Positions 1 to 64,000 of a DNA stretch of 64,000 nt are shown piece after piece (positions within the stretch are counted from its first letter, which is position 1; the number at the start of each line of letters is the position of its first letter). The notes beneath the pieces were generated by a model. That model saw only the letters and a list, made by a program, of their open reading frames with translations, had not been told where the DNA came from and did no database searches. The stretch comes from Eledone cirrhosa (lineage: Eukaryota): the NCBI GenBank assembly GCA_964016885.1, contig OZ024742.1, forward strand, positions 8,432,001-8,496,000, given 5' to 3'. A program made the position numbers and the translations under genes.

Positions 1-391
1 CAGCTGTGCGGGTCTGAAAATTGGACACTGACCAAGAAACTCACTCAGATGGTGGATGGGTGCTACATTAGAATGCTGAGAATGGCTCTGAACATTAATC
101 AGTTTACACTGAGGATGAAGAACTCCGAGCTGTACGGGAGCCTCCCAAAAGTCAGCTCGAAAGTGACAAGGTGGAGACTGAGGTTACCTGTACAAGCTCG
201 CCGACACCCAGAATTGACACTGCACTCAGTGCTCCTGTGGGAGCCCCTGCATGAGCACACTGGAACAGGAAGAACGAGGTTAACATATGTTGACGCCATA
301 AGGACAGACACTGGTCTCATGACAGCGATAATGAGGGACAGAGATCGCTGGAGAGAAATCCTCCATGGATCTCGGGAATTTTACCCGGCTT

Positions 392-393
<2 letters not shown>
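1..393 (+). mobile_element. 3' end of RTE-type non-LTR retrotransposon (post-RT C-terminal region), followed by (TA)n
   Basis: Frame reads GSENWTLTKKLTQMVDGCYIRMLRMALNI...R.RL.....HPEL....VLLWEP...GRTRLTYVD...MRDRDRWRE, the typical RTE ORF C-terminus; TAG at 391-393 abuts (TA)n. Confidence 0.8.
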
Positions 394-444
<51 letters not shown>

Positions 445-504
445 TTCAAAATATTAACATATCAGACATAATGTATGAGTTTGATCATACCACCTTCTTC
501 GGAA

Positions 505-561
<57 letters not shown>

Positions 562-563
<2 letters not shown>

Positions 564-757
564 GATAAATCTACCAAGAGTTTACGGTAGTGTCCAATCC
601 GTATGAAGAACTCAATGTAATCCGGATTTCATGGAAAGAAGAGATGCATTCAAAAATCACTTTCGGTGAAAGATAAACGGAAAACAGAGTCAAGATAAAA
701 TATTTAAAAAATAATGAATAAAACATTGTTTTATTCATTATTTTTTTAATATTTTAT
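562..757. mobile_element. Mini fold-back copy of the terminal region of the 38-kb PLE family
   Basis: 562-725 matches 34532-34696 (reverse complement of ~38270-38435); ends in a small hairpin aaataatgaataaaaca/tgttttattcattattt; flanked by (TA)n. Confidence 0.85.
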
Positions 758-776
758 ATATATATATATATATATA

Positions 777-895
777 TTTCCGATGAAGGTGGTATGATCA
801 AACTCATACATTATGTCTGATAGCATACAGTTCCATAACCGCTATAGATCAGTCAATATATTGATATGATCAAACCTTCGAAACGATCGTAAAAC
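777..895 (+). ncRNA. Candidate type I hammerhead ribozyme, CCGAUGA core variant with long stem II insert
   Basis: ttt-CCGATGA(780-786)-aggt...acct-tc-GAAA(880-883)-cgatcg-TA-aaa; palindromic stem III ACGATCGT; inverted partial copy at 460-506. Confidence 0.5.
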
Positions 896-950
896 AATGA
901 ATAAGATATTTCAAATAACTTGCTTTTGTTATCATTGTTAAATAAAATGT

Positions 951-1046
<96 letters not shown>

Positions 1047-1294
1047 AAGGGGTATATATATATACATATATATATTAATCTCATTTTATGTATATTCTTC
1101 CATGTGTAGAGAGGAAAGCGTTGTACCTTGCTGCTATTTTTTAGTGGCGTGGCAAACAACACGTCTATAATATTCCCGCTTTTACTAACGACCAGTTTAA
1201 GTATGGGTCATTTTAACGGCATGACCTCATACTATCTGGCAGTAGGCGATACATTTACAAACTGTGAGACTTTACGTCCTATAGAATGGAAATA

Positions 1295-1373
1295 GCTATC
1301 TGAAGAGCTGATCTTTCCGTTGGAAATTTTCTGGATTTCCAATCTTTTGTGAAGCGAAACCGTCGGTAACAGC
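1295..1373 (+). ncRNA. Type I hammerhead ribozyme in a solo PLE terminal-repeat fragment
   Basis: gctat-CTGAAGA(1300-1306)-gct...agc-GAAA(1356-1359)-cc gtc gg-TA-acagc; one mismatch in stem I. Confidence 0.7.
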
Positions 1374-1552
1374 ATTTTTGACAGGTGAATATTTAAATCG
1401 TATTTTAATTTATTTAAAAGATTGTTTAATGTTTGCTAAATTTTATAGTTCTGGTATCTCAAATTAATAACATTGAACAACAAATGTATTATAGACACCC
1501 TATATATTTCCGTAGGTACTTAGTACTTAGTACCTATGGGATTATTAATCTC

Positions 1553-1608
<56 letters not shown>

Positions 1609-1613
1609 CACAT

Positions 1614-1796
<183 letters not shown>

Positions 1797-1825
1797 TATA
1801 TATATATATAGATATATATACACAT

Positions 1826-1858
<33 letters not shown>

Positions 1859-1885
1859 AGTATATATATATATATACACACACAC

Positions 1886-2752
<867 letters not shown>

Positions 2753-2768
2753 CACGCACAGATATATA

Positions 2769-2838
<70 letters not shown>

Positions 2839-2954
2839 TATAAATATATGTGTGTGTGTGAATTCATTTTATTATGGTTAAATAGTAAGTCTTGTTACAT
2901 TGGAGATTTGCCTGTTTACCACAGGGTCATCAGAAAAGAATTCTTTCTCTATCC

Positions 2955-3084
<130 letters not shown>

Positions 3085-3121
3085 TATATACACATATTTA
3101 TAAATATATATATATATATAT

Positions 3122-3255
3122 AGTGGTGGAACACTGGAAGGTAATGTCCGTAGTGGTAGAGCACTCAGTCCAAGGGACGAGTTAGGTAGAAGTGGTTACA
3201 CAACAGTTAGTTCACCATAGCGAGAACGTATGATGAACTAACTGTTGTGTAACCA

Positions 3256-3259
<4 letters not shown>
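3122..3259. mobile_element. Small asymmetric fold-back element; same family at 25508-25730
   Basis: aagtggttacacaacagttagttca / tgaactaactgttgtgtaaccactt inverted pair plus left extension, in (TA)n; related sequence occurs twice at 25508-25568 and 25655-25730. Confidence 0.65.
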
Positions 3260-3353
<94 letters not shown>

Positions 3354-3556
3354 AGTAAGCAGTTATACGTACATACATATGTGTATACAGACGTACAGTC
3401 GTATGTATGCATATACATACATGCACATATATATATGTACGTATGGGTTTACCGAACATTTATTATAATGTTCGGTTTGTTTGTAAACAAACAGCGAATT
3501 AAGCCGTACATTGTTCGGCAACCATCGTTGCCCTTTTGTTCAACACTGGCAAGGGA

Positions 3557-3599
3557 ACGATGAACTAGTTTCAAGCTTATTAGCTATCGTCAGCATCGT
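3557..3599 (-). ncRNA. Minimal type I hammerhead ribozyme (retrozyme unit 1)
   Basis: Reverse complement: acgatg-CTGACGA-t agct aata agct t-GAAA-ctag-TT-catcgt; perfect 6-bp stem I, palindromic stem III ACTAGT. Confidence 0.9.
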
Positions 3600-3986
3600 A
3601 TACCTTCCTGTCAGATGATTGAACGTTTAAAAGTATATACTTTCCTTATGCATATATTAACGACTGAGCAGCCTAATTTGCATATCGAGTGAGTTAGTTG
3701 GCCGGGCGTACCGAAAATGATAAATGGAAAATAATGAAATGAAATTTCATTTCTCACTCTTAGTACGGCTGATACTTACATGTAAGTATGTATACATACA
3801 TATATGTATACAGACGTACAGTAGTATGTATATATATACATACATGCACATATATATATATATATGAACGTATGGGTTTACCGAACATTTATTATAATGT
3901 TCGGTTTGTTTGTAAACAAACAGCCCGAATTAAGCCGTACATTGACGGCGACCATCGTTGCCCTTTTGTTCAACCCTGGCAAAGGA

Positions 3987-4029
3987 ACGATGAACTAGTT
4001 TCAAGCTTATTAGCTATCGTCAGCATCGT
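3987..4029 (-). ncRNA. Minimal type I hammerhead ribozyme (retrozyme unit 2)
   Basis: Identical to 3557-3599, shifted by 430 nt. Confidence 0.9.
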
Positions 4030-4129
4030 ATACCTTCCTGTCAGATGATTGAACGTTTGAAAGTATATACTTTCCTTATGCATATATTAACACTGACAAA
4101 GGAACCATGAAATTTCATTTCATTCCTTT

Positions 4130-4186
<57 letters not shown>

Positions 4187-4195
4187 AATATATAT

Positions 4196-4910
4196 GAGCG
4201 AGAATCGTATTTCGGCTATTGGAAATTAGCGAAGAACAACTTCCGAGATGTGTGGCAAGCGCTCCATAGAAGCTAGTGAACTAGAGCTACAACATAAGTT
4301 GAAAGGCCAAACACACTGAGACGATGGTTAGACCATTATCCGCACAGCCATAGAAACGACCAAGTAATTCGGGTCAAACAAATATGATTGAAAATTATAC
4401 CCGGACCCCTGGAAGGTTGGTAATATCCAGCATTGGGTTTCTGCAACTCCTAAATGAAGTACTGTCTGCTTAGACGAATAATTTTAAGCTTTTGGTATGA
4501 TGATCGAACAAGGAAGTCAATTCCTCAACAGGCTTTTAGTTCAGTGCCAAGCCAAGGACTGACCGTTTTCAAAACCCACGTGGGGCTTGACAAGGGGGGC
4601 AACCCTTAGTTTTGGCGGATGAATTCAGTATGTGTGTTATTGCAAAATTGCAAAATATCACAAAACGAATTAAGCTCTCAACAGAATGGTTTTAAAATTA
4701 ACAAAAGCTATTAATCAGTCAATAGAATTAACTAAAAAAATCAAGAAAATTAACTGGTCAATAGCTAGACTCTGGAGATTAATACAAATATAAATTAGCG
4801 AGAATCGTATTTCGGCTATTGGAAATTTGCGAAAAACAACTTCCGAGATGTGTGGCAAGCGCTCCATAGAAGCTAGTGAACTAGAGCAACAATATAAGTT
4901 AAAAGGCCAA

Positions 4911-4916
<6 letters not shown>
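4196..4916. repeat. Unclassified element with ~120-bp terminal direct repeats
   Basis: agcgagaatcgtatttcggctattgg...aaaggccaaacacac at ~4197-4316 and ~4797-4916 (600-nt period), between microsatellites. Confidence 0.7.
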
Positions 4917-4972
<56 letters not shown>

Positions 4973-5396
4973 AATGAATGCGTGTATTTGTGAGAGTGAG
5001 TGAAATCCAGTGTTATCAGTGTTTTCTCTCCTTCTCCCACCACTCATGAGACTTGTATAAACCGTACAATAGCACCAATCAATAGACATCAGTATATTTA
5101 TATTTATTGTAGCCATTAAGTTCATTTTAATGAATCATGAAAGAAGAAATAGCAAGATGACACCAGTTGTTGGTGTAACATGAGATCGAAACTTGTCTCT
5201 GGAGATTTACAACATTACAGTTTACACTTTATAACATCTACAATGATATTGTCTGAGATGAGACGTTGATAGGAACTCGTAAACAATCCCGATGACTGAC
5301 ACACACACTCTCTCTCTCTCTCGGTCTCTCTCTCTCTATCTATCTCTCTATCTCTCTTTCTCTCTCACTCACTCTCTCGCTCGCTCTCTCTCTATA

Positions 5397-5439
<43 letters not shown>

Positions 5440-6226
5440 TTCTCTTTCTTTCTCTATCTCTCTCTATCTCTCTATCTATCTATCTTTCTCTCTCTCTATC
5501 TCTCTCAGTCTCTCTCTATCTATTTATATCTCTCTCTCTTTCTCTCTCTCTATCTCTCTCACCCCCTCTCTCTCTATCTATCTATCTATCTAGCTAGCTA
5601 GCTATATATGTATGTATATGTATATATGAATGAATGTATGTGTGTATGTATGTATGTATGTGTGTATATATATGTTTGTATGTATATGTGTGTGATTGTT
5701 TATATGAGTATTGCGCGTATGTGTATAGATATTTGTATACGTGAGTATATGTTTATATGTACGTATGTGTGTATGTATGTGTGTATGTTACTCTGTGTAT
5801 ATGTATATCCGTACATATACATGGTTTCCCTGAAAATGTTCCTTGTAACCTCTAACTTGAAGGTTAAACATTCTAAAAAGTCACATTTGACGACAGACGC
5901 AACAAACCGAAATATACGAGGGGCGTCAGCTGGAAAGTTGATAAGTTCCAGGGACTATTTTAAAAAATAAACCTTATTTGTTCATTCCATGAGAGCATCT
6001 TCTTCAGCCTCTGAAATTGTCAATTACCCATGTATGCACACACAAACGGTACACCAAATATATATATATACACAACAGTACACTACATATATATACATAC
6101 TCAAACAAACAGCATATATATATATATGTATACGTATACAGTACACATAATTACACAAAACACAACCTCAACACTCGTACAATTAGACAATAAGCATACA
6201 AAGATGTACACACACACACACACACT

Positions 6227-6257
<31 letters not shown>

Positions 6258-7449
6258 TTATGTGTGCATGTGTGTGTGTGTGTATATATATACACATATA
6301 TTCTCAATTATACATACTATAACACTCATATACACACTTACATACTTACACACTCTCACACACACATATACACTTACATATTTACACACTCTCATACACA
6401 TATATACACTTACATACTTACACACTCTCACACATACAAGTGCCTACATACATACACACTCTCACACACATATATACACAACAAATACAGATACAAGCAA
6501 GCCAATAACCATGTTACGCCTACATATATATACACACACTTTCTCTTTCTCTCACACACATTCTCTCGCACATACACACACAGACACACTCTCTCTATCA
6601 TTCACACTCTCTCACACACACACTCTCTCTGTCTCAGATATACACACACACTTTCTCTTTCTCTCTTGCACACTCACACACATACACACACACACACACT
6701 CTCTCTCTCAAATACACACACGCTCTCTCACATACACACACAAGCACGTAAGAAAATACCAATAAAATCTGCCACCCACTGCTCATATAAACACACACAC
6801 ACACACACACAAATATCTTCAACATAAATCATAAAACAGCGACATTCCATACTGGTCGCAATCCCAGGCCCAACCCTCAACATCTATATTTCTCTGTCTG
6901 TCTCTCAACATGTCTGACCCTTATATCACCTAAATATAATTTATCTATTCTTTCATATATCATTTACATGTAATGTGTCATGTCCCTACCCTGACGAAAT
7001 GGTCAACGACCATACATTCAATAGAACTTTCAATAGATTTTACGCCTGACCACTAGAGATATATGTAATGAAAAGTGTCTATTTATATATGTGTGTGTGT
7101 GTGTGTACGTGCATGAGTATGTGTTAGGTGGCTAGCTACAGTCCCCCCTATATACACACACACACACACACATACACATATGTGTGTATATATATATGTG
7201 TGTGTATATATATATATATGTGTGTGTGTGTATAATACGCACACATTTTTTCACTATACACATGCATTTGTACATACACATATGTACATTTGTAGGTGCA
7301 TATACACACATTTATACACATACCCTTACTATATTTCCTTATTTTATTTTTATATATCTCTTGCATTACTTTTATTTATATATATTTTTTTTGCCCGTTA
7401 AACTTTTGCCTTTCTGGAGAAGCTTTTTCAAATATTTCACTATTTTTTA

Positions 7450-7527
7450 AATTACCTTGTCTGACGAACGAATGAGGACGTTTCTTGTATTCGTCTTATT
7501 CGGGAAACCTCTGGTAATGAGGTAATT
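7450..7527 (+). ncRNA. Type I hammerhead ribozyme
   Basis: aattaccttgt-CTGACGA(7461)-a cgaatgaggacg...cgtcttattcg g-GAAA(7504)-cc tct gg-TA-atgaggtaatt; 11-bp stem I with 2 GU pairs, 12-bp stem II. Confidence 0.85.
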
Positions 7528-7543
7528 ATATTGTATTGTTTAT

Positions 7544-7605
<62 letters not shown>

Positions 7606-7610
<5 letters not shown>

Positions 7611-10600
7611 TCGCTGTTATGGCATTAGCTTGTACCAAGCTGAAAGGTTATTGAAAGACACTGTTTTCTGTTATATAAAAACTACAATAACAACTGAACA
7701 AATCTGCTTCTTAAAACACTGTGTTTCCTTCAAAATATACACAACAAACATATCAAAACAAGTAAATAATTTATTATTGAACAAAACACAAGCTGAACGA
7801 CTAAAAAACACAATAACAGTTAATATGAAAAGAACAACATACACAAAAGTTAACGAACTTTACAGACAGAAACGCTTTAACGGTAAGGAAGTCCGAAATC
7901 TCACCACACCAAACGAGAGAGATAACTTCATGAGCGTCATTCGACGTGAAACGAAATACGCCCGAAACGAATGCAATAGGCATTTCAATAAGAAATTAGA
8001 ATGGATGAATAAGAAAAAAACTAGAAGAAAGAAAATAAAATATTCCCCAAAATACCCTGCTAACATCAACAATATCCGTATGACTGATGTAGAACTACCG
8101 GAAGAATTTACCAATGACCACACAGTAAATATTTATGGGAACACTTTAATCAGTGAACAAGAACAACACATTCTGCAGCTACCACCGAGATTTGCTATCT
8201 ACAAAAAGATTAACCCTATGAAGTGCAAAACGGAGCTGGAAAAGTGTTTCACAAAAATACGTTGGAATGCAAAAGTAAACAACAACAACAACTATACGGA
8301 CAACAACAACAATAAAAACGATAATAGTAATAAAAATAATAACTCTGAGTATAGAAATAACAGCTATAATAGTAATAATCATAACAATAACAATAGCAGG
8401 AAAGTGAGAAATAGTAATAATGGTAATAATATTAACGATAAACAGAACAACAACAACAACCACAATAATAATAATAGAAACATTAACGACAGACACAGCA
8501 GCAGCGACCACAGTAGTATAACTGTAACAATACGAATAACAACAACAACAACCACAGTGGTAATAATATAAATAATATATGTAGCAACATTAATGATAGG
8601 CACAACAACAACAAAAACAAGAAACATAATAAAAGTAACAACCACAATGGTAGAAATAACAGTAATAACAACAAAAACGGTGGAGAAAACAACAACAATA
8701 CATCTGACAATCACAGCAACAATACATCTAGCAATCATAACAATAATAATAATTCTAATGATAGGAACAACAACAACCATAATAACAATAATAGCAACAC
8801 ACACAACTATGACGATAGATATAATGACAACCCCTTAGAGAAAGTATTCTTCAACCCAGCTGACAAAACATATAGGATGGGTAATATCTATCCTACGAGG
8901 TTACCCTTTAATAAAAGAGTTTGCATACCACAACAAATAGATGACGAGACCGAGGCACAGTTCACCATAGCTAGAAATAAGATTAGACAAGTAGTAGACA
9001 GGTATACTAAGAGACAGAGCAGACCAGAGGTCCAACAACTTGGGAGGAAACCTGTAGAAGGCTTGGTTAGCCTCAAGCAGCGCACAAGGGATGGTGAGGT
9101 AGTATGTCTACCCACGGATAAGTCTGGTAGGATGTCAATAGACAGCATGCTGAACTACATCAAGGCTATGCAACCCCACATTACCAACACGAGCGAAATT
9201 GCACAGCAAACACACGATGGGAGAGAGAAAATCCTAACGCTCATATGATGATGTGGACCGACACCCTAAAGCCAAGCAGTCGTGCTGCCAACAACTTCCA
9301 GGCGTCTAACAATGGCATACCACCCTTGTATGGGCTCCGCAAAGACCACAAGACAGTCGACGACCTGAAAACAGGACCACCAACAAGACCTGTATGCGGA
9401 GCAAATATAGCTATCAACTACAGGATCTCCTACTTCCTCTCAATGGTTATACGCTCCATAATCAAGATGTCACCAGATGTATGTGACAGTACAGAGGACC
9501 TCCTCAGCAGAATCAGTGAGTGCAACAAAAACAGGAACCTATCCAACTGCATAATAGGCAGTATGGATGTGGTATCACTGTACCCATCCATTAACATTGA
9601 TTTTGCTGCGGAAAAATGTGTTGAGAGGATCATTGAGAGTGAGGTGGAGTTCTGCGACGTCGACACAGACGAACTGGCCTCCTACTTAGACTTACCTACG
9701 ACAATGACTGCCTAGACAGCCATGACCTTAGACGTTTCTGCCCCAGTAGACCCATTAGAGGTAGACCCCAACCATAACCTCAATGGCAAAAAAGACTCTC
9801 ATGGGAAGGTGGATTGGGTGGGCCAAAGCTATACGGACCGCCCAAAACAGTGATCAGGTAAGAAAAATGGTCGCACATGCAATAGGGGCTAGTATCAACA
9901 CTACCCTAAAGGGCAACATATTCAAGTTCAACGAGAAGATCTACACCCAAAATGAGGGAGCAGCCATTGGCGTCAGCATAGCTGTTGACGTTGCCAACCC
10001 TTTTATGGTATGGTGGGAAAAGAGACTCAAAGATCTCATTGATGAGAACACCATAGACCTCATCATGTACTCTCGTTACGTAGACGATATCAATATAGTA
10101 ATAAGGAGATCCCCACAAAAGAGCACTAACAAGTTTGATTTAGAACGTAGCACAATGGAAAGCACCTATCATATAGCTAATTCCATACACCAGTGTATAA
10201 CTGTAACTATCGACTACCCTTCCAAACACCCTAACAATAGACTACCTGTATTAGACACGGAACTCTGGATTAACACTATAGACGAGAGAGCCCAAATTCT
10301 CCACTCACACTTTGCTAAACCCATGACCTCCAAATACCTGATACTCAAAAACTCAGCATTGTCCAGTAGTGCTAAGTTTAATATTCTGATGGCAGACTTG
10401 GTACGAGTGATGAAGAATGTGTCCCGCATGTGCGACCCAACAGAAATGGAAAGACACATCCAACACTTCATCAACTGCATGCAGTTCTCTCGCTACAACC
10501 AAAGAGACAGAATCAGAGTATACGAAGGAGCCACGGAGAAGTATATGACCCTCATAGAACTGGACATGAAAGGTATTTGCCCATTATACAGGAGCAAAAC

Positions 10601-11191
10601 ATGGAATAGCTTAGATAGGGCTAGACATAAGGTAGGGAAAGCCACCTCATGGTACGACAACCAGAGATACCAGAGTGTGATGTTTGTGGACGCTACCCCG
10701 GGAGGAAAATTAGCTAACCAGTGTAGAAAGGCCCTGAGAAAGATCCACTTAAAGATTAAGGTGGTAGAAAAGCCAGGAACCACCATAAAATCCCTGATCA
10801 GGAAAACCTACCCTTTTAAGAAAACCCACTGTACTACAAGGAAATGTATCATATGTAAAGTAAACCCCGAATAAACTGTAAAACTAGAAACGTAGTCTAT
10901 AGCATAAGATGTACAGAGGGGACTTGCAGAAACATGACAATAACATACATAGGCGAGACAGCTCGTATCATAGGTGAAAGGATAGACCAACACCTGGGGG
11001 AACTAAAAGGACGAAAACACGGTTCAGTACTATGCGAACACGCCAAACAACAACATAACGGTAACATAGACAACATAGAAATTAAAATGATATCTAAACA
11101 TAGAAATGACCCAGCAGATAGGCAAATCAGAGAGGCCAGCGACATAGAACTTAGAAGGCCAAGGCTAAACAGAAAAAAACGAATGGAATAA
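7606..11191 (+). pseudogene. Frameshifted PLE RT / GIY-YIG endonuclease ORF
   Basis: PTDKSGR, PPLYGLRKDHK, TRPVCGA, GSMDVVSLYPSI, CPSRPIRGRPPTIT, QNEGAAIG, SRYVDD, LPVLD; endonuclease CTTRKCIIC..CKTRNVVYSIRC....C..YIGETAR...R..QH..EHAKQQH; several frameshifts (~8.5-8.8k, 9.24k, 9.7-9.78k, 10.87k). Confidence 0.9.
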
Positions 11192-11699
11192 TAACATCCA
11201 AACAAACACTGACCTAAGAGAAGTATAAATAAATAAATAAATACATAAATAAATAAATACATACACAAGCACAATAACAACAAACACATATAAACACTCA
11301 CTAGTAAACTAAGATAGAATACATTAACCAATGCACAGTCACCCAAACAAGAACACACATCAAACAAAACACTATACACACACGCAAACGCATGCTTAAA
11401 GACAAAAAAATACGCAAATAAATAAACAGACTAAATAAAGATGGCGTAGGCATACAATGCAACGGGAGGAAACATAATAGCACCACTGGCGATGTTGGAG
11501 ATGTGCAACGAAAGAACTTTGATAGACTGCGTTTGTGTCTATATTGTATCTGTATTTTTGACTGTTGGTCAGTCAATGGTAACATTGAGGACCGAATAAA
11601 TTAAATTAACCGATATAAAAGACAAAGAACCGAAAACCAACCAAACAGTGAGTGTGTTCTGTTATTAATTCTGGCAATATTACACAAATATGACCTTCC

Positions 11700-11700
<1 letters not shown>
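7606..11700 (+). mobile_element. Penelope-like element, Naiad-like, decayed
   Basis: RT and GIY-YIG fragments 7606-11191 followed by ~500 bp of 3' non-coding sequence; flanked by (TA)n. Confidence 0.85.
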
Positions 11701-11728
<28 letters not shown>

Positions 11729-11731
<3 letters not shown>

Positions 11732-11847
11732 CGAAGGAGATGTGGTAAGGAACCAGGTGGACCATAACGCACCAAAGTACTCAATACTAAGAGTACAGAA
11801 TTAGCCGTCGAAACGGCTTGAGCTCAGCCGTCGGGGTCTTACTTGTT

Positions 11848-11851
<4 letters not shown>
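11729..11851. mobile_element. Mini two-ended copy of the 19-21 kb PLE family
   Basis: 11729-11790 is the reverse complement of 21012-21072; 11793-11851 is the reverse complement of ~18975-19034 and contains the 3' half of the HHR (GAAA cggc ttgagctca gccg TC ggggt). Confidence 0.8.
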
Positions 11852-11884
<33 letters not shown>

Positions 11885-11886
<2 letters not shown>

Positions 11887-12572
11887 AACATTAAGATAAA
11901 TTAAATGAATTTAATCTAAATCAAAATTAAGGGTGTCATGCCAGGAAGACATGCGCCATATCACCCGGAAAATAAGCTCTAAGATTCTAACGAGTAGGCC
12001 GAGCATTTTATAATAACTAGAAATCGATTAACATATATATAAACATGAATAATCACAGGAGATAATTTTTATAAGTGTGTAACCACACATAGCTAGGTAG
12101 GTAACTAAATGAAGTTGACTAGAACTTCAAAAATAGATACCTTATAATATGATTAATCTTCCCTGTATATATTCCATTAAAGAAATATATTTCACCAATT
12201 AATCAGATGGTAAACCACGGAAGTGGGGATTGGATTTTCAACAAGGAAGAAATTTCCAGCCATCCGCGCTTACACTTCAAGTTCAAATCTGCAACTGGAT
12301 ATTACCACGTGTAGTATTTACTATAAATACACCCATCACAGTAGCTTCGTCCCAGTGGCGTGAATAGTGTTATCGACAACTAGAAACAGCAGTCGAAATA
12401 TATTTCTTTAATGGAATATATACAGGGAAGATTAATCATATTATAAGGTATCTATTTTTGAAGTTCTAGTCAATTTTATTTAGTTACCTACCTAGCTATG
12501 TGTGGTTACACACTTGTAAAAATTATCTCCTGTGATTATTCATGTTTATATATGTGTTAATCAATTTCTAGT

Positions 12573-12578
<6 letters not shown>
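11885..12578. mobile_element. Asymmetric fold-back element in (TA)n
   Basis: Arms ~12009-12193 and ~12395-12578 are inverted; ~125-bp left extension; arms begin at GAAATATATT, an HHR 3'-half-like motif. Confidence 0.75.
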
Positions 12579-12621
<43 letters not shown>

Positions 12622-13134
12622 CAAAAAGTAAAACAGAACAACGTAGCAAACGACACAGTACAATGCAAAATATATTAGTTTAACGCTTACTATGATAAAA
12701 ATCTTGCTTTCTTCTTCCTCTTTTCCTTTCTTTTCCTTTTCGTTTTTTTTCCTTCTTTTCACCCCTGATAGTTTCGTGTTATAAGAGGAACAATACTTTT
12801 TACTTGTCACCTGAAATTCTATGTATACTTGTCATAGCTTAATTCGCTGTATTGTCGCGTCTCTTCTACACCATAGGACAGCGTGTTGTATTGTGTTAGA
12901 CGCTGAGACCCCAGGTAGACTAACAGTACCGTTGGTAAGGGTAGAAACTGCCGAAGTTTATCTCAACGATGACCCTGGAGTTCTGAGTCTTTCGTTTGTA
13001 TTTTTATTAAAAAAATATTACAATTTATAAAGGTTTCCTCTTAAAAAAATATGATTTTCGCTTTGCCTTGTTTTCGTTCGCTGTCTTATCCTCCGTTTAT
13101 TGACTTTCATAAGTTTATCATATGTATATATATA

Positions 13135-13596
<462 letters not shown>

Positions 13597-13665
13597 CATG
13601 CACACATATATATATGTATATTATATATACATGTATATATACATACATGCACACATATATATATG

Positions 13666-13703
<38 letters not shown>

Positions 13704-13772
13704 CATATATATATGTGTGCATGTATGTATATATACATGTATATATAATATACATATATATATGTGTGCATG

Positions 13773-13899
<127 letters not shown>

Positions 13900-13911
13900 T
13901 ATATATATACA

Positions 13912-13941
<30 letters not shown>

Positions 13942-13945
<4 letters not shown>

Positions 13946-14132
13946 TCTGAATTTGTTTGGCAAGATTCTTTATCTGAAAACGTGTGTTGAAACCGATATT
14001 GTTATACTTTGGGAGGGTCATGTTGCCAATAAGAAACACACACACCAGTTGTTTCACTCCAATTTATAATAAATTGGAGTGAAACTGTTGGTGCGTGTGT
14101 TTCTTATTGGCAACATGACCCTCTCAAAGTAT

Positions 14133-14140
<8 letters not shown>
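13942..14140. mobile_element. Small asymmetric fold-back element
   Basis: Near-perfect hairpin 13996-14140 centred ~14068; ~55-bp left extension; in (TA)n. Confidence 0.75.
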
Positions 14141-14214
<74 letters not shown>

Positions 14215-14215
<1 letters not shown>

Positions 14216-14629
14216 CAATATATTAACAAATGGAAACTATATTTATAAAATCATATTTATTTCATTATACATATTTCAAAGGCCACCAAACCAGATAATG
14301 GTGCGCTTTCATCAGATAAAATATAATATAGATTAGTTTTATAAATAAATATTGACATACCCTGAAAAAATGCAACCTTCACGGTTGCAGTCTCTCAGGG
14401 TATGTCAATATTTATTTATAAAACTAATCTATATTATATTTTATTTGATGAAAGCGCACCATTATCTGGTTTGGTGGCCTTTGAAATATGTATAATGAAA
14501 TAAATATGGTTTTATAAATATAGCTTCCATTTGTATTGTATATTTACTCCAATAATTTGTTGAGTGCTTTATATCAGTTATAAAATTATTTTGCTTGTTG
14601 TATCCGAACAAATTAAATATAACCTCTAC
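14215..14629. mobile_element. Asymmetric fold-back element with HHR on both arms
   Basis: Palindrome ~14227-14533 centred ~14380; arm reads tattttat-CTGATGA (left) or TTGATGA (right)-aagcgcacca...tggtggcctt t-GAAA-tatgta-TA-atgaaata; ~90-bp right extension; homologous to 57278-57575. Confidence 0.85.
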
Positions 14630-14632
14630 ATA

Positions 14633-14703
<71 letters not shown>

Positions 14704-15575
14704 ATATATGTGTATATATATGTATACTATTGTATACTACCAGTGATACCCAGAGACATTAGTGTCTGCAGTTCTGTTCACATGCCAACACAAGAGCAAG
14801 AATGAAGGGTTCATTCTACTGACATGGCTATAACATTGAGGCTTGTTTGCATAATTGCAAACGAATCGAATGTTATTATTAATATTCGAAAATCTCAGAT
14901 TACACACACACACACAGACACACACATACGCACGCACACACACACACATATATGTATATATATACATCTGTGTACGCGTAGAAGTGAGTGTTTGTGTGTG
15001 TATGTGTGAGAATCTGAATGTATTTTTACCTCTTGTTTTTATGTGTAGCACGTATCTTCCTCCTTACTTGGCATATTGGACCTCAAAAGGCAACCATTTA
15101 ATAACAAAGTAACAATCTAGGAATCAAAACTGAAAGGTTTCATTTTCCCTTAGAAGTCATTTATAAACATTTTGTTTTTTTAACATTCTAACGTGTTCAC
15201 TTTCAAAGTAAATCAGGGTGGAACATTAATTAATTAATTAATCTATGATGATAATCAAACAAATAAACACATTATATAAAGACTGAAGCAATTAATATTT
15301 TGATAATTGGATCATTTTTTTATAGGAGGAATGCTGATTGCAGTCAGGCAATAACAGAGGTAGAAGTTTTTCTTGGAATATTCATATTTATTGAGTTACA
15401 CTTCCCAAATTTATAATTTTGGAAACCTTTATATGACTTCCCAAATATTCAACATCACACTTATATTTTACATACAATTATCAAAAACTCTAATTTTCAT
15501 AAGACATTAAATATAACACTCATTGTTTATAGCCCCACTATATACATACATATATACACACACGCACACGCACAC

Positions 15576-15699
<124 letters not shown>

Positions 15700-15837
15700 G
15701 AGAGACTAAAATAGGAAGAGGGCTCGATAAGGATTATATATGTATATATATATGTACATATATATATATCCACTACTCGGAGTACCCTAACTGGACTACA
15801 CCTAAGTGGACTACCTATAACAATAATCTGTTATCCC

Positions 15838-15911
<74 letters not shown>

Positions 15912-16118
15912 GAAGTAATTAAGTCCAGGAAAGAAGAGTGCTCTATGTAAGTAACATAACTATATATATATATATATATTAGAAAGTGAGGTTTTTTTTT
16001 TACAAAATGAAAAATAACCGAGGTGTCCTACACGAGTGGAAGTATAAAGAAAAAGAGATGAAATCGAAAATGCAACTGAAGTCTTATTTTTTTTAAAAAT
16101 ATATATATTTATTTGATT

Positions 16119-16156
16119 CCTTTACCGGTTTCGCAGTTCTTCTGCTTTTCAAAAGG
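16119..16156 (-). ncRNA. Decayed hammerhead motif
   Basis: Reverse complement: cctt-TTGAAAA-gcag aagaa ctgc-GAAA-ccgg-TA-aagg; stems intact, two core substitutions. Confidence 0.55.
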
Positions 16157-16192
16157 TGAGTTGAGATGGAGGGTCTGTGGTTTTTCTCACAT

Positions 16193-16220
16193 CTTATAAT
16201 AAATATTTACTCTACGGTTT

Positions 16221-16254
<34 letters not shown>

Positions 16255-16424
16255 ACCGTAGAGTAAATATTTATTATAAGAACAGATTAACGTTTAAGCA
16301 AAGAATCATTGCTTTCACCCATAATAACCGAATCTTCTGAAACTAAATGGATTAAACATTTTTTTTAGTTTCAGAAGGGTGAAAGCAGCGATTCATTGCT
16401 TAAAATTTAATCTGTTCTTATAAT
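16193..16424. repeat. Adjacent/overlapping inverted repeats; family also at 51250-51340
   Basis: cttataataaatatttactctacggtt / aaccgtagagtaaatatttattataag, and ttataagaacagattaa / ttaatctgttcttataa. Confidence 0.65.
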
Positions 16425-16859
16425 ATATATATATATACATTGCAAAGAAAAGGGACGATTTTAAATGTACATTCTCTATTTATCACATAACCCTGCTATA
16501 CGTATTTCAAAGACGTCAAAGTGATTCCATAATAACATTTTATCTTGTTTTCCTCAGACAGGTTTTAAGTTGTAATGTTTTTGATATGTTACAGTTGTTA
16601 GGAACGTGGTGGTAGTAGGCCACTACTGAGGTCATATGATGTACATAACTGTTTCTTTAGGCAGAGTGAGGGTGATGTTACGCTAGCTAAAATTCTTCGG
16701 GTGGACAGGAGACTAAGGTATCAAACGTATGTACACACACATACACACACACATTTATACATACATACAGATACTACATATACACACATATATATTCAGA
16801 GAGAGAGAGAGAGAGAGGGAGGGAGAGGGAGAGAGAGAGAGGGGGAGAGAGAGAGAGAA

Positions 16860-16931
<72 letters not shown>

Positions 16932-17619
16932 AGATCAAAAGATGGTTAAATGAGTTCCATGTATTTTATTATGCGCATTTCAAAAACAAATATCATCATG
17001 CAATAACATTTGTGTTTTCATCAGATAAAATAGGAGGACATGATATGAAGGTTAAAAAAAACTTGTGGATAGTGCAGTTTTAAATCAACATATGACAAGT
17101 AGTTTTAGATTGATGTGTGATATTGGGGAAAAATTTGTTTAGGGGGGGGGGTGTTAAGGATAAAAAAGAGGAGGAGATGAGAGTAAAAAGTGGAGGGGGA
17201 GGAGTATATGAGGAAGGATGAGATAGGAGGAGAGATGGGTGATAGAGAGAGAGAGATAGCTTTTATAACTGAGAAAAATATATTGTTTTACATAGAGAGG
17301 TTGAAAAAACCGTTGGAAGATAATGTATAAATTAAAAGAATTTGAAAATTAACGAAGAGAAAATTAATGTAAAGTTAAGGTTTGTATATTGAAGGTTTTA
17401 ATCATATGTGCGATGAAAAGAAATTGTTAATATGTATTAAGAATAATATTTAAGGGTTTAATAATATGTGCGATGGAAAGAAAATGTTAATATGTATTAA
17501 GAATAATATTTAAGGGTTTAATAATATGTGCGATGGAAAGAAAATGTTAATATGTATTAAGAATAATATTTAAGGGTTTAATAATATGTGCGATGGAAAG
17601 AAAATGTTGATTTGTATTA

Positions 17620-18960
17620 TTAAAAAATTGCAACACAGTTAACCTTTATATTATTAAGAACAATATACGTAATCTTTTTAACCAACATAACCTAAAAATT
17701 GAATTTGATAACCGCATCAAACTAGCTAATTTCTTGGATGTATCTCTTAATCTTGGCACTGGCCTATATTACCCTTACCATTAAAACAATGAGAACCTAA
17801 ATTATGTTAATTTTAAATCTAACCACCCTACCAATATTAAGAATGCCATAGTTAGTAATATTGGAAAAAGAATATCTAACCTATCTTCTAATAAAAACAT
17901 CTTTGATGCTAACGCCAATTACTATAATAACGCACTTTCTAAAGCCGGCTATCCTGATAAAATCAAATATAATAAAGAAACAAATTCTAGAAGATCTTAC
18001 AGTAGAATAATTAATCATGATCATTCCAATAACTTTAATAAAAGACCTAGATACAAAAACATAATCTGGTATAATGCTCCTTTCTCCATCTCTATTAATA
18101 ATAATATTCCTAAATTATTCTTTAGTGCCTTAAATAAGTGCTTCCCTCCCTCACATATCTATAGTAAAATATTTAACAAACACACTATAACATTTTCCTA
18201 TTCGACATCCTCCAACATTTCCAACATTATCTCTAAACACAACAATAAAATACTAAATACTAAATCTCTTCCTTCCAACACTGAATATCATAATAATAGT
18301 AATAGTACTCCCGACGTCATTGTAAACCCTAGGCTAATTTCTGCAAACCCAAATACAACGTCAAACACAACTTCGCTAAATGTTCTTAATCCCATTCTAA
18401 ATCAAGAAACTATTATTCCTATCGCCAATAACTTCTCCAATCCAATTCCTTCTATAGATAACACTAGGTCACTCGTTAATAATCTCTCTAATCGCAATTG
18501 CAATTGCCCTGCTAAAAATAAATGTCCTCTCAACAACCATTGTCTTTATAAAAACTTAATTTACGAATGTAAAGTTATAACTGACACCAATTCCTTCACC
18601 TATTTTGGCTCCACTTCCACCTCCTTTAAAGCTCGTCTTTATAATCATCATTCGTCTTTTAAATATAAACTTAAAAGAACCAACACGGCTCTCTCAGAAC
18701 TCATATGGTCCTTGAAAGACAAAAATATTAAATATAACATCTCTTGGAAAAAGGTTTCCTCTGCTTCTTGAACAGTTCTCTATCCAAGACTTGCAATCTC
18801 TGTCTAAATGAAAAATGTACCATTATTTCTAACTTAGATTCTATAATAAATAGACGCACTGACTTGTTTTCTATCTGCTTGCATAAATTCCACAGAATTT
18901 CCATAAAGTATACAGCTAATATGATAAACTATATCAATTCAGAATCCTTTTCTCAAAGGC
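17620..18960 (+). pseudogene. PLE RT thumb plus GIY-YIG endonuclease remnant (mostly missed by the ORF track)
   Basis: Manual translation: ANFLDVSLNL..YYPYH*NNENLNYVNFKSNHP..IIWYNAPFS..CNCPAKNKCPLNNHCL..LIYECKV..YFGST..FKARLYNHHSSF..TALSELIWSLKD, then a frameshift to CNLCLNEK..NRRTDLFSICLH; homologous to the 38568-41024 protein. Confidence 0.88.
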
Positions 18961-19526
18961 ATATATATATATATATAGGAACAAGTAAGACCCCGACGGC
19001 TGAGCTCAAGCTGTTTCGATGGCTAATTCTGTACTGAATGAAAATTTATTCTGGTATTTAAATAGCCGAGCTTATCAAGGGGTAATTCCATATATGGTCA
19101 AAGAGATAATCACCAGGATTGGTCACATCACAAGTTAGTAGTAAATCTGTGATGGCAAATTGGTGGGGGAAGGGGTAGCTAAACCTGCCGGTAGGAGAAA
19201 AGGGAGAGGGGGTGGAGTAGACCCATTCATGCGTTGGTAGTGCCAGCTACAGCTGGGCGTGAGGTCAAAGAGGATACTGGGGAGGGGGAGGGGGAGGAGG
19301 TCGAAACGGTAAGTAGAACAATGAAGGGTAAAACTATAAAAGGTACTGAGAGAGAAAAAAAAAATAAGCAACGTCTGGTTACTAAGACTTAAGTCTCTCG
19401 CTATTGCTAGGCTAAAGAAATACATAAATAAATAAATAAACAAATAAGTGAATAAAAGATTAGGTAAATAAATTTAAAAATAAAATATATATATATATAA
19501 TGAAGAATAAAAAAATAAATAATAAT

Positions 19527-19710
19527 AATTGTTTCTACTTTTGGCACAAGGCCATCAATTATCCCAGTGCATTACTGGTACTTTATTTTATCGACCTCGT
19601 AAGGATGAAAGGCAAAGTCAACCTCGGCGGGATTTGAACTCAGATCGTAAAGGGACGTAACTATGCTGGAAAGCATGGTGTCTGACCCTCCACCGATACT
19701 GCCAATCCAC
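19527..19710 (-). mobile_element. tRNA-derived SINE family A (inserted in the nested PLE)
   Basis: A box TGGCAGTATCGG and B box GAGTTCAAATCC on the minus strand; multicopy in this window. Confidence 0.85.
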
Positions 19711-20449
19711 AATAAAAATAAACTAGGTGGGACGGAAATAAAGGGACCCTTATACGAGGTATAAGTGCGTGTATCGTACGGTGACGGGTCAACAAAGGGG
19801 GGGGGGGGGCAAAATACTAAAGAGACTACCACGAAATAATAAAGGTTTCTACCCCAATCGCAGGGCCAGCAACCACCCAGTGCAAGAAAGTAAACTAGTA
19901 CGAGAATATAATTCAGGGTCCCGCAAAAAAATACTAGTGCTAACTCTAAGGGTACCGCCACGAAACAAAAAGTCTTATACAAGCTACATGAAAGATCGTA
20001 CGAAGTAAAAGTAAAGAACGGAAAATTAATACAGGAACACCCCCCCCCCCCAAAAAAAAAGGGAAAAAGAAGAAAGAAATACTGGATAAACGAGAAATTA
20101 AAGCAAAGATGCCACTAAGAAATATAGAAGGCACGGAAAAAAGGGACAACGGTCGGAGAAGGGCGCGAGTATCCGAAGTCTAACACCTCTGCTATAAAAA
20201 GCGGAGTCAGCCAAATCTATCATAGAATAGGGGAGAGTGGTGGTGGTGCTCAAGCTACAAGGGACCGATGGGCTACCTCGGGTGGGCGAGAAAAAGACGA
20301 CGACAAAGAAAAGGAACTGGGGTAGAAGGACTAGGGAGGGATGGGGGGAAGGAGGAAATATAGAGGAAGCGATAAAGGAATGTAAAAGAAGATCTTACGT
20401 CTCCATTGGCAAGCAGGGGTTACCCATTACAAAATAGGCAAGTGGGGTG

Positions 20450-21001
20450 TTATAGCCCTAGTCTACCCCCCCCCCCCCCCGGGTCAATATGGGGTTTGAG
20501 GGAGAGGTAAGTCCTACGTAATCGGTGTTTACATGCATTAACCAGTTCATCTTTCTTGTTTAGGAGTTGGTCCGTCGAAAACAGCATTGGTAAAGTTTCC
20601 TCCGAGCATAAATTGCACGGACGGCGTCCTCCCGTGTAAGAGTTGGCTCTGGACAGTAATTTCCAAGTGAGATCATAGTTGATGTTGTTGTCCTTGAGGT
20701 CCCATATGTGGCCCGAAAGTGTAGTGGCGTGACGCCGGGCCGGGTTTCGGAAGGTATGTCTGTGTTGGTATAGCCGGGTCTTGAAGTCACATGCAGTTAA
20801 TCCTATATAAGCTTTGTTGGAGGTGTCCGTGCTCACGTTGCACTGGTAGATCACATTACGGTCTCTGCATCTGTTGTCGAGGGGGCAACTGGATCTATCA
20901 GGACAGTTGCACCTCCTGGTCGGCTCTCCACTGCTATTTAGGTTGTTTCTTCCATAGGGGTTGAGTTTTTTTGTTGTTGGAGGAGACGATGTTTTACCCA
21001 C
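20450..21001 (-). pseudogene. PLE GIY-YIG endonuclease domain, 5'-truncated
   Basis: CNCPDRSSCPLDNRC..NVIYQC..AYIGLT..FKTRLYQHRHTF..TTLSGHIWDLKD..CNLCSEE..LLNKKDELVNACKHR; the track's start codon lies at the inversion junction. Confidence 0.88.
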
Positions 21002-21937
21002 TCTACTACCCTAAGTATTGAGTACTTTGGTGCGTTATGGTCCACCTGGTTCCTTACCACATTTCCTTCGTTATATATATATATATATACTTCTTTAAAA
21101 ATATACCCATCTTTCTACCTTTTTTCAAAGTTATTCATTATATTTATTATATTTATTATATTCTACATCACTCCTAATTTCTAACCCCTAATCTGTACCT
21201 TTTCTCACTGTGCCTAACATAGAAACAATTATTACACAAGACACCATATTCTTACTTCATATCACCTTGAAAAAATCCTTCGTAAACATAAATATTTTTT
21301 GACGTTAGATTATTCATCCTCTATTCATTATTTTTTTCTCCCTTTCATCTAACTTATTCATGCTCATCTCACAATATATCCTTACTTACATTACTTCTGT
21401 TTTTTTAATAATACATATCAACATTTTCTTTCCATCGCACATATTATTAAACCCTTAAATATTATTCTTAATACATATTAACATTTTCTTTCCATCGCAC
21501 ATATTATTAAACCCTTAAATATTATTTTTATTACATATTAACAATTTCTTTTCATCGCACATATTATTAAACCCTTCAATATACAAACCTTAACTTTACA
21601 TTATTTTTCTCTTCGTTAATTTTCAAATTCTTTTAATTTATACATTATCTTCCAACGGTTTTTTCAACCTCTCTATGTAAAACAATATATTTTTCTCAGT
21701 TATAAAAAGCTATCTCTCTTTCTCTATCACCCATCTCTCCTCCTATCTCATCCTTCCTCACTATACTCCTCCCCCTCCACTTTTTACTCTCATCTCCTCC
21801 TCTTTTTCATCCTTTCCACCCCCCCCCCCTCACAAATTTTTCCCCAATATCACACATCAATCTAAAACTACTTTTCATATGTTGATTTAAAACTGCACTA
21901 TACACAAGTGTTTTTTAACCTTCATATCATGTCCTCC

Positions 21938-22008
21938 TATTTTATCTGATGAAAACACAAATGTTATTGCATGATGATATTTGTTTTTGAAATGCGCATA
22001 ATAAAATA
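21938..22008 (+). ncRNA. Type I hammerhead ribozyme in PLE terminal repeat (inverted copy at 16962-17032)
   Basis: tattttat-CTGATGA-aaacacaaatgtt...gatatttgttttt-GAAA-tgcgca-TA-ataaaata; perfect 8-bp stem I, palindromic ATGCGCAT stem III. Confidence 0.92.
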
Positions 22009-22338
22009 CATGGAACTCATTTAACCATCTTTTGATTTTATATATTATGTATACTCCAGTCCTACAAATTGTAGAGTGCTACTTATCCGATATCTGCATT
22101 GCTTAATTGTACTACAATAAAACTCACCTCCTATATATATATTGATATTTTTTATCTGTTTGGCCCGAATCTTCCTTTATCGATTTTAAATCGTATGGTT
22201 GATTGTAGACTTGTTCTATATGTGACGGTATTTTAACGATAGTTATAGCTCTGATTCATCTGAATTATTGAGCCCTCTGCCGCTCATATCGAATTTCGTT
22301 TATCGTGAACTCGTGCGCCGATTTTTCGATACTCGATC

Positions 22339-22396
<58 letters not shown>

Positions 22397-22722
22397 GTTA
22401 ATTCATTTAAAAGCACTCAACGTTTACTAAATTTATTAGACGACGCATTGTCTCGCACAACTGAAGACGTTTTTCATAGATCGTAGATTGGGAAATGGCG
22501 CCATTGAAACTTGATATGAAAGTTTAAACCTGAGGGTTTGGCAGAATCTGCTTCACACATAATCCTTTATAAGTTATGTCTTGTCCCATAAAGTAGGAAT
22601 TATGTTCTTAATGCTGCGTTGCAAATGTTGGCGCCTCAAACCCTGTAACGGATGCCACCGCCTCCATTCAAACATTGACCCACACAAACAAACACAGACA
22701 CCCATACACACCCACACACCCA

Positions 22723-22753
<31 letters not shown>

Positions 22754-22867
22754 TATATATACAAATAGAAGTTCAGTAAAATCGAAGTTTTGGCTGTGGC
22801 CAAGCTAACAATATACAATCAGGAATGTGCAGCAAAGCACTCGATAAGGTTGTGTCACCTTAGAGTA

Positions 22868-23055
22868 ATAACTGTTTCTACTTCAGGCACAAGGTCAGCA
22901 ATTACCCAGTGCATTACTGGTACTTTATTTTATCGACCCCGTAAGGATGAAAGGCAAAGTCAACCTCGGCGGGATTTGAACTCAGATCGTAAAGGGACGT
23001 AACTATGGTGGAAAGCATGGTGTCCGACCCTCTACCGATACTGCCAATCCACCTT
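22868..23055 (-). mobile_element. tRNA-derived SINE family A
   Basis: Near-identical to 19527-19710. Confidence 0.85.
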
Positions 23056-23443
23056 AGAATAATAATATACGTTAGATAGCTTCAGAAATTGAAGACTGCG
23101 ACCGGTCACCCAGCCACATGAACCAAAGCAAGGAGAAAAGTAACTCAGGTAATTGACATATATTCTGATAAATGATCGGAGGCCATATTCAGTTGATTCA
23201 GGTTTATTTAAAAGTCCGTTATACATATTTCACTGAGGACTATCAGTTATGATAGCCTCAGATCTTCACACGGCAAAACCTAAAATAAACATAAACATTT
23301 CCCAAGAAACTTTTAAATTCGAAAAATCCCATAATTTCCCCGAAAAAGATTTTCTGTTCATGATACAGGGGGCCGGCCAAACGCGTGGCGTTGTTTTGCT
23401 CGACGGCCGGTCCCTGTATATATATATATATATATATATATAT

Positions 23444-23852
<409 letters not shown>

Positions 23853-23930
23853 ATATATATTATATATATATATATATATATAATATATATATATAAATAA
23901 TATATATATATATATATATAATATATATAT

Positions 23931-24171
<241 letters not shown>

Positions 24172-25163
24172 GGATAAAGTTAGTCCTTCATCAGTGATCT
24201 TCCAACCTTCATTGGTATTTCATCGCTTTAAAGACCATACACCTCCGGTTGGTGCGAGCAACGGCTAAAGAAAGTCATTGGGACACGTAAATAAGGGGAA
24301 CGAGCGAGACTGTAAACAATCAAAGATGGTAATGCAACGAAAAGTGAGGAAGAAGGAGTCAAGTCCCAGAATTATATGAATATAAGTTCTGTGAAATCGT
24401 GGACGAGAGAGAATAAAGACCATCAAACCTAGTCGAAATGTGAGCAAGGAAAGAATTTCGCACAGGTCAAACGGAAGGAAGAAGGAGTCTAGTCCCTGAA
24501 TTCGGTGAACATAAGTTCTGTGAAATCGTAGACAAGAGAGAAAAAATGCCGACTGGCCTGGCCAAGCTTGCGAAAAGGAACAACCAACCTGGTCAAGTGT
24601 GCGCGAGGAAAGAATTTCGCACAGGTCAAACGGGAGGAAGTAGGAGACGGAGTAGCAGAGAGTGAGTGAGTGAAGAGTGAGGAAGAGGCTAACAGAGAGA
24701 GTGACTGTTAGAGAGGGTAAAGGGAGGTGAAAGATACAGAGAAAGAGGAAGCAGTAAGAATGAAAAGGACGGGTCACAGCGGAGGAAAATATGTGTGAAT
24801 ATGAAAACAAGACGCGCTGTGTGGTTGCATAAGGGTTACATATGAATAAAGTTAGTCCTTCATCAGTGATCTTGCAAATATGTATATGCCGGCGAAACAA
24901 TTGTAACATGCAATAAACTGAGTTCAGATGCATCACTGATTTTTAGTTATTTTATACTATTCACACTCTACTCTGTATGAATATTGAGTCCTAATTTTGG
25001 CATACCGCCTATGGAGGCCCCATAGCTACCATTATACACAAGTATATATGTATATATATATATATATATGTATGTATGTAAAAAGTAAACAGAAATAACA
25101 ACACAATCGGTAAAGTATATGAAAGGGATATATTCTGTTAACGCTTGATATAGCAGCAAGAGG

Positions 25164-25201
25164 TTCTTAACGTTTCGGGCACTAGTCCTTCATCAGAAAA
25201 A
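25164..25201 (-). ncRNA. Minimal type I hammerhead ribozyme
   Basis: Reverse complement: ttttt-CTGATGA-agg actagtg ccc-GAAA-cg-TT-aagaa. Confidence 0.75.
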
Positions 25202-25381
25202 AGAATGAGAAATATGATAGATTGAGGGGACGGGCGGGTTGGAATTGGAAAAAATGTGTTTAGATAAAAATAAGAGGTCCATATAGTTACGAGGTAGTTT
25301 TGGAGAGCATTGTGATTATATAATAATTTCAAATGGTTGGAAGGCCAAATAATGGTCAATAAAAAATTGAATGTAGTGATT

Positions 25382-25424
25382 TATTCATAAATATTTCAGA
25401 CTTAAAGACCTTCATCAGTGAATA
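25382..25424 (-). ncRNA. Minimal type I hammerhead ribozyme
   Basis: Reverse complement: tattca-CTGATGA-aggtctttaagtct-GAAA-tatt-TA-tgaata; perfect 6-bp stem I. Confidence 0.7.
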
Positions 25425-25564
25425 GAAGATTGTTTTAGTTTTATCAGTCGAAGTTTGAAATAGCATAAGAAGGTGTTAGAAGTTGACAGAACAGATTATA
25501 AATGTAAGGATCCGTTAAGGTGAACCAACTGTTCCCGCTATGGTGAACTAACTGTTGTGTAACC

Positions 25565-25658
<94 letters not shown>

Positions 25659-25725
25659 GTAGAGCTGAGGATCCGCTAAGGTGAACCAATTGTTCCCGGT
25701 ATGGTGAACTAACTGTTGTGTAACC

Positions 25726-25798
<73 letters not shown>

Positions 25799-26333
25799 TT
25801 AATTTAAGGGTATATATATACTAATTTAATTGGACAATTCTATTGATTTGTTAATTGTTTATGTTTGTTTAATAACATCTAGTTGAGAGCTGTATTTTGA
25901 CCGCCAAAACCGGGGATTATCTCCCTTCAGGAAAACCACGTGACTACTAGCGGTGTTTACTGCTAAAATTCACAACCGGAGCGGCCTAGAAGGAAAATTT
26001 GTTGAAGTAAATCCACTGTTCTATCTTCCAAGACGAATAACTTGCAGGCCCTGCAAGTGGACTTTGTTGATTTCGGATTTACAGAAACCTAGCGGGGATA
26101 TTGTATAATATCGACGCGATGGTCCAGGTTTGACATATTTTCCCGAGTCAGTTTTTTTCGTTACTTTGGTCCCTGTGGCTGGCTCATCAGTCGCTGTCTT
26201 CAATTTGCAAAGTTGTCTAAACGTAATGTTATAACTCTAAGGTAAAATACCTTATTGAGTGCTTAGCTGTACATTCCGATTGCATTCGTTAGTTTAGCTG
26301 CAGCCAGAGCTACGATTATGCTGTACTTCCATT

Positions 26334-26410
<77 letters not shown>

Positions 26411-26415
26411 GTATA

Positions 26416-26500
<85 letters not shown>

Positions 26501-26617
26501 GATTCCACTCCCTCGGAGGACTAACAACAAACCAAAGAGCTGGACATGTCGATGAATTGACAGAGTGGAACACATCTCAACAACATGTTTACCTATTTTT
26601 TTCTACATTAATTCGTA

Positions 26618-26670
26618 CTGCCTGAAGAGGTCACAGCCAATAATAACTGTCACTGGAATATATATAGCAG
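26618..26670 (+). ncRNA. Hammerhead motif with GGAA in place of GAAA
   Basis: ctgc-CTGAAGA-g gtcacag...ctgtcac t-GGAA-tatata-TA-gcag. Confidence 0.6.
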
Positions 26671-26715
26671 AGAATTTATAATAAACGAAGCCAAATTTAA
26701 CATGTTTGACTTACT

Positions 26716-26779
<64 letters not shown>

Positions 26780-26780
<1 letters not shown>

Positions 26781-26986
26781 AGAATGAAACGAATTTTCAT
26801 TTCTCACTGTTAGTACGGCACTTTCTTAAATGTAAGTATGTATGTATACGTACATAGATATATGTATACATACGTACAGTAGTATGTATATATATACATA
26901 CATGTACACATATATATATATGCACGTATCGGTTTACCGAACATTTATTATAATGCTCGGTTTGTTTGTTTGTAAACAAACAAACA
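26780..26986 (-). mobile_element. Fragment of the 430-nt retrozyme-like repeat (no HHR)
   Basis: Matches ~3735-3925. Confidence 0.75.
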
Positions 26987-27489
26987 GCCCTCCCCTAAGT
27001 GTGTATTTTCCCTCTCCTAAGTGTGAATATAAAATGTTTTGTTTTTTTCACGCCAGGAACTATTCGTCTTTTGTTAACGGTCGAAGTTTGTAAAAGCTTT
27101 AGTTAAATTCATCGTAAAAGGTGTTAGATTTTCCAACATGGCCGGTATCCAATGTTCTGACATCAGTAAAAACGAACGAATGAATGATAGGGAACCCTTC
27201 CTGTATTTCCAAATTTGACGCATTGTGCTTATATTAGATAGCAATATTTAAACTGACTGACAGAGAAGGACGGCAACAAGACAGGAAATGACCAGAACAT
27301 ATTGACTTTGAAATTTGTTGTTTAATTTGTTGGATTAGTTTCTGTGTTTTTATCTCACTTATCAGGAACATTAACAGGTTAACTTTAATGATGGCGGCTG
27401 TGATTGCTGTTGTAATTTATGGCTCTTCATGAATCAAACAGACAAGTATCGTTGAAGAGACGATAAATTAAAGAGTGAATATAGATGAC

Positions 27490-30400
27490 CACACCAGAAC
27501 ACACCTCACCACATTACACCACACTACACTACACCGCACCAGAACACAACACACCTCACTACACTACTCCACACTACATTACACTACACTACAATGCACC
27601 ACACTACAACACACCTCACTACACCATACTACACCACAACACACCTCACTACACTACACCACAACACAGCATGCCTCACTACACTACACTACACCACAGT
27701 ACATTACACTGCACTACACCACACTACATTACACTACACTACAATACACCACACTACACTATACTACACAACACTACAACACAACACACCTCACTACATT
27801 ACACCACACTACACCACACTACATTACACTACACTACACCACACTACACTACACTACACCAGAACATACCTCACTTCATTACACTACACCACACCACACC
27901 ACAACACACCTCACTACACTACACCACACTACATTACACTACACTACAATACACCACACTACACCACAACACAGCACATCTCACTACACTACACCACACT
28001 ACACCTTAATACAGCTCACCTCACTACACTACACCACACTACACTACACCATACTACACGACACTACACCACATCTTACTACACCACACTATACTACACT
28101 ATACTACAATATACCACACCACACAACACTACACCACACTATACCACACCATACTACACCACACTACACCACACCACACTTCACTACACCACTGCACACC
28201 CCACCCCACCACACTACACTACACTACACAACACTACACTATAGTACACTACACCACACCATACCATACCACACCACACTACACTACACCACACTACACT
28301 ACACCACACCACACAAAAACTACACTACACCCCCCCCCCCCACACTACACCAGAAGACACCTAACTACACTACACCATTCTACACCACACCACACTACAC
28401 CACACTACACTACACCACAACACAGCACACCTCACTACACTACAGACCACTACATTACACTATAATACAACACACCTCACTACACCACACTACACTACAC
28501 CACAACACAGCACACCATACTACACTACACTACACTACAACACAACACACCTTACTACACTACACTACACCACGCCACACCACACTACACTACACCACAC
28601 CACCCCACACTACACCAGAAGACACCTCACTCCACTATACCACTCTACACCACACCACACCACACTACAACACAGCACACCTCACTACACTACACCACAC
28701 CACACTACACCACACTACACTACACCACACTACACTACACTACACCACAACACAGCACACCTCACTACACTACACCATACTACATTACACTACAATACAA
28801 CACACCTCACTACACCACACTACACTACACTACACCACAACACAGCACAGCACACTACACTACACTACAACACAACACACCTCACTACACTACACCACAC
28901 TACGCTACACTACAACATAACACACCTCACTACACTATACTACACCACACTACAACACAACACACCTCACTACACTACACAACACTACACTACAACACAA
29001 CACACCACACTACAACACAACACACCTCACTACACTACCCCACACTTCACTACAACACACTCTACTACACTACAACACAGCACACCTCACTACACTACAC
29101 CACACTACACTACACTACAACACAGCACACCTCGCTACACTACACCACAACATTGCACGCCACACTACAATACACCTCAACACAGCACACCTAATTACAC
29201 TACACCACACTACATTAAAACACAACCCACCTTACTACACCATACTACACTACACCACACTACACCACACTACACTACACCACATTACAACACAACACAC
29301 CTCATTAGAATACACTACACCACACTATAACACAACACACCTCACTACACTACACCAAACTACACTACAACACAACACACCTCACTACACTACACCAAAC
29401 TACACTACAACACAACACACCTCACTACACTACACCACACTATACTACAGCACAACACACCTCACTACACTACACTGTAATATACCGCACTATACTACAC
29501 CACACTACAACACAACACACCTCACTACACTACACTACACTGCACTACAACACAACACACCACACCTCACTACATTACACCACACTACACTACAACACAG
29601 CAAACCTCCTTATACTACACCACAACATTGCACACCACATTACACTACACCTCAACACAGCACACCTCACTACACTACACCACACTATACTACAGCACAC
29701 CACACCTCACTACACTACACAATACTACACCGCACTATACTACACCACACTACAACACAACACACCTCACTACACTACACCACACTACACTACACTACAA
29801 CACACTCTACTACACTACAACACAGCACACCTCACTACACTACACCACACTACACTACACTACAACACAGCACACCTCGCTACACTACACCACAACATTG
29901 CACGCCACACTACAGTACATCTCAACACAGCACACCTAATTACACTACACCACACTACACTACAACACAACCCACCTCACTACACCACACTACACTACAC
30001 CACACTACACTACACCACATTACAACACAACACATTTCATTACACTACACCACACTACATTACAACACAACCCACCTCACTACACCACACTACACTAGAC
30101 CACACTACAACACACCAAACTACACTACAACACAACACACCTCACTACAATATACTACAATACAACACAACACACCTCACTACACTACACCACACTACAC
30201 TAGACCTCAGAACAGCACACCTCACTACACTACACCACACTACAACACAAGACACCTCACTACACCACACTACAACACAACACAACACACCTCACTACAC
30301 AACACCCTACTACACCACACTACAAAACAACACACCTCACTACACTACACCAAACTACACTACAACACAACGCACCTCACTACCCTATACTACAATACAA

Positions 30401-30520
30401 CACAACAAACCTCACTACACTACACCACACTACACTACACCACAACACAGCACACCTCACTACACAACACCTTACTACACCACACTACACTACACCATAC
30501 TACACCACAGAGCATCACGC
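27490..30520. repeat. Degenerate pentanucleotide array (ACACT/ACACC/ACAAC)n
   Basis: ~3 kb of 5-bp periodic sequence; the HYTTL ORFs are artefacts of it. Confidence 0.95.
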
Positions 30521-30744
30521 CAAACCGCACCAAACTAAACAACACACAACACAATTGTATTGTCATCACACAACAAAGGTCTTGGCTGCTATAAAATAAA
30601 AAGGGAGAGTTATGGAAGGGTCATGAAATTAGGGAGATGTGGGTGGGATCCTGGTCAATTCTATTAATGTCACGTGACACTTCATTACATTTTCATAGCA
30701 AAGTAATTGTTTATGATTTCGATAGTGTTGTCCAGGGTCATGTC

Positions 30745-31691
30745 GTTGGTAGAGTGTTGTGATGGTAGTGTAGTGTTGGTGGAGTACTGTTGGTGGTGTT
30801 GTGATGGTGGTATAGTGTTGGTACAGTGTTGTGATGGTGGTGTTGTGATGGTGGTGTTGTGTTAGTGGTTATATCATTGGTACAATGTTGTGATGGTGGT
30901 GTTGTGTTGGTGGTGTTGTGGTGGTGGTGATGTGTTGGTGGTGTTGTGTTGGTGGTGTTGTGATGGTGGTGTTTTGATGGTGGTGTAATGTTGATACAGT
31001 GTTGTGATGGTGGTGTAGTGTTGGTACAGTGTTGTGATGGTGGGGTAGTCTTGGTACAGTGTTGTGATGGTGGTGTAGTGTTGATACAGTGTTGTGATGG
31101 TGGTGTTGTGATGGTAGTGTTGTGTTGGTAGTGTTGTGTTGGTAGTGTTGTGTTGGTAGTGTTGTGATGGTGGTGTTGTGATGGTAGTGTTGTGTTTGTT
31201 GTGTTGGTCGTGTTGTGATGGTAGTATTGTGATGGTAGTGTTGTGATGGTAGTGTTGTGTTGGTAGTGTTGTGTTGGTAGTGTTGTGATGGTAGTGTTGT
31301 GTTGGTAGTGTTGTGTTGGTAGTGTTGTGATGGTAGTGTTGTGATGGTAGTGTTGTGATTGTAGTGTTGTGTTGGTAGTGTTTTTATTGTTCTCTTTTGG
31401 GTGGAGGGGGAGACTTCGATATGTGATGGACATCACTATGATGGAGGTCACTATGATGGAGGTCACTTTGATGGACATCACTATGATGGAGGTGACCATG
31501 ATGGAGGTCACGTGTCACAGTTTGTGGCCGTTTATTGCCTTCTTCCTGTTTCCGTTAATCAAAGGGTGATGTCTCACTTCGCTGACATGGCTTCTTCCGT
31601 TGCGTTGACGTTGGTTATGTTACTACTACTACTACTACTACTACTGCTGCTGCTGCTGTTGTTGCTATGGCTGCTGCTGCTGCTGCTGCTG

Positions 31692-31789
<98 letters not shown>

Positions 31790-31900
31790 GCTTATGATGA
31801 TGATGACGACAACGAAGACAACGACGACGACGACAATGATGATAATGACGATGGTCGTGATGGTGATGATGATGACGATGATGATGGTGAGGATGTGAGG
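30745..31900. repeat. GT-rich minisatellite, 15-bp repeats, (CTA)n/(CTG)n and (GAT)n tracts
   Basis: gtgttgtgatggtggt-like units 30745-31380; tatgatggaggtcac repeats 31430-31510; (CTA)n/(CTG)n 31620-31790. Confidence 0.9.
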
Positions 31901-32071
31901 GATAGCAGGATGTGATGTCACTGTTACTGTCTAACAATATTCCTAGGTTTACACATGTAATTGTTAGTGTCCGCACATCAACACATACACCACATATCAC
32001 CATTATATACAACTATATGTGTGTATATATGTGTATGTGTGTGTGTGTATGTGTATGTGTGTGTGTGTGTA

Positions 32072-32181
<110 letters not shown>

Positions 32182-32424
32182 TGTGTGAGTGTGTGTGTGT
32201 GTGTGAGACAACATTAAATAAAGCCATTCAATATTGTAGGTTATGGAAATGTTGATAAATTCTCGGGAGTCGTGTGTTTCTTTCAAATGTTTTCCTGTCG
32301 GAAGTTGATGTCGGTCGTTCATGCTATGTTTATTGTTAATCAGTCGGTTGATAATGTCGCTTGTCTTGACCTAGATCAATGTTATACTCTGCCTAGAATT
32401 GCTGGATACAGCTTTGCTTCATTT

Positions 32425-32602
32425 TGGCAGTATCGGTAGAGGGTCGGACGTCATGCTTTGACGCATAGAGTTACGGCTCTTTCTATTCTGAGTTCAAATC
32501 CCACCGAGGTCAACTTTGCCTTTCATCCTTACGGGGTCAATAAAATAAAGTACCAGTAATGTACTGAGTAATTGCTGGCTTTGTGCCAAAAGTAGAAACA
32601 AT
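32425..32602 (+). mobile_element. tRNA-derived SINE family A
   Basis: tggcagtatcggtagagggtcgg...gagttcaaatccc...aaagtaccagtaatg. Confidence 0.85.
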
Positions 32603-33461
32603 TATATTTCAAATAAGACTACCATGCTTATGGAAAAACTATGCGACCTTAGGTCGTGGAAGAAATTATGTACTAAGTGGAGATCGAATGATTATCCACA
32701 TCGAAATAAGGGGTGTATGCCTCCTCTCACTTAACTGAGCGATGTGTCCACTGTCCGAAGAACTCTTAGAATGAATCCTCTGGAATAGTGCTTAGCTCTG
32801 CCGTCTCTATGTGATGTCCTCTCAGCTATCAAATTAGAAGCCTTTTAGTGGTTCTACATTTTTGTGAAGTTAGAAGGAGAGTTGTCTGAAAATTAAGAAG
32901 TCTGGCGAATGAATAAAATTGTTTTCTTTGTCAAGAAAACTTCCAGTGAATATGTTGGACTGAGGTGATAATCTAGCTGCCAGTTTTTAGAGGCCCACGT
33001 AACAGGGTCTTGCGCCGAATTGCATCACAGAGACGTCGAGGGAGCTTTTCATACAATTAATTTATAATTGTTTGAGTTTCTGTTGTGTATTCCCAATGCA
33101 CAGCACCTCAGTAGTCGAAGAAAACAGTCAACTTCACCTTGACTTCACTATGCACTTGGGCCTCGAGAATGTTGGATGATTTCATTGTGATAACTTTGCC
33201 TTAGTTTCTGAGTAGCGCCCGTGGACCCAGTTGTTACTAGACTCGGGATCCTTGTTGGCAGGTTCGGACGAAATGAAATATGGTTAGTAAATAGTACAAC
33301 ACCTCGGAAGTGAGTTACATTTTAACGGTTCACTGGAGTGAACTCGAATGAAATTCGATTTCATAATTTCGATTTCATAATTTCGAGATCGATACAAAAT
33401 TACCATTCCAGTGCAGGAGTCATTTATGCTTGTATATAACTTTCTCGCTATCAGTCCCTAT

Positions 33462-33578
33462 AAAGGCGCGTAGCTTGGTGGTTATAGATTCGAATTCGCA
33501 ATCGTGAGGTTTCAAGTTCGATTCCCGAAAAAGGCGATGTGTTATGTCCTTGAACAAGACATTTTATTTTACGTTGTT
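33462..33578 (+). mobile_element. tRNA-derived SINE family B, partial
   Basis: aggcgcgtagcttggtggtt (A box)...gttcgattcc (B box)...tgtccttgaacaagacatttt. Confidence 0.7.
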
Positions 33579-34005
33579 CTTTCTGTCTGGTCATGGGACC
33601 GGTAGATAGTATCAAAGATATAAGACCACTAAAAACCTTGCTTTTTGTTCCGATTGGACAAGTTCCCCATCATTCAGTAAACGAATGAAATCTGAGGTCT
33701 TGTCTATTGATTCTTTTATCTCCCCCACCTCTCCCTCCTATTCTTTGTAAGAATAGGGTTCTGTTGCTGTTTTCAGACTTGGGAAGTGTATTATCGGCTC
33801 CGCCAGGTTCAAATATGTCCCCAAATGACGTATGTCATTTCGGCACTCCTACGACCAGCGTTAAGGGTCGAATCGGGCGTTAAGGGTCGAACCATATGTA
33901 CATAATTTCAATTGAAATCAATCTAATATACATGAGAACTACGTCCATCAGCTACATACGTGTCTATCAAATAACAATCTGCTATCTACGTTGTCATCGT
34001 CAAAA

Positions 34006-34121
<116 letters not shown>

Positions 34122-34122
34122 G

Positions 34123-34534
<412 letters not shown>

Positions 34535-34726
34535 TAAATCTACCAAGAGTTTACGGTAGTGTCCAATCCGTATGAAGAACTCAATGTAATCCGGATATCA
34601 TGGAAAGAAGAGATGCATTCAAAAATCACTTTCGGTGAAAGATAAACGGAATACAGAGTCAAGATAAAGTATTAAAAAAATAATGAATAAAACAATGAAA
34701 CAGTTCCTTATATTAAACAAAAAAAG

Positions 34727-34879
34727 TTCATTATTTAACGATCGTTTCTAGGACATATATGTGTTAGAATTGGCATGCATATTCAACAGATCTATGTACA
34801 AAATTATACAAAATTATACAAACTATCAAATCTAATATACATACCAACACATACATATGCCGTCTTCAGAAATAATGAA
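34727..34879 (-). ncRNA. Type I hammerhead ribozyme (inverted copy)
   Basis: Reverse complement of 43764-43916. Confidence 0.88.
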
Positions 34880-35234
34880 ATATATTTATTGATAATAACA
34901 ACAATTCAAAATTACAGGTCTGTTTGGGAACAGAGTTCAAATTGACCAATGAAATACACAAAAATATATCAAGAAAATACAGTTAGGTGTGTGTATATAT
35001 GTAAGTAACTTTGTTCACAGATATGCATAAGAATATATGTTCACATGTATACGCATGTCGAAAAAATGTATGCAAATACGAAAATTCAGGGCTAATGTGT
35101 CTGTATGTTTATAATCTACAGATAAAATACACATACGTATATAAACATATATACATATTCATATATACACACACATATACATACATTCACACACACACAC
35201 GCACATATACACATAAACATACACATACCCACGA

Positions 35235-35273
<39 letters not shown>

Positions 35274-35523
35274 TATGTATATATTATTATTATAACTACA
35301 TGGATATTAAGGCGCACACATAAACACTGCCACATACATTTTTACATCTATATGCAGAAGATGGTGAAGGGGGTCAGTAATTACTAAGGGTGTCAGACAA
35401 CTGCCTATTTATAAAATGTATCTATAAATTTAGAAATAAAAAGAAATATATTAAAAAAAATAAACAAATAAAATATATACTCATACATAGAATACACACT
35501 CATACATAAAATACACACCGATA

Positions 35524-35575
<52 letters not shown>

Positions 35576-36004
35576 TATATACACATATATATATATACAC
35601 ACACATACATACACACACATATATACACGCATATATACATACACATATACATAGAGACACATACACATACATATATAAATACATAGACACACATGCATAC
35701 ACACATATATATATATATATACATATATTCTCAACACACGTATATATATACACATATATGTATACACATATACACACATACATACATATACATATATACA
35801 TACACACACATATATATACACACATATATACACACATATATACATAGATATACACATACACGCACATATATATATACACACACACTCACACATATATATA
35901 CGTATATATACACACACACACACATATCCATGTATGTATATACACATACAACCACACACTCACACAACTCAGACATACATAAATAAAGAGATATACATAC
36001 ACAC

Positions 36005-36041
<37 letters not shown>

Positions 36042-36092
36042 TATATACATACACATAAATATACATACACATACACACACACACACATACAT

Positions 36093-36169
<77 letters not shown>

Positions 36170-36236
36170 CACATATATATATATACATATATATATAAAA
36201 AATAAATAAATAAATACACACAGTCATACAATTATG

Positions 36237-36278
<42 letters not shown>

Positions 36279-37646
36279 CACACATCTCTACAAATATATA
36301 TACACACATACACACGCACACATACATATATACATACACACATAAATATACATAGACATATACATACACACACATACATACACATATATATACATACATA
36401 TATATACATATACATATATATATATATATATAGACATACACACTTATTTACATGCGCACATATGTATTTTTATACTCACATACAAACACTCAAACATACA
36501 TACCTACTTACAAACACATACATACATCCACGCTTACAAATACAAATAATTATAGGGGGTGGAAGGGGATTAAAATTATTAGTGGGAAATAGTAAATAAG
36601 AATATTAATCTGCATTTAGATCATAATATGCGTTTACATAGTAGTTTTAGTATTAGGAAATGTAAAAAAAAAGGCAAAATTATGCATTTTAATATAAGTA
36701 TACTATTAATTATAGGTTAACTAAATTAAAAATAGTTAATATATTGATTTCTAAGGTGTATACTACTTAGGTTTATAATATTTAAAGCGGAATTTTGAAG
36801 TTAAACAGTAGTAGAGTATTAATTATAGCATAACTAAATTAAAAATATTAACATGATGGTATCAATATTAGGAAATGAAATTTAGTAATAGGGAAAACCA
36901 AATCAAGTATTTCATCGGTAGTAGAATATAAATTATAGGTTAACTAAATTAAAAATTATATATTAAATTCTATAGTATATGTTAATTAGGTTTATAATAA
37001 TTAAAGCAGATTTTGTATTTTATCTATAGTGGAATATAATTATAGGTTAACAAAAATTAAAATTAATATATATATATATATATATATATATTAATTGTAA
37101 AGAATATATTAATTAGGTATATATTTAAAAATTTATCTCAGTTTATGATTACATGATATTCTGCAATCTATCTGTATTAGAATTTTAATTTTAAGCTAAT
37201 TAAATTAAAATTATAGGTTAACTAAATTAAAATGAATTTATAAATAAATTTCTAAATTGTACATTAATTAGGTTTATAATATTAAAAAATATCTCTCTGT
37301 TATTGATTACACGATATTTTGTTATATTTCATCTGTAAAGGAATTTTAATAAAAGGTTAAATAAACTAAAATTAATCTATAAATTAATTTACAAAGTATA
37401 TATTAATTATGATAATAATATTTAAAAGTTTTTCACAATTTATGATTACACAATATTTTTTAATCTCATCTGTAGTAGAATTTAATTAAATTAAATTTAT
37501 AGGTTAACTACATTTAAATTAAATTATATATTAATTTCTAAAATATATATTATTAATTAGGTTTATAATATTTAAATGTTTTTCTCAGTTTATGATTACA
37601 CGATATAATTAATTCCTATCGCTTATTTAATAGGATATCCTATATA

Positions 37647-37731
<85 letters not shown>

Positions 37732-38086
37732 TCGTGGGTATGTGTATGTTTATGTGTATATGTGCGTGTGTGTGTGTGAATGTATGTATATGTGTGTGTA
37801 TATATGAATATGTATATATGTTTATATACGTATGTGTATTTTATCTGTAGATTATAAACATACAGAGACATTAGCCCTGAATTTTTGTATTTGCATACAT
37901 TTTTTCGACATGCGTATACATGTGAACATATATTCTTATGCATATCTGTGAACAAAGTTACTTACATATATACACACACCTAACTGTATTTTCTTGATAT
38001 ATTTTTGTGTATTTCATTGGTCAATTTGAACTCTGTTCCCAAACAGACCTGTAATTTTGAATTGTTGTTATTATCAATAAATATAT

Positions 38087-38239
38087 TTCATTATTTCTGA
38101 AGACGGCATATGTATGTGTTGGTATGTATATTAAATTTGATAGTTTGTATAATTTTGTATAATTTTGTACATAGATCTGTTGAATATGCATGCCAATTCT
38201 AACACATATATGTCCTAGAAACGATCGTTAAATAATGAA
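38087..38239 (+). ncRNA. Type I hammerhead ribozyme with ~114-nt stem II domain
   Basis: ttcattattt-CTGAAGA-c ggcatatgtatgtgtt...aacacatatatgtc cta-GAAA-cgatcg-TT-aaataatgaa; perfect 10-bp stem I. Confidence 0.88.
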
Positions 38240-38588
38240 CTTTTTTTGTTTAATATAAGGAACTGTTTCATTGTTTTATTCATTATTTTTTTAATACTTT
38301 ATCTTGAATCTGTATTCCGTTTATCTTTCACCGAAAGTGATTTTTGAATGCATCTCTTCTTTCCATGATATCCGGATTACATTGAGTTCTTCATACGGAT
38401 TGGACACTACCGTAAACTCTTGGTAGATCTATCTACATAATTTGCTCCTATTTTCACGGAAATATTCGTATTTTTGTACTGTATGTGTGTGTTAATTTTA
38501 TATTTATGTATATACATATATATGTATGATTTTATAACCCCATATACATTTAGTTGAGCTCTTTCTATTGTCCATCATCCATATCACA

Positions 38589-41024
38589 ATGGAAAAACAA
38601 TACTTGGGAACCTCTCTAAAGAATATACCAATACCTTCTAAGGATGACTTCTTACTCCTTATGATACAGAAAACTAACCAATTTATCAGAAGAGTTAGAT
38701 GGAGGGCCTACCACTTCGATAAAAAATCTAAATATGCAGATAGGAAATATATGTATGATTTCAATACTTACAAAAATCCACCACACAACTCTCTACTTGA
38801 AGACTTTGAGAAAGACCTTTTTAATTTAATTAAACACCTCAAATTTAAGAAGTATAAATCTGTCTTTCAAAGGGACCTTGATTCTACCCTATTGGACCTA
38901 AAAAAGTCTAAAAAAATCCATGTCCACTCGGACAAAACTGGAAACTTGTATCACATGGATATTGAGGATTATAATGAGTTCATATATAAAGAACTCAGGA
39001 AAAATTATAAAAAATCTAATAATGCGTCACTCACCAACATTAACAACAAAACACACAACATAGTAAAAAAACTAAACATTGAAGATAGAACTGAACCTTT
39101 GGCATTGAAAAGACCACACTTCAACCTGAAGGATCATAAATCAAACTTTAACTCAAATCCTCCTATAAGACTTATATGTCCCTCCAAATCTGATATTGGA
39201 ATAATTAGCAAAAAAATTTTGGATAGAGTCATCCCACAAATAAGAAAACATGTTAATTTACCACTCTGGGAAAACACTTCCCAGGTAATTAACTGGTTTA
39301 AAAATATTAAATGTAAATCTTCTGCTTCATTTCTACAATTTGATATAGATAATTACTATTCTTCTATATCACCTATACTCCTGAACAAAGCTTTGATATT
39401 TGCTAAAAATAGATCTAACTTAACTTTGGATGACATTAATATTATTACACATGCTAGACTAACACTTATTGAATTTCAGAATGAATACTGGACCAGAAAC
39501 ACATATAGTAATCTATTTGATATTACTATGGGTTCAAGCGATTCTGCCCAAATTACTGATCTTGTGGGCCTCTTTCTTCTTTTCAACATAAATGCTTCCT
39601 TTCCCCACCTTAAAGGTGGTTTATATCGTGATGACTGTCTTCTTCTTTCCAACAACCTTAGCCTCTCAGAAATAGAAAAAAACAAAAAGCTTATTAGAAC
39701 TTTCCTTAAAGACTATTATAGTCTTCATATTACTTTTGAAAACACAAGTAAAGTAGTTAATTTCCTAGATATAACTTTAGACTTAGCTACGGGTATCTAC
39801 CAACCTTACCATAAACCCAACCAAAACTTACACTACATACACTCACAATCTAATCACCCTAAATCTATCCTTAAAAACCTTGCATATAATATATCACTTA
39901 GAATTTCTAACCTTTCGTCTAACCAAGATGTATTTGATAAAAATGCGACCTTCTATAACGAAGCTCTAGATAGAAGTGGCCACAAAAATAGATTAGAATA
40001 TATACCTTCTACTAAAAATACTATAAACATACAACCTAATATTACCAACAAACACCAAATGAAAAGTACATACCTAAATGCCACCCACACTATACCCTAA
40101 AATACCAACAACTCCTCTAATATAAAGTATAGTAACTCTCAAAAAACTACTCATCATACAACTCTAATGAATGTTAATAATAAAACTCCTAATAAACAAG
40201 ATAAAACACCTAAATCAATAAATCTAACTAAAAATGTGCGTGGTGAGGTCATTAACATTAATCCTCCTAGTAAACATCACGATACAACCTATAAAAATAA
40301 TAAACAATATAGAAACCGTAATAGACGAGTTACTTGGTATAATGCTCCATTTAATTTACAAATTAAGGATAATATTGGTAAAAAAATTTTTTATATCTTA
40401 GAGAAAAACTTCTCGCCAAACCACAAATACCATCAACTCTTAAATAGGTCAACAGTTAAATTCTCATATTCAACAACCAAAAATATAAAACAAAATATAA
40501 GTGCCTATAATGCATATAAATGTAAAAATACCATAAGTATACCACCAATACATCAAACTAACCATAATATCTCCTCAAATACAGAATTAACGAAAGGTTG
40601 TAACTGTAGAAACAAAGCAAACTGCCCATTAAAAGGAAATTGTCTTGTTAACAACATAGTTTATAAATGTAAAGTTAAAACTAAAGATTCTATTTGCTCA
40701 TATATAGGAGCTACTTCTAACAATTTTAAGGTAAGGTTTAATACCCACAAACATAGTTTTAAAAATGCCGCACTGGCTAATACAACATCTCTAGCAGAAA
40801 AAATTAATAGTTATAGAAATAAGAATATAGAATATGATATGACCTGGAGTGTGCTCAAAAGAGCCACCCCTTATCAAAATAATAGAAATGAATGTAGATT
40901 ATGTTCCCAAGAACTATTTGAAATAATGAAATCTAAGGATATCCTATTAAATAAGCGACAGGAATTAATTATATCGTGTAATCATAAACTGAGAAAAACA
41001 TTTAAATATTATAAACCTAATTAA
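38589..41024 (+). CDS. PLE reverse transcriptase / GIY-YIG endonuclease (~810 codons) with one in-frame TAA at 40098-40100
   Basis: SDKTGN, LKDHK, RLICPSKSDIG, QFDIDNYYSSI, FDITMGSSDSAQITDLVG, GLYRDD, NFLDITLDL, SNHP; endonuclease CNCR..CPL..C..IVYKC..YIGAT..FKVR..H..CRLC..LNKRQEL..CNH; both track ORFs share a frame and 40101-40166 is open. Confidence 0.92.
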
Positions 41025-41483
41025 TAATATATATTTTAGAAATTAATATATAATTTAATTTAAATGTAGTTAACCTATAAATTTAATTTAATTAAATTCT
41101 ACTACAGATGAGATTAAAAAATATTGTGTAATCATAAATTGTGAAAAACTTTTAAATATTATTATCATAATTAATATATACTTTGTAAATTAATTTATAG
41201 ATTAATTTTAGTTTGTTTAACCTTTTATTAAAATTCCTTTACAGATGAAATATAACAAAATATCGTGTAATCAATAACAGAGAGATATTTTTTAATATTA
41301 TAAACCTAATTAATGTACAATTTAGAAATTTATTTATAAATTAATTTTAATTTAGTTAACCTATAATTTTAATTTAATTAGCTTAAAATTAAAATTCTAA
41401 TACAGATAGATTGCAGAATATCATGTAATCATAAACTGAGATAAATTTTTAAATATATACCTAATTAATATATTCTTTACAAT

Positions 41484-41610
<127 letters not shown>

Positions 41611-42397
41611 TTTAATTTTTGTTAACCTATAATTATATTCCACTATAGATACAATACAAAATCTGCTTTAATTATTATAAACCTAATTAACATATACTAT
41701 AGAATTTAATATATAATTTTTAATTTAGTTAACCTATAATTTATATTCTACTACCGATGAAATACTTGATTTGGTTTTCCCTATTACTAAATTCATTTCC
41801 TAATATTGATACCATAATGTTAATATTTTTAATTTAGTTATGCTATAATTAACACTCTACTACTGTTTAACTTCAAAATTCCGCTTTAAATATTATAAAC
41901 CTAAGTAGTATACACCTTAGAAATCAATATATTAACTATTTTTAATTTAGTTAACCTATAATTAATAGTATACTTATATTAAAATGCATAATTTTGCCTT
42001 TTTTCTTACATTTCCTAATACTAAAACTACTATGTAAACACATATTATGATCTAAATGCAGATTAATATTCTTATTTACTATTTCCCACTAATAATTTTA
42101 ATCCCCCCCCCATAATTATTTGTATTTGTAAGCGTGGATGTATGTATGTGTTTGTAAGTAGGTATGTATGTTTGAGTGTTTGTATGTGAGTATAAAAATA
42201 CATATGTGCGCATGTAAATAAGTGTGTATGTCTATATATATATATATATGTATATTTATATATATGTGTATATATATGTATGTATATATATGTGTATGTA
42301 TGTGTGTGTGTGTATATGTCTATGTATATTTATGTGTGTATGTATATATGTATGTGTGCCTGTGTATGTGTGTATATATATTTGTAGAGATGTGTGT

Positions 42398-42428
<31 letters not shown>

Positions 42429-42495
42429 CATAATTGTATGACTGTGTGTATTTCTTTATTTTTGTTTTCTTTATATATATGTATATATATATGTG

Positions 42496-42578
<83 letters not shown>

Positions 42579-42631
42579 ATGTATGTGTGTGTGTGTGTAT
42601 GTGTATGTATATTTATGTGTATGTATATATC

Positions 42632-42662
<31 letters not shown>

Positions 42663-43097
42663 GTGAGTATGTATATCTCTTTATTTATGTATGTCTGAGT
42701 TGTGTGAGTGTGTGGTTGTATGTGTATATACATACATGGATATGTGTGTGTGTGTGTGTATATATACGTATATATATGTGTGATTGTGTGTATATATATA
42801 TGTGCGTGTATGTGTATATATATGTATATATGTGTGTATATATGTGTGTATATATATGTGTGTGTATGTATATATGTATATGTATGTATGTGTGTATATG
42901 TGTATACATATATGTGTATATATATACGTGTGTTGAGAATATATGTATATATATATATATGTGTGTGTATGCATGTGTGTCTATGTATTTATATATGTAT
43001 GTGTATGTGTCTCTATGTATATGTGTATGTATATATGCGTGTATATATGTGTGTGTATGTATGTGTGTGTATATATATATATGTGTATATATATATG

Positions 43098-43133
<36 letters not shown>

Positions 43134-43763
43134 TCGGTGTGTATTTTATGTATGAGTGTGTATTCTATGTATGAGTATATATTTTATTTGTTTATTTTTT
43201 AAAATATATTTCATTTTATTTCTAAATTTATAGATACATTTTATAAATAGGCAGTTGTCTGACACCCTTAGTAATTACTGACCCCCTTCACCATCTTCTG
43301 CATATAGATGTAAAAATGTATGTGGCAGTGTTTTTGTGTACGCCTTAATGTCCATGTAGTTATAATAATAATATATACATATGTGAGTGTGTGTGTGTGT
43401 GTGTATGTTCGTGGGTATGTGTTTGTTTATGTGTATATGTGCGTGTGTGTGTGTGAATGTATGTATATGTGTGTGTATATATGAATATGTATATATGTTT
43501 ATATACGTATGTGTATTTTATCTGTAGATTATAAACATACAGAGACATTAGCCCTGAATTTTTGTATTTGCATACATTTTTTCGACATGCGTATACATGT
43601 GAACATATATTCTTATGCATATCTGTGAACAAAGTTACTTACATATATACACACACCTAACTGTATTTTCTTGATATATTTTTGTGTATTTCATTGGTCA
43701 ATTTGAACTCTGTTCCCAAACAGACCTGTAATTTTGAATTGTTGTTATTATCAATAAATATAT

Positions 43764-43916
43764 TTCATTATTTCTGAAGACGGCATATGTATGTGTTGGT
43801 ATGTATATTAGATTTGATAGTTTGTATAATTTTGTATAATTTTGTACATAGATCTGTTGAATATGCATGCCAATTCTAACACATGTATGTCCTAGAAACG
43901 ATCGTTAAATAATGAA
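43764..43916 (+). ncRNA. Type I hammerhead ribozyme (3' pseudo-LTR copy)
   Basis: Same as 38087-38239, shifted by 5677 nt. Confidence 0.88.
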
Positions 43917-43972
43917 CTTTTTTTGTTTAATATAAGGAACTGTTTCATTGTTTTATTCATTATTTTTTTAAT

Positions 43973-44018
<46 letters not shown>

Positions 44019-44023
<5 letters not shown>

Positions 44024-44460
44024 TAAAACATGTCTATAGAATCACAAGATAAAATATATACTATTTCCTCCCCCAATTAGCATAATTAACTATATAAAAA
44101 ATCGAATAGACCAGGCTAGAAGAATGAGGCTTCTATGAAGAAATCTCCGACAAATAACCAAAAGTAGCCCTTCGCGTCGGCCGTAGCGGAATATTTATCA
44201 AATATTTCGACAGGGTAATCGCCCAGATACAGTCAACTAAACAGAATTAGGTGTAAAATAAACTAGGAGAAAATAGAATACATTTAAATACCTCTACAAT
44301 AGTTTCATCCGTATTTTGAGTCTTCCAATTATGTAAGAATTATATAAACTCGAGCTAATTGGGAGAGGAAATAGTATATATTTTATCTTGTGATTCTATA
44401 GACATGTTTTATGATATATAGCTCTGATTATTTAATTTATTAATTTTTCATTGAGCCACA
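44019..44460. mobile_element. Asymmetric fold-back element
   Basis: Arms ~44019-44081 and ~44353-44418 are inverted, with a right extension. Confidence 0.65.
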
Positions 44461-44518
44461 AAGTGACCAGTTGCAAAACACGTATATGTATATATATGTA
44501 TATATATATGTAAACTTT

Positions 44519-44551
<33 letters not shown>

Positions 44552-44767
44552 TATTATATTATTTTCAGAAAATATATTTATCCAAGATAAATAATTTTCA
44601 ACTATTCTATCGGAGTTAGACAAGTGGTAACACGTATGTTATCTCCATTATATCTCTCCCTCTCATTCTCTCTCTCTGTTTCTTTCTATCTCTCTCTAAG
44701 TCAGTGAGTCTCTCCCCCTTCTCTCTCTTTCTCTTTGTATACATATAAACATATAAATATATAGGAA

Positions 44768-44821
<54 letters not shown>

Positions 44822-44845
44822 TCTCATTATATATATATATATATA

Positions 44846-45032
44846 AGGGCGGTGAATTGGCAGTATCGGTAGAGGGTCGGACATGCTTTCCAGCATAGTT
44901 ACGTCCCTTTACGGTTTGAGTTCAAATCCGGCTGAGGTTAACTTTGCCTTTCATCCTTACGGGGTCGATAAAATAAAGTACCAGTAATGTACTGGGTAAT
45001 TGCTGGCCTTGTGCCTAAAGTAGAAACAATTA
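44846..45032 (+). mobile_element. tRNA-derived SINE family A, full length
   Basis: aagggcggtgaattggcagtatcgg...gagttcaaatcc...aaagtagaaacaatt. Confidence 0.88.
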
Positions 45033-45886
45033 TAAATATATATATATATATATCATTATATATATATATATATATGACTATATATACATATATGTATATG
45101 ATTATGCGTATATATATGTTAGGTAAAAACGGTTATTAAATACAACTGTTGTTTCTCACTCAGATGCTTTTATTTGCTTGTTTATATATATATATATATA
45201 TATATAAATATATGCATACATATACATATATATATATATATATATGTGGGTGTGTGTGTGTATGTATGTGTGTGTGTGTTTCCATGTGTGAATATAATGT
45301 GACGGTCAGTGATTAAGAACAAGAGAAGTGTTTGTTATCAAAAGAGATCATCAAACTGGTCAATAAAGTTATGATTGATCACCCTCTGAGATTCTGATCA
45401 ACATTATTTAGACAAGCAACGTTGACATCACCAACAACATGTTACATAGGACAAAGAACAAAGAACAACATGGAACAAAGTACACCTACCTAGGGGGACA
45501 TTTCTATATACTTTTATATGAGTTTGTATAAATGACAGCAGCCACACACACACACGCATACACATACATACACACACACACGTACACCTACACACACACA
45601 CATACATACGTACACCTACACACACACACGCACGCACACAAACACCTACACGCACACATATACACCTACACACATACACACGCACATATACACATACACC
45701 TACACACACATACACATACATACACATACACAAACACACACACACACATGCACCTACACCTACACACATACACACACATTACACACACAGATATATATTA
45801 TATACACACAAATGAATGCACGAAAATAACATACGGACATATATGCATGATGTTTATATCAATAGATATAAATTCAACACTCATTG

Positions 45887-45971
<85 letters not shown>

Positions 45972-46562
45972 CACTTAATATTATATATATATATATATTA
46001 CATATATATATATATTACACTTAATATTATTGCTCCTTAGGTTGAGCTGAAAGTAGCCTCATATATACGGCTGTTATTTCTAGCAGTACGGTTATGAGAC
46101 TAGCTAGAAACTGTAAACCATGTGCGTTACACAGTCTTTTAAAATATTTGGAATTGAAGCATATCAATTTGTTCCTGGATGTTTACTGAAGAGAGCGGGA
46201 CATGACATCCTTACACTTTTTTTATCTCGAAACATATTTGGATTTTAAAGTTTAAACTTATCTACGGAAGAGGTTTGATTTTGAAATTTAAATGTGTCTA
46301 AACATCACGGCCAGTTGGCAATACTGTTTGTCTTTGTTGATTTATTATTTTAAATCGATATGGGCAGACTGTAATATTATAATTAGTATACTTCATTCTA
46401 GCTAACTAAATTTTCTTTTGCAATATAAATACAGATATGTTGGTATTTGTGTTTCATCATATATATTAATTTATATTTAAATGTTTTACACGGCTCAGAA
46501 ATATTTCTTTCTTTGAGCTAATTTCATTGTAAAGGAATTCATTACACTTAATATATATATAC

Positions 46563-46752
46563 ATAACGAAGGAAGTGTGGTAAGGAACCAGGTGGACCAT
46601 AACGCACCAGAGTACTCGATACTTTGTGGAGTAGAGTGGGTAATAGGAAAAGGTTCAGGACCCCGACGGCAGAGCTCAAGGCGTTTCGAGTTCAGAAAAA
46701 GCCGTCGAAACGGCTTGAGCTCTGCCGCCGGGGTCCTTAACCTTTTCCTATA
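46563..46752. mobile_element. Fold-back mini copy of the 19-21 kb PLE family
   Basis: Arms ~46643-46688 and ~46706-46751 contain the HHR 3' half; left extension matches the reverse complement of 20995-21072. Confidence 0.82.
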
Positions 46753-46775
46753 CGTATACATCCATATATATATAT

Positions 46776-46845
<70 letters not shown>

Positions 46846-46916
46846 TATATATATTTTTATATTTATAATACATATATATTTATGTATATATATTAGTATG
46901 TATATACATTTATGTA

Positions 46917-46947
<31 letters not shown>

Positions 46948-47036
46948 TTACATATATATATATACATATATATACATATATATATGAATGCATATGCGTG
47001 TTTCTGTGTGTGCAAATACATGTGTAGGAGTAATAC

Positions 47037-47075
<39 letters not shown>

Positions 47076-47807
47076 TATATATATATATATATACATATAA
47101 TTATATATATATATATACATATAATTATATATATATATACACACATACGATGAGAACATGTATTTACATAAATATGTATATTTAATTTTGTATATCTTTT
47201 CCTTTGATGTGATGACTTTCACTTTTAGAACTATAATGATGGTAGTCACACCCTTAACATGGTGGGGGAGTCTGGGAGGAGTAGTGAGAGGAGCGGAGGG
47301 TGCAGGGGTGGAGGAGAGTGAGTGGGTGGGAGAGAGGGTGTTTGTGAGGGGGGGGGGCAGAACACGATGGAGGTGGGGAATGAATGAGAAAGTGAAAGAG
47401 TGAGATAGAGAAAGAGAGTGAAGAAGAGGGAGAAAGAATAAAGAGCAAAGAGGAAAGACAGAGTGGAGAAAGAGAAAAGAAAGGAGAGATACAGAATGAA
47501 TGTCTGAGAGTGTGTATGTTAGAGTGTGAGAGAGAGGGGCAGACATAGAGAGAGAGGGGGAGAGGGAGATAGAGGGGGAAGAGGGGGAGAGGGAGAGATA
47601 GGGGAAGAGAGAGAGTGAGAGGGGGAAGAGAGAGTGAGGGGAACGAGAGGGAGAGTGAGAGGGGGAAGAGAGGGAGTGAGACAGGGAGAGAGACAGGGAG
47701 AGTGAGAGAGAGAGAGAGTGACGATTCAATGTTTCTCTGACACTACCAAAGACGAGATTTAAAGATTAACGTTGAAATACTACGGCGAGATATGGAATGT
47801 CACAGTG

Positions 47808-47909
<102 letters not shown>

Positions 47910-47911
47910 TG

Positions 47912-47949
<38 letters not shown>

Positions 47950-47968
47950 TACATATATATATATATAC

Positions 47969-48001
<33 letters not shown>

Positions 48002-48008
48002 CATATAT

Positions 48009-48122
<114 letters not shown>

Positions 48123-48128
48123 GTATAC

Positions 48129-48196
<68 letters not shown>

Positions 48197-48215
48197 ATAT
48201 ATACATATACATATA

Positions 48216-48247
<32 letters not shown>

Positions 48248-48266
48248 CATATATATACATATATAC

Positions 48267-48351
<85 letters not shown>

Positions 48352-48354
48352 GGA

Positions 48355-48571
48355 AGACGATCGACTTTCGTCAAATCGGACCGAGGGAACAATGTTTCCG
48401 TTGGTCTTTCCAATTGCTAATACTATCTAGCGGTCGCAACTCCAGGTAGAAGGAGCAGCGTGAAATAAAGTGTCTTGCTCAAGGACATAACGCATCGCCT
48501 GGTCCAGGAATCGAACTCACAACCTTACGATTGCGAATCCAATTCTCTAACCACTCAGCCACACGCCTTCA
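48355..48571 (-). mobile_element. tRNA-derived SINE family B, full length
   Basis: Reverse complement: gaaggcgtgtggctgagtggtt...gagttcgattcc...tgtccttgagcaagacactt; matches 57684-57899. Confidence 0.85.
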
Positions 48572-48573
48572 CA

Positions 48574-48636
<63 letters not shown>

Positions 48637-49248
48637 GTGTGTGTGTGTGTGTTTGAATGCACTTATGTTTGAATGTCTGTGTGTGTGTGTGAATGCATGT
48701 GTGTTTGAGTGCATGTGTGTGTGTGTGTGTGTTTTGCTGTCTGAAATTGTCTCTTGTTCTCGTCATTTAAGCGAATATTAAAAATAAAAATAAGATAAAA
48801 TGAAATGCAATAAAATGAAATTTTCAACGTGAATCAGTACCAGATTTTCACCCTTACAAAACAGTCGCCACCTTAAATATGAGTAAATCTCAGCCCAGCT
48901 TTAAATGTCTCGGTCACATGTGATCTCACCACGCATGCGTACAAACAATCAGCAACCAACGCTCTTTTCTAAAAAAAAAAACACAGAAAACACCGGTGTT
49001 TATTTCCCCTTTAAATCATTCTTTGTTGTTTGTCGCATCAGCATTTTATTTCAGTTGTTGTTTGATGTTTGTTGTTGCTGTTACTATTATTGTGTTTCCG
49101 ATTTAAATAATTCGTCATGTTATGTCGTTGTTATTGTCATTATGAGTCAACATTTGAGATTGGTTTGTTGTTGTTGCAGTTGTAGTTGAATTAATGCATT
49201 TGCACAGTATTCATTCATGAGATATTTCAAAATACCACTCTGCGTGAG

Positions 49249-49290
<42 letters not shown>

Positions 49291-49301
49291 TCTTTTCCTA
49301 C

Positions 49302-49338
<37 letters not shown>

Positions 49339-49423
49339 GTATGTAAAAGGTAAACAGAAATAACAACACGATTGGTACAGTATATGGTAGGAATATATTA
49401 TGTTAACGCTTGAAATAGCAGGA

Positions 49424-49468
<45 letters not shown>

Positions 49469-49484
49469 TATACATATAAGTATG

Positions 49485-50312
<828 letters not shown>

Positions 50313-50459
50313 GCACATGGTCAGATTTAAGGATAGCGATAATGACGACCCTTTGAATACACACGAGACAAGCTTGGCCTTAATAATGAAAATATACATA
50401 CATAAACATATGTCTGCGTGTGTGTGTTTGTGTGTGTATGTATTTGCGTATATATATGT

Positions 50460-51050
50460 GTGTCAGTTGGTGCTACTAGTAACATGTATCCCAGTACAAC
50501 CTGACTCATGGTCGGGTCGTTGGCGACTAAACTGGCAACCCCACCAAGGTGAGGAGGGTGACTTTGGACATCCCGCAGGACTAAAAGCAAAACCTGTCAA
50601 AGGGCAAAGGAGCTCTTAAGAGTCAATGGCCATCCAAATCACCGGGACAGATGACCCCTTAGCCTTTGTCAAGGCAGAATTCTAGGAGAAGGAAAACTCT
50701 GATATAACACCTGCAACTCTGATGGTATCCAATGATGTTGACTTGTTCTTCTTTTTGGTAAATATCATCTTGGTTAAGAGAGTGGGACTGGCTTTGTGCA
50801 GTGCCTTTGCTCACTATAAAAGCTTCACGGCACATGCATTGCCTTATATCTGTAGATCTCTCTGCACTTGTCGTCACATGGTACTATGGGCCCAGCACTG
50901 TGTAAATAGTTGTCGCAAGTGTAGTGTTTGTACCAGAGTTTTCAAGTCGCTGGCTGGACTAAAAAGTCACATTCGTTCAGCGCATCGGTAGGGGTTCTCC
51001 TACATGGATATAAAGTAATGGCCGTCCTCGAAAATGAGTTGGCAGCCAAC
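50460..51050 (+). mobile_element. Short RTE-like non-autonomous element (5'UTR-like part plus C2H2-like 3' end)
   Basis: RTE-like 5' motif ctaggagaaggaaaactctga; terminal [23 protein letters not shown]; 3' end repeated at 34213-34329. Confidence 0.55.
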
Positions 51051-51072
51051 ATATATATATGTGTATATGTGA

Positions 51073-51180
<108 letters not shown>

Positions 51181-51370
51181 ATAATAATAAAATTGAAGAC
51201 TAAAATCCAAAGAGGGCTCGATAAGGAAAATATATATCAAATATATAAGAACCGCAGAGCAAATATTTATTAAAATAACAGATTAAATTTTAAACAAAGA
51301 AACGCTGCTTTCACCCTTAACGGGATCTTCTGAAACTAACAAAGTCAATATGAATATATATATCTATGCA

Positions 51371-51452
<82 letters not shown>

Positions 51453-51959
51453 TATATGAATATATATATATATACATATCTGCATTGAGCTTGCATATAT
51501 TTACACACATGTGTTCATTTATAATTTAACTAGTTCCAGCAAATTAGATGTAGCTACATGTGGCCTTGGCAACTGTGTTCTCCATATATACGTCTGTAGC
51601 ACACACACACGCACGCACACACACACATACACACATATACACATACACACACACATATACACACACATATACACGTACACACACACACACACGCACACAC
51701 ACACATACACACACACACACACACACACGCATACATACACACACACATGTACATACATATCCACATCCGGACAAAATAAAATCGAACCCACAGCAAAAAT
51801 TGATGATATTTCTCAAAAGAGGCTTCATTATTGTTGACATTCATTGTATTCACATTTATAGTGACCATATGAAAATAAAATTAATGTTTATTCATAAGCA
51901 ACATGAAATAATCAATGTAATCGATGAATCAGTTATGTAGGACTATTTGAATTCTTTTA

Positions 51960-52690
51960 ATAATGATTTTTAACTTCGTCACAAGGCCAGAAATTCAGGT
52001 GAAGAAGAAATCGATTACAGAAACCCCAGAATTTAACTGGTATTTTATTTTATTGATCACGGAAGAGTGAAAAGTGAGTTTGACCCCGATGGGATTTGAA
52101 AACTGAAGGTAAAGGGATGCAACGAGGTGCTATAATGTATTTGTCCTACAATATTATTAGTTATCGATTTAGGGAAAGAGAACATCGATATTATCGACCA
52201 CAGTACTTAGATTGTACTTTATTTTATTGACCCTGATGGAAAGTGGAATTCGAGGGTAAAGGACACAACGAGGTACTACGAAATATTTGTCCTACAATGT
52301 AATTATTTTAATATCGATTTCTATCTTCGTCACAAGGCCATTAATTTAGGGAAAGAGAATGTCGGTATTATCATTAAGTGGTACTTCTTTACCCTGAGGG
52401 TAAGTGAAAACCGAGGGTAAAGGGACGCAACGAGGTACTACGAAATATTTGCCCTGCATTGTAATTCTTTTAATGATTTTTAAATTTAAGGTTATGCTCC
52501 AGCAAGGCCACTGTCTGGTGACGGATACCAATAAGACAGTAACGTATATATTACATTAAAGTTTTGCCCCAGCAGGGCCGCTGTCTTGTGACCAATAAGA
52601 GACTAACAATACATATTACTTTAAGGTGTTGCCCCAGCAGGGCCACTGTTTACTGACCAACACCAATCAGAGAGTATCGTATAAATTATA
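51960..52690. repeat. Degenerate tandem SINE-A-derived units followed by three ~65-bp repeats
   Basis: cttcgtcacaaggcca / gggaaagagaa / aaagggacgcaacgaggt recur; ttaaggt.ttgccccagcagggcc.ctgt occurs three times at 52486-52660. Confidence 0.65.
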
Positions 52691-54077
52691 TTCTTCTATT
52701 TCAATGAATAAATAATCATTCTTTATCTGAAATCTGTGTCTAAAGACTTAAAGCATCTCCTCCCTCCCTCTCTCAAAAATTTTCCAATAAAGGTTTCCAA
52801 AGTATGACTAGACTGTTGATGTTTGAACAATAAAATCAATTACGATAGCAGACGGAAATGCTAGTTGTTACCTTGAGGCTAACGTTAGAAATAAAGATAA
52901 AATCCACATCCAGTTAAACATTTAACATTGAAGAGAATTCAAATATTTTATCAAACCCAAACATACATTTAGCATATAGCTGTGAGACATTTTTCTGTCA
53001 TAGAAATCTTTCCTCGCTTCACCATTCCCTCCCCCACTAGCACCCACACCTCTCTCTCCTCCCCATCCACGATCGATACCTCCAAACTTACCCCTACTTT
53101 TAGTTTAACTTTAGTAGCCTGAAGTCAATTGCAACATACCCAACATACACCCTCCCCTATACTTCGTATCTCCTTCTCAGCTTCATCTCTTTCTCACTCT
53201 CACCCTCTCACCCACACCCCCTCACTGTTATTCTCTCTCTGTCTCTAACTCTCTCCACCCCCCACCGTTCTCTCATGCTCTGTTTTCATGAACCACCATA
53301 GTTATTCAGATTGTCTGTGGAAGACAGTTATACACACACACATATATATACACATATACATATATGACTTTACATATATATACTTACATATATGTATACA
53401 CATATACATATACGACTTTACGTATATATATACTTACATATATGTATATACATATATGCATATACACATATACATATGTATATGTGTATGTATATATATA
53501 TTTACAAATACATATAGTTATGTGTGTGTGTGTCAAACCGTGTCTCTCTATATATACATACGTATTGTATATATACACGACCCAAACTATATACATATCT
53601 AATATTAGGTTTGTGTGTGAGTCCTACCTTTCTATTTATACCAACAATCTGACGTGTGTTTAGCCACATAAACTGATATGTGTAGTTTTAAACATGGTTC
53701 TCTCTCATGATTTATATTTTTATAGTTTGATGTATTCACAAATCTATTCGTAGGTTTCCGCTGCTTGAAATATTTCATGTACTTGTCTTGAGGCCATTAC
53801 TAGTTGTGATTGGTTAGGTAACATAATTTACTGTTGTTAATGTTGTTGTTTATCCTCATGTTGTCAGCTGTGATGGAGCAGATCTTTGGCCAATATTCTT
53901 GAGAAGATTCAAGAAAACAGTCGTGAATATCCAACTCAAATTCGCTATATTTATTTTTACTTATCATAAAGTAATTATATATTAATACAAGAAATAATCA
54001 GTGAGTATAATTTACAAAAAGCAAACAAATATTGATATAACGTGAGTATACATTAGTTTAGTCATATGGTTTCTGAT

Positions 54078-54288
54078 TTAGGTACAAGGCAAACAATTTT
54101 GTAGAGGAGCAGAGAGTCGATTAAATCCACCTCAGTGCATTACTGGTACTTTATTTTATTGACTTCTGAAAGATGAAAGCCAAAGCTAACCTCGGAGGGA
54201 TTTGAACTCAGAATGTAAAAGAACTTAAATATATGCCACAAAACATGTGGTCCGATGCTCTACCGATTGCTGCCAAACCACCCCCCTT
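54078..54288 (-). mobile_element. tRNA-derived SINE family A, diverged (another remnant at ~56000-56145)
   Basis: cagtgcattactggtactttatttt...ggatttgaactcag...ctaccgatt.ctgccaa. Confidence 0.75.
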
Positions 54289-54512
54289 AGTAGCCAAAAC
54301 CTGTCAGAATCTGTTTACTTAGATAATTAATTCTAGGAGATGGTGACTAAATGTCGATTCTATTAAATTGTGACTAGCTATGGTCCAATATGGTCTTGCT
54401 TTTGATGATAGTCAACCATGATATAATGTCGAGTGTTGCTTATAGTATACAAACTGCCGTATCGAACAGGGTTAACAACAATATTGGATGTTCTGTTAGT
54501 AGTAAAAAGAAC

Positions 54513-54660
54513 GTGGAGGCACAGGGCCTAGTGGTAATCGTGTTGGGCTTACGTTCATAATGACGTGGGTTCGATTCCTGGACTGGGTTGTGTGTTGTGC
54601 TATTGAGCTAAAAAACTGCATTTCACGTTGCTCCAGTTTTCTTAGTTGAAAATAAGTACC
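54513..54660 (+). mobile_element. tRNA-derived SINE family B, diverged
   Basis: ggaggcacagggcctagtggt...gggttcgattcctgg...catttcacgttgctccag. Confidence 0.65.
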
Positions 54661-55220
54661 TGAGGGGTTAACCCCCCGATGGACCGGTGTCCTGAGGGAA
54701 GTCTTATACTTTCAGTCGCTTCACACCACTGTCCAGAAGGAAGTCTTATACTTTCAGTCCCTTCACACCACGGAAACCGGAGCACCGACCTAATGAGTCT
54801 CTGGGATCAGGACAGATTTTAGACTTTAACGACTATATCTCGGACTGTTTGGTAATTTTAGTCTCATTTTCTTTTGTAAATAATGTTAGATATAATGTTA
54901 GATATAATCAATATTGTTACATGAGAAATCTACAAACAAAAATAACAATATTTACCTATTTCTTAATTTAAAAAATAATGTTATTCTACATTTTGAACAT
55001 CCTATAAATATGTAAAGAAAACTGGGAGTGACAGAACTTTATAATAACAGAAAATTAATTAGATTTTTTTCTTTTAGTTATAGAAAGTAAATTTAGTAAA
55101 CAACAGGCTTGGAACATAGAATTAGATTTTCAGAAATATTATTTTCTTGTGTATGTTTACCATAAATAAATGTCAAACATTATACTTCCAAACAAACTTA
55201 TATATATATATATATATATA

Positions 55221-55441
55221 GTAAGGGGTGCTGAACATTTCCTGACATGAGCGCTGCTACAGAGGCCTGGTTGGAGACCCAACATTCCGAGTTCATTTTT
55301 TGCAGGGCTTAGAAAAGACTGAAGGACCGAGACAATTAGTGCGTGAATCTGAGAGGGAAATATGTTGAATAAAATCATAATTAACTTATGCTCTTTTATT
55401 TTATTTCCCCCAAAGCTAGGTACTTTTCAGCACCCCCACGA
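55221..55441. mobile_element. Mariner-like MITE
   Basis: Imperfect TIRs ggggtgctgaacatttcctg / ctaggtacttttcagcacccc; non-coding interior. Confidence 0.55.
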
Positions 55442-56446
55442 ATATCTGATAATAGATATGTAGGATTTTATTGTACTCCTGTGACAAGCTTCTCGAAATA
55501 AGGTTCAATTTCCTTCTCTGAGGAATCAGTATTATAGAATTAACATACTGAAGTGACTTCCAGTTTTTGGTTTTCAATTTTAAAATCATTCTTCAACGTG
55601 TAAAACTTTCTTATTCTCTTTATTTGTGGATGAATTGAATTGATTTGTAATCAGGGAAAGCAAGAAATCCGTCCCAATAGACTTGACAATAGTATGGCAC
55701 CTCAAAAGATGGTTTATGAATGAAGTCATAATGAAGTAAGATGAGAACTATTGAAAGTTCCTCAGTATTTCTGCTCTCCATGTAGATTGTGATAAAATGG
55801 ATTAGCTAGCTATATCTGATTGTCTAAGTACTTCAGTTGTTTCTCGGGAAAATATGTCCCGAAAGTTATAGGCAGCAAAAGAAGACGACCAGGAATATTT
55901 TTCACTGTATTCTCTAGATCAGATTGTTTTTCTTGCAAAGTAAAATATTTCAGGAAGATTTTCAAATATAGCACTTTCGAGAAATAAGTTCCTGCATGTC
56001 ACTGGTGCTTTTACGGAGCCCAGCCGGTGTAAAAGCAAAGTTGATCCCTTTCTTTCCTCCGTGAGTTGAACTCAGAATATGAAAGTTTGTTACTAAATAC
56101 TTTACAGATTTCTGTCGGATGCTCTACCGATTCTGGCAATCAACCGACCAGCGTTCTTATATTGAACACTGTAGAGTTTGTCTAGTGTACTGAGTGTACT
56201 GAGTTGAACGTCTCCTGTCGGCTGTAGTACAAATAGGAATGTATGTAGGAATATATATGTTTTACGTATGTTGGTATATATAAGAATGTATGTAGGTATA
56301 TATATATATGACTGTATATTGGGATATATATATAAGCAAAAGGGATATTCAATTTGTTGCTAATTCAACAAATATAAATGTTTATAACTGATTCAGAGCA
56401 CTCGACAGTTTTTCTGGAGTATAATATTCAATGAAACTATATATAT

Positions 56447-57242
56447 AAACGGAAAAAATGAAACGAAATTTTATTTCTCACTCTTAGTACGGCTGTTACT
56501 TAAATATAAGTATGTATACGTACATACATATATGTATACAGACGTACAGTAGTATATATACATACGTACAGTAGTGTATATACATACATGCACACATATA
56601 TATATATATGTACGTATGGATTCACCGAACATTTATTATAATGCTCGGTGTGTTTGTAAACAAACATCCCGAATTAAACCGTACAGTGTCTAGCCACCAT
56701 CGTTGCTCATTTGTTCAACACTGACAAAGGAACGCTGTACTAGTTTCAAGCTTATTAGCTATCGTGAGCATCGTATACCTTCCTGCCAGATGATTGAACA
56801 TCTGAAAGTATATACTTTCCTTATGCATATTAACGGCTGAGCAGCCTAATTTGCATATCGAGTGAGTTAATCGGCCGGGTACCGAAAACGATAAACGGAT
56901 GTTCAATCATCTGGCAGGAAGGTATACGTTGCTGACGATAGCTAATAAGCTTGAAACTAGTACAGCGTTCCTTTGTCGGCTTAATTCGGGCTGTTTGTTT
57001 ACAAACACACCAAAACATTATAAAAAATGTTCGGTGAATCCATACGTACATATATATATGTGTGCATGTATGTATATATATATATACATACTACTGTACG
57101 TCTGTATACATATATGTATGTACGTATACATACTTATATTTAAGTAACAGCCGTACTAAGAGTGAGAAATGAAATTTCGTTTCATTTTTTCCGTTTACCG
57201 TTTTCGGTACCCCGGCCGATTAACTCACTCGATATGCAAATA
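56447..57242. mobile_element. Retrozyme-like repeat: full ~445-nt permuted unit plus inverted copy
   Basis: Unit runs from aaacgga (56448) to aaacgga (56893); inverted copy 56900-57242 crosses the unit junction; intact HHR 56926-56968 (+), mutated HHR (CTCACGA) ~56732-56774 (-). Confidence 0.85.
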
Positions 57243-57277
57243 CGTACATATATGTATGTACGTATACATACTTATAT

Positions 57278-57575
57278 ATTTATAAAACCATATGTATTCT
57301 ATTATATATATTTCAAGGGTACCAAAACTTTGGTACGCTCTCAGCAGATAAAATACAAAGTTTGTTTTATAAATATTGACATAACCAAGAAAAAATATCT
57401 TAACGGTTCCAGGAAAAACTTGAATCGTTAAGGTATTTTTTCTTTGTTATGTCAATATTTATAAAATAAACTTTGTATTTTATCTGATGAGAGCGTACCA
57501 AAGTTTTGGTACCCTTGCAATATATATAATAGAATAAATATGGTTTTATAAATATAGTTTCCATTTATTTAATAT
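57278..57575. mobile_element. Fold-back element with HHR on both arms (family of 14215-14629)
   Basis: Right arm: tattttat-CTGATGA(57484)-gagcgtaccaaa..tttggtaccctt-GCAA-tatata-TA-atagaata; left arm has CTGCTGA...GAAA. Confidence 0.82.
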
Positions 57576-57683
57576 CATTGTGTGTATGTATATATATGTG
57601 TATATGTATATATATGTGTGTATGTATATATATATATGTGTGTGTGTGTGTGCGTGTCTCTGTGTGTGTGTGTGTGTGTGTGT

Positions 57684-57899
57684 GAAGACACGTGGCTGAG
57701 TGGTTAGAGAATTGGATTCGCAATTGTGAGGTTGTGACTTCGAATCACGAACCAGGCAATTCGTTATGTCCTTAGACAAGACACTTTATTTCACGTTGTC
57801 CTTTTACCTGGAGTTATGACCGATAGAGAGTATTATCAATTGGAAAGACTAACGGAAACATTGCTTCCTCGGTCCGATTTGACGAACGTCGATCGACTT
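57684..57899 (+). mobile_element. tRNA-derived SINE family B
   Basis: Reverse-complement homolog of 48355-48571. Confidence 0.85.
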
Positions 57900-57913
57900 A
57901 TATATATATATAT

Positions 57914-58339
57914 ATATTAATAAGAGGAATTCCAACTTTGTCTGATTTACTCGTTTTATTTACGATCCTTTAAAATTTATAATGGTATTATAATGAAATA
58001 GTATGGTAGAATATTAAATTCTAAGTGTTAATTGAACAACTACTTTCATGCTTTCGCAATCTTCAGGTTCATAATGTGTGGTGACAGTCAAGTTTGCAAT
58101 TTTCAACTGTGAAATTGCAAACTTGACTGTCACCACATAATATGAACCTGAAGATTGCGAAAGCATGAAAGTACTTCTTCAATTAACACTTAGAATTTAA
58201 TATTCTACCATACTATTTCATTATAATACCATTATAAATTTTAAAGGATCGTAAATAAAACGAGTAAATCAGACAAAGTTGGAATTCCTCTTATTAATAT
58301 AATCTTCTATACACAATCATACACACCTGTGTATATTTA

Positions 58340-58342
<3 letters not shown>
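57914..58342. mobile_element. Asymmetric fold-back element with an ultra-minimal HHR
   Basis: Arms ~57914-58102 and ~58111-58300; tgaac-CTGAAGA(58148)-ttgc-GAAA-gcatgaaagtac-TT-(g/c)ttca; ~40-bp right extension. Confidence 0.8.
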
Positions 58343-58379
<37 letters not shown>

Positions 58380-58520
58380 TATATATATATATGGAAGTAT
58401 ATAGGTATATATGAATGTATAAATGTTCTAATACGCTCTGACACACCGGAATCCCAATTAATTCTACGCAAAACTCAAGTAAATAAAGTAGAACGTAAAA
58501 TATATCAAGCTTGGCATTTT

Positions 58521-61500
58521 CCTTCTTCAGTGTAAACCTACAGACTCTGCACTGCTAGACTGCCCTATCTCAGTACATATTTTCTAGTATACTTCTTCAG
58601 TGTAAACCTACAGACTCTGCACTGCTAGACTGCCCTATCTCAGTACATATTTTCTAGTATACTTCTTCAGTGTAAACCTACAGACTCTGCTCTGCTAGAC
58701 TACCCTATCTCAGTACATATCTTCTAGTATACTTCTTCAGTGTAAACCTACAGACTCTGCTCTGCTAGACTACCCTATCTCAGTACATATCTTCTAGTAT
58801 ACTTCTTCAGTGTAAACCTACAGACTCTGCACTGCTAGACTGCCCTATCTCAGTACATATTTTCTAGTATACTTCTTCAGTGTAAACCTACAGACTCTGC
58901 TCTGCTAGACTGCCCTATCTCAGTACATATTTTCTAGTATACTTCTTCAGTGTAAACCTACAGACTCTGCTCTGCTAGACTGCCCTATCTCAGTACATAT
59001 TTTCTAGTATACTTCTTCAGTGAAAACCTACAGACTCTGCTCTGCTAGACTACCCTATCTCAGTACATATCTTCTAGTATACTTCTTCAGTGTAAACCTA
59101 CAGACTCTGCTCTGCTAGACTGCCCTATCTCAGTACATATTTTCTAGTATACTTCTTCAGTGTAAACCTACAGACTCTGCACTGCTAGACTGCCCTATCT
59201 CAGTACATATCTTCTAGTATACTTCTTCAGTGTAAACATACAGACTCTGCTCTGCTAGACTGCCCTATCTCAGTACATATCTTCTAGTATATTTCTTCAG
59301 TGTAAACCTACAGACTCTGCTCTGCTAGACTGCCCTATCTCAGTACATATTTTCTAGTATACTTCTTCAGTGTAAACCTACAGACTCTGCACTGCTAGAC
59401 TGCCCTATCTCAGTACATATCTTCTAGTATACTTCTTCAGTGTAAACATACAGACTCTGCTCTGCTAGACTACCCTATCTCAGTACATATCTTCTAGTAT
59501 ACTTCCTCAGTGTAAACCTACAGACTCTGCTCTGCTAGACTACCCTATCTCAGTACATATCTTCTAGTATACTTCTTCAGTGTAAACCTACAGACTCTGC
59601 ACTGCTAGACTGCCCTATCTCAGTACATATTTTCTAGTATACTTCTTCAGTGTAAACCTACAGACTCTGCTCTGCTAGACTGCCCTATCTCAGTACATAT
59701 TTTCTAGTATACTTCTTCAGTGTAAACCTACAGACTCTGCTCTGCTAGACTGCCCTATCTCAGTACATATTTTCTAGTATACTTCTTCAGTGAAAACCTA
59801 CAGACTCTGCTCTGCTAGACTACCCTATCTCAGTACATATCTTCTAGTATACTTCTTCAGTGTAAACCTACAGACTCTGCTCTGCTAGACTGCCCTATCT
59901 CAGTACATATTTTCTAGTATACTTCTTCAGTGTAAACCTACAGACTCTGCACTGCTAGACTGCCCTATCTCAGTACATATCTTCTAGTATACTTCTTCAG
60001 TGTAAACATACAGACTCTGCTCTGCTAGACTGCCCTATCTCAGTACATATCTTCTAGTATATTTCTTCAGTGTAAACCTACAGACTCTGCTCTGCTAGAC
60101 TGCCCTATCTCAGTACATATTTTCTAGTATACTTCTTCAGTGTAAACCTACAGACTCTGCACTGCTAGACTGCACTATCTCAGTACATATCTTCTAGTAT
60201 ACTTCTTCAGTGTAAACATACAGACTCTGCTCTGCTAGACTGCCCTATCTCAGTACATATCTTCTAGTATACTTCTTCAGTGTAAACCTACAGGCTCTGC
60301 TCTGCTAGACTGCCCTATCTCAGTACATATCTTCTAGTATACTTCTTCAGTGTAAACCTACAGACTCTGCTCTGCTAGACTGCCCTATCTCAGTACATAT
60401 CTTCTAGTATACTTCTTCAGTGTAAAACTACAGACTCTGCTCTGCTAGACTGCCCTATCTCAGTACATATTTTCTAGTATACTTCTTCAGTGTAAACCTA
60501 CAGACTCTGCACTGCTAGACTGCCCTATCTCAGTACATATCTTCTAGTATACTTCTTCAGTGTAAACCTACAGACTCTGCACTGCTAGACTGCCCTATCT
60601 CAGTACATATCTTCTAGTATAATTCTTCAATGTAAATCTACAGACTCTGCTCTGCTAGACTGCCCTATCTCAGTACATATCTTCTAGTATACTTCTTCAG
60701 TGTAAACCTACAGACTCTGCACTGCTAGACTGCCCTATCTCAGTACATATCTTCTAGTATACTTCTTCAGTGTAAACCTACAGACTCTGCTCTGCTAGAC
60801 TGCCCTATCTCAGTACATATCTTCTAGTATACTTCTTCAGTGTAAACCTACAGACTCTGCTCTGCTAGACTGCCCTATCTCAGTACATATCTTCTAGTAT
60901 ACTTCTTCAGTGTAAACCTACAGACTCTGCTCTGCTAGACTGCCCTATCTCAGTACATATCTTCTAGTATACTTCTTCAGTGTAAACCTACAGACTCTGC
61001 ACTGCTAGACTGCCCTATCTCAGTACATATCTTCTAGTATACTTCTTCAGTGTAAACCTACAGACTCTGCTCTGCTAGACTGCCCTATCTCAGTACATAT
61101 CTTCTAGTATACTTCTTCAGTGTAAACCTACAGACTCTGCACTTCTAGACTACACTATCTCAGTACATATCTTCTAGTATACTTCTTCAGTGTAAACCCA
61201 CAGACTCTGCACTGCTAGACTGCCCTATCTCAGTACATATCTTCTAGTATACTTCTTCAGTGTAAACCTACAGACTCTGCTCTGCTAGACTGCCCTATCT
61301 CAGTACATATCTTCTAGTATACTACCTCAGTGTAAATCTACAGACTCTACTCTGCTAGACTGCCCTATCTCAGTACATATCTTCTAGTATACTTCCTCAG
61401 TGTAAACCTACAGACTCTGCTCTGCTAGACTGCCCTATCTCAGTACATATTTTCTAGTATACTTCTTCAGTGTAAACCTACAGACTCTGCTCTGCTAGAC

Positions 61501-64000
61501 TGCCCTATCTCAGTACATATCTTCTAGTATACTTCTTCAGTGTAAACCTACAGACTCTGCTCTGCTAGACTGCCCTATCTCAGTACATATCTTCTAGTAT
61601 ACTTCTTCAATGTAAACCTACAGATTCTGCACTGCTAGACTGCCCTATCTCAGTACATATCTTCTAGTATACTTCCTCAGAGTAAACCTACAGACTCTGC
61701 TCTGCTAGACTGCCCTATCTCAGTACATATTTTCTAGTATAATTCCTCAGTGTAAACCTACAGACTCTGCTCTGCTAGACTGCCCTATCTCAGTACATAT
61801 CTTCTAGTATACTTCTTCAATGTAAACCTACAGACTCTGTCTGCTAGACTGCTCTATCTCAGTACATATCTTCTAGTATAATTCTTCAATGTAAACCTAC
61901 AGACTCTGCTCTGCTAGACTACCCTATCTCAGTACATATCTTCTAGTATACTTCTTCAGTGTAAACCTACAGACTCTGCACTGCTAGACTGCCCTATCTC
62001 AGTACATATCTTCTAGTATAATTCTTCAATGTAAATCTACAGACTCTGCTCTGCTAGACTGCCCTATCTCAGTACATATCTTCTAGTATAAATCTTCAAT
62101 GTAAACCTACAGACTCTGCACTTCTAGACTACCCTATCTCAGTACATATCTTCTAGTATACTTCTTCAGTGTAAATCTACAGACTCTACTCTGCTAGACT
62201 GCCCTATCTCAGTACATATTTTCTAGTATACTTCCTCAGTGTAAACCTACAGACTCTGCTCTGCTAGACTGCCCTATCTCAGTACATATCTTCTAGTATA
62301 CTTCCTCAGAGTAAACCTACAGACTCTGCTCTGCTAGACTGCCCTATCTCAGTACATATCTTCTAGTATAAATCTTCAATGTAAACCTACAGACTCTGCA
62401 CTTCTAGACTACCCTATCTCAGTACATATCTTCTAGTATACTTCTTCAGTGTAAACCTACAGACTCTGCTCTGCTAGACTGCCCTATCTCAGTACATATT
62501 TTCTAGTATAATTCCTCAGTGTAAACCTACAGACTCTGCTCTGCTAGACTGCCCTATCTCAGTACATATCTTCTAGTATACTTCTTCAGTGTAAACCTAC
62601 AGACTCTGCTCTGCTAGACTACCCTATCTCAGTACATATCTTCTAGTATACTTCTTCAGTGTAAACCTACAGACTCTGCACTGCTAGACTGCCCTATCTC
62701 AGTACATATCTTCTAGTATACTTCCTCAGTGTAAACCTACAGACTCTGCTCTGCTAGACTGCCCTATCTCAGTACATATCTTCTAGTATACTTCTTCAGT
62801 GTAAACCTACAGACTCTGCTCTGCTAGACTACCCTATCTCAGTACATATCTTCTAGTATACTTCTTCAGTGTAAACCTACAGACTCTGCACTGCTAGACT
62901 GCCCTATCTCAGTATATATTTTCTAGTATACTTCTTCAGTGTAAACCTACAGACTCTGCACTGCTAGACTGCCCTACCTCAGTACATATCTTCTAGTATA
63001 CTTCTTCAGTGTAAACCTACAGACTCTGCACTGCTAGACTGCCCTATCTCAGTACATATTTTCTAGTATACTTCTTCAGTGTAAACCTACAGACTCTGCT
63101 CTGCTAGACTACCCTATCTCAGTACATATCTTCTAGTATACTTCTTCAGTGTAAACCTACAGACTCTGCTCTGCTAGACTACCCTATCTCAGGACATATC
63201 TTCTAGTATACTTCTTCAGTGTAAACCTACAGACTCTGCACTGCTAGACTGCCCTATCTCAGTACATATTTTCTAGTATACTTCTTCAGTGTAAACCTAC
63301 AGACTCTGCACTTCTAGACTGCCCTATCTCAGTACATATTTTCTAGTATACTTCTTCAGTGTAAACCTACAGACTCTGCTCTGCTAGACTACCCTATCTC
63401 AGTACATATCTTCTAGTATACTTCTTCAGTGTAAACCTACAGACTCTGCTCTGCTAGACTACCCTATCTCAGTACATATCTTCTAGTATACTTCTTCAGT
63501 GTAAACCTACAGACTCTGCACTGCTAGACTGCCCTATCTCAGTACATATTTTCTAGTATACTTCTTCAGTGTAAACCTACAGACTCTGCACTGCTAGACT
63601 GCCCTATCTCAGTACATATCTTCTAGTATACTTCTTCAGTGTAAACATACAGACTCTGCTCTGCTAGACTGCCCTATCTCAGTACATATCTTCTAGTATA
63701 TTTCTTCAGTGTAAACCTACAGACTCTGCTCTGCTAGACTGCCCTATCTCAGTACATATTTTCTAGTATACTTCTTCAGTGTAAACCTACAGACTCTGCA
63801 CTGCTAGACTGCCCTATCTCAGTACATATCTTCTAGTATACTTCTTCAGTGTAAACATACAGACTCTGCTCTGCTAGACTGCCCTATCTCAGTACATATC
63901 TTCTAGTATACTTCTTCAGTGTAAACCTACAGGCTCTGCTCTGCTAGACTGCCCTATCTCAGTACATATCTTCTAGTATACTTCTTCAGTGTAAACCTAC
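58521..64000. repeat. 70-bp satellite, ~78 copies, runs off the window end
   Basis: Unit acttcttcagtgtaaacctacagactctgcWctgctagactRccctatctcagtacatatYttctagtat; 1-bp deletion near 61840. Confidence 0.97.

Follow-up and report, generated by a model that had tools for sequence, protein, structure and literature searches.

The 64-kb window of octopod DNA analysed here (64,000 nt of an Eledone cirrhosa contig) carries at positions 3356-4137 what is, with a probability of roughly 0.7, a two-armed insertion of a non-LTR retrozyme, the multimeric transcript of which is predicted to be cut into 430-nt monomers that probably become circles and would be pasted into (AT)n by the machinery of Penelope-like elements (PLEs). 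Non-LTR retrozymes are a known class; the octopod family is real, and its insertion footprint is better resolved than that of the published members. The retrozyme reading, already proposed in the initial annotation of this DNA, is supported by the non-coding tandem unit, the canonical type I hammerhead, the conservation of structure between families of units and the PLE-type footprint.

The locus and its copies in the window

On the minus strand, the locus contains two identical 43-nt hammerheads (4029-3987 and 3599-3557) spaced by exactly 430 nt, which we take to be of type I, assuming the core consensus, numbering and triplet rule of the textbooks. Each has a 6-bp stem I, a stem II of four pairs with a four-base loop and a U.U mismatch beneath, a stem III consisting of a six-base palindrome, and a GUU triplet, and the predicted cuts fall at 3993/3992 in the first hammerhead and at 3563/3562 in the second. 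The identity and spacing of the pair, noted at the outset, are borne out, chance being excluded by 10,575 exact matches to the 30-nt core in the 3.0-Gb genome against none for the reversed control. The canonical type I description likewise holds, but the U.U mismatch at the base of stem II had gone unmentioned.

The sole complete 430-nt monomer (3563-3992, minus strand; 35% GC, with a predicted branched fold) lies between the two predicted cleavage sites. It belongs to the long arm of the insertion (3356-4091, minus strand), which spans 1.7 units and whose 3' end lies at a fixed site, A (here unit position ~214), running into (CA)n/(TA)n. The locus had been described as two head-to-tail units, of which the tandem arrangement stands but the extent does not, as there is one full monomer plus partial flanks. 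At the arm junction, a jumped piece corresponding to unit positions ~5-21 (4090-4106, minus strand) is joined via a short common word, with a similar junction present in locus L010, and is followed by a short inverted arm (4107-4137, plus strand; unit ~243-276), the end of which is a second fixed site, B, in (AT)n. The locus obeys the rule of one site per arm described below, with the long arm ending at A and the short arm at B. The target is microsatellite on both sides, (TA)n plus (CA)n next to site A (3258-3353) and (AT)n next to site B (4132-4195). The insertion was thus correctly recognized at 3355-4125 but reaches 4137, the plus arm and the jumped piece having been missed. A 135-bp direct repeat that adjoins the insertion (4182-4316 and 4782-4916; 95% identical) is unrelated to the unit.

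The overlapping unit copies inside the locus are separated by 18 substitutions and 11 gap columns across ~315 nt, and the monomer differs from the closest of 18 other monomers by 28 substitutions and 5 indels. Given this divergence from its relatives, the locus is an older copy of the GUU type, possibly silent, and it is doubtful that the locus itself is still active. The unit has no protein-coding capacity, its ORFs being short and of low complexity (the longest of 86 aa), and no LTR architecture was present among the 310 arms examined.

The further copies reported at 13135, 26780 and 56447 are genuine copies of the unit, but they do not all carry intact hammerheads. The second copy in the window (13137-13445, plus strand) is 5'-truncated, has a single GUA hammerhead (13190-13232) and ends at site A in (AT)n, and the third (26776-26982, minus strand) has no hammerhead and ends at site B in (AT)n. 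The fourth (56445-57280) is two-armed, with a minus arm leading to site B, in which the hammerhead core is mutated, and a plus arm leading to site A, with internal jumps and an intact hammerhead (56926-56968).

Structure of the hammerhead and of the unit

Across 135 distinct hammerhead copies, the pairs of stems I and II vary among A-U, U-A, G-C, C-G and wobble, with the core and stem III constant. In a set of 73 distinct sequences, 8 of the 12 pairs are altered on both sides, a value reached by 0 of 500 shuffles and not by slid structures, which score lower; these counts are inflated by relatedness, the copies within arrays being non-independent, and the core had been required by the search. 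Copy number and covariation, for which a genome-wide check had been proposed, come to at least 25,000 hammerheads in the family of the locus (family A), with stems covarying around an unchanged core. The initial annotation had argued for selection on structure from a change in stem I that kept its pairing; conservation of structure is confirmed between families, but the quoted change is weak evidence alone, since it turns an A-U pair into a U.G wobble and 3 of the 135 copies have the intermediate U.U.

At the base of stem II, 69 of the 73 distinct sequences have no pair, and family A mostly lacks a G-C there (97 U.U and 11 C.A among 135). The same U.U is found in axolotl HHR_Amex2, for which weak cleavage by the single hammerhead and good cleavage by the dimer are described (PMC7229834). 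For the octopod hammerhead, the predicted energies are −0.8 kcal/mol for the active single-hammerhead fold and −18.4 kcal/mol for the dimer with swapped stem III, and the lowest-energy folds, at −8.5 (monomer) and −20.9 (dimer), are not the catalytic ones. A single catalytic fold that is barely stable compared with the swapped dimer predicts a self-inhibited monomer and a dimer-dependent cut. Cleavage would require two hammerheads that exchange their palindromic stem III, and dimer-only cleavage would leave a lone monomer or circle stable. The hammerhead of the family is very probably active; of 9 predicted retrozyme dimers from Xenopus, 8 are reported not to cleave (bioRxiv 10.64898/2026.07.22.740005).

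The Rfam search proposed for the locus returned no hammerhead, whether the cutoff was the gathering score or E<=10, for which the minimal stem III is the probable reason; its only matches were low-scoring miRNAs on TA repeats. The whole-unit consensus fold has double changes in 17 of 71 pairs and follows the same branched plan in families A and B, and the internal hairpins named earlier are present in the predicted fold. When folded as circles, 6 of 6 monomers give z values of −4.8 to −11.4 (25 shuffles each), which TA palindromes inflate; the monomer of the locus gives −5.9 and, as a circle, −6.3.

Family size, sister family and arrays

The relaxed family-A hammerhead pattern, counted for GUA, GUU and GUG with GUC left uncounted, has 23,943 GUA, 1,348 GUU and 80 GUG matches genome-wide, GUG thus making up 80 of 25,371. 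Only cleavage-permissive triplets have been amplified, the locus belonging to the GUU minority, and cutting therefore seems to matter for spread. With >25,000 family-A hammerheads, the family represents a sizeable and apparently unreported part of octopus genomes. That the host is an octopod is borne out by its genes, as the genome contains at least 121 exons of protocadherin type, one of them with 93% identity to an Octopus protein, and the named best matches come from cephalopods.

A second search pattern, the 23,135 matches of which partly overlap those of family A, disclosed a sister family, B, with units of 466-470 nt that align to family A at ~62%. The core and stem III are kept between the two, and the pairs of stems I and II are swapped. 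Family-B copies (L078, L098, L102-L130, L196-L198 and L205-L212) have a G-C at the base of stem II and a GUU or GUC triplet. Across families, the unit length is 419-538 nt.

Some arrays are young, with identical units (L015 and L199), and others display a two-unit periodicity (ABCB in L195, IJIJ in L198), a pattern that one monomer circle could not generate. In L195 (C1:19315051-19316768), units of 420 and 422 nt that are 14-16 substitutions apart alternate, alternate units being 0-4 apart, and both unit types occur at separate loci too. Arrays of 15-32 units far exceed the length that a truncation rate of 0.36%/nt would allow in one pass and, together with the alternating units, point to dimeric templates or to later expansion at the DNA level.

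Target-site duplications are not resolvable within (AT)n, and a single 9-nt direct repeat was found, flanking a family-A insertion that lies outside (AT)n, inside a PLE coding region (L028, 1232-2105). Loci L239-L246 and L251 contain diverged motifs resembling hammerheads, in which the stem II region measures 15-17 nt and the palindromic stem III is unchanged; they possibly represent an old family.

Insertion footprint

Arms were scored by their 3' ends, with site A defined as unit positions 205-226 and site B as 262-280. A first set, drawn from 100 loci and the window, comprised 163 arms. Of these, 126 have their 3' end at A or B, running into (AT)n in 92 cases, and the 5' ends are scattered; the 37 other arms include a few family-B and low-complexity chains. 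The result was similar for 80 further loci, with 120 of 147 arms terminating at one of the two sites and 99 of these running into (AT)n. Insertions with two orientations are arranged 5'-to-5' in 42 of 43 cases, and those that are two-armed and classifiable pair an A arm with a B arm in 26 of 29 cases in the first set and 25 of 27 in the second (51 of 56; P 6e-11 jointly), a further 13 and 14 insertions having an unclassified end. Family B has one site per arm at the homologous sites in 8 of 8 cases. The family-B arrays of 15 and ~32 units still terminate in one A arm and one B arm. Site A lies at unit positions 214-220 in family A and 229-234 in family B, with a tail between A and B of 56 nt and ~70 nt, respectively, and is placed within a small hairpin loop in both families as well as in a Neptune-like PLE family of the same genome.

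The insertion footprint of the unit is of the PLE type, with 5' truncation, an inverted 5' arm, a one-sided tail and a microsatellite target. According to Craig et al. (2021), the inverted 5' arm and the one-ended tail are hallmarks of PLE insertions. With EN+ PLEs, those of the Neptune clade in particular, the octopod unit has in common partial tandems, 5' truncation, these two hallmarks, (TA)n targets and a hammerhead located ~200 nt short of the end (Craig et al. 2021; Cervera and de la Pena 2014, PMC4209133). The tail of 56-70 nt compares with 30-40 nt reported for PLEs and with 45-59 nt in the PLE of the same genome.

Nature of the template

Among 94 arms chosen via an internal hairpin, independently of the hammerhead, 66 cross the cut site. 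Starts within 6 nt of the cut site were found for 4 of the 94, two of which are chaining artefacts, leaving 2 genuine cases against 1.5 expected, so that 5' ends do not accumulate at the cleavage site in these arms. Furthermore, 62 of 163 arms are longer than one unit. Since arms cross the cut site, a cut linear monomer is not the usual template. Judging from the DNA, the template would be either a circle or an uncut multimer, both of which fit.

We favor the circle. The monomers would be ligated by a host ligase, and by analogy with coral, mussel and axolotl a circular RNA of the family probably forms. That the same element is copied by PLE enzymes from linear, uncut or partly cut multimers, with circles rare or irrelevant to mobility, appears rather unlikely, even though a linear multimer equally explains the crossing of the cut site and the closing stem, which forms at each junction in the natural-arm fold. 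The identical units of the young arrays L015 and L199 fit one template read round repeatedly, whereas the two-unit periodicity of other arrays suits linear templates; amplification is confined to cleavage-permissive triplets, yet a U.U-weakened, dimer-dependent hammerhead should leave uncut RNA; and circles are known for three other animal retrozymes, although axolotl also has multimers in vivo (PMC7229834). A coding PLE of several kb leaves the same footprint, again in keeping with linear templates.

Penelope-like elements as the probable copying machinery

At 3.5 kb from the locus, the window contains a broken copy of a coding PLE family (7609-11701, plus strand), the candidate helper, with RT and GIY-YIG fragments, a mutated hammerhead-like core (11486-11519) and an end in (AT)n. 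The C-terminal GIY-YIG and the CX4CX2C linker make this family, with 29,848 first-look candidates genome-wide, Neptune-like, an assignment by domain features rather than by tree. Its members insert into (AT)n and have two end sites separated by 45-59 nt (among 59 ends, 33 at one, 20 at the other and 6 elsewhere), one end site per arm in 9 of 9 readable back-to-back pairs, and a hammerhead-like core with a weak stem I ~200-210 nt ahead of the first end site. The order in the retrozyme unit, namely hammerhead, ~200 nt, site A, ~55 nt and site B, equals this terminal order. Outside the TA-rich part, no sequence similarity of the unit was found either to the Neptune-like family or to a second, young PLE family with an ORF at 38538-41024.

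With the same footprint and no shared sequence, PLE machinery is well supported and the helper family is a candidate only. On these grounds, the unit is with high probability copied by PLE machinery, and the chances that the Neptune-like family provides it are evenly balanced. The suggestion that neighbouring PLEs mobilise the unit holds insofar as a neighbouring family leaves the same footprint, but it found no counterpart in common sequence. Nicked (AT)n would prime reverse transcription within the RNA at sites A and B, one per DNA strand, and priming at the two sites would produce back-to-back arms with the 56-nt tail on one of them.

The initial annotation had itself raised the possibility that the copies are just the terminal repeat of a coding PLE. 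A unit that is the pseudo-LTR (pLTR) or a deletion remnant of an unsampled coding PLE, with the copies as its 5'-truncated insertions, would account for the hammerhead/A/B order of the Neptune-like terminal repeat; moreover, Xenopus retrozymes are reported to resemble pLTRs (bioRxiv 10.64898/2026.07.22.740005), and our close examination covered two PLE families. However, PLE fragments are present in 16 of 40 ten-kb loci with no consistent junction between unit and PLE ORF, arms run 5' into another unit copy and never into an ORF in every locus read, and pure tandem arrays exist. Unlike EN+ PLEs, the unit has no ORF and no alignable sequence to the two PLE families tested, and its hammerhead is of the canonical retrozyme type rather than the minimal PLE type. 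Nine loci with longer-stem-II hammerheads and the same stem III, in which no homology was found, are also devoid of a PLE ORF within 1.5 kb. We regard this origin as highly unlikely. A fossil hammerhead within a satellite or MITE-like repeat spread at the DNA level, the ribozyme being no longer relevant, is very improbable as well, for although long arrays indicate DNA-level expansion, the TA-rich unit interior is palindromic and Rfam has no match, the copies are polar, with fixed 3' ends and random 5' ends, there are no terminal inverted repeats of a fixed element, the stems covary and GUG amounts to just 80 of 25,371.

Several observations concern the PLEs themselves. The Neptune-like family (window 11190-11701; L215, L216 and L220-L223) is circularly permuted, ending just inside its own ORF start; its terminal repeat holds the hammerhead-like core, and stop-free frames of 975 and 1213 residues exist. 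The second family (window 36500-43200) is very young, having dozens of copies with an identical endonuclease domain, some with 828-residue open frames, and long AT-rich 3' repeats; its copy in the window is interrupted by a TAA stop at 40098, and no hammerhead was detected in this family by pattern search. Apparent chimeras of the unit with PLE ORFs (L008 and L067) have (AT)n in between and were set aside as separate insertions. Pfam searches gave nothing useful past one weak GIY-YIG match.

A promoter-like block within the unit

Outside the ribozyme, the longest near-invariant stretch between families A and B is a 12-nt block (TATGCAAATTAG; 3673-3684, minus strand), with a TATA-like box (3634-3639, minus strand) 45 nt after the block start (43-44 nt in other copies). 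Of the block, the eight central bases are fully preserved in 83 of 97 copies in family A and in 52 of 53 in family B, and the block is fixed while its pairing partner turns mismatch in family B and in two family-A monomers, which points to constraint on the sequence. With at most 1 difference, the block is located at −77 to −79 of U6 genes at three independent loci, of the best U6atac locus and of the one RNase MRP gene, matching one U6 gene at 12 of 12 positions and the four other host genes at 11 of 12, and each of the five has a TATA at −30. U6 promoters are described as following a PSE-plus-TATA rule (PMC1761439). The block is present at 22 of 30 U6 loci, 20 of them from one array, and absent from the other 5 of 6 U6atac matches and from the 5 U1 (12 fetched) and 3 U2 (30 fetched) promoters examined. 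A matrix built from the five host blocks selects the block of the unit in all 5 units scored, at values reached by 0-1 of 300 shuffles, a result that is partly circular because the training blocks were chosen by their likeness to the unit block.

The distance between block and TATA is 43-45 nt in the unit versus 47-49 nt in the host Pol III genes, that is, 4-5 nt short, and Pol III would meet a T6 run within the unit and terminate after ~310 nt, ahead of a second hammerhead. The number of 5' ends at the predicted transcription start, 15 versus 8.6, at first suggested an excess, which was lost on correction for arms at risk, with 15 versus 11.7 expected (P 0.20). Site B was also considered as a Pol III terminator and rejected, as the ends of family-A arms lie beyond the T6 run and the PLE, which lacks such a run, shares the site. 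The unit may be transcribed from its own U6-type block and TATA, for which the odds are about even, or else by read-through.

Taken further, the unit could be a self-promoting circular retroelement with a captured U6-type promoter, a dimer-only hammerhead, a stable 430-nt circle and mimicry of Neptune-like PLE termini for double priming. We consider this extended version tentative and rather doubtful; if true, it would reveal which polymerase and which helper an animal retrozyme uses and would offer, for the unresolved mechanism of PLE insertion, a substrate of 430 nt.

As to the host genes, octopod small-RNA promoters (L252-L311 and L392-L410) fall into two classes according to polymerase, one with the −78 block and TATA at −30 (U6, U6atac and MRP) and one with a different short word near −57 (U1 and U2). 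These classes could help to express small RNAs in cephalopods.

Comparison with known systems

Metazoan non-LTR retrozyme units are given as ~150-450 bp with GC below 45% (Cervera and de la Pena 2020, PMC7229834; PMC7761336), and units of up to 972 are listed in a vertebrate survey, covering vertebrates and four invertebrates, which ties retrozymes to PLE pLTRs (bioRxiv 10.64898/2026.07.22.740005). The octopod unit resembles the retrozymes of coral, mussel and axolotl in its non-coding tandem organization, low GC, one type I hammerhead per unit with a weak palindromic stem III, highly paired predicted circle and co-existence with PLEs, and, in the U.U at the base of stem II, axolotl HHR_Amex2 in particular (PMC7229834). 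Unlike in known metazoan retrozymes, most octopod copies lie dispersed and are truncated at the 5' end; many are two-armed, and their 3' ends fall at two fixed sites. Retrozymes seem, according to section 9 of PMC7761336, to be without a promoter and without a conserved motif that would indicate the helper; relative to that account, the octopod unit differs in carrying a motif of the host Pol III promoter type, and its cleavage and circles are predicted. An internal promoter motif of the small-RNA type, predicted in the octopod unit, is shared with newt satellite 2, which has a Pol II snRNA-type promoter, and with the schistosome hammerhead repeat, which has a Pol III internal promoter (both as cited in PMC2220036), whereas the octopod motif differs from these in matching the gene-external element of U6, U6atac and MRP and in being absent from U1/U2. 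Further literature drawn on includes PMC5680766.

No description of a cephalopod retrozyme, and no paper on a two-site footprint or a U6-type promoter in retrozymes, was found in the literature searched, which consisted largely of openly accessible papers. What transcribes retrozymes and what copies them are presented as open questions in section 9 of PMC7761336 and in the discussion of PMC7229834. The octopod family gives nucleotide-level handles on both, through two priming sites with a PLE-like one-per-arm rule and through the block resembling a Pol III promoter. The unit is also a small RNA substrate for the study of the inverted arms and one-sided tails of PLEs, called undefined by Craig et al.

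Other repeats in the window

A back-to-back inverted repeat at 57899-58303, with ~200 bp per arm, has small hammerhead-like cores (58044-58066 on the minus strand and 58148-58170 on the plus strand) with a weak stem I and resembles another two-armed non-coding element. It is followed at ~58530-64000 by a 70-bp tandem satellite, which was rejected as a hammerhead repeat, as core-like words are present but there is no stem I. Hammerhead-like motif families unrelated to that of the locus occur at 7452-7530 and 50079-50116 on the plus strand and at 2890-2945, 25173-25196 and 49723-49760 on the minus strand, as well as at loci L045, L055, L068, L078, L215 and L216. The window further contains a 3-kb degenerate 5-bp satellite (27507-30509) and a 14-bp satellite (30753-31382).
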